A stretch of DNA of 64,000 bases from Syntrophales bacterium (GTDB lineage: Bacteria; Desulfobacterota; Syntrophia; Syntrophales; PHBD01): NCBI GenBank assembly GCA_963668175.1, contig OY764159.1, positions 4,160,001 through 4,224,000 of the forward strand. The letters are read 5' to 3'. How positions within the stretch are numbered: the stretch's first letter is position 1; the number at the start of each line of letters is the position of its first letter. Below, in pieces: positions 1-64,000 of the stretch. The position numbers and the translations under genes were made by a program. The notes under the pieces were generated by a model that saw only the letters and a program-made list of their open reading frames with translations, searched no databases and had not been told where the DNA came from.

Positions 1-777
1 ATCCCCATTACCCCGGAAGAGATCGCTCAATCGGCCGTTGAAGCCTGGCGGGCAGGGGCCTCCATCGTCCACATCCACGTCCGGGACCCGGAAACGGGCC
101 TCGGGACGCAGGACCTCAACCGATTCAGACAGGTCGTGGATATCCTGCGCAAAAAGACCGACCTCATCCTGAGCCTGACGACCAGCGGCATTCCGGGCCG
201 CAATCTGCCGGTCGCCGAACGTCTGGCACCGCTCAAACTGAAGCCGGAATTGGCATCCTTCGACGCCGGATCAATCAACCTGGGCGGCGGGGTCTTCGTC
301 AACGACCCGGCCTTTCTCGACGAGGCCGCCCGGATGATGAAAGAGGCCGGCGTCAAACCCGAGATCGAAATCTTCGACCTGGGGATGGTCGTCACAACCC
401 TCAGGATGCGGGACGAGGGAAAGCTGTCCGATCCGCTCCATTTTCAGTTTGTCCTGGGTACCCCCTGGGGGGCTCCGGCCACGCCCAAAGCGTTTCTCCA
501 CCTTCTGGAACATATTCCCGACGACGCCACGTGGTCGAATATCGGAATCGGGCGGGGGTATCTGCCGATGGCCATGATGGCCCTTATCATGGGGGGACAT
601 ATCCGCGTCGGCATGGAGGACAACATCTACCTCGACAAGGGCGTCCTGGCCAAAAGCAACGCCGAACTGGTGGAACGCGTCATACGGATCGTCCGCGCCT
701 ACGGACGCGACGTCGCCTCTCCCGAAGAAGCCCGGCTTATTCTCGGCATTCGCACGAAAACAAAGGAAAACGTATGA
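1..777 (+). CDS. 3-keto-5-aminohexanoate cleavage enzyme (BKACE/DUF849) family protein, 5'-truncated by the window edge
   Basis: Frame is open from base 1: IPITPEEIA...GASIVHIHVRD, ASFDAGSIN, KPEIEIFD, GGHIRVGMEDNIY are BKACE motifs. Confidence 0.9.
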   Translation: MPITPEEIAQSAVEAWRAGASIVHIHVRDPETGLGTQDLNRFRQVVDILRKKTDLILSLTTSGIPGRNLPVAERLAPLKLKPELASFDAGSINLGGGVFVNDPAFLDEAARMMKEAGVKPEIEIFDLGMVVTTLRMRDEGKLSDPLHFQFVLGTPWGAPATPKAFLHLLEHIPDDATWSNIGIGRGYLPMAMMALIMGGHIRVGMEDNIYLDKGVLAKSNAELVERVIRIVRAYGRDVASPEEARLILGIRTKTKENV

Positions 778-1847
778 ATATGAAACCGAAGTTCCTGGCC
801 ACGGGAGTCGGCAGCATGCCTTTTGACGATCCCGGCCATGGAATCGACCTGTTAATGGAGGCGCTGCCCGACGCCCCCTTCTGGCCTCAACTGCCGAAAA
901 AGGGGCTTCACGAGCAGATGGAAATCCAGTTCTGCGAGGGGATGCCCAGGGCAGTCATTGACGAGGGGAAGAACCGGCTTTATTTCGATACGTCGGGAGA
1001 CTATTCGGAGGAACTTGCCGATTTCTACGGGACCTACATGGCGGCGATGGACCCCGACGAAGGCAACGGCGACTGTTCAGCCCTGGCCATCGGCCCGTCC
1101 TTTTCCTCGGGTATTTATGCACTGGATGAGCGCCTCCGGCAGATGAACAGGAAACTGCCGTTTCTCAAGGTCCAGGTCACGGGACCTTGCACATTCTCTC
1201 TGACCGTCAACGACGAGAATAGGCGAGCCGTCTATTACAACGATGCATTCCGGGATGTGGTCCTCAAGGCCCTGGCCATGAAATGCCGGTGGCAAATCCA
1301 GAAATTCAAGCCTTACGCGGATCATGTCATTTGCTTCATCGACGAGCCGATTCTTTCCGCCTTCGGAAGTTCCACCTATGTTTCCGTCAAGAGGGAAGAC
1401 GTCGTCGCCCTTCTCGCCGAAATGATCGGCGCCGTCCACGCCGACGGCGGTATCGCCGGCATCCACTGCTGCGGCAACACGGAGTGGAGCATTCTCATCG
1501 ATGCCGGCGTCGACATCGTGAATTTCGATGCCTTCCAGTATGGCGAAACCGTCGCCATGTACCCGGCCCACATCAAGAATCATCTTGAACGCGGGGGCAT
1601 GCTGGCCTGGGGTGTTGTGCCGACCTCCGCAGCGATCGGCGAGCAGACGTTAGAAGGGCTTGCGGAACGTCTCGAAGGCGTGATGGCGCACCTCGCGACC
1701 AAGGGAACCGAAAAGAGATTGATCGCCGAACAGGCCTTGATTACGCCTTCTTGCGGGACGGGTTCCATGTCGCCGGCAGACGCGGAACGGGTCTTCCGCC
1801 TGACGGGGGAACTCTCCCGGGAAATGAAACGCCGGTACGGATTCTGA
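774..1847 (+). CDS. Core (folate-independent) methionine synthase, MetE C-terminal-domain-only, MesB-like
   Basis: ATG at 774 overlaps the upstream TGA (ATGA); ATGVGSMP, TGP, FIDEP, Zn-ligand GIHCCG and TPSCG motifs; about 357 aa, lacking the MetE N-terminal half. Confidence 0.8.
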   Translation: MNMKPKFLATGVGSMPFDDPGHGIDLLMEALPDAPFWPQLPKKGLHEQMEIQFCEGMPRAVIDEGKNRLYFDTSGDYSEELADFYGTYMAAMDPDEGNGDCSALAIGPSFSSGIYALDERLRQMNRKLPFLKVQVTGPCTFSLTVNDENRRAVYYNDAFRDVVLKALAMKCRWQIQKFKPYADHVICFIDEPILSAFGSSTYVSVKREDVVALLAEMIGAVHADGGIAGIHCCGNTEWSILIDAGVDIVNFDAFQYGETVAMYPAHIKNHLERGGMLAWGVVPTSAAIGEQTLEGLAERLEGVMAHLATKGTEKRLIAEQALITPSCGTGSMSPADAERVFRLTGELSREMKRRYGF

Positions 1848-2020
1848 TCACCGGCCATACCCCCGACCTGTGACGATTCAAAGGCGGGACAGAGGCAAGA
1901 TATCCCGGCTTCCGGCAGATTATTTCTCCCGGAATGGATGAAGACCGGAAAAGGCCGCCGACCGCAAAAACGGAAGGCTTGATGAAGGAACCGAACTAAA
2001 ACAGGAAAAGACTTTTCACC

Positions 2021-2788
2021 ATGAGTTACATCATCGCCATAACGGGCAAAGGAGGCGTCGGGAAAACGACGGTTTCCGCCGTTATGATCTCCCGCATGAT
2101 CGCCCGCGGCTGCCGCCCCATCCTGGCCATCGATGCCGATCCCAATACCAATCTCGACGCCGCCCTCGGCATAGAGATAGCAAAAACCATCGGCGGAATT
2201 CGCGAGGAAGCCAAGCATTACGCCAACATGGGAATGGCGTCGGGTATCGACAAGAAGAGACTCCTGGACATGAAGATCGCCGAAAGTCTCGTCGAAAGCC
2301 GCGATTTCGATATGCTGGCCATGGGCCGGTCCGAAGGGGCGGGGTGTTACTGTTATGCCAACAACATCCTCAAAGACGCCATCCAGCAGCTGGCAGCCCA
2401 GTATCCCTACGTCATCCTCGATAATGAGGCCGGGCTCGAGAATCTTTCGCGCCGCATAATCCAGTCTGTCGATCTCATGATGATGGTCACGGACCCTTCG
2501 GTCAGGGGTATGGATACGGTCAGGCGTCTTCACGGCCTGACGGCAGAGATGGGAATCGTTTATAAGAATCTGGCCGTGGTTATCAACCGATTAAGACGGG
2601 ATGAGCTTCCGGGTCACGCCGATGCCCTGATCCGCGACATTAACGCCGGATTTGTCCTTGCTCTGCCGGACGACGACGATATCGGCCGTCGCTCCGAGGA
2701 AGGGATCAGTCTTGCCGATTTGGCGGCTGACAATCCCATCGTATCGAGAATCGACCACCTCCTCGACCGCTTAAGTCTGTCCGGTTAG
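2021..2788 (+). CDS. cooC: CO dehydrogenase/acetyl-CoA synthase Ni-insertion ATPase (CooC/AcsF)
   Basis: GKGGVGKTT, IDADPNTNL, GCYC and DNEAGLENLSR motifs. Confidence 0.93.
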   Translation: MSYIIAITGKGGVGKTTVSAVMISRMIARGCRPILAIDADPNTNLDAALGIEIAKTIGGIREEAKHYANMGMASGIDKKRLLDMKIAESLVESRDFDMLAMGRSEGAGCYCYANNILKDAIQQLAAQYPYVILDNEAGLENLSRRIIQSVDLMMMVTDPSVRGMDTVRRLHGLTAEMGIVYKNLAVVINRLRRDELPGHADALIRDINAGFVLALPDDDDIGRRSEEGISLADLAADNPIVSRIDHLLDRLSLSG

Positions 2789-2800
2789 AAAACAGCAGAA

Positions 2801-3457
2801 CTACTGCCGGGGATATCCGATCGTCTGGGCAAGGATGATCCGCTGGTCGTCCCTTAACATCATGGCTTTTCCCAAGACCACCCTGTCGATATTGCCCCTC
2901 ACGACCGTCGCCAATCCTTCGGAAGCACAGTAGAGATAGACGTTCTGGCTGACAAAACCCGTATCCGTGGCGGAGTAGAAATCCTTTTCCTCGGGAGTCG
3001 CTTTTCCCATTCTGGCCAGATCGGCCACATAAATCAGATTGACGGGGGCTTCCTTGACGTAAGGCTGGCTTCCGGTAACACCCCTGATATCCTGTTTGAG
3101 CAACATCTTCAGGCTATGGGTGGCGGCATCGTAAAGGTAAAGGCCGTCTGCGGTTGCGACATAGATATCGATCTCCTGCCAGTTGTTCGCCGAAGGTGCC
3201 GTTCTCCCGTTCGTCTGCGGACGGTTCACGCCGCAAGCAGCCCAAAGGATATTCGACAAAACGCGGATGGGCAGCTTTTTAGGGCTGAAATTCCGAGACG
3301 TTTTCCTGTCTTTCAACACCTGCATCAACATGCGGCTGCTGTCCATCTGGGGCTTGAGGAGTTTAATCGTCTTCAAATCCTGGGCTAAAGCAACTGCAGG
3401 GAAGAGCAGGAGAATAACCGCGACAAATTTTGCCGTTAGGCAACATCTGATAAACAT
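2801..3457 (-). CDS. Nitroreductase / SagB-ThcOx-family oxidoreductase with signal peptide
   Basis: RKTSRNF, RTAPSANNWQ, DTGFVSQNVYLYCASEGL motifs; AGGAGG upstream of the ATG at 3457; AxA signal peptide. Confidence 0.85.
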   Translation of the reverse strand: MFIRCCLTAKFVAVILLLFPAVALAQDLKTIKLLKPQMDSSRMLMQVLKDRKTSRNFSPKKLPIRVLSNILWAACGVNRPQTNGRTAPSANNWQEIDIYVATADGLYLYDAATHSLKMLLKQDIRGVTGSQPYVKEAPVNLIYVADLARMGKATPEEKDFYSATDTGFVSQNVYLYCASEGLATVVRGNIDRVVLGKAMMLRDDQRIILAQTIGYPRQ

Positions 3458-3763
3458 TTTGCGTCCCCCTCCTGTTTCATCAAAATTCATACGGACACGC
3501 ATCTGACCGATACACTTTAACAGTTTAAAAATCAAGCATATTTCAGTACCGCCAACGACCCCGGCGGCCGCATCGCTCTGTAACCGTACGCCGCGCGACA
3601 CCGAAAACTTGGCCATGGTAAGATTAAACCGCCGCCGGACCCAAGCAAGCCGGGTGCCTTTCGGGTATGAACCGGGCACACACAAGGACTCGCCGCGAAC
3701 GGCTGTTTAAATATCTTGACGGCATGACCGGTATCATATATCAGAACACCTAATCGTTTGTAA

Positions 3764-3857
3764 CCGCTGCCTTAAAGGTTCTCTGAGATGGGAACTCCCG
3801 GGCGGCGGGCGGCGGCGACGCCTGATCGTGCGCCCGCCGGTATTTTCCATTTTTATT
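3764..3857 (+). promoter_or_regulatory. Candidate attenuator (alternative stems plus U-rich tail) in the cooS leader
   Basis: CCGCTGCC (3764-3771) can pair with GGCGGCGG (3801-3808); CGGCGGGCG (3803-3811) can instead pair with CGCCCGCCG (3831-3839), which is followed by TATTTTCCATTTTT. Confidence 0.35.
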
Positions 3858-4005
3858 CAGAGATTGTATAATTTCATGATGGCATCCCTCGTTTTCGGCC
3901 TGAAGCCCCACGGCCGTCCGGCCTTCCCGGGGATTAACATAGAGATCGGTCCCGTGTGCAGACCGTTGCGTCGCAGGAAGAGAGCGGACCGATGAACATT
4001 TTCCG

Positions 4006-5964
4006 ATGAAAGACATGAACCCAAGAAAAATGGACCCTAAAGAACGGCTCTGGGACCCGGCATCCATAGAAACCCTGGTCAAAGCCGAACGGGAAGGCCT
4101 GGAAACCTGTTTTTCCCGGATGGATAATCAGGGGAGCACCTGCACATTTGGAAAGAACGGCCTCTGTTGCCGCATCTGCTACATGGGGCCGTGCCGGATT
4201 ACGAAAAAGGCCCCCCGCGGCGTTTGCGGGGCCGATGCCGATACGATTGTCGCCAGGAACCTCCTGCGGGAAGTGGCCGGAGGTACAGCCGCCCATTCCG
4301 ATCACGGCCGCCATCTGGTATTGCTTCTGAAGAAGACCGCCGAAGGAAGGTCCGGGGATTACACGATAAAAGACGAAAAGGCTCTCCGTCAGGCGGCAAG
4401 ATGGTACGGAATTGCCGAAGAAGGCCGCAGTAAAGAGACCGTCGCCCTGGAACTGGCGAGTATCTTTCTTCAGGAATTCATGAAGCAGGAAGAATCGCCC
4501 GCGACCGTGAGCCTTGCTCCGGCAAAACAGCAGACGATCTGGCAGAACCACGGCCTTACACCCGCCGGTCTCGATCGGACCGTCGTGGAATCGATCCACC
4601 GTACCCACATGGGCGTCGACCATGAATACCGTAATCTGCTCCTCCAGGCATTCCGTACGGCCCTGGCCGACGGGTGGGGAGGCTCCCGGATAGCGACCAT
4701 CTGCTCCGACATTCTGTTCGGTACACCCTCTCCTGTCCGCAGCGACGCCAACCTGGGGGTCCTCAACACAGAAACCGTCAATATCGTCGTCCACGGGCAT
4801 GAACCGGAGCTGTCGGAATTGCTGGCCATCGCATCCAGGGACCCCGAAATGACCGCCTATGCCCGCATTGCAGGTGCCGAAGGCATCACCCTCGCTGGAA
4901 TCTGCTGCACGGCCAATGAAATCCTCATGAGGCACGGCATTCCCGTGGCGGGAAGTTTTCTCCAGCAGGAATTGGCCATCGTCACCGGCGCGGTGGAAAT
5001 GATGCTCATCGACGTCCAGTGCTGTATGCCCAGCTTGCCCGAGATCGCAGCGGCCTACCATACGGAGATCGTCTCCACGACGGAAATGGCCAAGACGGCA
5101 GGAGCCTCCTTCATTACGCTCGACGAACACGAACCATTGAAATCCGCGAAGATGCTCATCAAGAGGGCCATCGACCGCTATAAGCTCCGCGACCCGAACA
5201 AGGTCGCCATTCCGGCGGTTAAAAAGCCCCTGGTAGCCGGATTCAGCGTCGATGCCATCAAATACATGCTGGGAGGCAGCTTCCGGGCATCCTTCCGTCC
5301 CCTGAACGACGCCGTCATCCAGGGACGCATAAGAGGTATCGCCGCAATCGTCGGCTGCAACAACCCCCGGTCGAGGGTGGATGAGTACATCAATATCCTC
5401 ACCCGTCAACTGATCGGCCGGGACATCCTCGTCCTCAAGACCGGCTGCGCGGCCATCGCTTCCGCCAAGGAAGGGATGCTCACTCCGGAAGCGGCGCTGG
5501 AGGCGGCGGGAAGCGGGCTGAAAGAGGTCTGCGAGGCGGTGGGCATGCCCCCCGTCCTGCACATGGGAAGCTGCGTCGACAACTCCCGGATTCTGGAAGC
5601 CGCAACGGAGATCGTCCGCGAAGGCGGGCTGGGAGACGATTTGTCCCAGATACCCGCCGTCGGCATCGCCCCCGAATGGATGAGCGAAAAGGCCGTGGCC
5701 ATAGGCTGTTACTTCGTCGCATCGGGGATCGACGTCATCCTGGGACATCCGTTCCATATAGGCGGTTCCGAAAAGGTCACCCGCTTCCTGAACAAGGAGG
5801 CCAGGACCCTGTTCGGGGCCTCCTTCCACGTCTGCGAAGAACCGGAAAAAGCAGCAGATGCGGTCGTCAAGATCATCGATAATGCAAGGGAACGTTTGGG
5901 CATTCATCGACAGGCCTCCCGGAAGCTCTTCGACATGGAAGACCGGAGGATGCTCGATGTCTAA
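4006..5964 (+). CDS. cooS: Anaerobic Ni-CO dehydrogenase catalytic subunit
   Basis: CCRICYMGPC, HSDH, HGH, GICCT, DVQC, GCNN, KTGC, GSCVD and SEKA cluster ligands. Confidence 0.97.
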   Translation: MKDMNPRKMDPKERLWDPASIETLVKAEREGLETCFSRMDNQGSTCTFGKNGLCCRICYMGPCRITKKAPRGVCGADADTIVARNLLREVAGGTAAHSDHGRHLVLLLKKTAEGRSGDYTIKDEKALRQAARWYGIAEEGRSKETVALELASIFLQEFMKQEESPATVSLAPAKQQTIWQNHGLTPAGLDRTVVESIHRTHMGVDHEYRNLLLQAFRTALADGWGGSRIATICSDILFGTPSPVRSDANLGVLNTETVNIVVHGHEPELSELLAIASRDPEMTAYARIAGAEGITLAGICCTANEILMRHGIPVAGSFLQQELAIVTGAVEMMLIDVQCCMPSLPEIAAAYHTEIVSTTEMAKTAGASFITLDEHEPLKSAKMLIKRAIDRYKLRDPNKVAIPAVKKPLVAGFSVDAIKYMLGGSFRASFRPLNDAVIQGRIRGIAAIVGCNNPRSRVDEYINILTRQLIGRDILVLKTGCAAIASAKEGMLTPEAALEAAGSGLKEVCEAVGMPPVLHMGSCVDNSRILEAATEIVREGGLGDDLSQIPAVGIAPEWMSEKAVAIGCYFVASGIDVILGHPFHIGGSEKVTRFLNKEARTLFGASFHVCEEPEKAADAVVKIIDNARERLGIHRQASRKLFDMEDRRMLDV

Positions 5965-8900
5965 GATCATCTGTTCAAGCGCCATCGACGGCGGCATCGC
6001 CTGGATCGCCCGCGCGGAAGAATTCCTGGATCGGGCCGTCCGGCAAAAAGGAGAAGGGGCCGTCGTCGCCTTTCCGGACAGCGCCTACTTCCTTCCCGTC
6101 ATTTATTCCTTCACCGGCGAAAAGGTACGTACCTTAAGCGATCTGCGCAGGCTCCTGCGCTATGCAAAGACCCTGCTTCCTCCCCGGCCCACGGATCGCG
6201 TCTGGCTGCCGTACCTGGGAAACGCCCTCGATGCGGGCGTCGCCTCCCTCTTTGCCTGCGAAATCATCGAGGCCTGCAAGTACCTCATCGGCCCCAACCC
6301 GATAGACGGCATATGGCTGGGTGCGGCGAGCGATGTCATTATGCGCGAACGGGGCATTGAATTCGTCGACGGTACGGCACCCGGCTTTGCCGCCATTACC
6401 GGCGCCGCCCCCACGAACGAAATCGCCGTTTCGATAGCCCGTGCGCTCCAGGAGAAGAACCTTTATGTGTTCATGGCGGGCCCGTCGGGGGGGCGCCAGT
6501 TCGCCGAACAACTCGCGGAGGAAGGCGTTCAACTCGGCTGGGAAACGCGCCTTGTGCCTTTCGGCCGCGACGTCTCCGCCCTGATCTACGCCCTCGGCTT
6601 CGCGAACCGGGTGGCCCTTTCCTTCGGAGGAGTGCAGGCAGGAGATTTCGAACGCAATTTGAAGTACAACAAAAACCGCATATTCGCTTTTGTTCTGGCC
6701 TTCGGTGAAGTAACGCCGGACAAATACGCCCTGGCCGCCGGCGCCATCAACTACGGATTCCCGGTCATCGCCGATACGGACATCCCCCAAATCCTCCCCA
6801 CGGGCGTCTGCACATACGAGCACGTGGTTTCAAACGTCCCCTACGAAAGCATGGTGGAGAAGGCCCTTGAAGTCCGGGGATGTAAGATCAAGATCACCAA
6901 GGTGCCTATCCCTGTTCCCTACGGCTCCGCCTTCGAGGGCGAACGCATCCGCAAGAGCGACGTCCACGCCGAATTCGGCGGCGGCATGACGACGGCCTTC
7001 GAATTCGTCACCATGGCGGACATGGACGAGATTGCAGACAACACCATCGACATCATCGGTCCCGACATCGACGCCGTCGAGCCGGGAACCGTGCTGCCCC
7101 TCTGCATCTGGGTGGAAGTGGCCGGACGCAAAATGCAGTCCGATTTCGAACCGATCCTGGAGCGCCAGATCCACCACCTCGTCAACGGTGCAGAAGGGAT
7201 ATGGCATATGGGGCAGCGGGACATCGTCTGGACGCGTATCTCCAGGAGCGGATACGCCAAGGGCCTGCGCCTGAGACATTACGGAAACATCATTTACGCG
7301 AAATTCGTCTCGGATTATCCGGCCATCGTCGACAAGGTGAAGATCACCCTGATCACCGACGCAGCAGAGGTCGAAAGAAGAGTGACCCACGCCCGCAGGG
7401 TTTACGACGAACGCAACCGCCGCCTGGAATCGATGACGGACGAATCGGTGGACACTTTTTACTCGTGTCTGCTCTGCCAGTCCTTCGCCCCCAACCACGT
7501 CTGCATGATCACCCCGGAGCGCCTGGGGCTTTGCGGAGCCTACAACTGGCTCGACGGAAAGGCCGCCTACGAGATCAACGAAACGGGCGCCAATCAACCG
7601 GTCGCCAAAGGGACCTGCATCGATCCCGTCAAGGGCATCTGGGAAGGGGTCAACGATTATGTGCGTATGGCCAGCCACAAGGCGATCTCTTGCTATTCGG
7701 CCTATTCGATCATGGACAGGCCGATGACGAGCTGCGGCTGCTTCGAGGCCATCTGCGCCTACCTCCCCGAATGCAACGGCGTCATGGTCGTGAGCCGGGA
7801 ATTCAGCGGCGACACCCCGATCGGCATGACCTTCTCCACGCTGGCGGGCAGCGTCGGCGGGGGCCATCAGACGCCCGGATTCATCGGCGTCGGCAAGGTG
7901 TTTCTCACGTCGAGAAAATTCCTCTACGCCGAAGGCGGACACCGGCGGCTCGTCTGGATGCCGAAGGCCCTCAAGGAAGCCCTGGCCTACGATCTCAAAA
8001 AACGGTTTGAAGAACAGGGATGTCCCGATCTCTGGGACAAGATCGCCGATGAAACAGTGGCCATCGACGCCCATCAGGTAAGGGCGTTCATGGACCGGGT
8101 CCAACATCCTGCCCTGGCCATGGCCGATATGCAGTCTCTTGCGGAAGAATCTCCCCGTGCTGCAACGGCGGCGCCGACGATCGCCGACACCGTCCCGGCA
8201 CCCGACAAGAAGGCGGGAGAAGTCGGCGCCGGCTCTGTGAAGCCTGACGACATCGTCCGGATGAAAGAAGAAATAACTGCCGACATCCTGAGCAAGCTGA
8301 AGTCCTCCCTCGCGGGCGAGATCATGGCGGGCGTAATGGCGGCGCTGGGTTCGAAGCCCCGGGATGAAAGCGAGAAAATAGCCCCAGCCGCTCCTGCATC
8401 GGATGTACCTTCACGGGAACATTTTTATGTATCGGCGGTGAATCGTATCGACGCCGTGACGGCATTTCCGGTACGCCGCGAGACATACGGAACGGCGATT
8501 CAGGAGGTCACGCTCGGTGCCGCTCCGGAATCCGGCGGTACCAGGGCAAAGACGGTCACGGTGGGAGGCTCGACATGCATGCCCTTCCACTTCTGGGAAG
8601 GCCGAATGCCGCATCGCCCGGTCATCGCGATGGAGGTCTTCGACAGGATCAGCGAAAAATACCCTCCTGTTCTCAGGGAATGTTACGGCGGTCTCCTCAA
8701 CGATCCTCCGGCCATGGCGCGGGCCTGCGTGGAGAAATACGGTGCCGATCTCATCAGCGTCCGCCTCGACGGCACACACCCCGACCGCGGCAATTATTCA
8801 CCCGAAAAGGCCGTGGAACTGGTGAAAGCGGTTCTCGGCGCCGTGGATGTGCCGCTCATCGTCACCGGACACAGCCACTACGACCGCAACAACGAAGTCA

Positions 8901-9433
8901 TGAAGGCCGTCGCCCAGACCTGTGCCGGAGAGGGTCTTCTCCTCAACTGGCTGGAGCAGGACAACTACCGGACCATAGCGGGGGCGGCTATCGCCTACGG
9001 ACATGCCGTCGTCGCCCAGAGCCCCATCGACGTGAATATCGGCAAGCAGTTGAACATCCTCCTCACGGGCATGGATATGCAGCCCGGCCGGATCGTCATG
9101 GACCCGATGACCGGCGCCGTCGGATACGGCATCGAATACACGTATTCCGTCATGGAAAGGATCAGGCTCACGGCTCTCGGCGGCGACCCGATGCTCGCCT
9201 GCCCGCTGATCGTCTCTCCCGGGCAGGAATGTGCCAAGATCAAGGAATCGAGGGCGTCGGAAGCCGATTTCCCGGCCTGGGGGAATCTGGCCAAACGCGC
9301 GGCGGTTTGGGAATTGGCGACGGCGCTGGGCCTTCTCTACGCAGGTGCCGATATCCTGATCATGTATAACCCTGAAGCGGCCGGAGCTCTGAAGCGGACG
9401 ATCATGCGGTTGATGGAAGGCGGCGGCCAATAA
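5957..9433 (+). CDS. acsB-acsD: Acetyl-CoA synthase (AcsB) fused to the corrinoid Fe-S protein small subunit (AcsD)
   Basis: GGAGG then ATG at 5957; A-cluster motifs CLLCQSFAPNHVC, GLCGA, TSCGCFE; Ala/Pro-rich linker; then AcsD-like IQEVTLG...SPIDVNIGKQLN...MDP...GYGIEYTYSVMERIR...GADILIM, all in one uninterrupted frame. Confidence 0.93.
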   Translation: MSKIICSSAIDGGIAWIARAEEFLDRAVRQKGEGAVVAFPDSAYFLPVIYSFTGEKVRTLSDLRRLLRYAKTLLPPRPTDRVWLPYLGNALDAGVASLFACEIIEACKYLIGPNPIDGIWLGAASDVIMRERGIEFVDGTAPGFAAITGAAPTNEIAVSIARALQEKNLYVFMAGPSGGRQFAEQLAEEGVQLGWETRLVPFGRDVSALIYALGFANRVALSFGGVQAGDFERNLKYNKNRIFAFVLAFGEVTPDKYALAAGAINYGFPVIADTDIPQILPTGVCTYEHVVSNVPYESMVEKALEVRGCKIKITKVPIPVPYGSAFEGERIRKSDVHAEFGGGMTTAFEFVTMADMDEIADNTIDIIGPDIDAVEPGTVLPLCIWVEVAGRKMQSDFEPILERQIHHLVNGAEGIWHMGQRDIVWTRISRSGYAKGLRLRHYGNIIYAKFVSDYPAIVDKVKITLITDAAEVERRVTHARRVYDERNRRLESMTDESVDTFYSCLLCQSFAPNHVCMITPERLGLCGAYNWLDGKAAYEINETGANQPVAKGTCIDPVKGIWEGVNDYVRMASHKAISCYSAYSIMDRPMTSCGCFEAICAYLPECNGVMVVSREFSGDTPIGMTFSTLAGSVGGGHQTPGFIGVGKVFLTSRKFLYAEGGHRRLVWMPKALKEALAYDLKKRFEEQGCPDLWDKIADETVAIDAHQVRAFMDRVQHPALAMADMQSLAEESPRAATAAPTIADTVPAPDKKAGEVGAGSVKPDDIVRMKEEITADILSKLKSSLAGEIMAGVMAALGSKPRDESEKIAPAAPASDVPSREHFYVSAVNRIDAVTAFPVRRETYGTAIQEVTLGAAPESGGTRAKTVTVGGSTCMPFHFWEGRMPHRPVIAMEVFDRISEKYPPVLRECYGGLLNDPPAMARACVEKYGADLISVRLDGTHPDRGNYSPEKAVELVKAVLGAVDVPLIVTGHSHYDRNNEVMKAVAQTCAGEGLLLNWLEQDNYRTIAGAAIAYGHAVVAQSPIDVNIGKQLNILLTGMDMQPGRIVMDPMTGAVGYGIEYTYSVMERIRLTALGGDPMLACPLIVSPGQECAKIKESRASEADFPAWGNLAKRAAVWELATALGLLYAGADILIMYNPEAAGALKRTIMRLMEGGGQ

Positions 9434-9506
9434 CGGATCAGATCTATATTCCGGGACCTTGCTTTAGCAGAAAGGTACTGTATACGATGACAGCAGGACG
9501 TTTTTA

Positions 9507-10853
9507 ATGGCATTGACAGGACTTCAGATACAGAAACTTCTTCCCAAGACCAACTGCCGGGAGTGCGGCTCCAATACGTGCATGGCGTTCGCCATGAGGC
9601 TTGCCGCCAGGAAGGCCGACCTCTCCCTCTGTCCGTATGCATCCGACGAGGCGAAGGCCATTCTGGGCGCCGCGGCCGAGCCGCCGGTGCGGGAGATCGG
9701 CTTGGGCGTCGACGGCGCCCTGCGGACAGGCGGCGAAACGGTCCTGTACCGGCATGAAAAAACCTTCGTCCACCGGACCATCTTCGCCGTCAATATCGAC
9801 GACACGACAAACGATGAACAGATTGACGCCACGCTGAAAGCCTTGAAGGGATACGCCCTCGATAGAGTGGGCGAAACCTTCAAGCTTGATATGATTTCCC
9901 TGACCCAAGCAGCGAAGGATGCCCCGGCCTTCATCGAACTCGCCCGCCGCGCCGCCGCCGTGACGGAACTGCCGCTCGTGATCCGCAGCAAGGACCCGCA
10001 TCTCCTTGCCGAAGTCTCGGCGGCGTTAAAGGGAACTACCTGCGTCCTCTCCGCTGCAACGCCTGACACCGCCGCCATACTCGGGACGTCGGCCAAGGAA
10101 AACGGCCATGTCCTTGCCGTCACGGCTTCCGATATCAATGCGATGACGGCCTGTGTAAAGAACCTCAGGGATACGGGCCATACCGATCTGCTTCTCCAGT
10201 TTCAATCCTCCAACGTGGCCGAACAGTTCCAGACCAACACGGTCGTGCGAAGGGCAGCCCTCATGGACGGTGTCAAACCGATGGGCTATCCCTTCCTTCG
10301 CTTCATCGACCCTGCCGGAGATACCCTCGATATCGCCGCCGAAACGGCAACGGAAATCCTGAAATACGGAGGCATTTGCGTTCTGCCATCCTTCGATCCG
10401 GCCATAATCGCCGCCTTCATGACATTGAGGCTCAATATCTTCACCGATCCTCAGAAACCGATCCAGGTGGAGCCCAAGATATACGCCATCGGCGAGCCGG
10501 ATACCGAATCGCCCGTCTTCGTAACGACCAACTTCGCCCTCACCTATTTCATCGTCTCCGGCGAACTTGAGAACTGCGGCATCGGAAGCTGGCTTGCCGT
10601 CCCGGACTGCGACGGCATGAGCGTTCTTACGGCCTGGGCGGCAGGAAAATTTTCCGGCGCAACCGTGGCCAAGTTCATCAAGGAATCGGGACTGGAAGAC
10701 AGCGTTAAAACCAGGACCGTCACCATACCGGGCTATGTGTCGGTCATCAGCGGAGAGATCGAAGAAAACCTCCCGGGCTGGAAGGTCCTCATCGGCCCGC
10801 CGGATGCATCCGACCTGGACGGCTATGTCAAAGTGATGCTCGGTAAACCCTAA
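9507..10853 (+). CDS. acsC: Corrinoid Fe-S protein large subunit (gamma)
   Basis: LPKTNCRECGSNTCMAFA...CP 4Fe-4S domain, GGETVLYRHEK, NIFTDPQKP, TTNFALTYF, SVLTAWAAGKF. Confidence 0.96.
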   Translation: MALTGLQIQKLLPKTNCRECGSNTCMAFAMRLAARKADLSLCPYASDEAKAILGAAAEPPVREIGLGVDGALRTGGETVLYRHEKTFVHRTIFAVNIDDTTNDEQIDATLKALKGYALDRVGETFKLDMISLTQAAKDAPAFIELARRAAAVTELPLVIRSKDPHLLAEVSAALKGTTCVLSAATPDTAAILGTSAKENGHVLAVTASDINAMTACVKNLRDTGHTDLLLQFQSSNVAEQFQTNTVVRRAALMDGVKPMGYPFLRFIDPAGDTLDIAAETATEILKYGGICVLPSFDPAIIAAFMTLRLNIFTDPQKPIQVEPKIYAIGEPDTESPVFVTTNFALTYFIVSGELENCGIGSWLAVPDCDGMSVLTAWAAGKFSGATVAKFIKESGLEDSVKTRTVTIPGYVSVISGEIEENLPGWKVLIGPPDASDLDGYVKVMLGKP

Positions 10854-10868
10854 CCCGGACTTTACAGC

Positions 10869-12764
10869 ATGCCGCGGATAACCTTTCATCCTCTTGGAGC
10901 GACCGTCGAGGCGCCATCCGGCCTGGAATTGCGCGATGCCGCAAAACGGGCGGGCATCGAGTTGGACTTTCCCTGCGGCGGCCAGGGGACATGCGGCCGG
11001 TGCGCTGCGCGCGTCCTATCCGGCCGTCTAGACGTCATAGAGACAGCCATCTCGGCCGACACCGTTCCTGATGAAGGATCTATCCTCGCCTGCCGGGCAA
11101 AGATCGGCGATGAAGACGCCGTTGTCGAAGTACGCGAGCAGCCGGATTTGTCAGCCGGTCAGTTCATCGACGAAGAGGAAGAAGCCTCGTTCATACCGCC
11201 TGGATGGCAGGAGCAACCCACCGACCAGGGAGCCCTCGTCTCGACTTATCTCATTGATGTGCCTCCACCGCAGGAGGGAGAAGGCGCCTCGGACTTGGAG
11301 CGTTTGTATACGTCTCTGCGGCGAAATCCGGAGGAGCCTGCCTTCGATTACAGCCTGCATGCGCTGCGCGAGCTGGCGGGCGCCCTTCGCTGCCGAAACG
11401 GGAAGGCGATGGCTGCGGCCGGGCGCTTCGGTGAGCGCCGGCGCCTCGTCCATCTGGAAGCGGGCGGCGACCTCCGTTCTCTTTACGGCATCGCCGTGGA
11501 CCTTGGCACGACCACGGTGGCCGTCAACCTGGTTTCTATTCCCGAAAACCGCATCATCGCGTCACGGACGGAATACAACGGCCAGGTCGTCTGCGGCCTC
11601 GACATCATCAGCCGGATCAATTACGCCGGTCGACCGGAAAGACTGGAAGAACTGCGCCTGAGAGCCCTCAAGACGATCAACGGCTTGATCGGGCAACTAG
11701 CCGCTGCCGTCGCACCGGCCCGGAATCGGATATACGGCTGCGCCCTTTCCGGCAACACGACAATGATCCATCTCTTGCTGGGCATGAATCCCGAGTATAT
11801 CCGTCTTGCCCCCTACACGCCGACCGTTCTGGACGTGCCGCCGCTTCGGGCAGGCGATATCGGCCTCGACATCCACCCGGAAGGCCCCGTCTTCATATCC
11901 CCGGCCGTCGGCAGTTACGTCGGCGGCGATATCACCGCCGGTCTTCTCTGCACAGGCTCCGCCTTCACGAGCGACGAGATATGCCTTTTTATGGATATCG
12001 GCACCAACGGCGAAATCGTCTTGGGAAACGGCGATTTCCTCATGGCCTGCGCCTGTTCCGCAGGGCCGGCATTCGAAGGCGGCGGCATCGGAAACGGCAT
12101 GAGGGCCGCCGGCGGGGCCATCGACCGGGTGCAGATCGATCGGGAAACGGGGCAGGCGACTTATCGCACCATCGGTGATTTGCCCCCGCGCGGCATCTGC
12201 GGCTCCGGAATGCTGTCACTCCTGGCCGGCCTTTTCACGGGAGGATGGCTCGATGCGTCCGGTCGTTTCAAACGGCCGAGTTCTTCATCTTTTATCGACT
12301 TCAAAGGCAGACTGGGGATTTATACCGTTGTTCCCTGGGAGAAGAACGCGATCACCGTGACGGAGCGGGACATCGAAAATCTCATCCGCGCCAAGGCGGC
12401 GCTATATGCGGCCTGCGGCCTGCTCACGAAACAGGCGGGGATCGGATTTCAGAACATAGCAAAGGTATTCATCGCCGGCGGATTCGGGAGGTACCTGGAC
12501 ATTGAAGACGCCGTTACGATAGGATTGTTGCCGGATATCCCCCGGGACCGCTTCCATTACCTGGGGAATGCGTCGCTTAAGGGCAGCACGATGATCCTGC
12601 TTTCGGAAGAACACCGGAGGCTGCAACAGGGGTTCGTGAAACGCATGACCTATGTGGAACTCAACACGGACTCCGAATACATGGATCAATACACGGGGGC
12701 TCTTTTTCTGCCCCACACGGACCGCCGCCAGTTCCCTTCGCTGAAAAACCGGCTGGCGGATTGA
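10869..12764 (+). CDS. acsV: Corrinoid reductive activator, ASKHA ATPase with 2Fe-2S domain (AcsV/RACo)
   Basis: CGGQGTCGRC...LAC ferredoxin domain, DLGTTT, DIGTNGE, SAGPAFEG, GICGSG. Confidence 0.92.
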   Translation: MPRITFHPLGATVEAPSGLELRDAAKRAGIELDFPCGGQGTCGRCAARVLSGRLDVIETAISADTVPDEGSILACRAKIGDEDAVVEVREQPDLSAGQFIDEEEEASFIPPGWQEQPTDQGALVSTYLIDVPPPQEGEGASDLERLYTSLRRNPEEPAFDYSLHALRELAGALRCRNGKAMAAAGRFGERRRLVHLEAGGDLRSLYGIAVDLGTTTVAVNLVSIPENRIIASRTEYNGQVVCGLDIISRINYAGRPERLEELRLRALKTINGLIGQLAAAVAPARNRIYGCALSGNTTMIHLLLGMNPEYIRLAPYTPTVLDVPPLRAGDIGLDIHPEGPVFISPAVGSYVGGDITAGLLCTGSAFTSDEICLFMDIGTNGEIVLGNGDFLMACACSAGPAFEGGGIGNGMRAAGGAIDRVQIDRETGQATYRTIGDLPPRGICGSGMLSLLAGLFTGGWLDASGRFKRPSSSSFIDFKGRLGIYTVVPWEKNAITVTERDIENLIRAKAALYAACGLLTKQAGIGFQNIAKVFIAGGFGRYLDIEDAVTIGLLPDIPRDRFHYLGNASLKGSTMILLSEEHRRLQQGFVKRMTYVELNTDSEYMDQYTGALFLPHTDRRQFPSLKNRLAD

Positions 12765-12769
12765 CGGCC

Positions 12770-14134
12770 TCAATGCTTCAGGCCGTATTTCTTCAGCTTG
12801 TAGCGAAGCATCCTTTCGCTGATGCCGAGAAGTTCCGCGGCCTTGGTCTGGTGGTATCCCGTCTTTTCCATGGCCTCGACGATCAGCCGCTTCTCCAGGT
12901 CTTCGATGGACTCCTTGAGCATCCCTTCTTCCTTTCTGCCCGATTCTCCGTGATCGAACGCATCTTCGCCGAAAGGCAGATCCTCGATGGAAATTACCGA
13001 CTCACGGGCAATCACGACGGCCCGTTCGATGATGTTTTCCAATTCGCGGACATTGCCCGGATAATCGTATTTCAACAGGAGATCCTGGGCCTCGCGGCTG
13101 AAACCTGCTATGTCCTTGCCGTTGTCCGCCGCATAGCGTTTGATGAAATGATCGATAAGCACCGGGATGTCCTCTTTCCTCTCCCGCAGCGGCGGCATGG
13201 CCATAACGACCACATTCAGCCGGTAGAAGAGGTCTTCGCGGAAATCGCCGGCCTTGACCCTCGCTTCCAGATCGCGATTGGTGGCGCTGATGATGCGCAC
13301 GTCGGAGCGGATGGTTTGGTTGCCGCCCACCCGCTGAAACTCACGTTCCTGCAAAAAGCGAAGGAGTTTGACCTGGACCGATTGCGATAATTCGCCGATT
13401 TCGTCGAGGAAAAGGGTCCCGCCGTCGGCCTCTTCAAAACGGCCGATGCGCCGTGCCGTGGCCCCGGTAAAGGACCCTTTCTCATGACCGAAGAGTTCGC
13501 TCTCCAGAAGATTTTCATGCAAGGCGCTGCAGTTGACGGAGATGATGGGCCGCTGCGACCGCGGGCTCAAATGATGGATGAGCTTCGCCATCAGTTCCTT
13601 GCCCGTACCGCTTTCCCCCTGGATGAGTATCGTCGCCCGGCTGGCGGCGACACGTCCGGCCATGTTGATCAGGGCGCTCATTTTCGGACTCCGGAAAATG
13701 ATCTGATCGGTCGTCACTCCTTTTTCCCTGAGTTCCTGTCGAAGCAGTTCATTCTCCCTGATCAGGGTGCGCCGCTCAGATACGCGATCCACCAACAATA
13801 GCAGTTCGTCGAATTCGATGGGCTTGGTAATATAGTCTATGGCTCCTGATTTCATGGCTTCGACAGCCGTCTCGATCGTTCCGAAAGCTGTAATGATCAC
13901 GACGTCGATCTCGGCATTGATCCCCTTGACCGCCTTGAGGACATCCATACCGCTCAGGCCCGGCATCTTGTAGTCGAGCAGGATCAAATCGTAATGGCCG
14001 CTCCGGACCAGTTGCACGCCCTTTTCGCCGTTTTCAGCCTCGGAAACCGAGTGGCCCTCCTTGATAAGGAAATCTCTTAACATTTCCCGCTGGGACTGCC
14101 CGTCTTCCACAATCAGGATGTTCAATTTTTTCAT
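12770..14134 (-). CDS. Sigma54-dependent response regulator (NtrC/ZraR family)
   Basis: Receiver domain, GESGTGKE, GSFTGA, FREDLFYRL, C-terminal Fis HTH. Confidence 0.95.
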   Translation of the reverse strand: MKKLNILIVEDGQSQREMLRDFLIKEGHSVSEAENGEKGVQLVRSGHYDLILLDYKMPGLSGMDVLKAVKGINAEIDVVIITAFGTIETAVEAMKSGAIDYITKPIEFDELLLLVDRVSERRTLIRENELLRQELREKGVTTDQIIFRSPKMSALINMAGRVAASRATILIQGESGTGKELMAKLIHHLSPRSQRPIISVNCSALHENLLESELFGHEKGSFTGATARRIGRFEEADGGTLFLDEIGELSQSVQVKLLRFLQEREFQRVGGNQTIRSDVRIISATNRDLEARVKAGDFREDLFYRLNVVVMAMPPLRERKEDIPVLIDHFIKRYAADNGKDIAGFSREAQDLLLKYDYPGNVRELENIIERAVVIARESVISIEDLPFGEDAFDHGESGRKEEGMLKESIEDLEKRLIVEAMEKTGYHQTKAAELLGISERMLRYKLKKYGLKH

Positions 14135-15924
14135 GTCTGGATACCTTCTTTATTCGCCCGGTCGTTGATATGAATGGTCGGTAAAATGATCTCAAAAGTC
14201 GTGCCGGCGTTCTTGCGGCTGATGACATGTATTTCGCCGCCATGACCGCGGATGATTTCATGGGAAAGAGGCAATCCGAGGCCCAACCCTTTCTCCTTCG
14301 TCGTATACTCGGGATTGAAAATCTGATCCACTTCCTCCGTCGTCATCCCGCAGCCGTTGTCCGATATGCGGATGCTGACCCGGTCTTTGCTTATCTTTTC
14401 CACGGCGATGCGGATGTTGCCTCCGCCGGAGATGGACTCCATGGCGTTCTTGATGAAATTCAAGAGCGCCTGCTGGAGCTTGTCCACATCCATGGGTATA
14501 TTTAGATTGCCGTTCGACCACTCCGTCTTGACCGCAATGCCCTTCTCTTCCGCCTCGGCCTGTATGAGATTGACGATTTTCTGCAGGACCTCCGTGACGG
14601 GATAATCATGGAGTTCCAGGCGGCGGCTTTTGGAAAAGGTCAGGAACTCTTCAATAATTCCGTTCAGACGTCTGATCTCGTCCCGGATGACGCCGGTCAT
14701 GGTCTGAAACTCGGCAACCTGATTCTCGTCCGCCGGCATGAATTCCCTTTTCAACCGCTGGCTGGCCATGCTGATGGCATTTAAAGGATTGCGAATTTCG
14801 TGGGCGACTCCGGCGGCGAGTTTTCCCAGGGCCGACAGCCTTTCCGCCTTCTCCAGGCGGCGCTCTATGTCAACGATTCTAAGCAGGTGCTTATTCTGGT
14901 TCTGGTACAGGAACCACATGGACAACATCGTGATGATCACGACGAGCCCCATGAAGATGAACATGTTTCTCCTGTTCTCTTCCAGGATCTTCTCCGTACC
15001 GCCCCAGTCGATACCCAGCCTCGTAATCCCCACCACTTTACCGCCGAGCGAAAAAGGTACAGCCATATCGAGGAGCTGCTTCCCCAGGTACATAACCTTT
15101 CGGCTCTCCAGCTTTTTCGCACCGGACAGGATTTCCGCCGTATGCATCTCGCCTGGTTTCCAATTTTCCGGAAGGGTTCCGGTGCTGCCCAGCACTTTTC
15201 CCTTGGTATCCATAATTTTAATATAGACGAATCCCTGGCCTTGGCCGAGTTCGCGAATGGCTTTTTCCACGGATACTTTCAATCCCCAGTATTTCAATCC
15301 GTCACGGTCCAGCGCAATGATGATGGTGCCGCTGCCGTCCTTGCGTCTCAAGGCGACAAAACCCAGTTTTTTCACCAGGCTCAACTGGTTCAGGAGCGGC
15401 AACGTTACGGTTTCCTGCCTGGGAATGGAGGCCGCTTCGCCGGTGAACATGTCGGCCGGCAGCGGCCGGCTCTGGAATATGGTGCGGCCGTGCCGGTTCA
15501 GAACGGCGATGAGCCACAGGTCCTTTTCTTCGGCATATTTTCTCAATTCGCTTTTACTTAAATGATCTTCCTTCCATTTCTTATCGACATCCTTGGCCAA
15601 TTCGCCCAGGGCAGCGATGAGCGCCTTCTCCGGCGAGAACGGTTCGATGGTATAGGGCACAAAGGTCCCTTCCGTTCCTTTTTTAGGGGCATGGACAATG
15701 GCGTTCAAGTTTTCCTGCGAAAGGCGCTGTACGACATCGGCCAGACTTGTTCCCCGGCTTTCTATGAAATCCCCCAGGATTTTCTCGATCCGCTGCACGT
15801 CGATGAGACCCATGATAAGGATGAGCCCGATGAAAACGACGGAAACCGTCGCCACGGCGAGAGGCTGTAAAAAAGATCTGCCATAACGGGCGACAAGGCT
15901 CTGCCGCCATATTTTATCTTCCAT
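14131..15924 (-). CDS. Membrane sensor histidine kinase
   Basis: Two TM segments, AHEIRNPL H-box, N/G boxes; overlaps the regulator start. Confidence 0.93.
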   Translation of the reverse strand: MEDKIWRQSLVARYGRSFLQPLAVATVSVVFIGLILIMGLIDVQRIEKILGDFIESRGTSLADVVQRLSQENLNAIVHAPKKGTEGTFVPYTIEPFSPEKALIAALGELAKDVDKKWKEDHLSKSELRKYAEEKDLWLIAVLNRHGRTIFQSRPLPADMFTGEAASIPRQETVTLPLLNQLSLVKKLGFVALRRKDGSGTIIIALDRDGLKYWGLKVSVEKAIRELGQGQGFVYIKIMDTKGKVLGSTGTLPENWKPGEMHTAEILSGAKKLESRKVMYLGKQLLDMAVPFSLGGKVVGITRLGIDWGGTEKILEENRRNMFIFMGLVVIITMLSMWFLYQNQNKHLLRIVDIERRLEKAERLSALGKLAAGVAHEIRNPLNAISMASQRLKREFMPADENQVAEFQTMTGVIRDEIRRLNGIIEEFLTFSKSRRLELHDYPVTEVLQKIVNLIQAEAEEKGIAVKTEWSNGNLNIPMDVDKLQQALLNFIKNAMESISGGGNIRIAVEKISKDRVSIRISDNGCGMTTEEVDQIFNPEYTTKEKGLGLGLPLSHEIIRGHGGEIHVISRKNAGTTFEIILPTIHINDRANKEGIQT

Positions 15925-16054
15925 GATATTTTACCTTTTGATTTATAAGGGACCGGTTGTTCGGTCAAAATAACCGTCAACCGGCGCAATCATATGCCAT
16001 TGGAGATGGAAGTCAATGTTTACTTTCAAGCACAATCCGGATGTTTTATGCTGT

Positions 16055-16070
16055 TCGACAAATATGTCGA
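16055..16070. promoter_or_regulatory. Palindrome, candidate enhancer (UAS) for the adjacent sigma54 regulator
   Basis: TCGACA-AATA-TGTCGA; related half site CGACATTTTTTGCC at about 16144. Confidence 0.5.
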
Positions 16071-16246
16071 TTCCCGGGGCGATCGGCCGCTATTTGTATC
16101 TTGCCGATATTTAAGAGACAATTATATTCCCCCTGAAAACCGCCGACATTTTTTGCCTGATGGCGTCCCGTACCGCCATGGAGCCCCAGGCAGACCAAAC
16201 AATATATATTCTCGTAAATTCAACATGATACAAACATTCAATCTTT

Positions 16247-16263
16247 TTGGCACAGGACATGCA
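16247..16263 (+). promoter_or_regulatory. Sigma54 -24/-12 promoter
   Basis: TTGGCACAGGACATGCA, with GG at 16249-50 and GC at 16261-62. Confidence 0.75.
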
Positions 16264-16273
16264 AGCTTTATAT

Positions 16274-16399
16274 GTTCAGAGAAGGTTTTCAGTCAATCAC
16301 CGGGCATGGTTGGCTGATAGTAGAACGATCCAAATCTTCATCTATTACAAAACCTTAAAACTCCTGTTGAAGGGGGGGGCATCATTCCCCCCCTTTTTT
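16274..16399 (+). ncRNA. Candidate sigma54-dependent small RNA (about 125 nt)
   Basis: Lies between the sigma54 promoter and a G8/C7 hairpin plus T6; predicted three-way junction; no convincing ORF or RBS. Confidence 0.6.
16370..16399 (+). terminator. Intrinsic terminator overlapping the rarA stop codon on the opposite strand
   Basis: AAGGGGGGGG-CATCATT-CCCCCCCTT followed by TTTT. Confidence 0.75.
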
Positions 16400-17752
16400 A
16401 TTATCTTTTCTTCCAAGATTCATGCCTTTGCTCTTCTGCCAATACTCGATTCTTTCCCGAATGGTCTTTTCGAAACCGCGGTCAGTAGGATAATAGAACT
16501 TCATGCCCTTCAGCTTGTCAGGCAGATACTCCTGGGCGACATAGGCGTCTTCGTAGTCGTGCGCGTATTTGTAACCTTTGCTGTAGCCCAAATTTTTCAT
16601 GAGATTGGTCGGCGCATTCCGAATATGGAGGGGAACAGGCAGCGTGCCGGTCCGGGCCACGGTCGCCTTGACCCGGCCGTAGCCGGTATAAAGGGCGTTG
16701 CTTTTGGGCGCCGTTGCGAGATAAACCGCCGCCTGGGCCAGGGCGAGTTCGCCCTCCGGCAATCCGATGAAATGAAACGCTTCCTTGGCGTCCATGGCGA
16801 CGGCAAGAGCCCTTGGGTCCGCATTCCCGATATCCTCCGAAGCGAATCGCACCATGCGTCGGGCTATGAACAAAGGGTCTTCTCCCGCCATCAGCATCCG
16901 CGCCAGCCAATAGAGGGCGGCATCCGGATCACTTCCCCGGAGACTCTTGTGGAAAGCCGAGATCAGGTTGTAATGCTCTTCGCCATGTTTGTCATATTGC
17001 AGGGCTTTTTTCTGCAGCGATTCTTCGACTACCGAAACCGTGATCCTTTTTCGCCCTTCACCCGGTTCGCGGGACGACAGGAACGACGCAACGGCGTCGA
17101 GATTGTTCAACGCCGCCCGGGCATCGCCGTCGGCAAGTCCGACGACGGCCTCCAAGGCATCCGGATCAATCTCCAATCCCAACCGGCCCAAGCCCCTCTC
17201 TTCGTCCCGGACGGCTCTCAGTATTATTGTTCCAAGTTCTTCTTCGCTGAAAGGTTCCAGGACCATGACCTGAAGCCGCGACAGCAGGGGCGATATGACT
17301 TCGAAAGATGGATTTTCCGTCGTTGCGCCGATCAGAGTGATCAGGCCGTTCTCCACATGGGGGAGAAAGGCGTCCTGCTGGGCCTTGTTGAAACGGTGAA
17401 TTTCATCGACAAAAAGAACGGTTTTTTGCCGTTTCCGGCCCCACCGCTCGGAGGCTTCGTCGATCACGGCCCGGATATCTTTCACGCCCGAGAGCACAGC
17501 CGAGAAACTCGTAAAATGCGACTTCGTTTCATGGGCTATAATGCTTGCCAGGGTTGTCTTTCCCGAACCCGGCGCCCCCCAGAATATCATCGAAAAAAGC
17601 TTATCCTGTTCGATGGCCAGGCGCAACAGGCTGTTTTCTCCCAATAGTTTAGCTTGCCCGATATATTCATCCAGCCGGCGGGGACGCATCCGCTCGGCCA
17701 GCGGCCTTCGTTCGTTTGTTCCGCCTTCTTCTTGTTCCTCGAAAAGGTCCAT
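16382..17752 (-). CDS. rarA: Replication-associated recombination protein A
   Basis: [52 protein letters not shown] upstream of the ATG at 17752. Confidence 0.95.
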
Positions 17753-18027
17753 ATTCTCTCCTGCCATGACTGACAAACCGTGCGCCGCACATCCGTCCTG
17801 CGGCGGCGCGGCACAAGTACCTTCATGGTCGATATCATTTTCGTTTTAAGGAAATCAACCCTATTTATTGCCGTAATAACCCACTATAGACGCGATCATG
17901 AAAGGTCGAAAATTGCCCGTTCTCACTGCTGCCCGGCGGAATTCCTGGCAATAGGAACGCGTCGTATGCTAGACTCACAAACGTCACACCGGAACCGACA
18001 TGAAGCCCCGAATAACACAGGAGGTCG

Positions 18028-19221
18028 ATGATGATCACCGAGACTCTGCTTTTTCTGGCCCACCTGGCTATCGTCAGCATCGCGATCATGGCGTCGATGC
18101 AGATTTTATGGGAGAAAAACAGCCCCTTGAGGATGTATGCCCTGATCATTCCGAGCCTTGTCTACATGACGTTCATGGGTTTTATGATCGGAAAGATAGG
18201 CGTTTACAATCTCACGGCGATGATCGTGACGTGCCTCGCCAGCATTATTGGGCTTACCCTCAATTTTGCCGTCATCTCCGCACGACAATCCGGACCGATA
18301 TGGGCCATCATGCAGGGATTGGCGGCCAGAGCCCGGGCGATCTCCGACAGTTCGGAGGTCATGGGAGAAGCAAGCGGCGCCATGTCTCACGGATCGGCCA
18401 TCCAGAGCGCCACCCTCGAAGAAACGAGTGCGTCCCTCAAGGAAGTCCTCTCCATAACCAGACGGAACACCGATAAAACGAAAGAGATGAACAGCCTGGT
18501 GGACGAGACGGCGAGGATCATCTCGCGGATGAGTGCATTCATGGAAGATCTGACCCATTCCATGAACGATATCAACAAGGCCAGCGAAGAGACGTCAAAG
18601 ATCATCCGAACCATAGACGAAATAGCTTTTCAGACGAATCTCCTGGCGCTGAATGCCGCCGTGGAAGCGGCCAGGGCAGGGGCAGCAGGGGCGGGATTTG
18701 CCGTCGTCGCCGGCGAAGTGAGAAACCTGGCTATGCGTTCCGCAGAAGCGGCAAAAAACACAGCCGATCTGATCGAAGGAACCGTCAAAAAGATCAAGGC
18801 CGGCACCGAACTTGTCGCCAGGACGAATCAGGAGTTCACTGAAGTCACCGCCCGATCCGCGAAAATGGGCACCATGATCGCCGAAATTACAACCGTTTCC
18901 CAGCAGCAGGAACAGGGCATCGAACAGATCAGCAGTTCCATCCTCAATCTGGATCATGTCACCGGGGAGAACATGGCCCACGCCGAAGAGTGCTCGGCCC
19001 TGGCGGAGGATACATCCCAGCAGGCGGAAACCATGAGACGGTACATCCGGCGCATGGCCCCACTCGTCGGCTGGAGAAAATCGGCCGCAAAAGCCGTAAA
19101 ACGCATCCCCGACCGCTCGGAGGAGCAGCCCTCAAAGCAGGATACGCCCCGCCGGATAGAAAGAACCACCCCGAACCGGGCATTGCCGCCTCCTAAAAAG
19201 CAGCTTACCAAAAAAACCTGA
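18028..19221 (+). CDS. Methyl-accepting chemotaxis protein
   Basis: [23 protein letters not shown]...[13 protein letters not shown] signalling domain; N-terminal hydrophobic helices. Confidence 0.92.
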
Positions 19222-19278
19222 GGGGATGATGATCGTTCGAACGACGATAACCCCCGCTGCGCGATCAGGTTCAATTCG

Positions 19279-20820
19279 TCATGAATTCTGCCGTTCCGAC
19301 GATATTGGATCGTATTCCGTACCGGTATCGGGTGCCGGCAACGGCCGGACCGCCTTTTCAATCCCGTCCACCGCTTCGATATCGCTGCCGGTGGAGGCCC
19401 CCAGCTCCTTGAAGCGCCTTGCCGTCACCAGGACCCTTCTTTCCAGCGATCCCATCGCCTTGTTATAGGCGTCCACGGCATTGCTCAATCCCTTGCCCAG
19501 GCTTGCAAAGTGGCCGGCAAGCGTCGTAATGCGGTCGTACAAAGACTTCCCCAATTCGCTGATCTGCTGGGCGTTTTCGGTGATCTTCTCCTGCCGCCAG
19601 CCATAGGCGACGGCTTTGAGAAGGGCAATCAGCGTCGTCGGCGTCGCCAGAATAACGCGATTTTCAACGCCGAATTCGATCAAACCCGGGTCCTGTTCCA
19701 GGGCCGCGCTGAAGAAGGTTTCGCCCGGCAGAAACAGGACGGCCATTTCGGGCGTCGGCGTGAAGTGCTCCCAGTAGGTCTTTGACCCGAGACTCGCCAG
19801 ATGCACCCGGATTTGGCGGGCATGCTCCTTCAGTTTCACCGTTCTTGCCGCTTCATCCTGGGTTTCCAGGGCTTCCAGGTAGGCCTGAAGAGGGGCCTTG
19901 GAATCGACGATGATGTTCTTGCCGTTCGGCAGTTTTACAACCATGTCCGGCCGTATCCTGCGATCATCCGCCGTTGCTGTTTCCTGCTGGATGAAATCGC
20001 AGTATTCAAGCATGCCGGCGATCTCCACGACTCTCTTCAATTGAATTTCGCCCCAGCGGCCGCGGACCGTGGGCATGCGCAGCGCCTTGACCAGATTGGC
20101 CGTCTCGCCCTGGAGCTGGACCTGTGTCGTGGCCAGCGATTTGATCTGCTCCGTCAGGGTGGCATAGGCGGACGTCCGCGCCTGCTCCAGATCGCGAATC
20201 TTGGTGTCGACTTTATCCAGAGATTCCCTGACGGGCTTGACCATCTCGTCGATGGCGCGGCGTCTCATTTCCAGATCGCCCCTGGCGCCTTCCTGGTACT
20301 TTTCCAGGATCGTACCCGCCAGGTCCAGGAACGCCTGATTGTTACTCTTTAAAGCCTCCGCCGACAAAGCCTTGAAGGCATCGGACAATTCATCCCGGGC
20401 GCGGCCGAGCAGAGCAAGCTTCTCCTCGGCGGAACGTTTCTCTTCGTTAAGCCTCGTTTCCGTCTCGGACAGGCAGGTTTTAAGCTCCGTTATTTCGTTC
20501 CGGAGTTCAACGATCTGTCGATCCCTGTCTCCCAAAGACGATTCAAGCGCCGGGATCCTGGTATTCCTCTCTTCCGCCGAAATACGGCGCCCCGTTTCTT
20601 CATTCAGGGTGTTTCTGAGGGCGGCCAGTTCCTCCCGGTCCCTGTCCAGCGCCTCCCTTATGTCCTTAAGCTGTCCTTCGCGGTTCTGCAGGCGCTCCTC
20701 CAGAATGCCCCTTTCTTTTTCGATGTCCTTGCTCGCGCTTAAGCGGCAAAGCATAAAGGCCGCCAGCGCCCCCCCCGCAATGCCCAGGATGAAGAAAATG
20801 ATGACCGATAGATAATCCAT
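19279..20820 (-). CDS. rmuC: DNA recombination protein RmuC
   Basis: N-terminal TM and coiled coil, [35 protein letters not shown]. Confidence 0.93.
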
Positions 20821-20926
20821 AGTTCAGCATCCTACCTTGAGCTTCCGATAAAGACAACTGAATTTAAACCAGCCGACATCGGCGATATCTTCGATATCCG
20901 CTGACAGGAAAATCTTCGCCAAACGG

Positions 20927-22480
20927 TCATTCGGGATGGATGTCCGGGACCTCGGCTTCGTCGTGACGGACATGGACCATGAAATAGATGAACGGCAGCA
21001 TGCACAGGATCATGACGGCCAGAAAATAGAATACATCGTTGAAGGACATCATGGATGCCTGTTTCAACAGCTGTTCGTAAATGATCCCCAGTCCGCCGGT
21101 AGGCGCGGTTGCCGGGTCCATTCCTTGAAGCTGCAGAGACTTCGACGCCTGTTGGGAAAACCACTGATAGTTGAAATCGAACGGTGTCAGGTGATCGACC
21201 ATCCTGGCCTGGTGAAATTGCGCCTTCCTGGCCAGCATGGTGGAGACGAAGGCCACCCCCAGGCTTCCGCCCAGGTTTCTCACCAGATTGTAGATCGATG
21301 TGGCATTGCCCATCTCTTCCTTGCTGATTCGGGAGAGCGTCAAGGTGGTCAGGGGAATGAATACGGTCCCGATGCCGATGCTCATGACGACGCGGGGCCA
21401 TATAATGGTATTAAAATCCGCGGTGAGGTTGAAGCGGGACATGAGCCAGCTTGCATAAGCCGTGATGACGATACCGATGCCGGTGATGATTCTGGGATTG
21501 ATGCGGGTGATCAGCCTGCCGACGATCGGCATGGTTACGAGTACGGCGATACCGCCGGGCCCGAGGATCATGCCGGCGAGGCTGGCCGTATATCCCATCA
21601 GGGTCTGCAGATAGATGGGCAACAGCACAATGCTGCCGAAAAGATTGATCATGACGAAGAAAATAACGACATTGCCCAGGCAGAACGAATAATTCTTCAG
21701 TGCCCGGAGTTCGACAATGGGGTTTTCGGCCTTCAACTCGGCAATGATGAACAGGACAAGCGTGGCGACCGCCACGATGAGAAGAATCGTGATGAAATTC
21801 GAGGCGAACCAATCTTCGCGCTGTCCCCTGTCCAGGGCCATTTGCAGGCAGGCCACCCAGACGCTGAGCAAGACCAGGCCCGAATAGTCGATCGCGGCCG
21901 CCGCCCTTTTCATGTAAGGCGGATCGGTGATAAAGAGCATCGACATGACCACGGATATCGCGCCGATAGGGATGTTGATATAGAATATCCAGTGCCAGGA
22001 CCAGTTGTCCGTGATCCATCCCCCCAGAAGAGGTCCGATGATGGGTCCGAACATGATGCCTATCCCGTATATGGCCATGGCCATACCATGCTGGGCCGGG
22101 GGAAAGGTTTCCAGGAGAATGGACTGGGAAATGGGCTGCAGGGAACCTCCGGCCAATCCCTGGAATATCCTGAAGACGATCAGGCTTTGAATATTCCAGG
22201 CCAGGCCGCAAAGGAGGGAACTCAGGGTAAACAGGCCGACGGAAAAGAGGAGGAACCGCCTTCTGCCGAAAAACCGGCTCAACCACCCCGTCATCGGGAC
22301 GATCACGGCATTGGCTGCGAGATACGAGGTGATGGACCACGTGGCCTCGTCGATTCCGGCGGACAGACTGCCGCGGATGTGGTCGAGGGAAACGTTGACG
22401 ACCGACGTATCGATAATCACCATGAGGGTGGGAAGCATCACGGTGACGGCGACGATCCATTTGTTGACAATTGCGGCCAT
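20927..22480 (-). CDS. emrB: DHA2-family MFS efflux permease (EmrB/QacA)
   Basis: DTSVVNVSL, WSITSYL, GPLLGGWITDNWSWHWIFYINIP, RNLGGS. Confidence 0.9.
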   Translation of the reverse strand: MAAIVNKWIVAVTVMLPTLMVIIDTSVVNVSLDHIRGSLSAGIDEATWSITSYLAANAVIVPMTGWLSRFFGRRRFLLFSVGLFTLSSLLCGLAWNIQSLIVFRIFQGLAGGSLQPISQSILLETFPPAQHGMAMAIYGIGIMFGPIIGPLLGGWITDNWSWHWIFYINIPIGAISVVMSMLFITDPPYMKRAAAAIDYSGLVLLSVWVACLQMALDRGQREDWFASNFITILLIVAVATLVLFIIAELKAENPIVELRALKNYSFCLGNVVIFFVMINLFGSIVLLPIYLQTLMGYTASLAGMILGPGGIAVLVTMPIVGRLITRINPRIITGIGIVITAYASWLMSRFNLTADFNTIIWPRVVMSIGIGTVFIPLTTLTLSRISKEEMGNATSIYNLVRNLGGSLGVAFVSTMLARKAQFHQARMVDHLTPFDFNYQWFSQQASKSLQLQGMDPATAPTGGLGIIYEQLLKQASMMSFNDVFYFLAVMILCMLPFIYFMVHVRHDEAEVPDIHPE

Positions 22481-22577
22481 ACGATGCATGAAAAGCCGGC
22501 CGAAAGATGCCGGCGGTCAGGAGAAACGACGATAAAGTCAAGCGGAAGGCTCCGCAGGCACTGATACAACCTGACGA

Positions 22578-23672
22578 TCAATCCCCGACGAGAATGGTCG
22601 GCTCCACGGACATGCCGACCCTCAGGACGTGATTGGGATCGCTCCCCTTGTCTAAAACGATTTTGACCGGGACCCTTTGCACGATCTTTACGTAATTGCC
22701 CGTGGCATTCTCCGGGGGAAAAAGAGAGAAAACCGACCCCGTTCCGGCCATGATGCTCTCAACCCTTCCCGAAAAGGTTTTACCGCCGTACGAATCGACT
22801 TCAATACGCACTTTCTGCCCTGCTTTAACCTTGGCCAATTGGGTCTCTTTGTAATTGGCAACGATCCAGACATCATCGAGAGGAACGATGGCCAGGAGGG
22901 GTTGCCCGGCCTGGATTTGATTGCCGATCTCGATGGATTTCTTCGTGACGAAACCGTCCGCCGGGGCATAGATCCGGGTATAACTCTTCTTCAAGGCTTC
23001 GGCATTGAGCATTTCCTGCCTCTGTTTGACATTGGCTCCCTGGGACTTGAGCGCCGCTTCGGTCTGCTTGATCATAGCTTCCTGCGTCAGCAGGGAGGCA
23101 TCGGCTTGTTTCAGTTGTTCGCGAGCGGCGTCCACCTGGGCCATCGCCGTATCATACGCAGTCTTGGCCCTGTCATAGCGGTCGGCCGGGACAATTTCCT
23201 TTTTGAACAGCGCGTCCGCGCGTTTGAGGTCCAACTCCGCCTGCCTCAACTGGACTTCCTGCAGCTTAAGATTGGCTTTAGCGCTCTCTTCGCGATGTTG
23301 GGCCTCCGTGAACTGCCTTTTGGCGACGTCCACCTTCTGCGTCAGTTCCGAAAATTTTGCCTGCTCGCTCCCCACGGAAGATTCGACCTCCCTGACGCGC
23401 ACGTCATAGTCCTTTTCATCGATTTCCAGCAGGAGTTCGTCTTTCTTGACGTATTGATTGTCCGTCACCAGGAGGTTCTTGACCGTTCCGGGAACCTTGG
23501 AGGCAATGACATGAATGCGTCCGGCAACGAAGGCATCGTCGGTCGCAATATGGGTGCTTTTATAGAAGATATAGTAATAGGTGCCGGCTGCCGCCGCAAC
23601 GACAGCCAGGACCAGCAGGAACAGGAAGAGTTTCCTTCGACGGTTGTTTACAATTTCACCGGCAGATGCCAT
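22578..23672 (-). CDS. emrA: HlyD/EmrA-family membrane fusion protein
   Basis: TDDAFV, ANYKETQL, FPPENATGNYVKIVQRVPV. Confidence 0.92.
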   Translation of the reverse strand: MASAGEIVNNRRRKLFLFLLVLAVVAAAAGTYYYIFYKSTHIATDDAFVAGRIHVIASKVPGTVKNLLVTDNQYVKKDELLLEIDEKDYDVRVREVESSVGSEQAKFSELTQKVDVAKRQFTEAQHREESAKANLKLQEVQLRQAELDLKRADALFKKEIVPADRYDRAKTAYDTAMAQVDAAREQLKQADASLLTQEAMIKQTEAALKSQGANVKQRQEMLNAEALKKSYTRIYAPADGFVTKKSIEIGNQIQAGQPLLAIVPLDDVWIVANYKETQLAKVKAGQKVRIEVDSYGGKTFSGRVESIMAGTGSVFSLFPPENATGNYVKIVQRVPVKIVLDKGSDPNHVLRVGMSVEPTILVGD

Positions 23673-23865
23673 TATAAAGGACCTCCGAGGATTCGTTTCT
23701 GATGCAAATAATAGAGATGTTGATTTTAAAAAAGTGTAAGGGGCGCAGTTTAAAGAAACGACGCCAAGAAAGCAAGAGAAGATTTCACCCGAAGATTGAA
23801 TTCACCATCAATCCGTAGTATAGGGCTTCAGACTGCCCTCATTCATACAAAGGTTCAATACGACT

Positions 23866-25017
23866 ATGGAAGCCATCTACCTCGATCACAGCGCCACGAC
23901 CCCCATCGATCCGGAAGTCCTGGCAGCCATGATGCCCTGCTTCGCCTTCAGATTCGGCAACCCGTCCAGCATCCACAACCTGGGCATCCAGGCCAGGGAA
24001 GCCGTCATCGAAGCGAGGCGCAGAACTGCCAGCCTGATAGGCGCAGATCCTTCAGAAATCGTCTTCACCGCCGGGGGCACGGAGGCGGACAATCTGGCCC
24101 TCCTGGGGCTGGCAGCCAAACAGACTGTGAAAGACCATATTGTCACGTCATCCATAGAACACCCTGCCGTCATGGAAACCTGCCGCTATCTGGAAGGCAA
24201 GGGTTTCCGGGTTACCTACCTTCCGGTCGACACGAGCGGCCGGATCGATCCCGACGAGGCCATACGCGCCATGGACGACAGGACTTTTCTCGTAAGCGTC
24301 ATGCATGCGAACAACGAAACCGGAACGCTGGCGTCACTTGCGGAAATCGGCGCGGCTGCGAAGGCCAGAGGCATCTGTATGCATACGGACGCCCTTCAGA
24401 CGGTGGGTAAGATGCCCGTCGACGTCAACAGCCTCCGGGTCGACATGCTGTCCCTTTCCGGCCATAAATTCCACGGTCCGAAAGGCGTGGGAGCCCTCTA
24501 TATCAGGGAGGGCATTGAACTCACCCCCCTGACATTCGGCGGCCACCAGGAACGGGGGCTAAGATCGGGAACAGAAAATGTCCCCGGTATCGTCGGTCTC
24601 GGCAAAGCCTGCCAAATAGCCGAACGGGACATGGATTTCCTCACGATCCATCTCAAGGAGCTTCGGGACGGCCTCGAATCCTTAATCGTCGAAGGTTTCC
24701 CCGATGCCCGCGTCAACGGGCATCCTGTCATGCGGGTGCCCCATATCCTGAGCGTCTCTTTTCCGGGAATATCGGGCGATGCCATCGTCAGAGAGATGAG
24801 CAGACGGGACGTCTTCCTGTCTGCCGGGTCAGCCTGCATGTCGGATTCGGCGTCGCTATCGCCCGTGCTCGGGGCCATGCGCCTGCCTTCCGAATGGGCC
24901 AGGGGAACTGTGCGGTTCAGCATCGGCAAAACAAACAACGAAGACGAGATCATGGAGACATTCGGAATCCTGAAGGACGTCATCTCCCGGCTTCGGCAAG
25001 AAACCCGTATCCACTGA
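23866..25017 (+). CDS. Cysteine desulfurase (IscS/NifS family)
   Basis: YLDHSATT, GNPSS, ANNETG, SGHKFHGPKG, SAGSAC. Confidence 0.93.
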   Translation: MEAIYLDHSATTPIDPEVLAAMMPCFAFRFGNPSSIHNLGIQAREAVIEARRRTASLIGADPSEIVFTAGGTEADNLALLGLAAKQTVKDHIVTSSIEHPAVMETCRYLEGKGFRVTYLPVDTSGRIDPDEAIRAMDDRTFLVSVMHANNETGTLASLAEIGAAAKARGICMHTDALQTVGKMPVDVNSLRVDMLSLSGHKFHGPKGVGALYIREGIELTPLTFGGHQERGLRSGTENVPGIVGLGKACQIAERDMDFLTIHLKELRDGLESLIVEGFPDARVNGHPVMRVPHILSVSFPGISGDAIVREMSRRDVFLSAGSACMSDSASLSPVLGAMRLPSEWARGTVRFSIGKTNNEDEIMETFGILKDVISRLRQETRIH

Positions 25018-25045
25018 ACCGATGCCATGACGGTCCGATAAACGG

Positions 25046-26026
25046 TCAGCGGATGATCATCCGGGAAGCCTCTTCCCTCGTACAAGCCTTCACCAGACAG
25101 ACAGACGTGTCATCTCCAAAGGTGCAGACAGCCGAAACCTCCTGATCGTTCGGGGCATCGCTGTACAAGGCGCACAAGGACGCCGCCCACGATGACGCTT
25201 CCCCGCTGCATCCGTAGGGAACGATGACGAGCGGACCTGGAAAATCGGCCATATGAATCAGCATATCGCCTCGATTGGCCAAGCGCCGGATAACGTCATT
25301 TTCGGCCCGGTTTCTGCCGACGATTACTTTTTTGTTTTCCGCAATCCGGAAGTGTCTGCCGACTTTGAGAAGTTCGATGTCCCGAATCCGATCGTTTTTT
25401 TCAACCAGGAAGAGGTCCTTGAGGCGCTTGGAAAACTCGGGATCGGTCAGAAGACATCCGCCGGCGGGGGTTTCATAGCGTGTGATTCCGTAATGCACGG
25501 CCATCGCCATCTGTTCTTTCCTGCCCCTCCCCTGTAAAGATAAGAGCCTCTGGCGATCGACCATACCTTCTCTCTCAGGTTTCGTTTCCGGCAAAAGCTT
25601 GGCGCTGAGCGGCCTCACAACGTACTCCTGATAGCCCGACATCTTGGCCACGATGTGGAGGGATTGTTTTCCCTGCGACATCGGCCGCTGGCCGAGCACT
25701 TCACCGGTGAAGATAAAGGAAGCCTTCATCTCTTCCATGAGTTCACCCGCGTGTTTGAGCATCAGCGCATGGCAGTCGATACAGGGATTCATGTTTCTCC
25801 CGTAGCCGTACCTCGGTGCTTTGAGCATTGCCAAGTGCCGGTCGGTGATATCCAGAACGGTAAGAGGCAGTCCGATCATGTCGGCCGCCATCCGGGCCTT
25901 TTCAGAACTAAAAAAGGGGGTCTCAAAGGTGACCCCCTGGACATGAATGTCTTGAACCATGACGAGTTTGACGGCCAATACGCTATCCAACCCGCCCGAA
26001 AATAATGCAACGGAACTTACTTTCAA
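25046..26026 (-). CDS. PP-loop tRNA thiolation-type enzyme (ThiI/MnmA-like)
   Basis: SGGLDS, NPCIDC, GEVLGQRPMSQ, PAGGCLLT; probable TTG start overlapping the upstream stop. Confidence 0.8.
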   Translation of the reverse strand: MKVSSVALFSGGLDSVLAVKLVMVQDIHVQGVTFETPFFSSEKARMAADMIGLPLTVLDITDRHLAMLKAPRYGYGRNMNPCIDCHALMLKHAGELMEEMKASFIFTGEVLGQRPMSQGKQSLHIVAKMSGYQEYVVRPLSAKLLPETKPEREGMVDRQRLLSLQGRGRKEQMAMAVHYGITRYETPAGGCLLTDPEFSKRLKDLFLVEKNDRIRDIELLKVGRHFRIAENKKVIVGRNRAENDVIRRLANRGDMLIHMADFPGPLVIVPYGCSGEASSWAASLCALYSDAPNDQEVSAVCTFGDDTSVCLVKACTREEASRMIIR

Positions 26027-28383
26027 AACTTGATGATATTTACCCCCCATCGTTCATGCAGAAGACCGTATATATCCGAGTCCACGCTATAATCGACGAG
26101 ATACATCGAACCGCCCGGCGTTGAAACCTGGAAGGCGGGCAGGTTGATTGTGGCTCTCGGCGTACTGCTGTTTTCAGGAACCAGGAAAAGATGGGGACTG
26201 AAGGCCGCATTGAGGTTCAAGGCCCTCAATATCTTTCCGATTAAATCCCTTTTAGCGTCTCCCTGGTTGATATAAACTATTTCCGTTCCCTTTTCCCGAA
26301 GCATGGCGACAAACTGCTGGGGAAGTTTCTTCGACTGAAAAATGATCTTCCTTTCGACAGGCGAAGGACCGGGGCCTTCTGTTTTTGGAGGCTTTGGAGA
26401 TTCCGCCTTCTGTGGCGCGGCCGTGTTCTCCACGGAGCGTTTCAGTCGCGGGGCATAGACATAACCGAGGGCTTTCTTCTCATCGCGGTTCTTTTCATCG
26501 AGGGCGAAGACGGCGTACCAGTCATTGTCAAGAAAGTCCGTCTTGATCTGCTGGCCGGCTTCAAGCCGTCCCTTGAGTCCGGAAGAAAGGGAGCGTCTGG
26601 CCCGGATATTGGTCCTGGCCTCTGCCGTCATCATCTGACCCCAGTCTTTTTCCTTCTCCTGTTCCATGCTTTCCGATTTCTTCTCCGCTGGCGTGTCCTT
26701 TGATTCCGCAGGCGGCACGGTCGGCAACTCGCTGTTTTCTTTGATCGACACAGCCGTGAGACGGGGGGCATAAACATAGCCCAGAGACCGGCCCAAATCG
26801 CGGACCGTTTCATCCGCTTTGAAGACGGCGTACCAGTTATTTTCAAGAAAATCGCCCTTGACCTTCTGTCCTGCTTCCAGTTGCCCTTTGAGCCTGGCAT
26901 TGAGCGCCCGGCTCGCGCGAATGTTCGTTTTGGCCGGCGCCGTCAGGAGCACGCCCCATTTTTTATCTGCAGGAGCGGTCGTTTCCGGCTGACGAACCGT
27001 TGTCCTGGCCGGTACAGCCGCCGCAGGTATATAGGACAGATAATCGGCCTTGACGGCCAGGTTGAAACCATTGCTGGAAGTGTCGAATATCCTGATTTCT
27101 GCGTCTTTCTCGACTTTGTAACCCAAGGTGGTCAGCAGTACGTCCACGACTTCCCCATCGTTAGACGCGTTGAGCACGGTCATCGGCGCGGAGGCGGATT
27201 TTTCAGCGGATTTTTCGTCAGCGGCATCGGAAATGATGACATCATGATCCACATCCGTAATGGAAAGACCGTTTCTTTCGGCAAAGGTCAAAACCGCTTT
27301 CGGCAAGGCCAGGCTTTTATCCGTAAGAAGCGTGAAGGCCTGCCGGTAGGGTTTGTCGTCGGCCTGTTTCTTCGATATGATCCAATCCACGGAGACGGAA
27401 ACGGCAAGATCCTTTCCCAGAACAGACGGCCTTACCTGCCTTGTCATAATATAAGCCCGGGAGGCGTTGATGGCCTTACTCAGAATCGAAGCGCTGTCAT
27501 CCGAGCTTCCGACTTTAACCATGGCGATATTACCCCATTTCGATTCGATGGCTTTTTTCAGCGTGTCATTCATGCGTTTTGTGAAATCGAGCATGACCGT
27601 GCTCCCGTCATCGAATTCAACCACGGGTATCATGGAACAATCGATTGTCGCCTGTCCCATGTCGGGAATAGGGATATAGTAAAAACCGGTGGTGGTAAGC
27701 GTACCGTTCATCCGGGCAAGCACTTCCCTGATGACATCGAGGCGGCTTTCGGAGGGCAGAATCGCCTTTTCCGAAGACTGTTCCAACTGTATCGCAGCCG
27801 TTTTCTTCTCCTCGTCAAGGCGGTCGTAGTCTTCGGGAGTTACTAATTTGCCGCCTTCGGGCAGTTTCAACATTTGTCCGGGATAGATCCGGTTGACATT
27901 CGTGATCCCCGGGTTCAACTGTTTGACCACTTTGAGCGTCTTGGCCGCCGTGGCCCCTTTGACGCCGAACTTACGATGAATAATACCGAAAAGCGTATCA
28001 CCTTTCTTGGTCTTGTACGCGCTCGGATCAGCAGGCTGATCCTCTGCCGTTTCCACATCGGTGCTTGCGGGGAGAACCAGGACCTGGCCGGGATATATCC
28101 TGTCCTTGTCTTTCAGCTTCGGATTGAGACTACGGAGGGTTTTGTACAGCGCTTTTTCTTTCGCCGGAGACAAGGCCCCAAATTGCTGGGAGACAATCTT
28201 GGAAAGTAAATCACCCGGCTTGACGACGTATTGCGTTGCGTCCTGGGGCACAGAAGCCGTCTTCTTAAAAAGGAGATGGGCCGTACTTTCATCGGCCGAG
28301 GCGACAGGCAGAGAGAGGGTGAACAGAAGACACCATGACAGAAACGGTAAAATGACAGACCGACAGCCTGCTCGCATAACCAT
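26023..28383 (-). CDS. Secreted LysM-domain protein with two SH3b-like repeats
   Basis: Signal peptide; two LysM domains (YVVKPGDLLSKI...IYPGQVL; YKTKKGDTLFGI...IYPGQML); duplicated 67-aa unit; start codon uncertain. Confidence 0.8.
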   Translation of the reverse strand: MVMRAGCRSVILPFLSWCLLFTLSLPVASADESTAHLLFKKTASVPQDATQYVVKPGDLLSKIVSQQFGALSPAKEKALYKTLRSLNPKLKDKDRIYPGQVLVLPASTDVETAEDQPADPSAYKTKKGDTLFGIIHRKFGVKGATAAKTLKVVKQLNPGITNVNRIYPGQMLKLPEGGKLVTPEDYDRLDEEKKTAAIQLEQSSEKAILPSESRLDVIREVLARMNGTLTTTGFYYIPIPDMGQATIDCSMIPVVEFDDGSTVMLDFTKRMNDTLKKAIESKWGNIAMVKVGSSDDSASILSKAINASRAYIMTRQVRPSVLGKDLAVSVSVDWIISKKQADDKPYRQAFTLLTDKSLALPKAVLTFAERNGLSITDVDHDVIISDAADEKSAEKSASAPMTVLNASNDGEVVDVLLTTLGYKVEKDAEIRIFDTSSNGFNLAVKADYLSYIPAAAVPARTTVRQPETTAPADKKWGVLLTAPAKTNIRASRALNARLKGQLEAGQKVKGDFLENNWYAVFKADETVRDLGRSLGYVYAPRLTAVSIKENSELPTVPPAESKDTPAEKKSESMEQEKEKDWGQMMTAEARTNIRARRSLSSGLKGRLEAGQQIKTDFLDNDWYAVFALDEKNRDEKKALGYVYAPRLKRSVENTAAPQKAESPKPPKTEGPGPSPVERKIIFQSKKLPQQFVAMLREKGTEIVYINQGDAKRDLIGKILRALNLNAAFSPHLFLVPENSSTPRATINLPAFQVSTPGGSMYLVDYSVDSDIYGLLHERWGVNIIKF

Positions 28384-28615
28384 GTTGTGCCTTTGATATC
28401 CTCGATTTCCCATCAATGAAAAAATATTAGGCGACATGTGGATGATTCTATACAGAATCCGGCATGAAATGTCAACTCCTTCATTTCATTGTTTTTACTC
28501 CCTCAAGACATCTTCTTGGATGTGCCCAGATGAAGACGGTCGGTGATGATGACGCTGCAAGACTCCGCCTCTGCGGGTACAACTCTATCATTCGGCACGC
28601 AAACAGCGTCAGGAG

Positions 28616-28650
28616 AAAAAGAAAACCACGGTCAAAAGACCGTGGCTTTC
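28616..28650 (-). terminator. Intrinsic terminator after the acyl-CoA dehydrogenase gene
   Basis: CCACGGTC-aaaa-GACCGTGG stem with an A-tract on its left. Confidence 0.8.
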
Positions 28651-28678
28651 TGCAAGGCTATAGGTTGTATAATCGTTA

Positions 28679-29875
28679 TTATTTGCCGCTCTTGAAATCG
28701 TCTCTCATCAATTCGCGGGCGATGATCATTCTGCGGATTTCGGACGTACCGGCACCGATTTCCCACAGTTTCTGATCCAGGAAGTGCCTCGTGACGCCGT
28801 ATTCCGTGCAGTAACCGTAACCGCCGTGGATCTGGATGGCATCGAGACCGATCTTGGTTCCCATCTCGCCGCAGTAGAGCAGAGAAGCGGCCGCCATACG
28901 GTCGAGGTCCGTGCCCTTGCCGCCCGACTTGTTCGTCAGGGAGTCGCAATAGGACGCCGCGCTGTAGGCCAGCCACTTGGAGGCCAGGTAACCGGTATAC
29001 ATATTGGCCAGTTTTTCCTGGATGGTCTGGAAGGAGGCGATGGGCTTGCCGAACTGGACTCTTTCCTTCGCATAGCGGAGGCTCAGCTCGAGGCAGGATC
29101 TCTGGCTGCCCAGCGTACAACCGGACAGTGTGATTCTCTCGGTGCACAGACCGCTCGTCAGAACGGCGACACCCTTGTTGAGACCACCGATCAGGTTCTC
29201 TTCGGGAAGTTCCATGTCTTCAAATGTGATCAGGGCCGTGGGGGAGGTTCTCATGCCCCATTTCTTCAGTTTCTCGTAGCTGAAGCCCTTGCCCTTGTAT
29301 TTGTCGATTTCGAACATGAACGTCGAGATACCCTTGGGGCCGGCGGCGGGATCGGTCTTCGCGTAGAAAACCATGAACTGCGCAACGGGACCGTTGGTGA
29401 TGAAAATCTTGCTGCCGTTGATGATGTATTTGTCGCCTTTTTTCTCGGCTTTCGTAGCCATGCTCATCGCGTCCGAACCGGCATTGGGCTCGGTGATGCC
29501 GAGGCAACCGATCCATTCACCGGAGCAGGCCTTGGGCAGAACGTACGCCTTCTGGGCTTCGGTTGCGTTTCTGCGGAAGTTGTCGAAGCACAACGTCTGG
29601 CTGGCACCGACCGTCATCGAGAGGGCATTGCTGACCCGCGCGATCGTCTCATAAACCAGGAGTGTCTCGACGTAACCCATTGCGGTTCCGCCATACTTTT
29701 CCTCGAAGACAATACCGTTGACGCCCAGGTTTGCCAGTTCCTTAAAGAGTGTCGGCGGCATTTCGTCCACTTCATACAGGTGCTCCATCTGGGGCTCCAG
29801 CCAGTTTACGGCCCACTTGTAAACGCTGTCTTCAAGCATCTTTTGTTCTTCTGTTAAATTGAAATCTAACGCCAT
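28679..29875 (-). CDS. Acyl-CoA dehydrogenase (isovaleryl/short-chain-like)
   Basis: ITEPNAGSD, NGSKIFITNG, RVQFGKPI, QIHGGYGY, EIGAGTSEI. Confidence 0.93.
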   Translation of the reverse strand: MALDFNLTEEQKMLEDSVYKWAVNWLEPQMEHLYEVDEMPPTLFKELANLGVNGIVFEEKYGGTAMGYVETLLVYETIARVSNALSMTVGASQTLCFDNFRRNATEAQKAYVLPKACSGEWIGCLGITEPNAGSDAMSMATKAEKKGDKYIINGSKIFITNGPVAQFMVFYAKTDPAAGPKGISTFMFEIDKYKGKGFSYEKLKKWGMRTSPTALITFEDMELPEENLIGGLNKGVAVLTSGLCTERITLSGCTLGSQRSCLELSLRYAKERVQFGKPIASFQTIQEKLANMYTGYLASKWLAYSAASYCDSLTNKSGGKGTDLDRMAAASLLYCGEMGTKIGLDAIQIHGGYGYCTEYGVTRHFLDQKLWEIGAGTSEIRRMIIARELMRDDFKSGK

Positions 29876-30017
29876 AACCTAATACCTCCCTTTAAAATAA
29901 GTTTATTTTCCCAGCTGCAAAGACATGAGAAAGTTGACCTGGGACCATCGGTGCAAGCCATTATTCTTCAATCATGCAAATCGCAGACTGGTGTCTTTTC
30001 GGTAATTAAGTTGTGAT

Positions 30018-30165
30018 ATCAATTTGTTTTGGGTAACTTGAAACGCCGGGAACACCACCACGGTTCCTTACGGACAATCAATGCAACTCAATCTGTAACA
30101 TCAATTTGCTTGGACAGCGTGAAGCACCAGGAACACCACCACGGTTCCATGCGGATAATCGACAC
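30018..30165 (-). repeat. Two diverged tandem repeats of about 81 bp in the acyl-CoA dehydrogenase leader
   Basis: ATCAATTTG at 30018 and 30100; identical core GGAACACCACCACGGTTCC in both copies. Confidence 0.85.
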
Positions 30166-30346
30166 GATGTTGCGGGATCCGTAAAACGATCCTTTTTGCA
30201 AAACACGTTATTCTACAAGATCGTCATATTTGCAAGAATAATCTTCAAAAAAACGTCATTTTTATTTCTGTTCGGTTATATATACTTCCCGCCTCATCGA
30301 TAAGCCACTTAACAGGACGGAATTTTTTACATTTTCATTTTTACGG

Positions 30347-30532
30347 CTAGCTTGTCCAGCCGAACTTACCCCATTTTGCCATGATCAGCATGACGCCGAT
30401 GACCCAAATGATAAAGGCCCACAGACGATATTTGTGCATCCGCCGTCTCTTCTTTTCGTAGAGAGCCGCCACGTTGCCCTTATCGACGGCTATTTTTACG
30501 GGTCCAGATTGGTCGTGTTTTCGTTTTGGCAT
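30347..30532 (-). CDS. Small basic membrane protein of unknown function
   Basis: About 61 aa; basic N-terminus and one TM (LWAFIIWVIGVMLIM). Confidence 0.55.
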   Translation of the reverse strand: MPKRKHDQSGPVKIAVDKGNVAALYEKKRRRMHKYRLWAFIIWVIGVMLIMAKWGKFGWTS

Positions 30533-30568
30533 ATCAGACATTCCATCCTGCGCAGAGATAATATGTTT

Positions 30569-30598
30569 GAAAAACCCGGGGCGAGCCCCGGGCTTTTC
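30569..30598 (-). terminator. Intrinsic (possibly bidirectional) terminator
   Basis: AAAAACCCGGGGC-GA-GCCCCGGGCTTTT. Confidence 0.8.
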
Positions 30599-30614
30599 CA
30601 TACGTTGGAAATGT

Positions 30615-32129
30615 TTATTTACCGGACTGATAGGGATCCCAATCGAACCCCCAGATTTCGCTTCCCATAGGAATCTTGTAATTTCTTCTTTCCGTATACG
30701 ACGGGTACCTGCGGCCACCGCCTTCCTTCGGCATCATGGAGACGGGGAATTTCGGCGCAAGGAGGCCGTTGGCCCGGGCTTCCTTCTCCAGCCATTCCCG
30801 ATCGTCCGGATGGGCGATAGAGATCAACGCCGACGCCCTCTCGTAACCGGAGAGACCTCTCAAGTTGACGATGCCGAACTCGGTGCAGACATAATTCGCA
30901 AACTGGGCCGGCACGTCCACGGAGGAGCCTTCCGGCAGGAAGGGAACGATACGGGAAGTGCCGTGTTTGCTTCTCGCCGTCATGGAGGCCACGCCGCGGC
31001 CGCCCCTGGACTGGGCGCAGAAGGTGACGAACTGGAAGTAACCGCCGGAGCTCGAGATCGGCCGCTTTTCATAGAAACCGCTGCTCTGCTGGCCGAGGAG
31101 ATCCACCGCCACGCAATTGTCGATGGCGATCATGTTGTCGATTCTTCTTAATATATCGAAGTTGTTTGTGTAATTGATATCATAGACGGCCATGGACTGG
31201 TTGCGGTGAATCGTGTCGTAATACCATTTCACATCCACGGGGAAGGCGAAGGTCCAGACGCTCTTGCCGCGATCCAGATTCTTGTAGGCATTGGTAACCT
31301 GACCGGATTCGATCATTTTGATCAAACCGAAGTTCATCATTTCCGTGTGAATGCCAAGATCCTTGAATCCTGCATCGGCCATAGCGGCGACACAGGCGGA
31401 GGGCAGCGACCCGATACCGAGTTGGACGATATCCCTGTCCCGCATAATGGTCATAACATGCTTGGCGATTTCGACTTCCACGGGCTTCGCCTGAATGGCC
31501 TTTTCGTTGATCTGGGGCCATTTGTACTTTTCACAGTCCACCTCGACCCAGTAATCGACATCATCGATATGGATGGTGTTGAAGCGGCCGCCCTCCGCCC
31601 AGGGATAATCCGATCGGACTTCGAAGACGGTCTTCTTCGCCGTCTGCTTGAAGAAGTTGCAGTTGTTCGTCCCGTAGGACATATTGAAGTAACCGTGCTC
31701 ATCAGGGGCCGTCGCGGCGTTGAACCACCAGTCGAGACCGCGTTTTTCCTTTACTGCATTGGCGAAGCGATAATGATGGGCATTCATCCCATAGGCCCAT
31801 CCCCACTGCGCCCAGTCGGTTACGTTGTTGTTGTCCCTGGCTTTGCGGTTCCAGGGGAAGAAGAAGAATTCGTGGATACAATGAAATTCCTGGTTGGGAT
31901 CGATCTGCTGCAGTTCCGGATGGGGGAAAAACTCGGCATACATCCAGAATTCGATGTCTTTGAGCTGACCGGCGCCGCCGCCCAGCCTTTTGGCCACGGC
32001 TTCCGTGCAGACGGTGGAATCGCCGCCGACACTGCCGTTGTTGATCCAGTCTCCGGATTTCACCATGTCGGCAATCTGTTCGGCTGTTCTCTTCTTGTCA
32101 CGAATTTTCTGTTGAATAGGTGTCGTCAT
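30615..32129 (-). CDS. Acetyl-CoA hydrolase/transferase family CoA-transferase (butyryl-CoA:acetate type)
   Basis: QLGIGSLP, DLGIHTEM, VCTEFGIVNLRG, LISIAHPDDRE; AAGGAGG RBS. Confidence 0.88.
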   Translation of the reverse strand: MTTPIQQKIRDKKRTAEQIADMVKSGDWINNGSVGGDSTVCTEAVAKRLGGGAGQLKDIEFWMYAEFFPHPELQQIDPNQEFHCIHEFFFFPWNRKARDNNNVTDWAQWGWAYGMNAHHYRFANAVKEKRGLDWWFNAATAPDEHGYFNMSYGTNNCNFFKQTAKKTVFEVRSDYPWAEGGRFNTIHIDDVDYWVEVDCEKYKWPQINEKAIQAKPVEVEIAKHVMTIMRDRDIVQLGIGSLPSACVAAMADAGFKDLGIHTEMMNFGLIKMIESGQVTNAYKNLDRGKSVWTFAFPVDVKWYYDTIHRNQSMAVYDINYTNNFDILRRIDNMIAIDNCVAVDLLGQQSSGFYEKRPISSSGGYFQFVTFCAQSRGGRGVASMTARSKHGTSRIVPFLPEGSSVDVPAQFANYVCTEFGIVNLRGLSGYERASALISIAHPDDREWLEKEARANGLLAPKFPVSMMPKEGGGRRYPSYTERRNYKIPMGSEIWGFDWDPYQSGK

Positions 32130-32437
32130 TTTGCTTCCCTCCTTAAAGTAATGGATTTACCATGCCGTTAACCGCAAGAAGCCGGTTTTCTGCGACTGCA
32201 ACAGAAACCTTGCAGCCGTCGCCGACATGACTGCCGGCGAATGCAAATCACTCTTTATCCGCACGAGCAGCGAAGAGGGCAATACGAGCATTTTTACCAG
32301 CACCACATCAAATGTAGAGTCCGCACCATTTTTGTTGTTGAAAGGTCTAAAACATTTAACCCGTCTGCAAATTCGGGACTTCGAGATTGTGGATTGTCTA
32401 CGCGTCAGATTGCTCTTTGAGATCCAAAACCGGGGAA

Positions 32438-32474
32438 TAAAAAAAGGGCAGGCCGTGTCTAGAACCTGCCCTTT
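32438..32474 (-). terminator. Intrinsic terminator after the acetate channel gene
   Basis: AAAGGGCAGG...CCTGCCCTTT with an A-tract. Confidence 0.8.
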
Positions 32475-32510
32475 CGTCTATGAATCGTATTATGTTTGTT
32501 GGGCAGACCG

Positions 32511-33242
32511 CTATTTCACCAGAGGTTTGGGAACGAAGAATACCGGTTTGCCGTAAATGGTATTGCACACCGTTGCACCGGACAGATAGACGCCGATGAA
32601 GCCGGAGACGATCAGCAGGTAGCCGATAATCGCTTTTGTCTGCTTGACATCGCCTATCGAGAACCAGCCCGTGTCGCAACCGACGATGAGCCAGAGAACG
32701 ACATCGATGCAGAGGACCAGGATGAAGATGAACAGGTTACCCTTGGCGTAGCCCGGGGTTACGACGGTCAGGAAGCATGCGCCGGCCATCCAGCACCACC
32801 CCTCGACATAGACCGCTTTTTGCAGCATGGCGCCGACGGCAGGGCCGACACCGGCCATGGCCGCTTTAATCTGATCGGGCGTCAGCATGTCCACTTTGAC
32901 ATTCGCAGCGGCAGCAGCGGCATCCAAGGCGGCCTTGGCCGCTTTGGGCGAAAACACGAAAGATACCTGATACCATTTGGCAAAAACGCTAAGCGCAGCG
33001 CCCAACATAAAGAAAGCAGAGAAGAAAAGAAAGACGTTACCGCCGAGGATGTTATGATCTTTTAATTCCATCACGGCAGTCGTGTACTGAACCATTGCGC
33101 CGCCTATCAACCAGGCAGCGAGAATGGGAAGACCGGAAAGATCAACTTTGCCAAGAAATACGGCACCAAAACCGAAACAGGCAACCGCCAAAGCCGCCAA
33201 TCCGGCGGGACCGGGTGTTGCAAAGCTATGCTCTTGTGACAT
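32511..33242 (-). CDS. GPR1/FUN34/YaaH (SatP) acetate uptake channel family protein
   Basis: FATPGPAGLAAL N-terminal motif, GGNVFLFFSAF, six TM segments; AAGGAGG upstream of the ATG at 33242. Confidence 0.85.
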   Translation of the reverse strand: MSQEHSFATPGPAGLAALAVACFGFGAVFLGKVDLSGLPILAAWLIGGAMVQYTTAVMELKDHNILGGNVFLFFSAFFMLGAALSVFAKWYQVSFVFSPKAAKAALDAAAAAANVKVDMLTPDQIKAAMAGVGPAVGAMLQKAVYVEGWCWMAGACFLTVVTPGYAKGNLFIFILVLCIDVVLWLIVGCDTGWFSIGDVKQTKAIIGYLLIVSGFIGVYLSGATVCNTIYGKPVFFVPKPLVK

Positions 33243-33753
33243 AAAAAATCCTCCTTTTTTTATTTTTTTTACCGAAATATAACGTGCATTACTGAACAAA
33301 ACGAACTGCCACACCACGGCGTCTTGCAGTTCATGCCGACTTGCATCCCTCCTTTCATTATGGATTTTTCGATTCAGTAAAAAAACACAAGAGGCCTGAA
33401 GTGCCTGCGAAACCACACCACCAGGGTCTTTTAGAATCAACCCCATCAACAAGCAAGACTTCAAGGATATGCAACGACCTCTATCATATGGCAATATGCT
33501 TTGCAAGCCTAAAAGTGAATGTATAGCTTTTTTTGACATATGAAAACGTTTCATTTTTTCTTTTCAGGGCTTATCGAACAGCTATCGCGATTCGTACGCA
33601 TGCGTCGCTTTTTGAGAACTGCTTTATGGTTATACAGGGTGTTGTCCTCAAGGGGCGTTATGCAGATCATTGACAGGCTTATTCTCCTCTGTTATGGTTC
33701 GGCAAATCTTTCAGATATCAAATCACAGCAAACTTAAAGCGACGATGTGCCCC

Positions 33754-34680
33754 ATGCGAAAAACACAGAAGCAAGCTTATGGCTATGCTTTAACGGCGAT
33801 TTTTCTCTGGTCCACTGTTGCCTCGGCCTTCAAGATCACGCTTCGTCACGCATCCTTTCTACAAATGCTCTTCTGGTCATCCTTCGTTGCAGCGGTCACT
33901 CTCGGGATCATTTCCGTTTCACGGAATAAACTCCCTCAGATAAGACATATGTCGCTTGGCGATTGGGGCCGCTCCGCCCTGCTGGGTTTCTTAAACCCCT
34001 TTCTCTACTATCTTATTCTCTTTAAAGCCTACGACCTGCTGCCCGCCCAGGAGGCCCAGGCCCTCAACTACGCCTGGCCGATTATGCTCGTTCTCATGTC
34101 CATATTTTTCCTGAAACAGAGGATCGGCTGCTTGAGCATATTGGCTATTCTGATCAGCTTTTCCGGAATATGGGTGATTTCGACCCGGGGAGACATACTC
34201 GGCCTGCACTTCGCCAATCCGCTGGGCGCTTTGCTTGCATTGTCGAGTTCAATCATCTGGGCATCCTTCTGGATCATGAACATCAGGGACCGGAGGGACG
34301 AAGTCGTGAAGCTCTTTCTCAGCTTCAGCTTCGGTTTTTTATACACCCTGATTTATACCCTGTCTTTTTCGGATTTTCGCGTGCCACCCGTCGTCGGTCT
34401 TGTAGGCGCCGCGTATGCGGGACTATTCGAAATGGGCATCACCTTTTTACTCTGGCTGAAGGCCCTGTCTCTTTCAGAAACAACAGCCCATGTGGGCAGC
34501 ATGGTTTTTCTATCCCCCTTTTTCTCTCTCATCATCATCCATCTGGCGGTAGGGGAAACGATTCTGCCTTCAACGATTGCCGGATTGGTCATGATCGTCT
34601 GCGGCGTCGTGATGCAGCAGTATGCCTCCCCCGTCTCGGACAGGGAACAAACACCATGCAATGCAAGTCCGGACGCTTGA
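33754..34680 (+). CDS. DMT/EamA family transporter
   Basis: About ten TM segments; WSTVASAFK, AYDLLPAQEAQALNYAWP, GLFEMGITF. Confidence 0.88.
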   Translation: MRKTQKQAYGYALTAIFLWSTVASAFKITLRHASFLQMLFWSSFVAAVTLGIISVSRNKLPQIRHMSLGDWGRSALLGFLNPFLYYLILFKAYDLLPAQEAQALNYAWPIMLVLMSIFFLKQRIGCLSILAILISFSGIWVISTRGDILGLHFANPLGALLALSSSIIWASFWIMNIRDRRDEVVKLFLSFSFGFLYTLIYTLSFSDFRVPPVVGLVGAAYAGLFEMGITFLLWLKALSLSETTAHVGSMVFLSPFFSLIIIHLAVGETILPSTIAGLVMIVCGVVMQQYASPVSDREQTPCNASPDA

Positions 34681-34827
34681 CGGGGAAATGTCTTTACAAT
34701 ATCCCGCAATCGCGGTATAGCAAAAGCATATTGAAATCATTCCCAATTCGCCAGGACATGGCCTGAGTCGTCCAACACGTTTTGGAATCGATGGATCTTA
34801 TCATGATCGTAAGAGGAGCATAAAACA

Positions 34828-35898
34828 GTGGCAGAGTCGGACCAGCGGAAAACGAGAGTCGGCATTATCATGGGCGGGGTCTCTTCAGAGAAAGAGGTGT
34901 CTTTGGAAAGCGGCAGGAACATCTTCAGCAAAATTGACCGCAAGAAATACGAGCCTCTCGCAATCTTCATGGACAGCGGTGCCGCTTTCTGGGAAATATC
35001 TATAAAACTGCTGATGAGAAACAGCACCAGGGATATCGAAGAAGACCTGAAAGAAGAAGCGAAGCCCGTACCTTACGAGACGCTCAGATCGAAAGTGGAC
35101 GTTGTCTGCCTCGGATTGCACGGGAAATATGGTGAAGACGGGTGCATGCAGGGCCTTCTCGAACTGTTGGGCATTCCCTACACCGGTTCGGGCGTCCTCT
35201 CTTCGGCCCTCGGCATGGATAAGAATATCAGCAGACAGTTTCTGTCCATGGCCGGCATCGATGTGCCCCGGACTATTCCTGTTCTCGCCGCCAGTTGGAA
35301 TGACGAGCGAAACCGCGGTGATCTTATCGACCGCATCACGGCCGAGATCGGATACCCCTGCATCGTCAAGCCCACAAGGGAGGGTTGCAGCACCGCCGTC
35401 AAGAAAGTTGTCTCAGCCGAAGGAATCCCCGCGGCCTTAAACGCGGCTTTTTCCTGGGACAGTGTCTCGCTTGTCGAAGAGTTCATCGACGGAACGGAGG
35501 TCACCTGCGGCGTTGTCGGAAACGAAGACCCCGTTGCCCTGACGCCGTCGGAAACCATTCCCACCGACGACATCCTTTCCCTTGAAGACAAGTTTCTTTA
35601 TGGTCAGGGCGAGAACAAGACACCTGCCAGATTGCCGGAAGAAACCCTAAAAAGAATTCAGGATACGGCGATTCGTACGTTCAGGGCTCTGGATCTCAGA
35701 GGCTACAGCCGCATCGATATGTTTCTGAGAAAAGACGGAAGGGTGGCCGTCCTGGAGCCCAATACTCTGCCCGGCATGACCCCGTCGACAGTCCTGTTTC
35801 ATCAGGCCGCCGCTTCCGGAATCACACAGACCGATCTGATCGACCGCATCATCCAGTTCGCCATCGAAGCCCACTCTCGAAAAAAAGGTCCCCTGTAA
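34828..35898 (+). CDS. ddl: D-alanine--D-alanine ligase
   Basis: GGVSSEKEVSLESG, LHGKYGEDG, EEFIDG, LEPNTLPGMT. Confidence 0.92.
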   Translation: MAESDQRKTRVGIIMGGVSSEKEVSLESGRNIFSKIDRKKYEPLAIFMDSGAAFWEISIKLLMRNSTRDIEEDLKEEAKPVPYETLRSKVDVVCLGLHGKYGEDGCMQGLLELLGIPYTGSGVLSSALGMDKNISRQFLSMAGIDVPRTIPVLAASWNDERNRGDLIDRITAEIGYPCIVKPTREGCSTAVKKVVSAEGIPAALNAAFSWDSVSLVEEFIDGTEVTCGVVGNEDPVALTPSETIPTDDILSLEDKFLYGQGENKTPARLPEETLKRIQDTAIRTFRALDLRGYSRIDMFLRKDGRVAVLEPNTLPGMTPSTVLFHQAAASGITQTDLIDRIIQFAIEAHSRKKGPL

Positions 35899-36193
35899 GG
35901 CGATAAAACCGGATTTTCGACATTTGCCGCAACCAGGAAGGGCATCGCCGGAGAGTATGGCAAGTCATGCGAAGCAACCGGCGAATCGGCCTGAAGTCAT
36001 CGATATTAAAGAGAATATCGGTTGCTTTCTTTTGAACCGGTCTTTATGTGCATGTATCGACGCCGATGTTGAAGATCCCTTCGAATGAAAAACGCTTCTA
36101 TGACGGGGATTTGAGACCTGCTATGTCGACAGGCTGCCGACCTTCGGGAACGATCATAAACTAAGTGCATATTATCAATGCTTTAATATCCAC

Positions 36194-36221
36194 TTGACAG
36201 AAGGTGATTCGTCCTTATATT
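36194..36221 (+). promoter_or_regulatory. Sigma70-type promoter
   Basis: TTGACA-N16-TATATT. Confidence 0.55.
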
Positions 36222-36258
36222 AAAAAAAATTTGGTAATGGGTATTAAGGATATCTGTC

Positions 36259-36783
36259 ATGGGTCGCTTTTTCAGTCCATCTCAGAAGTCTGTTGCCAAG
36301 GAGTCATTTGCGCTGGCGGAAAGACTGGCGGGTCAGTTCTTCCGTTTGAGCAATGCATCTTTGAAATCCCACAGGTACGATATCCGTACCCTGGCTTATC
36401 TGGAAAAGCATGAGGTCAGCGAAAAGGCATTTGCGCATTTGTGCAAGTATCAATACCGGAAGGAGGATGCGGGTGATGTCGGTTTTCACTTCTATCGTAT
36501 CTGCCTTCAGGATAATTGCATTCTCGATGCCATCGATCGGGCCGGTTCTTTCATCAAGTTGTCCCCCTTGATGCTTTACATAGCGGCGCACGAACTGACC
36601 CATGTCATCCGTTTCGACAACGGGTTGGCCGACTTCAACGCCCCCTCAGATGTAAAAGAGGAGGAAGAAGAACGGGTGAACAGGATTACGAAGGAGATGC
36701 TTAAAGGCGTCCGGTATCCGGATATGAACATCGTCTTCGAATGCTTCAGCAAAGACTACCAGATTGGTGATACCTATAATTGA
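36259..36783 (+). CDS. Hypothetical protein with HExxH motif
   Basis: [13 protein letters not shown] and promoter upstream. Confidence 0.7.
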
Positions 36784-36805
36784 TCAATGTTGGAGGTGTG
36801 TTAGG

Positions 36806-37090
36806 ATGCCGATTTATGAGTATAAATGTCGAAAATGTGGTAAAGAATATGAAATGTTTCAGGGTATAACGGAGCCTGCCGCCACGACCTGCAAATATTG
36901 CAAAGGGGCCGTAACGAAACTCATTTCCCGCTCATCCTTTCACTTGAAGGGAAGCGGATGGTACGTAACGGACTACGGAGGAAAGAAGCCGTCGGCGAGC
37001 AGTGAATCGAGCGCTTCTGAATCCTCTTCGTCGTCCTCGTCTGATTCGGAAAACAGCACGGCATCTTCCGGTACCAAGACTGAGGAATAA
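36806..37090 (+). CDS. FmdB-family zinc-ribbon protein
   Basis: [12 protein letters not shown]...CKYC...[13 protein letters not shown] and a Ser-rich tail. Confidence 0.92.
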
Positions 37091-37112
37091 AAAGAGCGGA
37101 TTAGACAGATGG

Positions 37113-37149
37113 AAGGGTGGCCAGTCCGTAAAGGAGGCTGCCCTTTTTT
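37113..37149 (+). terminator. Intrinsic terminator
   Basis: AAGGGTGGCC...GGCTGCCCTTTTTT. Confidence 0.7.
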
Positions 37150-37241
37150 ACGAACGGCATTTGCGCCGCAATAAGGATTTTCAGCCAGGCCGGCATGACA
37201 TCTCAGACTCACCCGCAATCACAGGGGAAAGCAGGTTTTCC

Positions 37242-38240
37242 ATGAACATACGGCGTTCGCATATGGTTTTAAAGCCATCCTTCGTTCTCGCTTTCGGGTT
37301 GATCCTCCTTGCCTCTTTGAGTTTATCGTCCTGTCAAAAGACTCAGGAAAAATCTCCGGCGGGAGGCAACATCAGAATCATCACCACGCTTTTTCCGCTC
37401 TACGATTTCACCCGATCGATCGGAAAAGATAAGGTGGAAGTCACCCTGCTTTTGCCGCCGGGGGTGGAAGCCCATGCCTTTGAGCCGAAACCCGCCGATA
37501 TTGCGAGGATTCACGACGCAGACCTCTTCATTTACACGGGCGACGCTATGGAGCCATGGGTGGCGAAAATCCTCAAGGGCGTACAATCCCCCAGGCTCTC
37601 CGTTGTCGATTCGAGCAAAGGAATCCCCATGGTCAAAGCAGGAACGGCATCGGAAGAAGAACCCGGGCATGACGGTCATGATCATGGCGGCCTGGACCCC
37701 CATATTTGGCTGGATTTTGACAATGCCGCGAAAATGATCGATACCGTAACCGCCGGCTTGATCGCCAAAGACACGCCCAACCGGGATTTCTATCTTAAAA
37801 ATGCCCGGGAATACCAGGAGCAACTAAAGGCACTGGACAACCGATACCGGACAGCGCTCGCCACCTGTAAGAAAAACGTAATCGTTTATGCGGGGCATGC
37901 TTCTGTAGGTTACCTCATGAGGCGGTACCATATCCAATTCGCAACGGCCTACAAAGGTTTCAGCCCCGATACGGAACCGACGCCGCGGGATCTTGCGAAA
38001 ATGGTGAATATTATCAAAAAGAACGGCCTGCGTTACATTTACTATGAAGAACTCATCTCGCCCAAAATCGCGCGTATTATTTCCGGAGAAACCGGTGCCG
38101 AGATGCTGCTTTTAAATGGCGCCCACAATATCTCCAAGCAGGAGTACGACAGCGGGGTGTCCTACCTGGGACTGATGGACGCGAACCTGAAAAACTTAAT
38201 CAAAGGAATGGAATGCCGCCCACAAACATCATCTCCGTAA
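37242..38240 (+). CDS. znuA: Zn/Mn ABC transporter substrate-binding lipoprotein
   Basis: Lipobox LSSC, GVEAHAFEP, His-rich loop, DPHIWLD. Confidence 0.9.
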   Translation: MNIRRSHMVLKPSFVLAFGLILLASLSLSSCQKTQEKSPAGGNIRIITTLFPLYDFTRSIGKDKVEVTLLLPPGVEAHAFEPKPADIARIHDADLFIYTGDAMEPWVAKILKGVQSPRLSVVDSSKGIPMVKAGTASEEEPGHDGHDHGGLDPHIWLDFDNAAKMIDTVTAGLIAKDTPNRDFYLKNAREYQEQLKALDNRYRTALATCKKNVIVYAGHASVGYLMRRYHIQFATAYKGFSPDTEPTPRDLAKMVNIIKKNGLRYIYYEELISPKIARIISGETGAEMLLLNGAHNISKQEYDSGVSYLGLMDANLKNLIKGMECRPQTSSP

Positions 38241-38971
38241 ACAACCTGTCCTTTCGATACCAGGCAAGGGAAGTCCTGAACGGCATATCGTTTGACGTTG
38301 AGAAGAAAGATTACATCGGCCTGGTAGGACCGAACGGTTCGGGAAAGACGACCTTGGTCAAGATCATCCTTGGCCTTCTTATCCCCGGCGGCGGAAGTAT
38401 CAATCTGTTCGGCCAAGACATATCCTCTTTTCGTGACCACCGCAAAATCGGCTACCTTCCGCAAAAAGTGCCTGCCATGACGCCCCGTTTTCCCGCAACG
38501 GTGAAAGAGATCGTATCTTTGGGCATCCTGGTGGACAAAAAGTTCCCTAAATACATCTACAAATCCGATGAAAACAGGATAGATGAAGCCCTTGCACTGC
38601 TGGATATTCTGAATATCAAGGACCGCTTCATATCGGAGATCTCTGGCGGACAGCAGCAGAGGGTCCTTCTGGCCAGGGCCATCGTCAACAAACCGGAAGT
38701 CCTGATCCTGGATGAACCGACTGCGGCACTCGATCCGGAAGTGCGCGAACGTTTTTTCGCCGTACTCGATCACCTCAATAAGGATGAAGACATGACGATC
38801 CTGATCGTCACGCATGATATAGGCTCCATAGGGAAATATGCCTCAAAACTTCTTTACCTGGACAAGAGAATTGTTTTCTATGGAAGCTTCGGCGATTTCT
38901 GTCTGTCCGAGGATATTACGAACTTCTTTGGCGAATTCGCCCAACACATCATCTGCCACAGACATCATTGA
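38213..38971 (+). CDS. znuC: Metal ABC transporter ATP-binding protein
   Basis: GPNGSGKTT, ISGGQQQR, LDEPT, THD. Confidence 0.9.
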   Translation: MPPTNIISVNNLSFRYQAREVLNGISFDVEKKDYIGLVGPNGSGKTTLVKIILGLLIPGGGSINLFGQDISSFRDHRKIGYLPQKVPAMTPRFPATVKEIVSLGILVDKKFPKYIYKSDENRIDEALALLDILNIKDRFISEISGGQQQRVLLARAIVNKPEVLILDEPTAALDPEVRERFFAVLDHLNKDEDMTILIVTHDIGSIGKYASKLLYLDKRIVFYGSFGDFCLSEDITNFFGEFAQHIICHRHH

Positions 38972-38980
38972 GAATCGAAG

Positions 38981-39799
38981 ATGAATCTTATGGATATCCT
39001 TGAGTACGGCTTTATTCAGCGAGCCCTGATCGCCGGCTCCTTTATCGGCATGCTGTGCTCCTTGCTCGGCGTTTTCCTCGTACTCAGGAGACTTTCGCTG
39101 ATCGGCGACGGCCTTGCCCACGCCACGTTCGGCAGTGTCGCCCTTTCCCTGTTTCTGAATATGTCTGCTCTATGGATATCGCTGCCGATCGTCATGATGT
39201 GCGCCCTCGGCATTCTTCGCCTGACGGAGCGTTTCCGTTTGAACGGGGACGCAGCCATCGGGATGGTTTCATCTTTAGGCATCGCCGCCGGTATTCTCCT
39301 GTCCAGCATAGCCGGTGGATTTAATGTCGATCTTTTCAGTTTTCTGTTCGGCAGCATCCTTGCCATCAGCAACACGGAAGTCATCCTTTCCATCATCCTG
39401 TCGTTTCTTGTCTTGCTTATGGTATCTTTCTTTTACAACGATCTTCTTTCCATCACCTTTGACGAGGAGTCGGCCAAGGTCTCGGGCATCAATATCCAAC
39501 GATTGAATACGATATTCGTATTGATGACGGCCGTCACGGTTGTCCTGTCCATGAAGGTCGTCGGAATCATGCTGATATCGGCCTTGCTGATCCTGCCTCC
39601 GGTGACGGCATTGCAGGTTGCCGAGAGTTTTAAGGCCACTATTCTTGTAGCCTTGTTAGCCGCGGCGATATCCGTGATTTCAGGGATATTGGTTTCTTTC
39701 TATCTCGATCTACCGACCGGCGCCGTCATTGTCGCCGTCAACTTCGGACTGTTCCTTGTGGGGGCTTTATACAGGCGGGCAAAAAATCTCCGGGGCTGA
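38981..39799 (+). CDS. znuB: Metal ABC transporter permease
   Basis: GDGLAH, LFGSIL, VVGIMLISALLILP. Confidence 0.9.
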   Translation: MNLMDILEYGFIQRALIAGSFIGMLCSLLGVFLVLRRLSLIGDGLAHATFGSVALSLFLNMSALWISLPIVMMCALGILRLTERFRLNGDAAIGMVSSLGIAAGILLSSIAGGFNVDLFSFLFGSILAISNTEVILSIILSFLVLLMVSFFYNDLLSITFDEESAKVSGINIQRLNTIFVLMTAVTVVLSMKVVGIMLISALLILPPVTALQVAESFKATILVALLAAAISVISGILVSFYLDLPTGAVIVAVNFGLFLVGALYRRAKNLRG

Positions 39800-39927
39800 G
39801 GCAAAAACCCCGATGCTTGAATGGTGTGTCGATTCGGCGCTTATTATTTTTCAGTTCCCTCACATCATTTCGGTGAAAAAATCATCATGTAAGGGATCAT
39901 CGGTACTTTTTCGTATAATGGAAAATC

Positions 39928-40386
39928 CTATTTATATATGCCGCAGCCGATAAACCGGTCGCTGCCGGTTTTTAGAACATACGTCGCCTTGCCTTCTATT
40001 CTCTTCGTCGTCGGATTCGACCATTGATAATCCACCCATCCCTTTCCCTTCTTCCGGGCGACACTGATCATCTCTTGAATAAAGAATTTCCCCGCTGAAT
40101 CCTTCAATTGGCTCAAATCCCTGCCGATAAGCAACGGATCGTTACCGTGGGAAAGGCACCTCCCCGTCATATCAAATACAAAGACGTAAAGATCTTTGTT
40201 GAGATCCGTAAATCTCCCGTCTCTCTTGTTGAATTCGGCAAATGCCCTTGCTTCTCCTTTCTCTTTCATATAGGCAGCCGCTCTCTCCGCCAGGGCCATG
40301 GCTTCTTGGGGAGACGCTTTAGCGACAGCATGAACGAAACCGGCTGCTAAAATCAGAACCAGGCACGCCAGGAAATATCTCTTCAC
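39928..40386 (-). CDS. Stand-alone secreted single-Cache-domain protein
   Basis: Signal peptide, DLYVFVFD, LKDSAGKFFI, GWVDYQWSNP, GCGIY. Confidence 0.85.
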   Translation of the reverse strand: MKRYFLACLVLILAAGFVHAVAKASPQEAMALAERAAAYMKEKGEARAFAEFNKRDGRFTDLNKDLYVFVFDMTGRCLSHGNDPLLIGRDLSQLKDSAGKFFIQEMISVARKKGKGWVDYQWSNPTTKRIEGKATYVLKTGSDRFIGCGIYK

Positions 40387-40883
40387 GTCATGTTCTCCTT
40401 TCGATCAATGAATAGATCATTCATCCACAATGGACGCAGCCATTGTGCCCCCCTCTCGAAAGATGCCCCGTCATCGCATTCGCCTCCTGTGGCGAAATAC
40501 TCCAATCCTGCCTGTGAAGCTGCCCCGTCAATCAGGCCGGGTGTTTTATCGCGGAGAACGACGACACCCTCATACTGCGGGAAAGCTTTCAATGAGAATG
40601 ATTGGCTTATGCTGTGATGCTTTCTCATAGAAACTGCGGCAGGTCAAGGGATAATGCAGGACTGTCCGTATGGCCCGACATGGATATTCCCTCTCCCGCC
40701 GTGAAAATCGAATCCATGATTCGGCCCGGTAAATCTTAACCAAGAACCGAACGTCCGCAAGACATCACTGAATAGTTAAATACCATGAAAAAAGTATTGC
40801 AGGAAACGAAGGTAATCGTTAGGATATAAAAAGAATATGGGATGAACTGCCTGATCATTCGATAAAAGAAGAAAGGAGCATAT

Positions 40884-41477
40884 ATGGCCATACAATTACC
40901 CGTGTTACCTTTTGAAAAGGATGCGTTGGCACCTTATATCAGTGCCAATACCCTAGATTTTCATTATGGGAAACACCATAAAGCCTATGTTGACAATATC
41001 AACAACCTCATTTCCGGAACCGATCTCGAACAGGCGGATTTGGATACCATCATTAAGAAGACCGTTGGAGATACGGCCCGTGTCGGTTTTTTCAACAATG
41101 CAGCCCAAGTGTGGAATCACACCTTCTATTGGAAAAGCCTCAAACCTAATGGCGGAGGCGTTCCCAAAGGCCCTATTTTCGACAAGATTACAGCGACATG
41201 GGGCAGCTACGATAAATTCGTACAGGAATTGAAGACGGCAGGTACGACCCAGTTCGGCAGCGGCTGGGCCTGGCTCGTCATGGATAAGGGCGCACTTGTA
41301 ATCACGAAAACCGCCAACGCCGATACACCGTTCGCCCACGGCGTAAAGCCGCTCTTGACGATTGATGTCTGGGAACACGCTTATTATCTGGATTACCAGA
41401 ACCGCCGGCCCGATTATCTGACAGCCGTCATCGAGCATCTGATCAACTGGGATTTTGTTAACGAAAACATGAAATAA
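40884..41477 (+). CDS. sodB: Fe superoxide dismutase
   Basis: HYGKHH, NNAAQVWNH, FGSGWAWL, DVWEHAYY. Confidence 0.96.
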   Translation: MAIQLPVLPFEKDALAPYISANTLDFHYGKHHKAYVDNINNLISGTDLEQADLDTIIKKTVGDTARVGFFNNAAQVWNHTFYWKSLKPNGGGVPKGPIFDKITATWGSYDKFVQELKTAGTTQFGSGWAWLVMDKGALVITKTANADTPFAHGVKPLLTIDVWEHAYYLDYQNRRPDYLTAVIEHLINWDFVNENMK

Positions 41478-41549
41478 CTGTCGTCGATGGCTCGGGACTG
41501 CACGAACGGGACCCGGGCCATCGAACCCCTTACACCCATGCGGATTTCC

Positions 41550-42236
41550 ATGGCAGAAGACGCACCTTCCTATCTCAATCACCGCCAGCGCCTGAAAAAG
41601 AAATTCGCCGCTTCAGGCATGGATGCTCTTCATGACTACGAAATCATAGAATTGCTGCTAAGTTATGCGATACCCCGCAGGGACGTCAAACCTCTGGCCA
41701 AGAACCTTATCGCGGCATTCGGCAGTATCAGAAAAATCCTGGATGCCGACCTTCACGAAATAGAAAACATTAAGGGCATGGGCAATCACGCGGCAGTTCT
41801 CATCAAGCTTGTTAAAGACTGCGGCTCGATCTATCTGCGCGAAAAAGCCGAGGAAAAACCGCAAATCAGCTGTACGGAAGAACTTATCGACTACTGCCGA
41901 AATACGATGGGCGGGCTGCAGGACGAGCATTTCCATGTCATTTATTTAAATGCCCGCAATAGAATCATCGAGATGGAGACGATCCACCGCGGTATTGTCA
42001 ACCAGGCGGTCGTTTATCCCCGAAAAATTCTCGAACAGGCTCTAAAGAAGAAGGCTTCGGCGATCATACTCGTTCATAACCACCCTTCCGGCCATGTTCA
42101 ACCGTCGGATGCCGATATCCGCCTGACCAAAACCGTGCAGGAGACGGCCAAGGCACTGGACATTCTGGTCCACGATCACATCATCATCGGAGAAGACCGT
42201 TTTTACAGTTTCCGGGAGGAAGGCGTTATCCGTTGA
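41550..42236 (+). CDS. radC: RadC/JAB-domain protein
   Basis: HRQRLK, ELLL, VYPR, HNHPSG...PSDAD, DHIIIG. Confidence 0.92.
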   Translation: MAEDAPSYLNHRQRLKKKFAASGMDALHDYEIIELLLSYAIPRRDVKPLAKNLIAAFGSIRKILDADLHEIENIKGMGNHAAVLIKLVKDCGSIYLREKAEEKPQISCTEELIDYCRNTMGGLQDEHFHVIYLNARNRIIEMETIHRGIVNQAVVYPRKILEQALKKKASAIILVHNHPSGHVQPSDADIRLTKTVQETAKALDILVHDHIIIGEDRFYSFREEGVIR

Positions 42237-42258
42237 CTCCAGACTCCGTTTCATTCCC

Positions 42259-42290
42259 AAAAAGAAAAGGGGTCTTGACAGACCCCTTTC
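42259..42290. terminator. Bidirectional terminator between radC and the IHF gene
   Basis: AAAGGGGTC-TTGACA-GACCCCTTT. Confidence 0.75.
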
Positions 42291-42345
42291 GTATCATTCC
42301 GTTGACCACACCAATAAAAAAGAACGTATTTCCTGGAAGCGAAGG

Positions 42346-42624
42346 CTATTTCCCGTCGACCTTTTCCTTTAACTCCTTCCCTACTTTGAAAAAAGGAAGT
42401 TTCTTCGGAGCGACCTTGATGCTCTTTCCGGTCTTCGGATTCCTGCCCGTATATGCTTCATACTCCCTGACGACGAAGCTGCCGAAACCCCTTATTTCAA
42501 TCCTGCCGTTCTTCTGCATTTCATCTGTAAAACCCTTAAACACAAGATTCACGACATCAATCGCCTTTTTTTCCGTAAGATTCTCTTTTTTAGCCAAAGC
42601 TTCGATGAGTCCGGACTTATTCAT
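42346..42624 (-). CDS. ihfB: Integration host factor beta-like protein
   Basis: IEIRGFGSF, GRNPKTG, FFKVGKELK. Confidence 0.88.
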   Translation of the reverse strand: MNKSGLIEALAKKENLTEKKAIDVVNLVFKGFTDEMQKNGRIEIRGFGSFVVREYEAYTGRNPKTGKSIKVAPKKLPFFKVGKELKEKVDGK

Positions 42625-42864
42625 ACTTCCTCCTTCTTATGATTGCTATTCTTTCAATCTCTTTTCGAGAGTCTTTTAATAACTTGATAATATGTTTTTA
42701 CTTTCGGCATCTATGATTTATTTTCGGATGAATGTCAAGACAAATTTACCATGGATATTGGCGGTTATCAGAAACAGACCCCGGCAAAGCGACCCGACAA
42801 CATTAAAGATACTATAGTCATTCAAAAATCACAGAAGTGAAATCATTTCCGGTATATATGGCTC

Positions 42865-43596
42865 TCATGATCGATTGCCGGCGGTCGCCGCCTTGAGTGA
42901 TCGAAGCTCTTGCCCCTGGAGATGCCGATAGGTCCCTTCCTTCAAATCGGCAAGTTGGACCGAAGCGATCGTTGTCCGGATCAGCCTGACCACGGAATAC
43001 CCCAGGGATTCGAATACCCGGCGGATAATCCTGTTTCTGCCTTCGGTGATCGTCAGTGTAAGCCAACAGCTCTTGCGGTTGCTCTTTTCAATACCAATCT
43101 TATCCGGTTTAAAAAGGCCGTCCGGCATGTCTATTCCCGATTCGAGATCGCGAATATTTTTGATCGTCAAACGCCTATTGATCTTGACCCGGTAGGTTTT
43201 GGGAATCCCATGCTTTGGATGCTGCAGTTTATGAGCAAAATCACCGTCGTTAGTTAATATCAGCAAACCCTCCGAATCATAATCAAGCCTCCCCACCGGG
43301 AACACCCTCTCCTGTATTCCCGGCAGCAGGGACGTTATAATCGGTCTGCCCTGCGGATCGTTCAGGGTCGTAACATAGCCGCGCGGTTTGTTCAGGGCAA
43401 GGTACAGTTTCTCATGATCGCAGGAAATCAGGCGGCCGTCGACACGAATTTCGTCGTGATCGCGATCGGCCCGTACCCCCAGCTCTCTGACGACGACATT
43501 GTTAATGCTCACCCTGCCTTCCGTGATCATCTTCTCGGCGGCGCGACGGGATGCAAGACCCGCGTTGGCGATGATTTTCTGAACCCTCTCGTCCAT
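42865..43596 (-). CDS. rluB: rRNA pseudouridine synthase
   Basis: S4 domain, NKPRG, PVGRLDYDSEGL, EGRNR. Confidence 0.88.
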   Translation of the reverse strand: MDERVQKIIANAGLASRRAAEKMITEGRVSINNVVVRELGVRADRDHDEIRVDGRLISCDHEKLYLALNKPRGYVTTLNDPQGRPIITSLLPGIQERVFPVGRLDYDSEGLLILTNDGDFAHKLQHPKHGIPKTYRVKINRRLTIKNIRDLESGIDMPDGLFKPDKIGIEKSNRKSCWLTLTITEGRNRIIRRVFESLGYSVVRLIRTTIASVQLADLKEGTYRHLQGQELRSLKAATAGNRS

Positions 43597-43605
43597 GGCG
43601 CCGTC

Positions 43606-44127
43606 CTATTCCTCGAGCTCCGTCAGTTCCTGCATCGTCGGCAGTTCGGAAAGATCTTTGAGATTGAAGACTTCCAGGAATCTTTTCGTCGTTCCGTAGA
43701 GCATCGGACGGCCCGGGACATCCTTCCTGCCGATAATCCTTATCAGTTTTCTCTCCAGGAGCGTTTTGAGCGATCCGCCGACATCGACGCCTCTGATTTT
43801 ATCCATTTCCGCTTTGACGATAGGCTGTCTATAGGCGATAATCGCCAGGGTTTCCATGGCGGCCGGCGTCATTGCGGAAGGTTTGCCGCCCTTCAGCCGC
43901 TTGATCCAGGATGCCATATCGGCCCGAGTCCTGAACTGGTATCCTCCCGCCACTTCCTGAAGCAGGATACCGCCCTGGCGGCCCTCATATTCCCCGATGA
44001 GTTCTAAAATCAAGCCGCGGATTCTGCCCCGGTCATCCGCTTGAAGCACCTCGACTATTTTATCCAGGGAAAGGGGCACATCGGAGGCAAATATCAGGGC
44101 TTCTATAACGGTCTTTATCTCGTCCAT
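43606..44127 (-). CDS. scpB: SMC-Scp complex subunit
   Basis: IEALIFAS, ETLAIIAYRQP, IRGV, YGTT. Confidence 0.95.
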   Translation of the reverse strand: MDEIKTVIEALIFASDVPLSLDKIVEVLQADDRGRIRGLILELIGEYEGRQGGILLQEVAGGYQFRTRADMASWIKRLKGGKPSAMTPAAMETLAIIAYRQPIVKAEMDKIRGVDVGGSLKTLLERKLIRIIGRKDVPGRPMLYGTTKRFLEVFNLKDLSELPTMQELTELEE

Positions 44128-44191
44128 ACCATCACATCTTTATTTATGCAGCGATTACGATTATATCTTTCGTTAAACCAGGCCGCATCAA

Positions 44192-44917
44192 TTACGTTTC
44201 AACGGCCAACCTGATCCGGATCGTGTCGAACGGCGCCGATTGATATACCTTGATCATCCTCAGTTTCATCAATTCCAGGATAGCCAGGAATGTATAAACC
44301 ATCGATTTTTTCGTCCTATGCTCTGATAACAACTCGTTGAAGGTCGTCGACTTCTCTACGGTCAGCCTCTCCATGATATCATTAATCCGATCCGTCAGGG
44401 TCATTTTCTCGACATCGATGTCCATCATGAACTTATCATCGATGGAGGCTACAATCCTTTGAAAGGCCTGAAGAAGAACGAACATATCGATCTCTTCGAG
44501 GGGTTCTTCTTCCTCCGCGAAAGAATCCAGAGTGACGGGGTATGTCCGTTTAAAGACGTCTCTTTCCAAAACCGGACGATGCTCGATTTTTAACGCTGCC
44601 TCCTTGAAGGCCTGATACTCGACCAGTTGTTTGACCAACTCCTCCCTGGGATCTTCACCCTCTTCGTCTTCATCCGTCTTTTCCTCATCCACGGGCAGAA
44701 GCATCTTCGACTTGATGTGAAGCAGTGTCGACGCCAAAACCAGGTATTCACCCGCCAAATCCAGATTGAGGGACTGCATGACCCCGAGATAATTGAGGTA
44801 CTGCTCGGTGATCAGGGCGATCGGTATATTATAAATATCGATCTCGTTCTTCTTGATGAGATACAGGAGCAGATCCAACGGCCCTTCAAATATGTCCAGC
44901 TTGATCTCGTAGCTCAT
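44192..44917 (-). CDS. scpA: Segregation/condensation kleisin
   Basis: FEGPLDLLL, KSKMLLP, FLAILEL. Confidence 0.95.
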   Translation of the reverse strand: MSYEIKLDIFEGPLDLLLYLIKKNEIDIYNIPIALITEQYLNYLGVMQSLNLDLAGEYLVLASTLLHIKSKMLLPVDEEKTDEDEEGEDPREELVKQLVEYQAFKEAALKIEHRPVLERDVFKRTYPVTLDSFAEEEEPLEEIDMFVLLQAFQRIVASIDDKFMMDIDVEKMTLTDRINDIMERLTVEKSTTFNELLSEHRTKKSMVYTFLAILELMKLRMIKVYQSAPFDTIRIRLAVET

Positions 44918-45074
44918 CGGGGTAATTCCGCGGAAATTCGAAAAGATTATTGATACATGGAGTTGTCAGGAGAAGACGGCCATGACACAAGAACCCGCTC
45001 AAAAGCACACTTAAGCGTTAAAATCTTAAAACAGCCACTTGTCCATGGATTGATACGCTTCGTGATGACTGATG

Positions 45075-46064
45075 TCAGATTCTGACGGCGTCTCTCACTT
45101 CTTCCATGGTCAACCTGGCAATCCTGGCGGCCCTGGCGGTACCATCGGCGACAATATCCCGGACTTTCTGTTCATTCTGTCTGTAGTAATCCTGCCGTTC
45201 GTGAATGGGTGCCATGGCCTCACCGAGTACCTTCGCCAGGCGTTTCTTGCAATCGATACATCCGATCGCCGCCTGGCGGCAATCCCGTTCGATCTCGGCA
45301 ACATCCGCCTCGCTCGAATAAATGCCATGAAAAGTGAACACGTTGCAGATTTCAGGCCGCCCCGGGTCCTTTTTCCGTTGTCGCTGGGGGTCTGTAAACA
45401 TCGATGCGACTTTCTTCTCAAGGACCTCGCCCCGGTCGCTCATGTAAATGGAATTGCCGTACGATTTGCTCATCTTGCGGCCGTCGATTCCCAATACCTT
45501 CGGTGTATCGGTTAAAAGCGGTTCCGGAACGGGAAAAATCTCCCGGAACAGGAAATTGAAGCGCCTCGCAATTTCGCGGGTCAACTCGATATGAGGCAGC
45601 TGGTCGAAGCCGACGGGTACGCCGTAAGCCTTGTACAAGATGATATCCGCGGCCTGCAAGACGGGATATCCGAGAAATCCGAAAGTTGACAGGTCCTTGC
45701 CGGTCAATTCCGCCCTCATTTCCTTATAAGTCGGATTCCTTTCGAGCCATCCCAGTGGCGTAATCATGGAAAGTATAACAAACAATTCAGCGTGTTCTAC
45801 CACCCGCGATTGAACAAATAGCGTGCTTCTCTCCGGATCGAGCCCTGCACTTAGCCAATCGATGACCATGTCGAACGTGTTTTCACGGATATGCTCGGTG
45901 CTGTCGTAGTCGCTCGTCAGGGCATGCCAATCGGCCACAAAGTAATAGCAATCGTAATTTCCCTCATTCTGAAGGCGGATCCAATTCTTCAGAGCCCCGT
46001 GCAGGCTTCCTAAATGAAGTTTACCTGTCGGTCTCATTCCGCTTAGTATGCGTTTTTTATCCAA
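45075..46064 (-). CDS. trpS: Tryptophan--tRNA ligase
   Basis: SGMRPTG, HLGS, YPVLQAADI, KMSKS; probable TTG start. Confidence 0.95.
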   Translation of the reverse strand: MDKKRILSGMRPTGKLHLGSLHGALKNWIRLQNEGNYDCYYFVADWHALTSDYDSTEHIRENTFDMVIDWLSAGLDPERSTLFVQSRVVEHAELFVILSMITPLGWLERNPTYKEMRAELTGKDLSTFGFLGYPVLQAADIILYKAYGVPVGFDQLPHIELTREIARRFNFLFREIFPVPEPLLTDTPKVLGIDGRKMSKSYGNSIYMSDRGEVLEKKVASMFTDPQRQRKKDPGRPEICNVFTFHGIYSSEADVAEIERDCRQAAIGCIDCKKRLAKVLGEAMAPIHERQDYYRQNEQKVRDIVADGTARAARIARLTMEEVRDAVRI

Positions 46065-46247
46065 ATATTCCCCCGTGTTTTTTTCAACCGCTATAACAAA
46101 ATGGGTGACGCCTGTCAATGATACCGTACGGTCTCCAATGAATCTTCTTCATCGACTTGAAAACGCGAGCCCGTAGAAACATTAAAGCCTCCAGCTGGTT
46201 AATAACTCTGGAGGCCTTAATGCAATCCTAATCTGATGAAAGATCAG

Positions 46248-46520
46248 TTATTTCACTTTATCTGCCAAAGCTTTGCCCGCCTTGAATTTGACGACTTTCT
46301 TCGCGGGAATTTTAATGGTTTTGCCCGTCTGAGGATTTCTGCCCTCTCTGGCCTTCCTTTTGACAACGGCGAAAGTTCCAAAACCGACCAACCCCAATTT
46401 ACCATTCTTTTTCAGCTCTTTGGCAACGGTGTCTACATAGGCTTCCAACGCTTTCGCTGCTGCTGCCTTGGTTATCCCTGCGCCCCCTGCGATAACCCCG
46501 ATCAATTCTGCCTTTGTCAT
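46248..46520 (-). CDS. hup: HU DNA-binding protein
   Basis: MTKAELI, LVGFGTF, GRNPQTG, FKAGKAL. Confidence 0.95.
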   Translation of the reverse strand: MTKAELIGVIAGGAGITKAAAAKALEAYVDTVAKELKKNGKLGLVGFGTFAVVKRKAREGRNPQTGKTIKIPAKKVVKFKAGKALADKVK

Positions 46521-47032
46521 TCTTCAATATCCCCCTTTCTTAATAGTGGTGAAATTAGCCACGTTATCGTGGCGTAAACGTTACCGGCGCTGATATTGCC
46601 GGTCAATAACTTTAAAAAAGAGATATACTGCCCTTTTTAAGACTCTCTTATCTGAAGGTGTCACCAGGTCAGGGACACAAACAAACGCCGCGTGCTATCC
46701 CTTTACCTGCAAGAGTTTGAAGCTGACTACCATAAAGAAGGAGCAAAATCAAGAGAAAAATTAACTTGTAACGATTTATTTTATTTTTCCTCATCTTCTA
46801 ACGCAAAATTGGCGGCGGTTTGGTCAATAGCACACTTTGTGAGAGCCTATTTCTCTGACCAAATGGATGTTGACTTCCGTTAATGGAGCAGCACCGCAGG
46901 AATAAGAGGCAGCAGATACACTCATCCTTTGCAGCAGGGCATTTGAACATCCCTGCCGGAGCACATAAACAGGCCATTTCCTGTATAACATAGCAGGACC
47001 GACCACGGTTTCTTCTTTCGCATGAAGAGATT

Positions 47033-48811
47033 TTAGGAGATATGGTAACTTTTTTCCTGAAACAGCCTGAAGCAGGCATCAACAACAGCGGGGTCGTATG
47101 CCATTCCGCGCTTCTGGCTGATTTCGTCGAGTGCTTTGTCCAAACCGAGAGTGGGACGATAAGGACGATGGGAAGACATGGCCTCTACGACATCGGCCAA
47201 GGCAAGGACCTTGGCTTCCAGCAGAATGTCGTCTCCTTTCAGGCCCAGAGGATACCCCGACCCATCTATTCTTTCATGGTGCTGGTATATGATCCGGGCT
47301 ATGGGCCAGGGGAATTCCATGTCTTTCAGGATGTCATAGCCGATCGGCGAATGGGCTTTGATAAGGTCATATTCGATATCCGAGAGCTTCGTCGGTTTAC
47401 TCAATATTTCCGCAGGGATGGATATCTTGCCTATGTCATGGATCAGTGCCGCCATGGCAATACTGTCGATAATGATAACTTCGAGACCCATTTCCTCGGC
47501 AATGGCCCGGGCCAGATTGGCAACCCGCTGTTGATGGCCCGATGTGTAGGGGTCCCTTATTTCGACCGTCATGGATAAGGTCTGAATAATGGACCGCATG
47601 GCCTTCTTCAGGCTCTCGACAACCTTTCGCTCCTGCTCTTCCGCCTTCTTTCGCTTGGTAATTTCCAGAACGGTACCTTCATAACAGGCCAGGTTGTTGT
47701 CTTGATCGCATACGGCTCTTACGGTGAGGGACCCCCACATGACGCTGCGATCCCTCTTATAGAACTGCGCCTCATAGCCCACAACCGATTGCCGATCCCT
47801 CAGCATTCGGTTGATCCGCCGTCTGTCGCTGGAAGTAACATAAAGCTGACGGGAAATATCGGATATATCGGCAATCATATCCTGGGGCGAATCGTAGCCC
47901 ATGATTCTGGCTAAAGACGGATTGACATCGAGAAAACGTTTTTCCTTCGAGCTTTGAAATATGCCTTCTGTCGCATTTTCAAAAATATTCCGGTATTTTT
48001 TTTCGCTTTCGGAAAGGGCGATCTCCATCTTGTGGCGGCTGGTCACGTCCCTGATAATGCCCCGAAATCCCAGGGGACGCCCCGACTCGTCGGCCATGAG
48101 GGATGCGGACAGTTCGCCGTATACCGGTGCGGATTCCTTGTTCCTGAATTCGCACCGCAAAAGACGGATCGGTTCTGCGGCGTCAACCGCATTTTTAAAG
48201 GCAGATTGCAGCTTACTGTGGTTCGCCTCGTCGAGAAGAGAACTGAAGCCCATCCCGGCGAGTTCGCTTCGCGAGTAGCCCAAAAACCTGCCAAGCGAAC
48301 GATTAAAAAACGTCAGACTCCCCGCAAGGTCCGATTCGAAATAGGCGTCATCGATGCTTTCGAGGATCCGCCTGTATTTTTCCTCCGATTGATACAGCGC
48401 TTCAGCAACCTGCCTTCGTTCGCGGCGCATCATCGCTTCATTCAGTTCTCTTTTAACGGCGGGCACAAGACGGGAAAGATTCGCCTTCATGACATAGTCA
48501 TGCGCCCCGGCCTTCATGGCATTGACGGCCTTGTCTTCACCCACCGCCCCCGAAACGATGATGAAAGGCATATCCAGCCCCATGTCCTTATAGAGCGTCA
48601 ACACCTCAATGACGTCGATCTCCGGCAATCTATAATCGCATATGACGACATCCCATGGCCCGTTTTCAAAGGCATCTTTCAACGTCTCACGCGTGTCGAC
48701 GCGCTGGGCGGTCGTATTGAACCCCCCCCGTTCCAGCTCCATTAAAACGGATAAAAAATCCACCTCCGACGATTCTATGATCAGAACATGAATGTCTCTT
48801 TTCACAACCAT
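47033..48811 (-). CDS. Receiver-PAS-PAS-HD-GYP cyclic-dinucleotide phosphodiesterase
   Basis: Receiver domain, two PAS domains, HDIGK, HHERIDGSGYP, RPYR. Confidence 0.92.
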   Translation of the reverse strand: MVVKRDIHVLIIESSEVDFLSVLMELERGGFNTTAQRVDTRETLKDAFENGPWDVVICDYRLPEIDVIEVLTLYKDMGLDMPFIIVSGAVGEDKAVNAMKAGAHDYVMKANLSRLVPAVKRELNEAMMRRERRQVAEALYQSEEKYRRILESIDDAYFESDLAGSLTFFNRSLGRFLGYSRSELAGMGFSSLLDEANHSKLQSAFKNAVDAAEPIRLLRCEFRNKESAPVYGELSASLMADESGRPLGFRGIIRDVTSRHKMEIALSESEKKYRNIFENATEGIFQSSKEKRFLDVNPSLARIMGYDSPQDMIADISDISRQLYVTSSDRRRINRMLRDRQSVVGYEAQFYKRDRSVMWGSLTVRAVCDQDNNLACYEGTVLEITKRKKAEEQERKVVESLKKAMRSIIQTLSMTVEIRDPYTSGHQQRVANLARAIAEEMGLEVIIIDSIAMAALIHDIGKISIPAEILSKPTKLSDIEYDLIKAHSPIGYDILKDMEFPWPIARIIYQHHERIDGSGYPLGLKGDDILLEAKVLALADVVEAMSSHRPYRPTLGLDKALDEISQKRGMAYDPAVVDACFRLFQEKSYHIS

Positions 48812-49064
48812 CCTTACCTTAACCCGTCAATCGCGATTTCATAAATGCAGACCACAGCGCGAACCGCTGTCGATATTTGGACAACAGAATCCGGCCCTCA
48901 TAAAAGCGGGAAATCTTCTGAAACCGTGTAAGTCTTTACCATACACTTCCCGATTCATCAAGCGTTCTTAAGGCCTGCGAGGAAGGAAAGCGTTCGCATT
49001 TCAGCCGTAAGGATGGTTTTCCTTTTGAAGATATACGGAAGATTGATTTTGTGAGGAAGGCAAT

Positions 49065-49266
49065 AAAAAAGGTGGATGGAAAAGGAGGGAGCCTGAAAAC
49101 CATCCACCGATATAAAAACTGAGAGTCTCTTTTCTAACGCCTCTCAGACAATCCGTCTTAGGGGGTCGGTGGATGGAAAGGAGGGTGCTAAAACCATCCA
49201 CCGAATTTACTATTGGTCCAAATTCTACGACATCGACAGACAATCTTTGAGGGATTAAACCCTTCG
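49065..49266 (-). ncRNA. Candidate sigma54-dependent tandem small RNA with two anti-SD hairpins
   Basis: Promoter at 49276-49292; two GGTGGATGG/CCATCCACC hairpins with CCCTCCTTT loops; the last is followed by T6. Confidence 0.7.
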
Positions 49267-49275
49267 CCATTTAAG

Positions 49276-49292
49276 TTGCAATATCGATGCCA
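49276..49292 (-). promoter_or_regulatory. Sigma54 -24/-12 promoter
   Basis: Minus strand reads TGGCATCGATATTGCAA. Confidence 0.85.
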
Positions 49293-49433
49293 TGGTTACG
49301 ACATGACTCCCTAAATCGCTCAACGGAATTTCAATAGCTGAATATTACGTACATTATTTTATGCAGCGACATAGACGGTTTATCTTTAATAAACTGTGAT
49401 TATTAAAGAATCAAAAAAAAGATTGGCAATAAT

Positions 49434-49526
49434 GTGCGATATTCGCACGGACATAGAGGCAAATCCATACAGGCAGAGGGAGAGAAACTTTGTGCAGATA
49501 ATGCACGGTATGTGCGGTATTCGCAC
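49434..49526. promoter_or_regulatory. Three palindromic enhancer-like sites, GTGC-N7-GCAC
   Basis: GTGCGATATTCGCAC 49434-49448, GTGCAGATAATGCAC 49492-49506, GTGCGGTATTCGCAC 49512-49526. Confidence 0.75.
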
Positions 49527-49537
49527 GCACCGTTGGT

Positions 49538-51679
49538 TCACATGACATTTATGTATTTGTTCACTTTTTTTTGTTCCCGGATAAGCTTGTATCGGGAAAT
49601 ACCCAGCCTCCGGGCAGCCTCCGTCTTGTTGCCCTTGCTCATGGCCAGGGCTTCCGACAGGAGCTTGCCTTTCAAGTCTGTGGCAATCTTTTCAGTCACA
49701 GTCCCGTAATCCATACCTTCCTCGATCAGCGGCGGCAACAGGTTTTCAATCGGCATTTCCGGTTCCCTTTTGCCGGTGACCGCTTTAATCTCAGCCGGCA
49801 GGTGATCTCTGGTAATCACATCACCCAGATTTTGCAGGATCATAACCCTTTCGATGATATTTTTAAGTTCGCGGACATTGCCGGGCCAGGCATACGATTT
49901 AATCGCACTCTCCGCGTCCTTACTGAATACCTTGACCCTTTTACTGAATTTCTTGTTAAACTCCTCGACGAAATGTTGTGCCAGAAGGATAATGTCGTCC
50001 GGTCTTTCCCTCAAAGGGGGTATATGGATCGGAACAACGCTGATTCTATAGAACAGATCCTCCCGAAAAGAACCGTCGGCAACCATCTTATTCAGATCCT
50101 TATTGGTTGAAAAGACGAACCTCACGTCGACGGGGATATTGTCGATGCCGCCAAGTCTCCGTATGTATCCGTCTTCAAGCATCCGCAGAAATTTGGCCTG
50201 CAATTGGATGCTCATGTCGCCTATCTCGTCGAGCAGCATCGTTCCACCGTTGGCGTGTTCCAACAGACCGATTTTTCTCTTCCTCGCATCGGTAAAGGCA
50301 CCCGCCTCATAACCAAACAGCTCGCTTTCGAGCAACGTCCCCGGAATGGCGGCGCAATTGACGTCGACAAAGGGCTTGGTGCTGCGATTGCCCTGCCTGT
50401 GGATAGCCCTGGCGATCAGTTCCTTGCCCGTACCGCTTTCTCCCCGGATGAGCAGATTGGTATTATGGCTTGCCACTTCCCCTATGAGATGAAATATGGC
50501 CACCATCTCTTTCGATTTTCCCCGGATGTTATGGAAACCGAGGAGCCTGTCTTCCCGTTCTTTGAGTTTCTCCACTTCCGTTTTCAAAGACCGGGCTTCC
50601 TGGAAAAGAACGGAGTGCATAATGGAATTGTCGTAAGACGCTGCGGCATTCTTCACCAGGACATCCAGAAGATTGATCTGGTCCTGAGTATAAATACCTT
50701 TCTTCTTGGCCAGATAGAGCGCACCTCTGTATCGATCCTTCATATTGAGGGGTATAACGATTTCACGGGGGTAAACATCGAAAAGAGGAGGGGCATGAAC
50801 ATTGGTTCCCGGCTGTTGAACGATGATGATATTGGAGTCCATTGACTTGCCGATGATCCCCTTTAATATTTTCTCTTCGAATGCGTTCTTGTCGTCTTTG
50901 ATGATCTTCCTGCCGTCGTTTACCAGGCATTGCTTCTTGTGCAGATCCCAGAAGAAGACGAGCACCTCATCCGCGCGCGAGATATCGAGAGCGCTCTTGA
51001 CCAGCACATCTCTGATCCCGTTATCCAGAACATAGCTGCCGTTCATTGTGGATACGGCCTCCTGTAAGACCATAAGCTGCCTGATCTTCTCGGCATTCGT
51101 CTCAAAGAGCCTGGCATTGTGGATGATAATGCTGATCTGGCTTGCAAATGTCAGAAACAGATTGATTTCTTCCGGGAAAAATTTCGTCTCTTCTTCGCTC
51201 CAGGCTGCGAGGGACCCGATGACATCTTCGCCGATTTTGAGCGGTGCGCAAAAGATAGACCCTCTGCTATATATTTTCGTCAGCATCCGATCCGTTTCCG
51301 TGATCCGGTTATCGGTCGCCGCATTTTCTATGGCGATGTGCTGACCCGATTTCGCCACCTTGGTCGCCAGACAATCGTGATCGAGAATATTGACAAAGAT
51401 CGTGAAGGCCCTTTTTTCCTCCTCGGGCGTGTAATTCTTGACTACCTTGGTTTCCAGATACTGCCTCGATTCGTCAAACAGACGGATGATGCCTCGATCG
51501 AACCCGATGCTGTCCACAACCTCGTCAAGGATCTTGGCCAGGATGTCGTCGAGGCGGGAGGGGGCGGTCAAAAGCGTACTGATGCGAAAAATGCTCTTCA
51601 GGAGCTTGTCCTTATCCAACCGGGGTTTTTGTGATTTTAACATCGTTCCGTTATACTCCGCTCTCTTGGGCATATTCAC
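49538..51679 (-). CDS. GAF-GAF sigma54-dependent enhancer-binding protein
   Basis: Two GAF-like domains, GESGTGKE, GAFTDA, FREDLFYR, Fis HTH. Confidence 0.92.
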   Translation of the reverse strand: MNMPKRAEYNGTMLKSQKPRLDKDKLLKSIFRISTLLTAPSRLDDILAKILDEVVDSIGFDRGIIRLFDESRQYLETKVVKNYTPEEEKRAFTIFVNILDHDCLATKVAKSGQHIAIENAATDNRITETDRMLTKIYSRGSIFCAPLKIGEDVIGSLAAWSEEETKFFPEEINLFLTFASQISIIIHNARLFETNAEKIRQLMVLQEAVSTMNGSYVLDNGIRDVLVKSALDISRADEVLVFFWDLHKKQCLVNDGRKIIKDDKNAFEEKILKGIIGKSMDSNIIIVQQPGTNVHAPPLFDVYPREIVIPLNMKDRYRGALYLAKKKGIYTQDQINLLDVLVKNAAASYDNSIMHSVLFQEARSLKTEVEKLKEREDRLLGFHNIRGKSKEMVAIFHLIGEVASHNTNLLIRGESGTGKELIARAIHRQGNRSTKPFVDVNCAAIPGTLLESELFGYEAGAFTDARKRKIGLLEHANGGTMLLDEIGDMSIQLQAKFLRMLEDGYIRRLGGIDNIPVDVRFVFSTNKDLNKMVADGSFREDLFYRISVVPIHIPPLRERPDDIILLAQHFVEEFNKKFSKRVKVFSKDAESAIKSYAWPGNVRELKNIIERVMILQNLGDVITRDHLPAEIKAVTGKREPEMPIENLLPPLIEEGMDYGTVTEKIATDLKGKLLSEALAMSKGNKTEAARRLGISRYKLIREQKKVNKYINVM

Positions 51680-51714
51680 CTTTCATCGCGATGCCGGTGT
51701 GAAAAAACGTCTTC

Positions 51715-52224
51715 TCAGACTTCCTTCAAGATGATGCTCAAGGCCGTTGTCAACTTGACCGTATCCTCATCCGCCTTTCTCAGTCTGGCGCTGACAATCC
51801 TGGATAAATTCAATAAAACGCGATAGCCGAGCTCATGATCCTTCTCGGCAAGCAGCAGGAATTCGTCCTTACTGATTTCATAAAGAATGCAGTCCGTCAA
51901 CGCCCTTATCGTTGCTGTCCGCTTCGATTCCTCCAGCAGCGCAATCTCGCCGAAAACCGCGTGATCTCCTGCACTGAGATGCGTGAATACCTTGCCCCGG
52001 TCCGCATCGTCGTCGTCCATACCCTCCAGGACCAGACTCTTGACGACCTCGACCGTGCCGTCATGCATGATATACATATGGTGGCCGACTTCCCCTTCCT
52101 TCATGATAACGTCACCCTTCTTGAAGGAGACCCGGTGCGTGATGCTGAGCAATTTCGCGATCTGCTCCCGCGACAGGTCTTTAAATAGGGCCGGCTCCGA
52201 TAAAAGCGTTATCTCATCGTTCAT
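51715..52224 (-). CDS. Stand-alone cyclic nucleotide-binding domain protein
   Basis: FGEIALL...RTATIRA phosphate-binding cassette; no HTH. Confidence 0.88.
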   Translation of the reverse strand: MNDEITLLSEPALFKDLSREQIAKLLSITHRVSFKKGDVIMKEGEVGHHMYIMHDGTVEVVKSLVLEGMDDDDADRGKVFTHLSAGDHAVFGEIALLEESKRTATIRALTDCILYEISKDEFLLLAEKDHELGYRVLLNLSRIVSARLRKADEDTVKLTTALSIILKEV

Positions 52225-52260
52225 GGCTTAGCCTCCTGAACTGGGCCTGCGTAAAGGTCA

Positions 52261-53442
52261 TCATATTTTATCGGGCATCGTTTTGGAAAGGATAACGGCA
52301 TAATCATCGGGCCCCACAATATAATCGTCATCGGGGTTGATGACGGCCTTCGATTCGTCCCTTTCGTAAAAGAAATCCTTCTTTGATTCCTTGATCTTTT
52401 CCTTGATAAAACGATCGATCGCCGACGTGTTGTCGGACAGCAGATCGTCCAGCCGCATGGCCTGCTTTTCCTTCAACAGGCCGATTAGAATAGCGTGCTG
52501 CTTCTTTCGGAAATATTGGGACAGCTCCAAAAAGGTCTTGCCGACAAAGGAACCGGGAATACCGACGCGCCAGAGCTTATTGGTATCGCCCAGAGAGATG
52601 ATGCTGTTGAAGACCCTCGGCAATCCAGGGGAATTAATGGCGCTTGCCAGAAGCGACCCGATATGCTCCCCTCGGATGATAATCTCGTCGACACCCGTTC
52701 TCTTCAAATGGGGCTTATTTTCACTATCCAGAATCTCGGCTATCGTCTTGACTTGCGGAGCAATGGACTTGATGGTCAGCGTAGCGAGGATCGTACGTTC
52801 GTCCACTTTATCCTTGGAACGCCCACCGGACAAATCCGCCATGATGAGGGCGAATTTCGCTTTGAGGATACCCGCGCGATGGAGAATATCCTCATGGATA
52901 AAATCTCCGCGAAGGAATTTGAGATCGTAGTTGTGATATTTCAATTTCAGGGATTCGATATCGTCGACGGCCAGTTCATTAATCAGGACGATCGGCGTAT
53001 CGCCCATGGGACCATACATCGTGAGGCCCTTCAGGGCATCTTCGGTGTGTTCGTTCCAGCCGCATATCACAATGTGGTTCTTTCCCTTGATCGTGTCCAA
53101 GCCCCTCCCCTCCTTCATTTTCTTTTCGACAAAAATGGACGCAATGGTTGCAGTGAACAACGACATCAAACCCACACCAAACACGATCAGGATCAAAGCA
53201 ACGATCCTCCCGCCTACGGATACGGGATATTTATCACCGTAACCCACGGTACCCATGGTTACAACAGCCCACCAGATGCTGTCCCAGATGCTTTGAATAT
53301 TCGGCTCGGGTACGTGGCTTTCGAAATAAAAGACGCTGACGGCTGCCAAGCATATAACGGCTAGCGTAATAATAGCAATCTGGAAAGACGCCTGCCGATA
53401 AAGTCTGCCTATGCTTTTAACCGCCCTTGATAGATTCGGCAT
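52261..53442 (-). CDS. Potassium channel with RCK/TrkA-N domain
   Basis: WWAVVTMGTVGYGD selectivity filter, HIVICGW. Confidence 0.92.
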   Translation of the reverse strand: MPNLSRAVKSIGRLYRQASFQIAIITLAVICLAAVSVFYFESHVPEPNIQSIWDSIWWAVVTMGTVGYGDKYPVSVGGRIVALILIVFGVGLMSLFTATIASIFVEKKMKEGRGLDTIKGKNHIVICGWNEHTEDALKGLTMYGPMGDTPIVLINELAVDDIESLKLKYHNYDLKFLRGDFIHEDILHRAGILKAKFALIMADLSGGRSKDKVDERTILATLTIKSIAPQVKTIAEILDSENKPHLKRTGVDEIIIRGEHIGSLLASAINSPGLPRVFNSIISLGDTNKLWRVGIPGSFVGKTFLELSQYFRKKQHAILIGLLKEKQAMRLDDLLSDNTSAIDRFIKEKIKESKKDFFYERDESKAVINPDDDYIVGPDDYAVILSKTMPDKI

Positions 53443-53520
53443 CGATTTTATCTCGATGAAAGGTATGATGAATAAAAAGAACAGGACCGGCCATACTCTC
53501 TGCCGCCAGCCCTGCCGCGA

Positions 53521-55554
53521 TTAACTCTTGTCGTAAGCAAAGAATTGCATGGTGAACACAGCTCTTCCCTGCGTGGCCGACCGCAGGTCCGTCGAATACC
53601 CGAACATGGCCCGCAAGGGGACCTTCGCCTTGATTTCGCTGATGGGACCTTTGGGAGCAATGGCCTGAATCTCGCCCTTGCGGGCATTGATATCTCCGAT
53701 AACCTCCCCCATAAACTCGGCGGGCGAGATGACATCCACCATCATGATCGGCTCCAGCAAAACGGGCTCGGCCAGCAGGCATCCGTCCCTGAAGGCCGAT
53801 GAGGCCGCAATCTTGTAACCCATCAGGGAGGATTCGCCTTCCTTCACCGAACCGCCCGAGAGTTCGATCCGAACGTCCACAACCGGGTATCCGCCCACGA
53901 CGCCGCTTTGCACGGCTTCGTTAATACCCTCGATGATGGCGGGATGAAATTCCTCGGGGATCGCCGCAGCGTCGAGGCGGTTGACAATCTCGTTGCCTGA
54001 GCCCCGCGGCAGGGGTTCCAGAGTGAGCCTGACGTGTCCGAAGTGCCGTTTGTCACCAAGTTCCTTTTCAAAGCGGCCTTCGATCTCAACCCTTTTCTGT
54101 ATGGTTTCCCTATAGACAACCCGCGGTTTTCCTATGTTCACATGGGCGTTGAATTCCCTGGTCAGCCGGTCGATAAGGATTTCCAGATGCAATTCTCCCA
54201 TACCGGAAATAATGGTCTGGGCGGTTTCGTCTTCGTATTTGAACTTGAAAGTCGGGTCTTCTTCCATGAACTTTGACAAGGCCAGGGTCAGCCTTTCCTG
54301 ATCGGCCGGTGTCTTGGCTTCGACGGCCTGGCTGATCACGGGTTCGTAGAACTCGATGGACTCCAGAAGGATCGGATTTTTTTCATCGCATAGGGTATCT
54401 CCCGTAGTCGCATCCTTGAATCCCATGACTCCGACGATGTCGCCCGCACCGGCGCGTTCGATTCTTTCCCGTTTGTTGGCATGCATCTTAAGCAGCCGGG
54501 CGATCTTCTCTTTCCTCTTTTTGCTCGCGTTATAGACATCCTCCCCGACCTGCAACTGCCCGGAATAGATCCTCAGATACGTCAGTTTCCGTCCCTCGTC
54601 CTGCATGACCTTGAAAACAAGGGCGGCCATCGGTTCCTTGGCGTTGCTCGCTCTGGTTTCCTCCAGGCCTGTTTTGGGGTTGATCCCTTTTACGGCAGGG
54701 ACGTCCTCCGGTGAAGGCAGGTACAGCACAACGGCATCCAGAACGGGCTGCACGCCCTTGTTCTTCAGGGCCGATCCGCACATGACCGGCACAAGCTTAA
54801 GAGAGATGGTTGCCTGACGGACGGCCCTGACGATATCCGCCTCGGATATCTCTTCACCGGCCAGATATTTTTCGGCCAGGGCATCGTCCACATCGGCGAG
54901 CGTCTCGATCATCTTTTCCCTCTGGGTTTCTGCCTCGGGAAAAATGTCGTCGGGAATATCCGAAGTCGTAAAAGACACACCAAGCGTGCTGTCGTCCCAG
55001 GATATAACCCGTCGCCGGATCAAATCCACCACCCCCCGGAATGAATCCTCCCGACCCAACGGTATCTGGACAGGCAAAGGAATGGAATTGAATCTCTCCT
55101 TCATCATCGCGACCGTTCCGAAGAAGTCCGCCCCTATCCGATCCATTTTGTTGATGAAGGCTATTTTCGGCACACCGTATTTATCCGCCTGATGCCAGAC
55201 CGTCTCCGACTGGGGCTCGACCCCTCCGACGGCGCAAAACACAACGACGGCTCCATCAAGGACCCGCAGCGACCGTTCGACCTCGATCGTAAAATCCACA
55301 TGCCCGGGCGTATCGATGACGTGGATTTCATGGTTGTTCCACTCGCAGGTCGTCACCGCCGACGTAATGGTTATCCCCCGCTCCTGCTCCTGGGGCATCC
55401 AATCCATGACAGCCTGCCCGTCATGCACTTCGCCCATCTTGTAAGACCGGCCCGTATAAAAAAGGACCCTTTCCGTCACGGTCGTCTTCCCGGCATCGAT
55501 ATGGGCCACGATACCAATGTTCCTTATGCGGGACAATTTCGTTTTTGGGGCCAT
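53521..55554 (-). CDS. fusA: Elongation factor G (stand-alone paralogue)
   Basis: [31 protein letters not shown]. Confidence 0.95.
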
Positions 55555-55615
55555 AATGAGTGTCTATCCTGAAAACATCCGGTCGGCAAATTCCTGGCTG
55601 CCCGCCCGGCGGGGA

Positions 55616-56230
55616 TTATTTTTCTCCCGGTCCTTTCATATCTTTGAATTCAAAGGCCTGTTTCGTGCTGACATGACCTTTGATCGAATCGACCTCTTTT
55701 CCTTCCACCAATATCCGTACCCTTTTGATAGCAGGAATATTCACAACCAGGGTATCCGTCAGGGAATAAACCGTAGCTACTTCGCTAGCGGTGCCGCCGG
55801 GATGATCCTTTACGAAGCTCTTGTTGAAATTAATCTCGGCAATTCCATTTTCCCTTATCCTGACACCCTGTACTTCGGTTTTTGGCGGAAAAGTCGCTAT
55901 TTTACCGCTTTTGGATCCTTCGATCAGGGCCTTGACGAGTTCCTTGGCCTGCTCGGTATCGTTTGCCTCCTTGGCAATCAACCTCTTTTCCGCAGACAGA
56001 TAGCGTTCATTGGACTCGGAAAAGAAAAGCGTATATTCCTGCTTCTCCTTCTTCCGGACGCCTCCTTTTCCTGCCGTCGGGGGAAAGATGGTATCGAACA
56101 AAGTCACAAACAGAAAGATGAGCAATCCGATAACGGTTACGATGATTCCCGACAGGAGCACCGTCTGCATGTTGTGCTTCTTCTTTTTGTCCTTGATTTC
56201 CGTCACTCTGCGTTGTTTTTTCGATGCCAT
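55616..56230 (-). CDS. GerMN-domain membrane-anchored protein
   Basis: Basic N-terminus, one TM, HPGG...E...VYSL..TL, VRILVEG, IKGH. Confidence 0.8.
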   Translation of the reverse strand: MASKKQRRVTEIKDKKKKHNMQTVLLSGIIVTVIGLLIFLFVTLFDTIFPPTAGKGGVRKKEKQEYTLFFSESNERYLSAEKRLIAKEANDTEQAKELVKALIEGSKSGKIATFPPKTEVQGVRIRENGIAEINFNKSFVKDHPGGTASEVATVYSLTDTLVVNIPAIKRVRILVEGKEVDSIKGHVSTKQAFEFKDMKGPGEK

Positions 56231-56333
56231 GGCTCTGAGATGCGCCTGCAGAAGCGTATGCTCCCGCAAAGCAGACTATAGTCTTGTCAAAGCACGAAGG
56301 TTTTACGGAAAAACCATCGTGCGGATCCTAATG

Positions 56334-57095
56334 TTAACGATTAAGAGCCCTCAGGCTCTCTTTCGCCTTGATACCGTATTCCGAATCGGGAGCGATCTTT
56401 ACGGCCTTCTGAAATGCGGCAATACCCTCCGCCCTCTTGAATTGTTTCAAATAACACTGCCCTAACCAATAATAAGCATCGACGAAATCGGGAACGAGTT
56501 CGATGGATTTTTTTAAGTGCCTGACAGCATTTTCATAATCTCCCCTGTTATAGCTCACGATTCCGATATCCCGCTCGATACCGGGAAGCAGGGGCGTATT
56601 GGGGTCCTTGGCAATAGCTTCATCGAATTTCGCAAGGGCGGTCTTGGAGTCGCCTTTCCGGTAGTAGGACCAGCCCATATTGAAGAGCGCGGCGGCCGGC
56701 GCGTCGTACAGAACGTTGGCCAGGGCCTTATTGAAATGCTCGATGGCCTTATCGTACAATCCCATCTGGTTGTAGACGGATCCCAGATACGTATGGGCCT
56801 GCGAGAAATCCGGCTGCAAATCTATGGCCTTCTTGAATTCAGCAATCGCCTTGTCCCGCAAATCCTTGCCCACATAAGCCACACCCAGAAAATAGTGGCT
56901 CTTTGCATCCCCATCATACAATTCATTCGCCTGAAGCAATTCCTTCAAGGCGTCATTGTATTGGCCCTGATTGAGGAAGGCAATCCCCAGGTCCGAATGG
57001 ATGGTCGCCTGGTTCTTCTGCCATTGGCTCGTACATCCCGTCAGCATGATCAGCAAAGCCGACATCCATATGACGATCGATTTCCCGTAATTCAT
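56334..57095 (-). CDS. TPR lipoprotein (PilF/Tgl-like)
   Basis: Lipobox LTGC followed by tandem TPR repeats. Confidence 0.8.
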   Translation of the reverse strand: MNYGKSIVIWMSALLIMLTGCTSQWQKNQATIHSDLGIAFLNQGQYNDALKELLQANELYDGDAKSHYFLGVAYVGKDLRDKAIAEFKKAIDLQPDFSQAHTYLGSVYNQMGLYDKAIEHFNKALANVLYDAPAAALFNMGWSYYRKGDSKTALAKFDEAIAKDPNTPLLPGIERDIGIVSYNRGDYENAVRHLKKSIELVPDFVDAYYWLGQCYLKQFKRAEGIAAFQKAVKIAPDSEYGIKAKESLRALNR

Positions 57096-57124
57096 ATCGG
57101 ACTCCTCGGATACAGAGTATGTCT

Positions 57125-57709
57125 TTATTTTTCTTGAGAGTTGTTGCCGTTGACCCACCAATCGCTCTTATCTTTGAACCACCATTCGGCCGAATCGGTC
57201 TTCAGAATTCCATCCGCAACTTTTTTCGCATTATCCGTATGGAGACGCTTAAGGACGAATACGATCCAGTCTTTGCTGTATTTGTTACCGAGATCGCCGT
57301 ACTCCTTCAACTGGAGCAAAAGGGCCAACTGATCGGCATCGTGAGCGATGATGGATTCATTCGTCTTCTTCTCATTGAATTCGTTAATAATATCTTTTAT
57401 CTCTCCCCCGAAGAAGAGTGTACCGGTCAATTCCGCGACGGCCTTTTCTTCATGAACGGTGACGTACTTTTTGTTGACGTAATTCATGTCCCCCGTTCTT
57501 GCTTCCGGCAGATCATGGACCAGGCACATTTTCAACACCTTAAGCTCATCGGCGTTCTTGTCCATTTTGCAGAGCGTGTAGCCGATAAAGATCGTCCGCA
57601 GGACATGCTCGGCCACCGATTCCGAACCTGACCCTAAAAACTGGAAACCGCTTCTGGGCGTTTTCTGCAGCATGCCGACTTCAAACAAGAAATTAACGAT
57701 ATCCTGCAT
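57125..57709 (-). CDS. HD-domain phosphohydrolase (YfbR-like)
   Basis: ESVAEH, HDLPEARTGD, DADQL. Confidence 0.88.
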   Translation of the reverse strand: MQDIVNFLFEVGMLQKTPRSGFQFLGSGSESVAEHVLRTIFIGYTLCKMDKNADELKVLKMCLVHDLPEARTGDMNYVNKKYVTVHEEKAVAELTGTLFFGGEIKDIINEFNEKKTNESIIAHDADQLALLLQLKEYGDLGNKYSKDWIVFVLKRLHTDNAKKVADGILKTDSAEWWFKDKSDWWVNGNNSQEK

Positions 57710-57710
57710 G

Positions 57711-57929
57711 CTAATCCCTTTTGAGCACCATGATGCGGTTTTTCATCATTTCGGCGACCTTTTTGACTTGAAGCTGCAACGAGGCAACGCCTTCGGGTTT
57801 CATGGCGACCAATTTATCCAGGTGCGCCTTCCAGTACTCAAGCAGTTCGATCTCGCTGTCTTTCAGCTTCTTCTCATATCTCGCCTGCACGGCCTTGACG
57901 AAATTTTCCTGGCTGTCCATCTCTCCCAT
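57711..57929 (-). CDS. Small helical hypothetical protein
   Basis: GGAGG RBS; abuts the HD-domain gene. Confidence 0.65.
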   Translation of the reverse strand: MGEMDSQENFVKAVQARYEKKLKDSEIELLEYWKAHLDKLVAMKPEGVASLQLQVKKVAEMMKNRIMVLKRD

Positions 57930-58141
57930 AGATGTCCCTCCAAATCGGGTATCCATATATCATTTCAAACCAATCTTGCAACCATGAAATTCCGCAATGA
58001 TTTTCTCCAGCGCACTGTAAAACATCCTTTACTTTTAGTCCGATTGTTGGTTAAATCGCCATAACGGGTCAGAAACAGATTAAATGCGCAGTCTTTCCAG
58101 CCAACCCTTGACTTTCTGCATCCGTGTGGTGGTGGTGTTCA

Positions 58142-59758
58142 ATGCAAGACCGACCGTATGACCTCCTGATTTCAGGGGGTGTCGTATATAACGGCCTTGG
58201 AAACGCCGGCGTCGAGGCGGACATTGCCGTAAAAAACGACCGTATCGTCCATATCAACAGGGGGATTGACAGGAAATCCTCCAGCCGTGTCATCGAAGCG
58301 CGGGGCCTCGCCGTTGCCCCGGGCTTCATCGATCCCCACAGCCACACCGACATCGAACTGCTCGTCAACCCCAGGGCGGAAAGCAAGATCAGGCAGGGCG
58401 TCACGACCGAGATCGCCGGCAACTGCGGTTTTACTTATTTTCCATTGAGCATGAGGACATTCGAGGAGAAATGGGCCCTCCTGAAGAATGGCTACGGCCT
58501 CGATCTCGACTGGCGGGACATCCGGGGATTCCTGTCGCGCCTCGAACGGCAGGGCATCGCGGTCAATTACGGGACATTCCTGGGGCACGGGGCTTTACGG
58601 GAATCGGTCATCGGACTTGAAGACAGAATGTCCGAGGACAACGAGATTGAGGCGATGCAGGCCGTCGCAGAAACCTATATGCGGGCGGGGGCATTTGGCC
58701 TGTCGACGGGCCTTATTTACGCACCCGGAAGCTTCGCCCAGAGCGAAGAGATCGAGGCATTATGCCGGGTGGTTAAACGCTACGGGGGTATTTACACGAC
58801 CCATATGAGGGACGAAGGCGACTACCTCATCGAATCCGTCGAAGAGACGATCCGGGTCGCCCGCGAAACGGGTGTAAGCCTGCAGATATCGCACTTAAAA
58901 CTCGCCTATCCGAGAAACTGGTCGAAGATTCATCTCGTGCTCTCAAGGATATCCCAGGTCAGGGCCGACGGCATCGACGTCATGGCCGACCGCTATCCCT
59001 ATACCGCCACATCAACCTTCCTGAGCGTCTTTTTTCCTCGCTGGGTCAAAAACGGCAATATATCGGAAAACCTGAAACAACTGGCGGGAACAAACCGGGA
59101 GAAAGAGCTGCAGGCGTATATCAGAACGCAGGAGGAAAAGATCGGTTCGTGGGACAATATCCTCATCGCCTCCCTGCTTACGGAGGCGAACCAAAAGCAC
59201 GCCGGCAAAACCGTCCGCCAGGCGGCCGTCGAGTCGGGCAAAGACCCTTATACGTTCATCCGGGATCTGATCATCGCCGAAAACGACCAGGTCGGGATGA
59301 TCAATTTCTCCCTTAACGAAGAGACATTCAAGCGGATCATCATGCATCCGCTCGTCGTAATCGGCTCCGACGGATGGGCCCTGGCCCCTTATGGACGGCT
59401 GGCCAAGGACAAACCGCACCCCCGCTCCTACGGGACTTTCCCTCGCATGCTCGGCCGGTACGTTCGGGACGAGCGGATTTTGTCTCTGGGAAGGGCGATT
59501 GAAAAGATGACGTCCCTCACGGCGCAAAAATTCGGATTGACGGGAAGGGGCCGCATTCAGAAAGGTTACTATGCCGACATCGTCATCTTCGATCCGGATA
59601 CGGTCATGGACATGTCCACGTGGCAGGATCCCCACCGTTACCCGGTCGGAATCCCTTATGTCATCGTCAACGGGGAGTTGGTCATCGAAAACGGAGAGCA
59701 TACCGGCCGGCTGCCCGGCAGAATCCTGAGACACGAACCCAGACACCTGAATCTTTAG
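58142..59758 (+). CDS. N-acyl-D-amino-acid deacylase (amidohydrolase)
   Basis: PGFIDPHSH, GVTTEIAGNCG, HMRDE, HPRSYGTFPR, ADIVIFD. Confidence 0.9.
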   Translation: MQDRPYDLLISGGVVYNGLGNAGVEADIAVKNDRIVHINRGIDRKSSSRVIEARGLAVAPGFIDPHSHTDIELLVNPRAESKIRQGVTTEIAGNCGFTYFPLSMRTFEEKWALLKNGYGLDLDWRDIRGFLSRLERQGIAVNYGTFLGHGALRESVIGLEDRMSEDNEIEAMQAVAETYMRAGAFGLSTGLIYAPGSFAQSEEIEALCRVVKRYGGIYTTHMRDEGDYLIESVEETIRVARETGVSLQISHLKLAYPRNWSKIHLVLSRISQVRADGIDVMADRYPYTATSTFLSVFFPRWVKNGNISENLKQLAGTNREKELQAYIRTQEEKIGSWDNILIASLLTEANQKHAGKTVRQAAVESGKDPYTFIRDLIIAENDQVGMINFSLNEETFKRIIMHPLVVIGSDGWALAPYGRLAKDKPHPRSYGTFPRMLGRYVRDERILSLGRAIEKMTSLTAQKFGLTGRGRIQKGYYADIVIFDPDTVMDMSTWQDPHRYPVGIPYVIVNGELVIENGEHTGRLPGRILRHEPRHLNL

Positions 59759-59820
59759 CAGGCTGTTGAACGGCCGCGCAGGAAGGCGGCATCTTTCTTC
59801 AGCCGATGACCGTTCGTCAC

Positions 59821-60309
59821 CTACAGGGACTCATGTCCGTAGACCTTGAGAACCTTGTCCACGATATTGGTCGTCGACGCCCCTTCAACTTCGGGAACGA
59901 CAACGACGCGACCGCCCCAGGATCGAACTTCATCCCGTCCGACAATGTTCTCTTCCGCCCAGTCCCCGCCTTTTATCAGAATATCCGGTTTCAGATACTT
60001 GATCAGCTCAAGGGGCGTCGCTTCGTCAAAAATTGTGACATAGTCTATAGACGCCAGACCTGCCAAGACTTCGGCCCGTTCCTCCTGGGGAATCAACGGC
60101 CGCTTGTCACCTTTGATCGTCCGAACGGACGAATCGCTGTTCAGGGCCAGAACCAGAATATCGGCCGTTTTTTTCGCTCCTGCGAGATATCGGACATGGC
60201 CGACATGGAGGATATCGAAGCAGCCGTTGGTGAAGGCGATTTTCTTTCCTTCATCGCGGAGACGATCCAGTTCCTTCCTTAATGCTTCCTGCGACAAAAC
60301 TTTACTCAT
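59821..60309 (-). CDS. rfaE2: D-glycero-beta-D-manno-heptose 1-phosphate adenylyltransferase
   Basis: FTNGCFDILHVGH, NSDSSV, KGGDW, STT. Confidence 0.93.
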   Translation of the reverse strand: MSKVLSQEALRKELDRLRDEGKKIAFTNGCFDILHVGHVRYLAGAKKTADILVLALNSDSSVRTIKGDKRPLIPQEERAEVLAGLASIDYVTIFDEATPLELIKYLKPDILIKGGDWAEENIVGRDEVRSWGGRVVVVPEVEGASTTNIVDKVLKVYGHESL

Positions 60310-60346
60310 TGGTCATCAAGCCCTTCAGTATCGTAGATCGTATTTG

Positions 60347-61066
60347 CTAAATGGCCCTGGCCAGCGTCAGGACGGCGACCTGTTCCGCCCCCGCATCCAT
60401 AAGGCAACGGGCACATTCGCGGAGGGTGCTGCCCGTCGTATAAACGTCGTCGATAAGAATAATGCCGGCCCCTTTGATGTTTCTCGAATCCTTAACCGTG
60501 AAAGCCCCTCGAACATTCGTTTCTCGCTCTTTGCCGCCCAGACTTACCTGAGGTTCCGTATGGCGGAGCCTTCTCAAAGAGATGAAATCCAAAGGAAGGG
60601 CATAACATCTGGACAGTTCCCTGGCCAGAATGACCGACTGGTTAAACCCCCTCTCTCTCAGTTTCTTCTCGTGCAGAGGAACAGGAACGATCAGAGAGTA
60701 GTCGCCGGGATCGAATCCAGGAAAGGAATATGCTGCCATCATGCGCCCCAACATCTGCCCGAGAGCCGTTTCGCGTCCGTATTTGAAGCGATGAACCGCT
60801 TCCAGCAATGTCGCTTTGTATCGTCCTGCCGTCCTTGCCATCACGAATGGGGGCTTGCGGGTGATGCACTCCCCGCAGAGATGGTCCATCGTTCCGTCAT
60901 GTGCGAAGGGCATACCGCAACAACTGCAGAGAGGCGACGATATGAAATCGATTTCTTCAAAACAGGACGGACAGAAAGGGCGGTCGCCTGTGAAGATGAC
61001 CGAGCTGCAGGACACGCAGGACGGGGGAAAGAGCACATCGGAGACGGCTTCTAAAATGCCGCTCAC
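60347..61066 (-). CDS. ComF-family double zinc ribbon / phosphoribosyltransferase protein
   Basis: CxxC pairs, PVPLH, RGFNQS, IDDVYTTG; GTG start overlaps the rsfS stop. Confidence 0.9.
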   Translation of the reverse strand: MSGILEAVSDVLFPPSCVSCSSVIFTGDRPFCPSCFEEIDFISSPLCSCCGMPFAHDGTMDHLCGECITRKPPFVMARTAGRYKATLLEAVHRFKYGRETALGQMLGRMMAAYSFPGFDPGDYSLIVPVPLHEKKLRERGFNQSVILARELSRCYALPLDFISLRRLRHTEPQVSLGGKERETNVRGAFTVKDSRNIKGAGIILIDDVYTTGSTLRECARCLMDAGAEQVAVLTLARAI

Positions 61067-61467
61067 AGCATCATCCCGACATCGAGGGTTTTCAATTCGA
61101 AGATATTCTCGGCCACTTCCATCCGGGGCGCATCGGCCCACAGTTTTTCGATATCGTAAAATTCCCTGACCGGTTCGTAAAAGACATGAACAATGACGTC
61201 GCCGTAATCCATGAGGACCCATTTGGCGTTGCTTTCACCCTCAATCCCGATTGGCAGAAAACCGCTCTTTTTCATCTGCTCCTGGACGGATGCGGCTATA
61301 GCCTGCACCTGCCGATCGGAAGTTCCGCTGCAAACAACGAAATAATCGGCGAATGAAGATACTTCTCTGACTGCGATGACGACGAGATTTTTTGCTTTCT
61401 TATCCAGTGCCGCATTGGCACACAACAAGGCCATACTCCTGGTAACGCCTTCCTCCGTTATGGTCAA
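61063..61467 (-). CDS. rsfS: Ribosome silencing factor
   Basis: DKKA, DYFVVCSG, WVLMDYGDVIVHVF, YDIEKLW; AGGAGG then TTG. Confidence 0.93.
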   Translation of the reverse strand: MTITEEGVTRSMALLCANAALDKKAKNLVVIAVREVSSFADYFVVCSGTSDRQVQAIAASVQEQMKKSGFLPIGIEGESNAKWVLMDYGDVIVHVFYEPVREFYDIEKLWADAPRMEVAENIFELKTLDVGMML

Positions 61468-61744
61468 CAGGCCCTCCTTCTTAATGGAAATATTGAACAA
61501 ATAACGTATTGTTTTCAGTAACAGAAACATTCCCCCGTGTCAATTCTGAATTCGCAGTCCGGAACAACGAAGCCGTCCGGGCGATATTCTTCATAGACAA
61601 CAAGCCTCTTTTTGTGCCATATAACCGGCGCGCATCGCTATACAAACAGCCGCTTGCGAAACGGACAGGTAACGTTCAGAAGCATCTTCGAGACCGTCAG
61701 ACCCGTACCTGACGGGCTATCTCTTATTGACGAGGAGACCGATC

Positions 61745-62434
61745 ATGTTCAGAAGCATTTCCTCTGTTATCGCCGTCATCGGTATATCGATATGGATGAG
61801 TACGAATTTCCCGGCAAGCGCCCTGGCAGCGGACATAAACCTTGGTTTCAAGGCCCGCATCGCCGATGATGTTCTGAACGTCCAAGGAAACGGCGTTCCT
61901 CGGGACGGAGCGAAGAACGCCGCCGAAGCGGCCCGGACAGCCATGGTAGCGGCCATGGTCGATGCCTTAAGGAATCTTGGGGAAGCGGTCCGGCTTGAGA
62001 AGGAACTCATGAAGGAAGCACCGAAAAGATGGTCCCCTGCCGACAAGAAGGAATTTGCCCGGACGGCAAAGCTTTTTTCGCCTTTGCACAGGATCATCAA
62101 AACGACCTGCCAGACGGCCGCAGGCGTTGACGGCAAGTCCCGTTTCGAACGGTGCACCTTCAATTACGGGCCATACAGTCTGCAGAGCAGTACGGACATG
62201 CAGAATAACACGATAACGGCGGACGTCATGACGATGAGAACGCTGGAACATACCGTCAGGATCGTCGATTTCGCAATGGCCTCGTCTGCATGTTCGGATC
62301 TGGCCGAGGTTCTGCCGGACATTATCGGTAAAATGGGATTCCGGATCAACAGCCGGCAACTGCCGGACGGTTCGGCGGAAGTCGATTTGATTTACAGAAA
62401 GACATTGAGAAATGACAACAGCGGCGCACCATGA
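61745..62434 (+). CDS. Secreted hypothetical protein
   Basis: GAGGAG RBS, signal peptide ending ALA; overlaps the next gene. Confidence 0.65.
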   Translation: MFRSISSVIAVIGISIWMSTNFPASALAADINLGFKARIADDVLNVQGNGVPRDGAKNAAEAARTAMVAAMVDALRNLGEAVRLEKELMKEAPKRWSPADKKEFARTAKLFSPLHRIIKTTCQTAAGVDGKSRFERCTFNYGPYSLQSSTDMQNNTITADVMTMRTLEHTVRIVDFAMASSACSDLAEVLPDIIGKMGFRINSRQLPDGSAEVDLIYRKTLRNDNSGAP

Positions 62435-63267
62435 ATCTTGAACCATTCGACAGCATCCAACACGTCCAGATACATATCCCCTTTCATCTTCTCCGGGAAC
62501 GCTACCTGCCCCAGGTGCTGAAGAACCGCTTGCAGCCGGAAATAGGATTCAACTACAGGAACATCGACCGTTACGATAAATCTGACTTTATAGAAACGGC
62601 GAGGCAACTTTCCGATTCAGGATTGAAGGTTACGTTTCACGCCCCATTCCACGATCTGAGGCCGGGAGCGCTGGATTCCAGGATCAGGCAGCTGACGATC
62701 GACCGTCTGAAACAGGTCTTTGAATTGGTACCGTACTATCGCCCCATGACCATTGTTTGCCATCCGGCATTCGATGCGAAATACTATGTATCGGCCGAAG
62801 AGGAGTGGCTCGAAAACAGCGCGGACACGTGGAGGTATTTGCTGTCTCTCGTTGAAGGAACGGACACGATCATCACCCTGGAAAACGTCTACGAAAAAAA
62901 CCCGGAACTCCTGAAGCGCCTGCTTACGGCTGTCCCCTCGCCGCAATTGCGTTTCTGCTTCGACACGGGCCACTTTAACACCTTTTCCAGGGCGCCCCTT
63001 CAAGTCTGGATGAGGGAGATGGCGCCATGGCTCAGCCAGCTTCATATTCACGACAACGACGGATCATCCGACGAACATCTGGCCGTGGGTGAAGGAACCT
63101 TTCCTTTTCCGGAATTCTTCCGGGAAATGCGCCAAGCGAATCTTCTTCCTATCGTAACGATAGAGGCCCATTCCGAAAAGACGCTCCTGAAAACCCTGGA
63201 GAATATCGAAAAAACAGGGCTATTGAAGATGATCCGGCCCTCCGCCGCCGCCGATGCGAAATCATAG
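62431..63267 (+). CDS. Sugar phosphate isomerase/epimerase (AP endonuclease 2 TIM barrel)
   Basis: HAPF, LEN, FDTGH, HIHDN, H...G.G. Confidence 0.85.
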   Translation: MNLEPFDSIQHVQIHIPFHLLRERYLPQVLKNRLQPEIGFNYRNIDRYDKSDFIETARQLSDSGLKVTFHAPFHDLRPGALDSRIRQLTIDRLKQVFELVPYYRPMTIVCHPAFDAKYYVSAEEEWLENSADTWRYLLSLVEGTDTIITLENVYEKNPELLKRLLTAVPSPQLRFCFDTGHFNTFSRAPLQVWMREMAPWLSQLHIHDNDGSSDEHLAVGEGTFPFPEFFREMRQANLLPIVTIEAHSEKTLLKTLENIEKTGLLKMIRPSAAADAKS

Positions 63268-63459
63268 CTTGCTTTGCCGTATCTGAACAGATAAGATTAT
63301 GGAAGCACAGCTTAAGACCGATCATGATACGAAACAACGTGCATGCCTGCAGACAAGATCGGCAAGGCATCCTGCCTCCGGCTTTTTCATGATCCCTATC
63401 GGATTCCGACGGATTGCTATTACAAAAAGATTTTTTGATTGAATGGAAACAGATATATT

Positions 63460-64000
63460 ATGACCTGGGAGCTTATCCTGCCTTTTGTTGAAAAACCGAG
63501 CCGTTATATCGGTACAGAAATTAATGCCGCCAGGAAAGACCGGCAAGCCTGCCGCCTGAGTTTTGCCCTGGCCTTTCCCGACAGCTACGAAGTGGGGATG
63601 TCTCATCTGGGCATCCAGATTCTTTATGCCATCCTGAACAGCCGGCCCGAGATCGTCGCCGAGCGCTGCTACGCCCCCTGGCCCGATATGGAACGCCAAA
63701 TGAGGAGCCACGGCCTTTCCCTGGCATCCCACGAATCCCACACGCCCCTGCACGCCTTCGACGTGGTCGGATTTTCGCTCCAATACGAATTATCTTATAC
63801 CAACGTCCTCAATATGCTGGATATGGGCGGCATTCCCCTGAGAAGCGCGGACCGCACGGAGAATCATCCCTTGATCGTCGCGGGCGGGCCTTGCGCGTTT
63901 AACCCGGCGCCGATGTCGGCCTTTATGGATGCCTTCGTGATCGGCGAAGGGGAAGAGGTCGTACTCGACCTCGCCGACACGGTCATGAAGGAAAAAGCGA
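63460..64000 (+). CDS. B12-binding radical SAM protein (TIGR03960-like), 3'-truncated
   Basis: Read directly from the sequence: VEKPSRYIGTEIN, AFPDSYEVGMSHLG, GFSLQYELSYTN, GGPCAFNP, IGEGEE. Confidence 0.88.
   Translation, partial: MTWELILPFVEKPSRYIGTEINAARKDRQACRLSFALAFPDSYEVGMSHLGIQILYAILNSRPEIVAERCYAPWPDMERQMRSHGLSLASHESHTPLHAFDVVGFSLQYELSYTNVLNMLDMGGIPLRSADRTENHPLIVAGGPCAFNPAPMSAFMDAFVIGEGEEVVLDLADTVMKEKA

Follow-up and report, generated by a model that had tools for sequence, protein, structure and literature searches.

A MesB-like methyltransferase gene linked to CODH/ACS genes in a Syntrophales bacterium and a possible route from acetyl-CoA to methionine

The canonical acs operon of acetogens, as in Moorella, consists of acsA-acsB-acsC-acsD-acsE together with cooC/acsF and acsV. 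Methionine synthases of the MesB kind, in the sections of Price 2021 (PMC7857596) that deal with them, have methylcobalamin:homocysteine methyltransferase activity and none with methyl-THF, are restricted to genomes encoding AcsC/AcsD, and are predicted to draw methyl groups from CoFeSP; mesB-acsCD operons are reported there for methanogens, and Methanomassiliicoccales are listed as having MesB only. The characterised Dehalococcoides mccartyi protein (core-MetE, cbdbA481) carries His215, Cys217, Asp236 and Cys312 in 343 aa, and the relevant parts of Deobald 2020 (PMC7005905) describe this organism as lacking MetF and CODH, with mesB placed among SAM-cycle genes. Papers on MAGs, Williams 2022 (PMC9324843) among them, apply the Dehalococcoides idea. 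No description of a conserved bacterial mesB-cooC-cooS-acsBD-acsC-acsV unit was found in the articles that the literature searches retrieved.

Here, we analysed a window of 64,000 nt from a Syntrophales bacterium (PHBD01; assembly GCA_963668175.1, contig OY764159.1, forward-strand positions 4,160,001-4,224,000), lying at 4.160-4.224 Mb of a complete genome of 4.57 Mb. The first-pass annotation of this stretch described a MetE-like gene clustered with cooC, cooS, acsB-D, acsC and acsV at 774-12764, accompanied by no acsE, metF or other folate gene and ending at a convergent gene. Open reading frames and family matches agree with this description, and no pterin-binding, MTHFR, FTHFS or FolD gene was found in the window. 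The features, in window coordinates, are as follows.

1..777, + strand: 3′ part of a gene for BKACE, a beta-keto acid cleavage enzyme (PF05853, E 4.9e-93), lineage-specific and outside the conserved module
774..1847, + strand: predicted MesB-like single-barrel zinc methyltransferase (core methionine synthase type), 357 aa
2021..2788, + strand: CooC-type nickel-insertion P-loop ATPase (CbiA/ParA-type; CbiA/AAA_31 Pfam matches)
2801..3685, - strand: nitroreductase-family flavoprotein (PF00881, E 1.3e-23)
4006..5964, + strand: CooS, Ni-CO dehydrogenase catalytic subunit (TIGR01702, 627.7 bits against a cut-off of 478)
5957..9433 (longer ORF from 5858), + strand: AcsB-AcsD fusion (NF040764 and NF003376 in one open frame)
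9507..10853, + strand: AcsC, large corrinoid/4Fe-4S CoFeSP subunit (NF003195, 484.7 bits against 306; PF04060, PF03599)
10869..12764, + strand: RACo/AcsV-type reductive activator of corrinoid protein (RACo_C_ter, Raco_middle, RACo_linker, Fer2)
12770..14134, - strand: convergent sigma-54 response regulator bounding the cluster, outside the module (Sigma54_activat, Response_reg, HTH_8)

The carbonyl-branch set is complete, comprising CooS, AcsB, AcsC, AcsD, a nickel chaperone and a corrinoid activator, and CooS, AcsB and AcsC passed their NCBIfam equivalog cut-offs. The AcsB part of the fusion, an acetyl-CoA synthase with a CODH-binding N-terminal domain, scored 1026.9 bits with NF040764 (cut-off 800, residues 44-758), and the AcsD part, the small CoFeSP subunit, scored 373.7 bits with NF003376 (cut-off 280, residues 870-1186) and passed the PRK04452.1-2 subfamily cut-off. 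The RACo/AcsV protein reached 571.8 bits with NF040756, under the cut-off of 800. For acsBD, an ATG that overlaps the end of cooS, at 5957, is the most likely start; the NCBIfam alignment begins at residue 34 of the longer ORF. AcsC and AcsD, the proteins to whose genomes MesB is restricted, are both encoded in this same cluster and form the sole full set in the genome.

The cluster shares CooS/AcsA, AcsB, AcsC, AcsD, CooC and AcsV-type proteins with the acetogen acs operon, but AcsD is fused to AcsB (WLP_AcsD score 241 against a cut-off of 430), and a thiol methyltransferase appears to stand in the place of the folate methyltransferase, AcsE being found neither in the cluster nor in the genome. 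It resembles the methanogen mesB-acsC-acsD operons, as presented in the part of Price 2021 (PMC7857596) that treats them, in joining a MesB-type gene to both CoFeSP subunits in an apparent operon, whereas the present unit is bacterial, adds CooC, CooS, the AcsB-AcsD fusion and the RACo activator, and is spread over many bacterial phyla.

The 357-aa protein generated no hit in Pfam and a weak hit on PRK00957 'methionine synthase' in NCBIfam (E 1.4e-5). PF01717 did not match it at the gathering score, nor any protein of the genome at E <= 0.1, and matched only 3 of 64 family members weakly (best E 5.4e-5). Neither phmmer nor a 64-sequence profile retrieved a methionine synthase from the PDB sequences, the two matches to XaxB (E ~1) being due to chance. 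The relationship to MetE became visible solely by profile-profile and fold comparison: hhalign against the Meth_synt_2 alignment gave a probability of 96.7% (E 3.3e-10), and residues 1-356 of the predicted structure (pLDDT 97.2) aligned end to end with the C-terminal MetE barrel only, e.g. residues 392-733 of T. maritima MetE. Compared with the MetE catalytic domain and MesD (PDB 1xdj, 3l7r, 3rpd), identity is 12-17%, an Asp replaces the Glu ligand, and the N-terminal folate barrel is lacking. In hhalign, D190, H231, C233, D252 and C327 aligned with E. coli D599, H641, C643, E665 and C726, and these residues are invariant or at least 90% conserved among 64 homologues. The predicted zinc ligands thus read HCDC, with Asp where E. 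coli has Glu665, and their spacing (H, +2 C, +19 D, +75 C) matches that of the published D. mccartyi His215/Cys217/Asp236/Cys312.

S14 of the GSxP motif aligned with S433, though weakly (N-terminal hhalign, probability 31%), and no equivalent of E. coli Glu484 was placed in the 357-aa protein by hhalign; E47, a motif-based guess for this counterpart, was unsupported by hhalign and was discarded. Retention of Ser433 and Asp599 equivalents with no placed Glu484 counterpart agrees, within the weakness of the S433 alignment, with the MesB pattern given in the corresponding section of Price 2021 (PMC7857596), where the former two are conserved and the Glu484 region is variable. The protein shows 39% identity (245 bits) to homologue P0203, which belongs to a 90% cluster bearing the name Methanomassiliicoccales, and it scores 244 bits against a family member of 343 aa with H215, C217 and D236. 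Membership of MesB is set at a phmmer score of >= 130 bits against characterised MesB from D. mccartyi; the likeness drawn here is based on published residue positions, length and relatives. The common features are a single MetE-type barrel of ~340-360 aa with no folate domain and a His-x-Cys...Asp...Cys zinc site; the HxxG histidine of Dehalococcoidia is a glutamine (Q134) in the Syntrophales protein. A new family outside MesB, suggested by the PF01717 miss, was considered and dropped: PF01717 was also silent in the control genome of Methanosarcina acetivorans, whose methionine synthases are assigned to MesC in the text of Price 2021, and the ligand spacing is that of the published MesB residues, so that a Pfam miss is no valid exclusion from MesB. 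In two related genomes the homologue lies within a longer open frame (670 and 756 aa), and these frames were considered as possible fusions; the 670-aa frame (locus L125) was examined and holds a 625-aa ORF with no domain match in the extra part, and is probably just an open upstream frame. On fold prediction and alignment, therefore, the 357-aa protein is predicted to have a MetE-type fold and a zinc site of the MesB pattern. A complex prediction for this protein and the AcsC corrinoid domain (residues 310-447) scored 0.00 in two runs performed with no controls, a result that speaks neither for nor against their contact.

Folate and methionine genes were searched for in the whole genome. Two Pterin_bind matches were obtained, MetH and a FolP-like gene that adjoins ftsH, and neither is AcsE; as the genome is complete, the absence of AcsE is firm. 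Nor was any MetE found. MetH (805 aa, with S-methyl_trans, Pterin_bind and two B12 domains) looks intact, and Fhs, FolD and MetF each gave one strong match scattered over the chromosome, all copies of pterin-binding, MTHFR, FTHFS and FolD genes lying outside the window at 1.13, 1.62, 2.91, 3.73 and 4.49 Mb. The genome therefore holds Fhs, FolD and MetF of the acetogen-type Wood-Ljungdahl pathway, and nothing ties them to CoFeSP. The combination of acsE and a full methyl branch, which the first-pass annotation named as grounds for refuting its proposal, did not turn up. The acetyl-CoA to methionine shunt put forward in the first-pass annotation gains from these gene contents, from the missing AcsE, from the MesB-pattern fold and zinc site and from the wide linkage to CoFeSP/ACS genes described below, but the presence of MetH and MetF means that the shunt is not needed for methionine in this genome. 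The organism shares with D. mccartyi the possession of AcsB/C/D without AcsE and CoFeSP as the proposed methyl donor, and differs in having CooS in the cluster, MetH and MetF, and the methyltransferase gene beside the acs genes. It also carries hgcAB, which gives its corrinoid methyl metabolism some environmental relevance.

The same gene order recurs in 80 related loci from many phyla. Downstream of the homologue, cooC was found in 75, cooS in 62, acsBD in 53, acsC in 47 and acsV in 30 of the 80 loci, always in this order, the counts being lowered because many loci end at contig ends. The linkage of the methyltransferase gene to cooC-cooS-acsBD-acsC-acsV is far beyond chance, whereas the flanks are otherwise unconserved and the sigma-54 regulator is not recurrent. 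A second homocysteine-type methyltransferase adjoins the homologue in 42 of the 70 loci with enough upstream DNA. This homocysteine-binding protein belongs to PF02574 (E about 1e-70) and is missing from the Syntrophales cluster and the other 28 loci, where the MesB-like enzyme would accordingly be the only methyltransferase of the module. The Syntrophales cluster also has no second CooC, which most related loci carry along with the stand-alone homocysteine-binding protein; its cooC product is 58% identical to the cooS-proximal CooC paralogue of L007, the closest relative, and a relative of the second paralogue is encoded elsewhere in the genome (C1:2537654-2538418).

As no AcsE is encoded and a MesB-like gene lies beside the CODH/ACS genes, CoFeSP would most likely trade its methyl group with homocysteine, and we somewhat favour the 357-aa protein being a folate-independent zinc homocysteine methyltransferase of the MesB kind with the adjoining CoFeSP as its methyl partner. 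In such a route, AcsB would cleave acetyl-CoA. CoFeSP, made up of AcsC and the AcsD portion of the fusion protein, would take up the methyl group on its cobalt and hand it to homocysteine held at the zinc, yielding methionine, while the CO would go to CooS for oxidation to CO2; RACo/AcsV would re-reduce oxidised corrinoid, and CooC would load nickel. We infer the methyl transfer from CoFeSP to the enzyme, homocysteine as the substrate, and the direction. Running beside MetH and MetF, the route would be an alternative and not the sole methyl supply in the Syntrophales genome. Several observations weigh against it: MetH, MetF, Fhs and FolD are encoded in this genome; most other hosts also have MetH-like and MTHFR genes, unlike D. 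mccartyi with its missing MetF; riboswitch searches were negative; some hosts encode a small pterin-binding protein that may be AcsE; the gene is coupled to BKACE; and the protein escapes PF01717 and PDB sequence searches and has no placed Glu484 equivalent. A path from acetyl-CoA through CoFeSP to methionine is the best explanation of the data, and the idea itself has been published (Deobald 2020, PMC7005905; Price 2021, PMC7857596).

The flow might instead be reversed, the enzyme charging CoFeSP with a methyl group taken off methionine or some other S-methyl amino acid, and ACS combining it with CooS-made CO and CoA into acetyl-CoA, which would serve fermenters as a methyl-driven electron sink and a source of acetyl-CoA. 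The module occurs widely among fermentative lineages that are not acetogens, and of 50 further host genomes 29 have a long MetH-like frame and 42 have MTHFR, so that a purely biosynthetic role looks redundant; a small pterin-binding protein, possibly AcsE, was present in 18 of the 50. No SAM, cobalamin or T-box element was called at the locus: at Rfam gathering thresholds, neither riboswitches nor T-boxes were detected in the window, in the 20 kb preceding it or in 23 related loci (16, with one tRNA only; 7 from Bacillota/Clostridia). The 25 sources together yielded no methionine- or SAM-type riboswitch, which would suit a reversed flow. The second methyltransferase in 42 of 70 loci could likewise mean that loading and unloading of the corrinoid are divided between the two enzymes, and corrinoid systems do demethylate thioethers in methanogens. 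Against this, passing a methyl group from methionine to cob(I) is strongly uphill, and methionine synthases run in practice one way only. Related loci also show no recurring gene for methionine transport or homocysteine disposal close to the module. Furthermore, 8 of the 80 loci have a CooF-like ferredoxin and a Pyr_redox_2 flavoprotein of NAD(P) type between cooC and cooS, and with redox potentials of about -520 mV for CO2/CO and about -320 mV for NAD(P)H CO can feed electrons into such a chain, but the chain is unable to reduce CO2, which fits CO oxidation. Reversed flow is thus unlikely.

We consider it similarly improbable that the enzyme replaces AcsE but acts on some other small thiol or methyl donor/acceptor, tying CoFeSP to an unrecognised methylated metabolite. 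The protein's escape from PF01717 and from every PDB sequence search, the unplaced Glu484 equivalent, and the PF02574 protein adjoining in most loci, which could be the real methionine synthase, would all accord with another substrate; the zinc site, however, is intact, and in the Syntrophales genome and the 28 loci without PF02574 the MesB-like enzyme stands alone in the module. A more far-reaching proposal, which we regard as speculative and slightly less probable still, makes the enzyme a true two-way stand-in for AcsE. The seven genes would then form a self-contained unit, spread by horizontal transfer, with which fermenters from many phyla could exchange methyl groups between acetyl-CoA on one side and methionine and homocysteine on the other; its methionine-consuming direction would use S-methyl groups and CO2 as an electron sink (folate-free, methionine-driven acetyl-CoA synthesis).

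Translational coupling in the Syntrophales genome joins the methyltransferase gene to BKACE instead of the acs genes, its ATG at 774 overlapping the BKACE stop by 4 nt (ATGA). The full BKACE gene begins at L001:19935, 66 nt before the window, and follows a class-III aminotransferase gene at a distance of 2 nt. This overlap, the 174-nt gap before cooC and the opposite-strand nitroreductase-family gene that parts cooC from cooS (found otherwise in L007 only) could suggest that the methyltransferase serves the aminotransferase/BKACE pair and stands beside the acs genes as a leftover, but this is very unlikely, since that pair accompanies the homologue in 1 of 80 loci (L007) compared with 75 for cooC, L007 retains the full acs set behind the homologue, and BKACE chemistry has no apparent link to a thiol methyltransferase.

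Returning to the acetyl-CoA to methionine route, the Syntrophales genome offers a useful minimal form of the module, with one methyltransferase and one CooC, and its retention of MetH and MetF leaves the purpose of the route open to genetic test. Should the proposed route operate, finding CODH/ACS genes in the many anaerobes that are not acetogens would be no evidence of carbon fixation or acetogenesis, but would point to a connection of acetyl-CoA with methionine that bypasses folate.

The host genome is complete in a single contig of 4,567,304 bases, the window spans G000:C1:4160001-4224000 of it, and the genes of the module and their immediate neighbours lie in the window as follows:

1-777, plus strand: 3′ end of a BKACE gene (PF05853, E 4.9e-93)
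774-1847, plus strand: 357-aa ORF, with 0 Pfam matches and a weak NCBIfam match to PRK00957 "methionine synthase" (E 1.4e-5)
2021-2788, plus strand: CooC-like P-loop protein
2801-3685, minus strand: nitroreductase-family/SagB-like flavoprotein gene, between cooC and cooS
4006-5964, plus strand: CooS (TIGR01702, 627.7 bits vs 478)
to 9433, plus strand: AcsB-AcsD in a single open frame (NF040764, 1026.9 bits; NF003376, 373.7 bits)
9507-10853, plus strand: AcsC (NF003195, 484.7 bits)
10869-12764, plus strand: RACo/AcsV activator

acsBD likely starts at ATG 5957, overlapping the cooS stop codon, and the 3′ end of the cluster is faced convergently by genes for a histidine kinase and a sigma-54 response regulator. 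The 357-aa gene, with its ATG at 774, shares 4 nt (ATGA) with the stop of the BKACE gene; the latter starts 2 nt behind a gene for a class-III aminotransferase that lies just outside the window, on its upstream side, and a 174-nt gap separates the 357-aa gene from cooC. These spacings indicate that in this genome the methyltransferase gene is physically linked to two unrelated genes, and cooS-acsBD-acsC-acsV is probably a separate transcription unit of its own. A promoter and terminator scan gave no signal exceeding shuffled controls.

In the upstream DNA (L001), the aminotransferase gene occupies 18586-19932 and the BKACE gene runs from 19935 to window position 777; further upstream come genes for a rubrerythrin-like protein and CorA. 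The best BKACE score was for the 3-keto-5-aminohexanoate cleavage enzyme of lysine fermentation, at 306 bits for the window part only, which does not reach the cut-off of 382. We take the pair to resemble the kce and beta-aminotransferase pair of lysine fermentation. Among 80 related loci compared by tblastn, only L007 has the pair beside the mesB-like gene; it also carries the opposite-strand nitroreductase (60% identity), found in none of the other 79.

A word-indexed search found over 4,600 homologues of the 357-aa protein. Among the 120 matches listed, identity was 67-96%, precomputed Pfam domains were absent, and the small number of organism names given spanned several phyla. In an exhaustive search, 2,168 representatives fell at E <= 0.001, 454 of them at E <= 1e-30, and PF01717 was weakly matched by 3 of 64 family members. 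The AlphaFold model, built from 64 homologues, was very confident (pLDDT 97.2, pTM 0.94) and ranked MetE structures at the top in Foldseek. In hhalign against the Meth_synt_2 alignment headed by E. coli MetE (96.7% probability, E 3.3e-10, 205 columns), D190, H231, C233, D252 and C327 paired with D599, H641, C643, E665 and C726, respectively (E. coli MetE numbering). Conservation is 90% or more, up to invariance, at these five residues and at S14, which lies in a GSxP motif; the pairing of S14 with S433 comes solely from a weak N-terminal alignment, and hhalign placed no equivalent of Glu484.

Three lines point to the 357-aa protein being a MesB, an assignment predicted from sequence. The zinc ligands, in which Asp replaces Glu665, follow the spacing H, +2 C, +19 D, +75 C, and both spacing and Asp equal those of the D. 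mccartyi core-MetE, for which published passages give His215, Cys217, Asp236 and Cys312 in 343 aa. Another 343-aa family member (244 bits vs the 357-aa protein) has H215, C217, D236 and an HxxG motif at 119. The protein also fits the MesB pattern described in passages of Price 2021 (PMC7857596), with Ser433 and Asp599 retained and the Glu484 region not alignable. Finally, the named members of the 90% cluster of one homologue (P0203; 39% identity, 245 bits) are Methanomassiliicoccales, which have MesB only, according to passages of the same paper.

The first-pass annotation had reported no acsE in the cluster, and the same was found genome-wide: the Pterin_bind profile (PF00809) found no AcsE-like gene in the complete genome, its two matches being a 408-aa FolP-like gene adjoining ftsH and the gene for MetH, whose 805 aa hold S-methyl_trans and Pterin_bind domains as well as two B12 domains. 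MTHFR, FTHFS and FolD each gave one strong match far from the window. The annotation's proposal depended on there being no acsE with a full methyl branch elsewhere; the folate enzymes are in fact present, and no link from them to CoFeSP was found. The genome is without MetE, as PF01717 had 0 matches genome-wide at E <= 0.1. PF02574 is confined to MetH, with no stand-alone copy, and a profile of the 357-aa family matched the window copy alone. Besides AcsC and the AcsD part, the one further CdhD-type protein is an HgcA encoded elsewhere. An hgcA-hgcB pair lies directly behind an ArsM-like arsenite methyltransferase gene (G000:C1:2037599-2039968; L128:379-2748), scoring 450.8 bits (HgcA, cut-off 275), 120.3 (HgcB, 99) and 358.8 (PRK11873, 263); with this pair the organism is likely a mercury methylator with a single CoFeSP and no AcsE.

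Of 202 relatives found in a search for related loci, 80 were retained. The taxa in their titles include Bacteroidales, Victivallales, Lentisphaerae, Clostridia, Ignavibacteriota, Planctomycetota, Acidobacteriota, KSB1, Omnitrophota, Spirochaetales and Synergistaceae, and L076 is titled as Victivallis vadensis, a cultured carrier. Downstream of the homologue, tblastn with window proteins (coverage >=50%, E <= 1e-10) found a constant order of cooC (75/80 loci), cooS (62/80), acsBD (53/80), acsC (47/80) and acsV (30/80). In 57 of the 75 cooC-bearing loci, the space ahead of cooC is taken up by a plus-strand ORF (255-329 aa), which proved to be a second CooC-type ATPase in all six sampled. The Syntrophales genome has a second CooC-type ATPase distant from the acs cluster (G000:C1:2537654-2538418, minus strand); it shares 49% identity with the first of the module's CooC paralogues in related locus L009. 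Seventy loci have 1 kb or more of upstream DNA, and in 42 of them the gene directly upstream encodes a stand-alone homocysteine-binding protein (PF02574, E about 1e-70); a Victivallales chromosome (L015) has two such genes in tandem (7973-8860 and 9091-9978) ahead of the MesB-like gene. In four loci (L064:311-934 and three others) a MetH-type B12-binding protein (cap and Rossmann, 207 aa) precedes the stand-alone PF02574 gene, and the two amount to a pterin-less split MetH heading the acs module. A GntR-type HTH regulator with a periplasmic-binding-protein-like part precedes the module in 6 of the 80 loci (L009, L012, L017, L020, L022, L006).

When all flanking ORFs were clustered, the only further recurrent families were a Pyr_redox_2 flavoprotein, seen in 8 loci, and a CooF-like ferredoxin, seen in 4. 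In L048 (12659-14412) and seven other loci, a CooF-like 4Fe-4S protein and a Pyr_redox_2/Rubredoxin_C flavoprotein lie between cooC and a more distant CooS, a variant that suggests coupling of CO oxidation to NAD(P). The same wide gap occurs in L014, L025, L037, L049, L059 and L063, where CooS is only about 50% identical. Among 60 relatives of the host genome 14 had a match, with only 1 of 8 from the same family; this patchiness, together with 64-71% identity across phyla, fits horizontal spread of a self-contained unit.

Fifty host genomes, whose completeness is not known, were surveyed for the folate route, with Pterin_bind rows sorted by frame length and E-value. MTHFR was found in 42, and 29 have a MetH-like frame 587 aa or longer. 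Eighteen encode a small pterin protein other than FolP, possibly AcsE or a piece of a split MetH, and three gave no Pterin_bind match. PF01717 matched in nine, just one with full-length MetE, and 16 lack both a PF01717 match and a MetH-like frame. Most module hosts, the Syntrophales genome included, thus differ from Dehalococcoides in retaining the folate route.

The best explanation, which we hold to be somewhat better than even, is the published one, in which a MesB-type enzyme is fed by CoFeSP. ACS would supply CoFeSP with methyl groups out of acetyl-CoA, the MesB-type enzyme would draw them from CoFeSP, and CooS would remove the CO. Thermodynamics favours the direction from acetyl-CoA to methionine. 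This and the NAD(P)-type electron chain of the eight-locus variant support that direction, and reverse flow is improbable. Any role assigned to CoFeSP-fed methyl transfer is tentative: the genome also encodes MetH and MetF, an Rfam search of the window, 20 kb upstream and 23 related loci found no methionine-type riboswitch, and a second homocysteine methyltransferase stands alongside in many genomes. It is unlikely that another thiol is the substrate.

The concept appears in Deobald 2020 (PMC7005905) and Price 2021 (PMC7857596), and Williams 2022 (PMC9324843) applies it to MAGs; our literature search turned up no published description of the conserved bacterial gene unit. The window contributes a complete genome bearing the minimal form of the module.

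Follow-up and report, generated by a model that had tools for sequence, protein, structure and literature searches.

In the model organisms the genes acsB and acsD, which encode acetyl-CoA synthase (ACS) and the small subunit of the corrinoid iron-sulphur protein (CoFeSP), are separate. The transfer of the methyl group from CoFeSP to ACS rests on a transient and hard-to-capture encounter that has been visualised by cryo-EM only recently. In the cryo-EM study of Clostridium autoethanogenum the small subunit is described as the main docking element on A1 and A3 of ACS, which makes AcsD the natural part to anchor, and the Fe-S domain of AcsC on A3 is described as also holding CoFeSP (bioRxiv 10.1101/2024.08.05.606187). 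The modules of the archaeal ACDS supercomplex are tethered by the disordered termini of CdhD, CdhC and CdhA according to a recent preprint, which proposes that the archaeal enzyme depends on such disordered tethers and presents bacteria as the contrast (bioRxiv 10.64898/2026.07.07.736967). A fusion of methylene-H4folate reductase with AcsD (MTHFR-AcsD) is listed for Desulfurivibrio alkaliphilus in PMC5016858, and in the Dehalococcoides-type scheme CoFeSP supplies methyl groups to a core methionine synthase, MesB (PMC7857596).

In the present analysis we have characterised a fused gene, acsB::acsD (5957..9433), encoded in a window of 64 kb, by which we mean the whole stretch of DNA that was analysed. 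All the features described below lie on the + strand. The gene comprises 1158 codons plus stop in a single open frame, which in the ORF listing of the window extends uninterrupted over 5858..9433. Its likely start is ATG 5957, which has a GGAGG (5945-5949) 7 nt on its 5' side and overlaps the stop codon of cooS (5962-5964) by 8 nt. The product of 1158 residues is made up of an AcsB part (residues 1-725), a linker (726-835) and an AcsD/CdhD domain (836-1158), and four Pfam families have been assigned to it, namely CODH_A_N (22-110), CdhC (318-472), ACS_CODH_B_C (483-725) and CdhD (850-1090). A preliminary description of this DNA had reported one ORF of about 1158 residues in which a complete AcsB is followed in frame by a linker and a complete AcsD. 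The ORF was recovered as 5957-9433 (+), both domains are complete by Pfam, NCBIfam and PDB alignments, and all the coordinates given there proved accurate to a few bases.

The AcsB part (5957..8131) corresponds to the three-domain bacterial acetyl-CoA synthase. The NCBIfam model for the ACS alpha/beta protein, NF040764, gives 1027 bits (cut-off 800), residues 11-725 being aligned to all but the outermost of its 705 positions (2-704), and the match takes in the N-terminal domain A1 as well as A2 and A3. Alignment to solved ACS chains, 1ru3_A and 7zkj_B among them, gives 720 bits; in an ACS chain of 732 residues, positions 23-726 are paired with residues 8-724 of the product, so that AcsB is complete from end to end. 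The cysteines C504, C507, C516 and C526 and the motif C593-G594-C595 (7466..7741) are invariant in 59/59 aligned fused proteins. With their spacing of C-x2-C-x8-C-x9-C and C-G-C they would be the A-cluster ligands, as in the Moorella enzyme. The earlier claim of a full bacterial-type AcsB with intact cysteine motifs is thus borne out, these residues being putative ligands.

The AcsD/CdhD domain (8462..9430), the small subunit of CoFeSP, is recognised by the delta subunit model NF003376 with 374 bits (cut-off 280), residues 837-1153 aligning to profile positions 3-312 of 313. The Moorella small subunit 4djd_D (323 residues) is matched with 306 bits, its positions 4-319 aligning to residues 838-1154; the AcsD-like domain is complete, as had been proposed, in that a model is matched above its cut-off and a solved homolog over nearly its whole length. 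The acetogen-type AcsD model NF040759 (WLP_AcsD) reaches 241 bits and stays under its cut-off of 430. Judged by these profile scores, the fused domain belongs to an AcsD subfamily other than the acetogen type. A custom AcsD HMM found no second AcsD-like ORF in the window, nor within 6 kb of any fusion-bearing locus, the sole extra match being a 48-bit fragment in locus L063.

The fusion is real and is not an assembly error. Of the 80 best species-genome loci, 65 have the same gene reading through, and these come from at least 12 phyla; 59 of these 80 loci have a single ORF of at least 1100 residues, and 6 more read through AcsB up to the end of the contig. This AcsD domain is found in at least 1566 protein clusters (at 90% identity) with a length of at least 636 residues, this being the number that passed E<=1e-3 among the 8000 candidates scored. 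All the 120 listed proteins of at least 636 residues that match the AcsD region also have AcsB domains, and 106 of these 120 are of at least 1100 residues and possess all the four Pfam domains. A long ORF could in principle arise in an assembly when two adjacent genes are joined by an indel or by the loss of a stop codon. Nothing was found in favour of this explanation, which is refuted and of negligible probability, since the fusion recurs in the 65 independent loci and in the 106 full-length clusters among the 120 listed, and the 110 residues of the linker are unlike any intergenic layout and contain a conserved helix. The preliminary description had added that a common, described architecture would be less novel. 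The architecture is indeed common, which lowers the surprise of the fusion, and no description of it was found in the literature searched. The fusion is thus a real and common form of the known CODH/ACS system that is apparently undescribed, and a surprisingly common arrangement among uncultured anaerobes. The annotation names in use, 'subunit alpha/beta' and 'acetyl-CoA synthase', conceal the AcsD domain, and surveys that seek a separate acsD or cdhD may therefore score such genomes as being without the small subunit.

Exceptions to the fused arrangement have also been encountered. Frame breaks occur between or within the domains in 5 of the 80 best loci. Those of one locus (L055) look like assembly errors because they are scattered 1-nt indels inside the conserved AcsB. 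Database proteins of 322-446 residues, encoded on long contigs and sharing 68-76% identity, have their start within the linker or where AcsD begins; two of them (P0320 and P0321) start exactly at the linker helix and another (P0304) starts at AcsD. Should these short AcsD entries prove genuine, the clade includes split forms as well and can do without the covalent link. A single origin of all the AcsB-AcsD fusions was rejected by the AU test (p 9e-6), the group tested having been defined only after the tree had been seen. AcsD is elsewhere fused to other enzymes of the pathway, the MTHFR-AcsD representatives in our set being P0172 and P0175. Helices are visible by eye within the low-complexity linkers of MTHFR-AcsD, of AcsD-CooS and of P0138, and the helix HMM detected no relation of these to the helix described here.

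The short database entries bear on a reading in which 1:1 synthesis is all that the fusion provides, the linker being cut post-translationally or AcsD being started also at an internal GTG (8237 or 8456), so that AcsB and AcsD would work separately as in the model acetogens. The spacers of the linker are of low complexity and probably exposed, in-frame GTG codons are situated at the start of the helix (8237) and at the AcsD boundary (8456), and the database entries begin at these same two points. Against it, short gene calls on long-read contigs can stem from indel errors of the kind met in L055. GTG 8456, which encodes V834, had been described earlier as having no clear Shine-Dalgarno (SD) sequence, and the 20 nt on its 5' side indeed contain no SD-like motif. 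The corresponding column is a start-capable codon in only 10 of 59 relatives, with an SD-like motif upstream in 12 of 59, and a conserved internal start at the AcsD boundary was accordingly rejected; in this alignment GTG 8456 is not a conserved start. GTG 8237 was likewise discarded as a start, its nearest GGAG lying about 18 nt upstream, too far for a usual SD. A separately expressed AcsD is also opposed by the lack of any promoter-like or terminator-like site on the + strand within 8132-8461. We consider this reading quite improbable.

The linker itself (8132..8461, residues 726-835) has 110 residues and is rich in Ala, Pro and Glu around a helical stretch at residues 761-799, in agreement with the Ala/Pro-rich linker of about 110 residues with a short helical segment that had been noticed before. 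It has no stops in its own frame, whereas the two alternative frames contain 9 and 2. Among 59 relatives it varies from 54 to 215 residues and is in frame every time. The linker evolves rapidly: the low-complexity spacers that flank the helix have a mean pairwise identity of 0.12-0.15, compared with 0.78 for AcsB and 0.68 for AcsD. The helical module (8237..8353), recognised by its conservation and hydrophobic spacing, is present in 46 of the 59 aligned fused proteins. Hydrophobic positions recur every 3-4 residues, mostly as i, i+4 and with no clean heptad, and in the 46 sequences one Leu is 98% and one Gly 91% conserved. Its GC content by codon position (0.59/0.38/0.79) resembles that of the enzyme domains. 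With this conserved module, predicted to be an amphipathic helix, the linker would be more than a passive tether. Pfam searches of five linkers at E<=10 gave chance-level matches only and no family, and ESM Atlas gave nothing usable for residues 740-835. The helix has been lost from one Syntrophaceae sublineage that branches among helix-bearing sequences, and it is therefore dispensable for the tether.

The helix could be a self-association module. Acting with the tether, it would join CODH/ACS-CoFeSP units into a larger assembly, the bacterial equivalent of the ACDS scaffold of archaea. A conserved amphipathic helix between disordered spacers is what such a module might look like, two stand-alone AcsD entries (P0320 and P0321) retain it at their N-terminus, helices are seen by eye within the low-complexity linkers of other AcsD architectures, and there is an archaeal precedent in the scaffold formed via the N-terminal coiled coil of CdhD, as described in bioRxiv 10.64898/2026.07.07.736967. 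The hydrophobic spacing of the helix, mostly i, i+4, is not that of a clean heptad, however, and the loss from one Syntrophaceae lineage is a further point against this role. Homology of the helix to the N-terminal region of archaeal-type CdhD was rejected at the sequence level (hhalign probability <1%): the 46 linkers compared with 17 N-terminal extensions of long CdhD gave a probability of 0.3%, and linkers of the Acidobacteriota type gave 0.1%. The NCBIfam delta models with an N-terminal extension align from profile position 51 or 103 onward only. An HMM of the helix searched against 150 representatives of the AcsD family found 7 below E 1e-4, every one a fragment or a member of the main clade of fusions, and nothing in the other architectures. 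Self-association is on balance unlikely.

The gene order around the fusion is cooC, cooS, acsB::acsD, acsC and acsV. A cooC-like nickel-insertion ATPase (2021..2788) is assigned to the CbiA/AAA_31 families and has a homolog 5' of cooS in 64 of the 80 best loci. The Ni-CO dehydrogenase gene cooS/acsA (4006..5964; Prismane family, E 7e-163; TIGR01702, 628 bits) has a homolog in 69 of them. The large (gamma) subunit of CoFeSP is encoded by acsC (9507..10853; NF003195, 485 bits; Pfam FeS and CdhD), which follows the fusion in 54 of these 80 loci, the remainder being mostly cut by contig ends. Next to it is a gene for an acsV/RACo-type reductive activator of the corrinoid protein (10869..12764) with RACo domains and Fer2, for which NF040756 gives 572 bits, under its cut-off of 800. 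No acsE was found in the operon. A promoter-like site is located at 3844-3872, 5' of cooS; in the scan of 1-13600 promoter-like and terminator-like sites were not more numerous than in shuffles (5 against 4.4 and 16 against 13.2), and no Rfam element, riboswitches included, reached the gathering score in the window and 5 further loci (141,265 bases).

Upstream of these genes lies a candidate MetE/MesB-like methyltransferase (780..1847, starting at ATG 774 or 780), a homolog of which is found in 57 of the 80 best loci. It is matched weakly by the NCBIfam methionine synthase model PRK00957 (E 2.4e-5; 1.5e-9 for the homolog in locus L014), and the ESM Atlas clusters of this protein are named 'putative methionine synthase' with a score of 0.98. 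It has no Pfam family, and against the PDB the single sequence gave no match and a profile of 10 sequences gave chance-level matches only. A His-Cys-Cys and a Cys-Gly motif are invariant in 10/10 sequences. The gene occurs with all the three classes of linker, namely the helix, short-linker and Acidobacteriota classes.

The product of this gene, the RACo-type activator or AcsC could be the partner for which the helix serves as a docking site. The conservation of the helix does not extend to its flanks, and the genes of these partners are conserved in the same operon. The MetE/MesB-like gene, however, is found also in the helix-less class and does not co-vary with the helix, so that an association of the two was rejected. 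Docking of an operon partner is, like self-association, an unlikely role for the helix.

The best explanation overall, which we consider probable, is a single polypeptide of about 1158 residues whose flexible 110-residue linker leashes CoFeSP to acetyl-CoA synthase. That it is expressed as one polypeptide, that it pairs with AcsC and that any kinetic benefit ensues is what we infer. The AcsD domain and AcsC, the product of a separate gene, would make up the corrinoid iron-sulphur protein, which would thereby be leashed permanently, one per ACS, to a CooS2-AcsB2 core. The leash may concentrate the methyl carrier locally, around the docking site of ACS, and a linker of 54-215 residues, as in the relatives, would be long enough for CoFeSP to undock and reach the methyltransferase and the reductive activator. 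The amphipathic helix may have a role of its own in binding or self-association. That the fusion keeps CoFeSP leashed to the synthase is most likely, and the earlier proposal that the tether keeps CODH/ACS and CoFeSP in one complex and promotes direct methyl transfer is plausible and fits the published cryo-EM.

A wider joint reading has two halves. In the first, a distinct module that has spread horizontally, and not a variant of the acetogen enzyme, may have the fusion at its core; the leash and a helical 'sticker', self-associating or partner-recruiting, would build the bacterial counterpart of the ACDS scaffold. In the second, acetyl-CoA and homocysteine/methionine would exchange methyl groups by way of this operon, with no need of methyl-tetrahydrofolate, in many phyla of heterotrophic anaerobes. 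The set of genes comprises the MetE/MesB-like gene, often a homocysteine S-methyltransferase, two CooC, CooS, AcsB::AcsD, AcsC, the RACo-type activator and DUF3786, and lacks AcsE. We put this combination forward tentatively, as a rather doubtful one.

With its docking subunit bound covalently to the synthase, the fusion offers structural and kinetic studies a complex that is stable from the outset, and it is a natural experiment on tethering and carbon flux. PMC7857596 is silent on an AcsB-AcsD fusion (the words 'fused' and 'fusion' have 0 occurrences each), and so is the consulted part of the survey of ACS variants in bioRxiv 10.64898/2026.07.07.736967.

The Dehalococcoides-type scheme resembles this operon in that the gene of a MetE-like methyltransferase lacking the folate domain is clustered with CoFeSP and ACS genes and acsE is absent; the neighbouring gene here is a MesB-like candidate. 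The MTHFR-AcsD fusion likewise joins AcsD covalently to a Wood-Ljungdahl enzyme through a long low-complexity linker, but its N-terminal partner is methylene-H4folate reductase instead of ACS and its AcsD belongs to a different clade. The CODH/ACS of Moorella thermoacetica, Carboxydothermus hydrogenoformans and C. autoethanogenum shares with this system CooS/AcsA, the three-domain AcsB, AcsC and AcsD, the A-cluster-type cysteine motifs and an adjoining RACo-type activator. The present system differs from these in having AcsB and AcsD in one polypeptide with a 110-residue linker and a conserved helix, in an AcsD that falls under the NF040759 cut-off and in an operon without acsE. Archaeal ACDS and the fusion are alike in that disordered segments with a short helix beside the small subunit keep ACS and CoFeSP close. 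The helical regions of the two have no detectable homology, and the ACS here is of the three-domain AcsB type. The archaeal link is non-covalent, made via the N-terminal coiled coil of CdhD, whereas the link in the fusion is covalent; many bacteria thus appear to tether both modules too, by another route.

A single open frame at 5858..9433 on the forward strand spans the fusion in the ORF listing of the window. The probable start is the ATG at 5957, which has GGAGG 7 nt 5' of it; the start of acsB::acsD overlaps the stop of the upstream cooS by 8 nt and the fused product comprises 1158 residues. Pfam assigns CODH_A_N (residues 22-110), CdhC (318-472) and ACS_CODH_B_C (483-725) to the AcsB part and CdhD (850-1090) to the AcsD part. 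In NCBIfam, the bacterial ACS model NF040764 matches residues 11-725 with 1027 bits (cut-off 800) and the delta-subunit model NF003376 residues 837-1153 with 374 bits (cut-off 280); the acetogen-type AcsD model NF040759 scores 241 bits on the fused protein, below its cut-off of 430. With respect to solved structures, residues 8-724 align with 23-726 of a 732-residue ACS chain and residues 838-1154 with 4-319 of the 323-residue Moorella small subunit. Both the AcsB and AcsD domains are complete, without truncation, and 110 extra residues (726-835) lie between them. The AcsB cysteine motifs, which we take to be the A-cluster ligands, are invariant in all 59 aligned fused relatives. The preliminary description of a complete AcsB and AcsD in one ORF, with intact A-cluster cysteines and an Ala/Pro-rich linker of about 110 residues around a helical segment, is confirmed in every detail, and the reading of this gene as a fusion is supported.

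The AcsD region alone was searched against a collection of 5.8 billion proteins, considering proteins of 636-2027 residues. Of the 8000 candidates scored, at least 1566 clusters reach E<=1e-3. AcsB domains are also found in all 120 matches listed, of which 106 have at least 1100 residues and the same four Pfam domains, the remaining 14 being pieces cut at the N-terminus. With each species represented by one genome, a scan gave 604 confirmed matches, and the best 80 loci, all from metagenome-assembled genomes, were analysed. One ORF of at least 1100 residues with both domains is encoded in 59 of these best 80 loci. They represent 12 named phyla (Thermodesulfobacteriota, Acidobacteriota, Planctomycetota, Lentisphaerota, Spirochaetota, Verrucomicrobiota, Bacteroidota, Bacillota, Fibrobacterota, Hydrogenedentota, Ignavibacteriota and Kiritimatiellota), Candidatus Zhuqueibacterota and unplaced bins. 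In six loci AcsB reads on into the linker or AcsD up to the contig end, and nine are uninformative, the contig or locus mostly ending in or just past AcsB. Frame breaks occur in five; those of locus L055 are single-base indels scattered through conserved AcsB sequence, as seen against a close relative, which suggests assembly error. One locus, L072 from Geothermincola, has acsD and acsB as separate genes. The possibility that the fusion is an assembly artefact is ruled out by its recurrence in protein clusters and independent species loci. At one of the nine uninformative loci, from Syntrophales (L050:5983-7557), the AcsB match ends at about residue 508 within a long contig with no AcsD domain after it; truncation or masking of this copy may be the cause.

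The in-frame GTG at 8456 corresponds to V834, at the position where stand-alone AcsD proteins begin. It had been noted to have no clear SD motif, and it is not a conserved start, only 10 of the 59 relatives having a codon in this column that could serve as a start and only 12 an SD-like motif 5' of it. The linker helix begins at a second in-frame GTG (8237, V761), the nearest GGAG being about 18 nt upstream. With a custom AcsD profile, neither the 64-kb window nor the sequence up to 6 kb from the fusion-bearing loci yields another AcsD-like ORF, the sole other match being a 48-bit fragment (L063); from this we infer that the fused AcsD domain would pair with AcsC in these operons. A separate AcsD may also exist among the relatives. 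A search for shorter proteins listed 120 matches of 68-79% identity, 36 of which are fragments of fused genes that include the C-terminal domain of AcsB. However, a few proteins of 322-446 residues, encoded on contigs of 0.25-0.9 Mb, begin at the helix or at AcsD: P0320 and P0321 start at the linker helix (aligned to V761 of the window) and P0304 at AcsD proper. These may be genuine split genes or gene calls made after an indel.

The linker ranges from 54 to 215 residues among the 59 aligned proteins and falls into three classes, that of locus L004 being a kind of its own. The main class (46 of the 59, the window included) has variable Ala/Pro/Glu-rich spacers on either side of a conserved segment about 40 residues long, with hydrophobic residues at 3-4-position intervals, one Leu conserved to 98% and one Gly to 91%. 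Two capping motifs of the Ser/Thr-x-x-Glu type suggest that this linker forms two consecutive helices. Mean pairwise identity among the 46 proteins is 0.12-0.15 in the spacers as against 0.78 in AcsB and 0.68 in AcsD, and the codon-position GC pattern of the helix is that of the enzyme domains. The helix matches no Pfam family and no Atlas cluster, and shares no profile similarity with the N-terminal extensions of long archaeal-type CdhD. Its conservation implies a further role, which could be self-association or the docking of a partner. Five closely related Syntrophaceae loci with short linkers (54-72 residues) are without the helix; in the enzyme tree they branch from within helix-bearing sequences, so the helix was lost secondarily if the root falls outside this clade. 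The third class, seven Acidobacteriota loci forming their own clade (100% support), carries a different conserved helical element.

The AcsD family comprises 911 representatives at E<=1e-3 (50% clustering), of which two, P0127 and P0138, are full-length AcsB-AcsD fusions. P0127 has 60% identity in the AcsD part, and P0138 has 45% in this part and 46% over the full length. In the AcsD tree 23 of the 24 fused rows cluster together (SH-aLRT 89), with stand-alone AcsD proteins of 323-325 residues as their sisters. One origin for all AcsB-AcsD fusions is contradicted by the placement of P0138 in another well-supported clade and by the AU test, which rejects monophyly of the full set of fused rows (p 9e-6, for a group defined after the tree was seen). 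The architecture was thus gained, or lost, at least twice. Phylum labels in the main clade take 18 changes against a minimum of 11, which points to inheritance that is part vertical and part horizontal. The window lies within a Syntrophales clade of the enzyme tree (97% support), in agreement with its elongation factor G, encoded on a 4.57-Mb contig, whose named relatives are from Syntrophales and Smithella (75-76% identity).

Other fusions or extensions are present in the AcsD proteins P0142, P0144-P0147, P0154, P0157, P0162, P0163, P0172 and P0175. P0172 and P0175 are methylene-H4folate reductase(-TPR)-AcsD fusions and P0162 is an AcsD-CooS fusion of 1122 residues; others extend beyond AcsD at the C-terminus by 200-450 residues that match no known family. 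The linkers of these architectures appear by eye as low-complexity spacers around an amphipathic helix, and the window helix profile does not detect these helices.

The operon in the window is ordered cooC, cooS, acsB::acsD, acsC and a RACo-type activator gene. Between cooC (2021-2788) and cooS a nitroreductase-family gene is encoded on the reverse strand (2801-3685), which appears to have been inserted locally, since it is found at that place in none of the best 80 loci. The window cluster has a single CooC gene; among the best 80 loci, two CooC-like ATPase genes precede cooS in 54 (for example L014:2061-2855 and 3219-4016) and one in 10. A DUF3786 gene directly follows the activator gene in relatives (L014:12860-13474, L016:12889-13494, L071:12775-13374, L078:13095-13664). 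At this place the window has a 209-codon ORF (12761-13390, forward strand) of no family and with no homolog in the loci, overlapping an opposite-strand sigma-54 response-regulator gene, and it may not be a gene. The sigma-54-dependent response regulator and a histidine kinase (12770-15924, reverse strand) are convergent, just after the operon.

Upstream of the operon a protein of about 355 residues (774/780-1847, forward strand) is encoded. It belongs to no Pfam family, carries invariant His-Cys-Cys and Cys-Gly motifs and weakly resembles MtbA and a short methionine synthase model. Its look-alikes in the Atlas are named 'putative methionine synthase', and a homolog is found 5' of the CODH/ACS genes in 57 of the best 80 loci, covering all linker classes. 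It is a candidate corrinoid-dependent, MesB-like methyltransferase. A homocysteine S-methyltransferase gene (PF02574) is beside the operon in 29 of the best 80 loci, an underestimate as this gene is at the edge of the fetched flanks (L014:2-880, L016:279-1244, L071:128-1099, L077:13527-14423, L051:13246-14157 and L047:12979-13902 are examples). At this position the window instead carries a BKACE-family gene (1-777). The scanned ORFs of the window (39 of at least 200 residues and 7 in or around the cluster) and 33 flanking ORFs examined in relatives show no pterin-binding AcsE, which suggests that the methyl donor or acceptor of the CoFeSP of the fusion is not the textbook one, at least locally. 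It has been proposed (PMC7857596) that MesB-type core methionine synthases take methyl groups directly from CoFeSP; the window operon resembles this scheme in having a methionine-synthase-like gene with CoFeSP genes and no AcsE seen.

The preliminary description held that a common, described architecture would be less novel. The fusion is real, common in uncultured anaerobes and visible in domain tables, and it is apparently undiscussed: no paper describing it was found in full-text searches of the literature. Public annotations use the names 'subunit alpha/beta' or 'acetyl-CoA synthase', which hide the AcsD part. For specialists it offers a natural tethered ACS-CoFeSP with a conserved linker module.

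That the tether favours methyl transfer, as suggested earlier, is plausible. According to a cryo-EM study (bioRxiv 10.1101/2024.08.05.606187) the binding of CoFeSP to ACS is held by three anchors, and AcsD tied to the C-terminus of the A3 domain would thus be the natural docking element leashed at its site. Most likely the fusion would keep a single CoFeSP close to each ACS, at a high local concentration, and the linker, long and disordered, would leave CoFeSP free to reach its methyltransferase and activator. The archaeal ACDS, according to bioRxiv 10.64898/2026.07.07.736967, is scaffolded by an N-terminal coiled coil of CdhD and disordered termini. No sequence relationship with the linker helix of the fusion is detected; the parallel to the linker and helix described here is a functional one.

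Follow-up and report, generated by a model that had tools for sequence, protein, structure and literature searches.

A 64-kb window of a Syntrophales genome (the window being the whole 64,000-nt stretch of DNA that was analyzed) very probably contains a gene for a structured non-coding RNA that is controlled by sigma-54 and by the activator encoded next to it. Taken as a whole, the locus is best explained, with a probability of roughly 60%, as a dedicated regulatory circuit consisting of an activator, its DNA sites, a promoter and an RNA predicted to pair through anti-Shine-Dalgarno (anti-SD) loops. Bacteria of this order (Syntrophus, Smithella and relatives) are key partners in the breakdown of fatty acids and aromatics under methanogenic conditions.

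In the proposed mechanism, the GAF-domain sigma-54 activator (49538-51679) would bind three palindromes of the form GTGCR-N5-YGCAC and, upon a signal sensed by its GAF region, switch on a -24/-12 promoter. The product would be a non-coding RNA of ~200 nt (~49266 to 49065, minus strand) in which anti-SD hairpin 1 is followed by a C5 linker, a middle hairpin and, doubling as terminator, anti-SD hairpin 2. Each of the two large loops would display (U)CCCUCCUUU, which nearly copies the 16S rRNA 3' tail of the same organism. Most likely, the loops, and perhaps the C5 linker, would pair Hfq-independently with the Shine-Dalgarno (SD) regions of mRNAs (AAAGGAGGG), so that 30S subunits could not bind and translation would fall.

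The features of the locus are collected in Table 1. Every element named in the original prediction, which had been made from the DNA letters, was recovered at its predicted place on the minus strand. Its reading of the locus as a non-coding minus-strand unit, linked to promoter and activator and novel with respect to Rfam, stood; the architecture of two equal repeats did not.

Table 1. Positions of observed and predicted features of the locus within the 64-kb window.
Feature	Position	Strand	Basis
Sigma-54 enhancer-binding protein, 713 aa	49538..51679	-	Pfam domains; orthologs next to RNA
Predicted enhancer (UAS) palindrome 1, GTGCGAATACCGCAC on minus strand	49512..49526		Motif scan
Predicted enhancer palindrome 2, 20 nt from palindrome 1	49492..49506		Motif scan
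Predicted enhancer palindrome 3	49434..49448		Motif scan
AT-rich spacer, enhancer sites to promoter	49293..49433	-	GC 0.30-0.35
Sigma-54 (-24/-12) promoter TGGCATCGATATTGCA, GG-N10-GC spacing	49277..49292	-	Sole window match; conserved upstream of RNA
Predicted sRNA transcript, ~200 nt	49065..49266	-	5' end inferred from promoter, 3' end from terminator
5' leader: degenerate GAUUGUCUG module copy and weak AU-rich hairpin	49205..49266	-	Direct repeat D4
Anti-SD hairpin 1, 11-bp stem, 17-nt loop UUUUAGCACCCUCCUUU	49166..49204	-	Inverted repeat I2, helix 1
Single-stranded C5 linker (GACCCCC with stem end)	49161..49165	-	Kept after hairpin 1 in most relatives
Middle hairpin CUGAGAG...CUCUCAG, then UUUUUAUAU	49119..49147	-	Helix 2 of alignment A1
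Anti-SD hairpin 2, predicted intrinsic terminator, 9-bp stem, 20-nt loop UUUUCAGGCUCCCUCCUUUU, U6	49065..49108	-	Inverted repeat I4, helix 3

Sigma-54 promoter and predicted enhancer sites

The promoter sequence TGGCATCGATATTGCA was the sole match to TGGCAY-N5-TTGCW in the 64-kb window, where 0.12 matches were expected and at least one occurred in 11 of 100 shuffled sequences. The near-consensus sigma-54 promoter claimed at 49292-49277 was thus upheld. The three palindromes, originally described as GTGC-N7-GCAC, conform to the tighter form GTGCR-N5-YGCAC, which had three matches in the window, all at the locus (expected number 0.14; three or more in none of 100 shuffles). A genome-wide scan returned ~20 palindromes, among which the locus was the sole one to precede a strong sigma-54 promoter. 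The AT-rich spacer that had been noted between palindromes and promoter was borne out by its GC content, 0.30-0.35 compared with 0.45-0.58 in the flanks, and may have a role in DNA bending.

Both promoter and enhancer sites are kept in relatives. With a promoter defined as a same-strand match scoring at least 9 and lying at most 500 nt upstream, the RNA was preceded by one in 71 of 79 loci and lacked one in 8; each of the two controls, the opposite strand and the downstream side, gave a promoter in 1 of 79. Of 78 loci, 52 had palindromes upstream of the RNA and none had them downstream, and the 20-nt palindrome spacing recurs in relatives (for example L010, L050 and L056). The gene rpoN is present in the genome of the locus, which hence combines the features of a sigma-54/bEBP-dependent sRNA: a -24/-12 promoter, rpoN, an adjacent activator with HTH, and predicted upstream sites.

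The orientation of these elements also bears on the possibility, raised in the original prediction, of a plus-strand transcript. The loops of such a transcript would carry AAAGGAGGG (GGA) and could serve as a CsrA/RsmA sponge. However, the T-run, promoter, enhancer sites and activator are all minus-oriented, both here and in relatives, and a search for CsrA (PF02599) that detected it in control genomes came up empty in this 100%-complete genome. A sponge fails because the complete genome lacks CsrA, and together with the orientation of all elements this effectively refutes it.

The GAF-domain activator

The activator comprises an N-terminal GAF domain, an AAA+ sigma-54 interaction domain and a Fis-type HTH, with Pfam matches to GAF_2 (1e-17), Sigma54_activat (2e-66), AAA_lid_14 and HTH_8. 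A second GAF-like stretch was weak (GAF_2, E = 0.04). Among the NCBIfam models the protein stayed below every equivalog cut-off, and assignment as a named equivalog (NifA, FhlA or NorR) was rejected, all scores being under the cut-offs. Since it carries a GAF sensor instead of a receiver domain, the activator would not be driven by two-component phosphorylation.

The position of the unit just downstream of a GAF activator gene, as originally described, recurs among orthologous loci: in 70 of 90 RNA loci, an ortholog of the activator (56-76% identity) is the immediate upstream gene on the same strand. When co-occurrence was scored with the sensor part of the protein (aa 1-380) across 151 genomes, RNA and activator were both present in 119, the RNA only in 4, the activator only in 5 and neither in 23, i.e. 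the two were discordant in 9 of 151 genomes. Because the locus is the only palindrome-plus-promoter site in its genome, the activator is apparently largely dedicated to the RNA; it appears to control little else, and for that reason the ligand of its GAF domain would directly identify the physiological signal.

RNA structure and conservation

The 209-nt RNA had a predicted fold of -64.4 kcal/mol (z = -3.0), which was equalled by 1 of 200 shuffles. Direct repeats recurring every 92-97 nt were present at the locus, together with two perfect inverted repeats that form hairpin 1 (arms 49166-49176 and 49194-49204, 11 bp, 17-nt loop) and hairpin 2 (arms 49071-49079 and 49100-49108, 9 bp, 20-nt loop). 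The U6 claimed after the last stem was identified as T6 at 49070-49065, and a T-run also follows the last hairpin in the aligned homologues. A simple terminator scan called no terminator at the locus; it missed hairpin 2 because the loop exceeds the 8-nt limit of the scan.

In an alignment of 35 non-redundant homologues (A1), three helices with a total of 27 pairs had 98.5% of cells paired and both-side changes in 10 pairs, bearing in mind that related genomes are not independent samples in comparative counts of this kind. None of 500 shuffles reached any of these measures, and slid controls were 36-57% paired. Helix 1 (hairpin 1) and helix 3 (hairpin 2) were each 99.1% paired, with both-side changes in 3 pairs and 2 covarying pairs, respectively, and helix 2 (the middle hairpin) had compensatory changes in 5 of 7 pairs. 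The covariation analysis that had been suggested as a check hence supports all three helices.

The same comparison led us to revise the tandem architecture. Direct and inverted repeats are both real, but their arrangement as two equal repeats is not retained; the family unit consists instead of hairpin 1, the C5 linker, the middle hairpin and hairpin 2/terminator. Of the two variable hairpins described earlier, CUGAGAG/CUCUCAG (49147-49119) is conserved and covaries, whereas the GAAUUU/AAAUUC leader hairpin is weak and has no comparative support, because a comparable leader is found only in L008, the nearest relative and the only one in which the 5' leader is kept. Anti-SD hairpins number from 1 to at least 3 per RNA in relatives, and two are present here; the RNA might, as originally suggested, be processed into two siblings. 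The C5 linker is a possible third C-rich seed.

Family distribution and coding potential

The covariance model of the family matched the window at 49062-49208 with 135.6 bits (E = 7.5e-32). By blastn, the RNA element was present in 32 of 41 relatives, and the covariance model recovered it from 123 of 151 Syntrophales genomes, representing 52 of 62 genera, and from none of 146 genomes in the rest of the phylum. Within this sampling, the family is confined to Syntrophales, with 1-5 copies per genome. Its carriers include Syntrophus buswellii DM-2 (locus L035) and a MAG of S. aciditrophicus (L077). A second covariance-model match in the locus's own genome (E = 0.08) was an unrelated hairpin, and L068 (Planctomycetota), which came from a pattern scan, was a chance match at a gene start that forms no hairpin. 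The model (R1) is available for annotating the RNA family.

The Rfam search proposed with the original prediction, using Rfam 15 (4227 models, including Qrr, GlmY/Z, CrcZ, RsaE, ar14/cuckoo-type and CsrB/Rsm), gave no matches in the window at gathering thresholds, so that no known family was recognized. With E up to 10, the region 48800-49700 returned only two noise matches. Atu_L1 (17.6 bits against a gathering score of 60, and on the wrong strand) and mir-1468 (15.5 bits against 95) were rejected. In searches of openly accessible full texts, we found no description of an sRNA of Syntrophus, Smithella or Syntrophales, nor of the loop motif, and the RNA family is apparently undescribed.

An ATG-initiated frame of 89 codons (49001-49270, minus strand) spans both hairpins, and the hairpins are repeated, as might be the case for a protein-coding gene or a dispersed REP/MITE-like repeat, respectively. 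However, the 89-aa ORF had no Pfam match, and 20 of the 35 homologues, whose elements are 142-157 nt long, are stopped in all three sense frames, in line with the earlier statement that the ~200 nt contain no credible gene. A dispersed repeat, named at the outset as a refuting outcome, is contradicted by the single copy in the 4.57-Mb genome, and by the copies elsewhere, which carry their own sigma-54 promoter. We consider the probability of either explanation to be negligible.

In most relatives, the RNA would constitute the 3' tail of a small-protein mRNA, and the stand-alone form seen here represents a minority arrangement. Of 57 promoters scoring at least 10, 37 were located 244-461 nt upstream of hairpin 1, and 20, from several families, were located at 45-163 nt with no intervening ORF. 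In 26 of 28 loci examined among those with a promoter 244-461 nt upstream, a small ORF with (D/E)FF(L/I/V)(S/P) motifs (FFLS ORF) lay between promoter and hairpins. This ORF matched nothing in Pfam up to E = 1 and was absent from the genome of the locus (best match E = 0.76). The FFLS small-protein message apparently lacks an SD.

The distant promoters and the ORF between them and the hairpins are also what would be expected if the hairpins were mainly a cis-acting 3'-UTR module of the FFLS mRNA, i.e. a stabilizer, processing site or terminator, and if the copy here were a remnant of ORF loss with little function. The 20 nearby promoters without an ORF, which span several families, do not agree with such a module, nor does the invariant loop 9-mer, which a mere stabilizer would not need. 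Moreover, the genome studied here is without the FFLS ORF, yet its promoter is perfect, and the three enhancer sites, the activator and the RNA with both loops intact have all been retained. A 3'-UTR module is in our judgment distinctly improbable. The loss of the ORF with retention of promoter, enhancer sites and RNA, together with the stop codons in homologues, instead favors the RNA itself as the likely functional product.

Anti-SD loops and candidate targets

The loops UUUUAGCACCCUCCUUU and UUUUCAGGCUCCCUCCUUUU, previously noted as complementary to the SD, indeed resemble the 16S tail: their common motif CCCUCCUUU is a near copy of the tail CACCUCCUUUCU, and the 16S 3' end of this genome reads GGATCACCTCCTTTCT. 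Across the 35 homologues, the invariant loop columns are CCCTCC followed by TTT. Action of the RNA through anti-SD pairing with mRNAs is the reading that we lean towards, and the repression of mRNAs with strong RBSs that had been proposed would be consistent with the sequence.

Motif counts and duplex energies were obtained for a crude, SD-preselected ORF set, in which AAAGGAGG occurred in 136 candidate start regions and AAAGGAGGG in 26. The energies of duplexes between loops and start regions in this set formed a broad continuum with a mean of -14.0 and a standard deviation of 3.1 kcal/mol. No specific or conserved target emerged among the 10,953 SD-bearing candidate start regions, because as many as 2,612 of them pair with a loop at -16 kcal/mol or better. 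The best predicted target was a stand-alone msrB, its leader at position 3739644 of contig C1, in which 13 nt could pair with loop 2. Relatives mostly carry MsrB as the C-terminal portion of a larger protein, and the stand-alone msrB is not conserved as such. Based on Pfam searches of 7 ATG-start genes out of the top 30, the best predictions had no common theme (MsrB, TrpB, TrpA, a pentapeptide protein, a CoA-transferase, a rubrerythrin-like protein and one Pfam-less protein). Feedback on the activator or on neighboring genes was not indicated, as their start regions show merely ordinary or weak SD-like sequences. Hfq (PF17209) was not found in the genome, the same profile detecting it in 5 of 14 control genomes, and its absence fits a GC-rich seed that would pair without a chaperone.

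The stems of the anti-SD hairpins, GGUGGAUGG/CCAUCCACC, were invariant at 6 of 10 and 7 of 10 pairs across the 35 sequences, and this invariance beyond the needs of pairing hints at sequence-specific recognition by a protein. The hairpins might hence be a decoy or 16S-tail mimic that sequesters a protein binding C-rich loops or the 16S tail, much as CsrB-type RNAs titrate CsrA, with no mRNA pairing. Such a decoy would agree with the modular composition of the RNAs, which carry from 1 to at least 3 hairpins with identical loops, with stems that are almost invariant across the order next to a freely covarying middle helix, and with the likeness of the loop to the 16S tail. However, no protein that might bind the hairpins came to light, the genome lacks CsrA and Hfq, and no gene other than the transcriptional activator is consistently linked; Era, as an example of such a factor, finds no support here. 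In addition, the conserved 9-mer coincides exactly with the anti-SD core, and this is enough for mRNA pairing. We regard a protein decoy as unlikely.

A bolder version of the same resemblance, which we rate as rather unlikely, is that the RNA mimics the 16S 3' tail and acts as a global translation switch on the metabolic signal of the activator. If so, the multi-loop RNA would compete with the 30S subunit for strong SD sites or titrate a factor that reads the tail, and translation would move to SD-poor messages such as that of the co-transcribed FFLS small protein. This would amount to a sigma-54-gated reprogramming of translation throughout an order of obligate syntrophs. The preferred reading remains pairing of the loops with the SD regions of mRNAs.

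Comparison with known systems

The circuit conserved across the order joins a sensor-activator, DNA sites and a sigma-54 promoter to an RNA effector with anti-SD loops. CrcZ (under CbrB) and Pxr (under an NtrC-like regulator) are known sigma-54/activator-dependent sRNAs. Qrr1-5 (under LuxO) and GlmY (under GlrR) are likewise reported as sRNAs driven by sigma-54 activators. In all of these, as predicted here, an enhancer-binding protein, upstream palindromes and a -24/-12 promoter drive a small RNA; some Syntrophales genomes moreover contain paralogous RNA copies, as with Qrr, and the activator is apparently largely dedicated to its RNA, as with LuxO. The locus differs from these systems in that no sequence or structure in Rfam matches it, the activator has a GAF sensor and no receiver domain, the organism lacks Hfq, and the seed would be a generic anti-SD rather than target-specific.

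RsaE/RoxS-type sRNAs of Firmicutes use unpaired C-rich motifs for G-rich ribosome-binding sites, with a minor role for Hfq. The C-rich unpaired motif and the Hfq-independent setting are shared, whereas taxon, fold and regulators differ, Rfam gave no match, and the motif here is longer, copying 9 nt of the 16S tail. CsrB/RsmY/RsmZ likewise have repeated hairpins with one short motif in every loop, but the motif on the transcribed strand is here CCCUCC and not GGA, and CsrA was not found in the genome.

The closest analogues are the cuckoo/CcsR RNAs (CcsR1-4 of Rhodobacter sphaeroides and the NfeR-type RNAs of rhizobia), of which CcsR is bound or processed by CcaF1. The cuckoo/CcsR RNAs have 2-4 adjacent hairpins with the same C/U-rich anti-Shine-Dalgarno loop motif, occur in several copies per genome, and often lie behind a small-protein gene with an alternative-sigma promoter (PMC4615179, PMC8034643). 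The cuckoo loop motif is given there as CCUCCUCCC, with highly variable stem sequences, and in a screen of 2,680 genomes members are reported only from 78 alphaproteobacteria (PMC4615179). The Syntrophales RNA is similar in its 1 to at least 3 hairpins with the same motif, in its 1-5 copies per genome and in the small ORF upstream of most loci. In contrast, its loop motif is CCCUCCUUU rather than CCUCCUCCC, its stems are nearly invariant rather than highly variable, and it is associated with sigma-54 and a dedicated activator instead of RpoHI/HII or sigma-70. Its small ORF has no Pfam family, whereas that of the main CIN1 subgroup is DUF1127, and its distribution is restricted to Syntrophales as opposed to alphaproteobacteria. 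The cuckoo/CcsR RNAs are hence an analogue and not a homologue of the Syntrophales RNA, which appears to have arisen independently despite a likeness that extends to the upstream small-protein gene, and this independent recurrence makes the family useful for asking why such a design recurs.

Organization of the locus

The original prediction had placed three palindromes, an AT-rich spacer, a sigma-54 promoter and a tandem small RNA beyond the activator stop codon, all read on the minus strand, and the sequence bears this out (Table). All three palindromes are present, and they are the only matches to GTGCR-N5-YGCAC in the 64-kb window, where 0.14 would be expected (three or more in 0 of 100 shuffles). 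The near-consensus promoter is likewise the sole window match to TGGCAY-N5-TTGCW (0.12 expected), and the spacer between palindromes and promoter has a GC content of 0.30–0.35. As for the two hairpin units that had been described, a repeat search recovered a tandem duplication of the RNA region, with a period of 92–97 nt, two perfect stems and a terminal T6, and the predicted 209-nt RNA gave a folding z of -3.0; the AU-rich hairpin of the 5' leader, in contrast, was weak and without comparative support.

Table. Features of the RNA locus and its surroundings (window positions)
Feature	Position	Strand	Description
Response-regulator-PAS-PAS-HD-GYP protein	47033-48811	-	~250 nt downstream of the terminator
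Hairpin 2	arms 49071-49079 / 49100-49108	-	20-nt loop, perfect stem, then T6
Hairpin 1	arms 49166-49176 / 49194-49204	-	17-nt loop, perfect stem
Sigma-54 promoter	49292-49277	-	TGGCATCGATATTGCA; TGGCAY-N5-TTGCW
Palindromes	49434-49448, 49492-49506, 49512-49526		GTGCR-N5-YGCAC; downstream of activator stop (minus-strand sense)
Activator	49538-51679	-	713 aa; GAF/AAA+/HTH sigma-54 activator
cNMP-binding-domain protein	51715-52224	-	upstream of activator, gap ~36 nt
K+ channel	52261-53442	-	RCK/TrkA_N domain; upstream of cNMP-binding gene, gap ~36 nt

The stems of the two anti-Shine-Dalgarno (anti-SD) hairpins are identical (49064-49209), so that alternative conformations and inter-hairpin or inter-molecular pairing are possible: the 5' strand of each hairpin can pair with the 3' strand of the other (inverted repeats I1 and I3). 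The activator, cNMP-binding and K+ channel genes (49538-53442, minus strand) possibly form one operon, a hint on the signalling context. The HD-GYP protein on the other side is likely a c-di-GMP phosphodiesterase; this neighbour is not conserved, many relatives having a convergent gene on that side of the RNA instead. Several DNA contigs of runs X1–X4 start or end at 49859-49894 inside the activator gene, where the summed depth approximately triples, which suggests that 49848-49900 is a short stretch common to other loci or strains, with no bearing on the RNA.

An RNA family of the Syntrophales

The element is present in one copy in its own complete 4.57-Mb genome, which rules out the REP-like dispersed repeat considered in the original prediction. 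By blastn it was found in 32 of 41 related genomes, and a degenerate hairpin pattern run over named genomes returned at least 119 stretches. Among the pattern matches listed, the titles were almost all Syntrophus, Syntrophaceae, Syntrophales or "Deltaproteobacteria" MAGs, including Syntrophus buswellii DM-2, and a lone Planctomycetota record was attributed to chance.

For the alignment, 54 two-hairpin elements collected by regular expression were reduced to 36 by removing those more than 93% alike, and then to 35; locus L070, caught in another register, was left out. RNAalifold on the 35 sequences gave three helices (hairpin 1, the middle hairpin and hairpin 2) with 27 pairs, 10 of which showed compensatory changes. 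In this structure 98.5% of cells were paired, compared with 36–57% for slid partners, and 0 of 500 shuffles reached any of the measures. A covariance model of the family, R1, matched 123 of the order's 151 genomes, at 1–5 copies each; among high-quality genomes it matched 96 of 117, and 52 of 62 genera were represented. In a phylum-wide sample it matched 0 of 146 genomes outside the order, all matches there belonging to the same order.

A protein-coding reading was ruled out: all three sense frames are interrupted by stops in 20 of the 35 homologues, element length ranges from 142 to 157 nt, and an 89-aa ORF spanning the hairpins matched nothing in Pfam. The element is thus non-coding, and its strand is fixed by the T-run that follows the last hairpin in homologues. 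By sequence comparison, it belongs to an RNA family conserved within a single bacterial order.

Conservation of the predicted sigma-54 circuit

The promoter was surveyed in 79 non-identical loci with 500 nt on both sides, matches having to contain an unaltered GG and GC and to score at least 9. Such promoters lay upstream on the same strand in 71 of the 79 loci, versus one on the opposite strand and one downstream; at a score of at least 10 the counts were 57, 0 and 0. Of 78 loci, 52 have the palindrome GTGCR-N5-YGCAC in the 700 nt upstream and none has it downstream; the spacing often recurs, with two sites 20 nt apart and a third approximately 58–70 nt further on.

Upstream sequence of at least 1.5 kb was available for 90 loci. 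In 70 of them the gene directly before the RNA, on the same strand, is an ortholog of the activator (56–76% identity), and the remaining 20 are unlinked extra copies. The sensor part of the activator (aa 1-380, E up to 1e-30) was found in 124 of the 151 genomes. In the cross-tabulation, RNA and activator were found together in 119 genomes and were both missing from 23, while the RNA occurred alone in 4 and the activator alone in 5 (one a weak 1e-31 match). These figures are counts rather than a statistical test, since many genomes are drafts and shared ancestry makes them non-independent. Both families in which the RNA is entirely absent (0/3 and 0/10) fall among the 23.

Among the approximately 20 palindromes in the organism's own genome, only those at this locus have a strong sigma-54 promoter within the next 420 nt; on this sequence evidence the activator appears to be devoted largely to the RNA. 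The genome encodes rpoN. The activator reached no cut-off of the NCBIfam equivalogs, its match to solved relatives was confined to the AAA+ core, and a second GAF-like stretch gave a sub-threshold hint.

Two architectures and variable modules

Promoter-to-hairpin spacing was bimodal among the 57 promoters scoring at least 10, with 20 at 45–163 nt and 37 at 244–461 nt. Of the long-spacing loci, 28 were examined, and 26 of these carry an ORF of 60–95 codons between promoter and hairpin 1 (e.g., L009, L013, L016, L022, L024, L035, L043, L060 and L093). Its product is K/E-rich with one or two (D/E)FF(L/I/V)(S/P) motifs, the second often C-terminal, and has no Pfam family. The ORF is probably translated, as its codons vary synonymously, and the protein is probably disordered. 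By eye, the 20 nt before the putative starts mostly lack a GGAGG-type Shine-Dalgarno (SD) sequence. No such ORF was found anywhere in the window's genome (best profile match E = 0.76), and there and in the nearest relative, L008, the promoter lies 90–93 nt from hairpin 1. That the promoter, the predicted enhancer sites, the activator and the RNA module persist where the ORF is missing is the chief reason for regarding the RNA itself as the functional product.

Relatives also have single-hairpin forms, and one locus (L150:1410-1745, genome G009) carries three nearly identical anti-SD hairpins with a C-run after each, so that modules per RNA vary from 1 to at least 3. A middle hairpin and a plain terminator end that array, and a small ORF whose product ends in ...EEFFLSDLSGD directly precedes it. 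Unlinked single-hairpin copies (L027, L031, L041, L044, L073, L081, L085 and L097, near position 3000 in each locus) have their own sigma-54 promoter approximately 101–107 nt upstream, no activator gene nearby and GAUGCCCUUUCAAA after the hairpin in place of the usual linker. At L044, the adjacent gene is a convergent one for a 458-aa membrane protein.

Anti-Shine-Dalgarno loops and predicted targets

The invariant loop columns of the 35-sequence alignment read CCCUCC, then UUU. Since the organism's 16S rRNA ends in ...GGAUCACCUCCUUUCU, the loops GCACCCUCCUUUC and CUCCCUCCUUUUC are near copies of the anti-SD tail and complementary to AAAGGAGGG, as predicted for an SD-type target. The C5 linker after hairpin 1 offers a further C-rich single strand. 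Neither Hfq nor CsrA was found in the genome, which implies chaperone-independent, GC-rich pairing; the lack of CsrA also removes the idea of a plus-strand CsrA sponge.

The stems show a near-invariance exceeding what pairing needs, with 6 of 10 and 7 of 10 pairs never varying, versus a middle helix that covaries at 5 of 7. This keeps alive a rival reading in which the RNA acts as a protein decoy or a mimic of the 16S tail. Given loops that nearly copy the anti-SD tail and the absence of Hfq and CsrA, we favour translational repression, in which the loops would pair with the SD regions of mRNAs.

Candidate start regions containing AAAGGAGG numbered 136, and those containing AAAGGAGGG 26. Loop duplex energies formed a continuum, with 2,612 of 10,953 candidates below -16 kcal/mol. 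The strongest duplex predicted genome-wide (-29.0 kcal/mol, 13 consecutive nt complementary to loop 2) was with msrB (SelR, 205 aa; G000:C1:3739644, minus strand, locus L155/L162), whose start region is AAAAGGAGGGAGCAUG; its stand-alone arrangement is not conserved in relatives. The others examined from the top 30 were trpB, trpA and genes for a pentapeptide protein, a CoA-transferase and a rubrerythrin-like protein, and no functional theme emerged among the candidates examined.

Comparison with known RNAs

No Rfam family matches the locus, in agreement with the original prediction, and full-text literature searches turned up no account of any sRNA from Syntrophus, Smithella or Syntrophales. 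The closest analogue is the cuckoo/CcsR group, in which 2–4 neighbouring hairpins with variable stems each present a CCUCCUCCC anti-SD loop, and which a 2,680-genome screen located in only 78 alphaproteobacteria (PMC4615179). In the CcsR unit, an RpoHI/HII promoter drives expression and a small protein binds the CcsR RNAs (PMC8034643). The Syntrophales family repeats the multi-hairpin anti-SD-loop logic but differs in its motif, its invariant stems, its small protein and its sigma-54 promoter with a dedicated GAF activator. As the defining sequence features fail, it is an independent analogue rather than a member. Its small ORF may parallel CcaF1 of the CcsR system. The family's transcriptional logic resembles LuxO-Qrr and GlrR-GlmY. 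CbrB-CrcZ and the Pxr regulator follow a similar logic. We rate the RNA as an undescribed, order-wide family that would combine a sigma-54/activator switch with a cuckoo-like, multi-loop predicted anti-SD effector.
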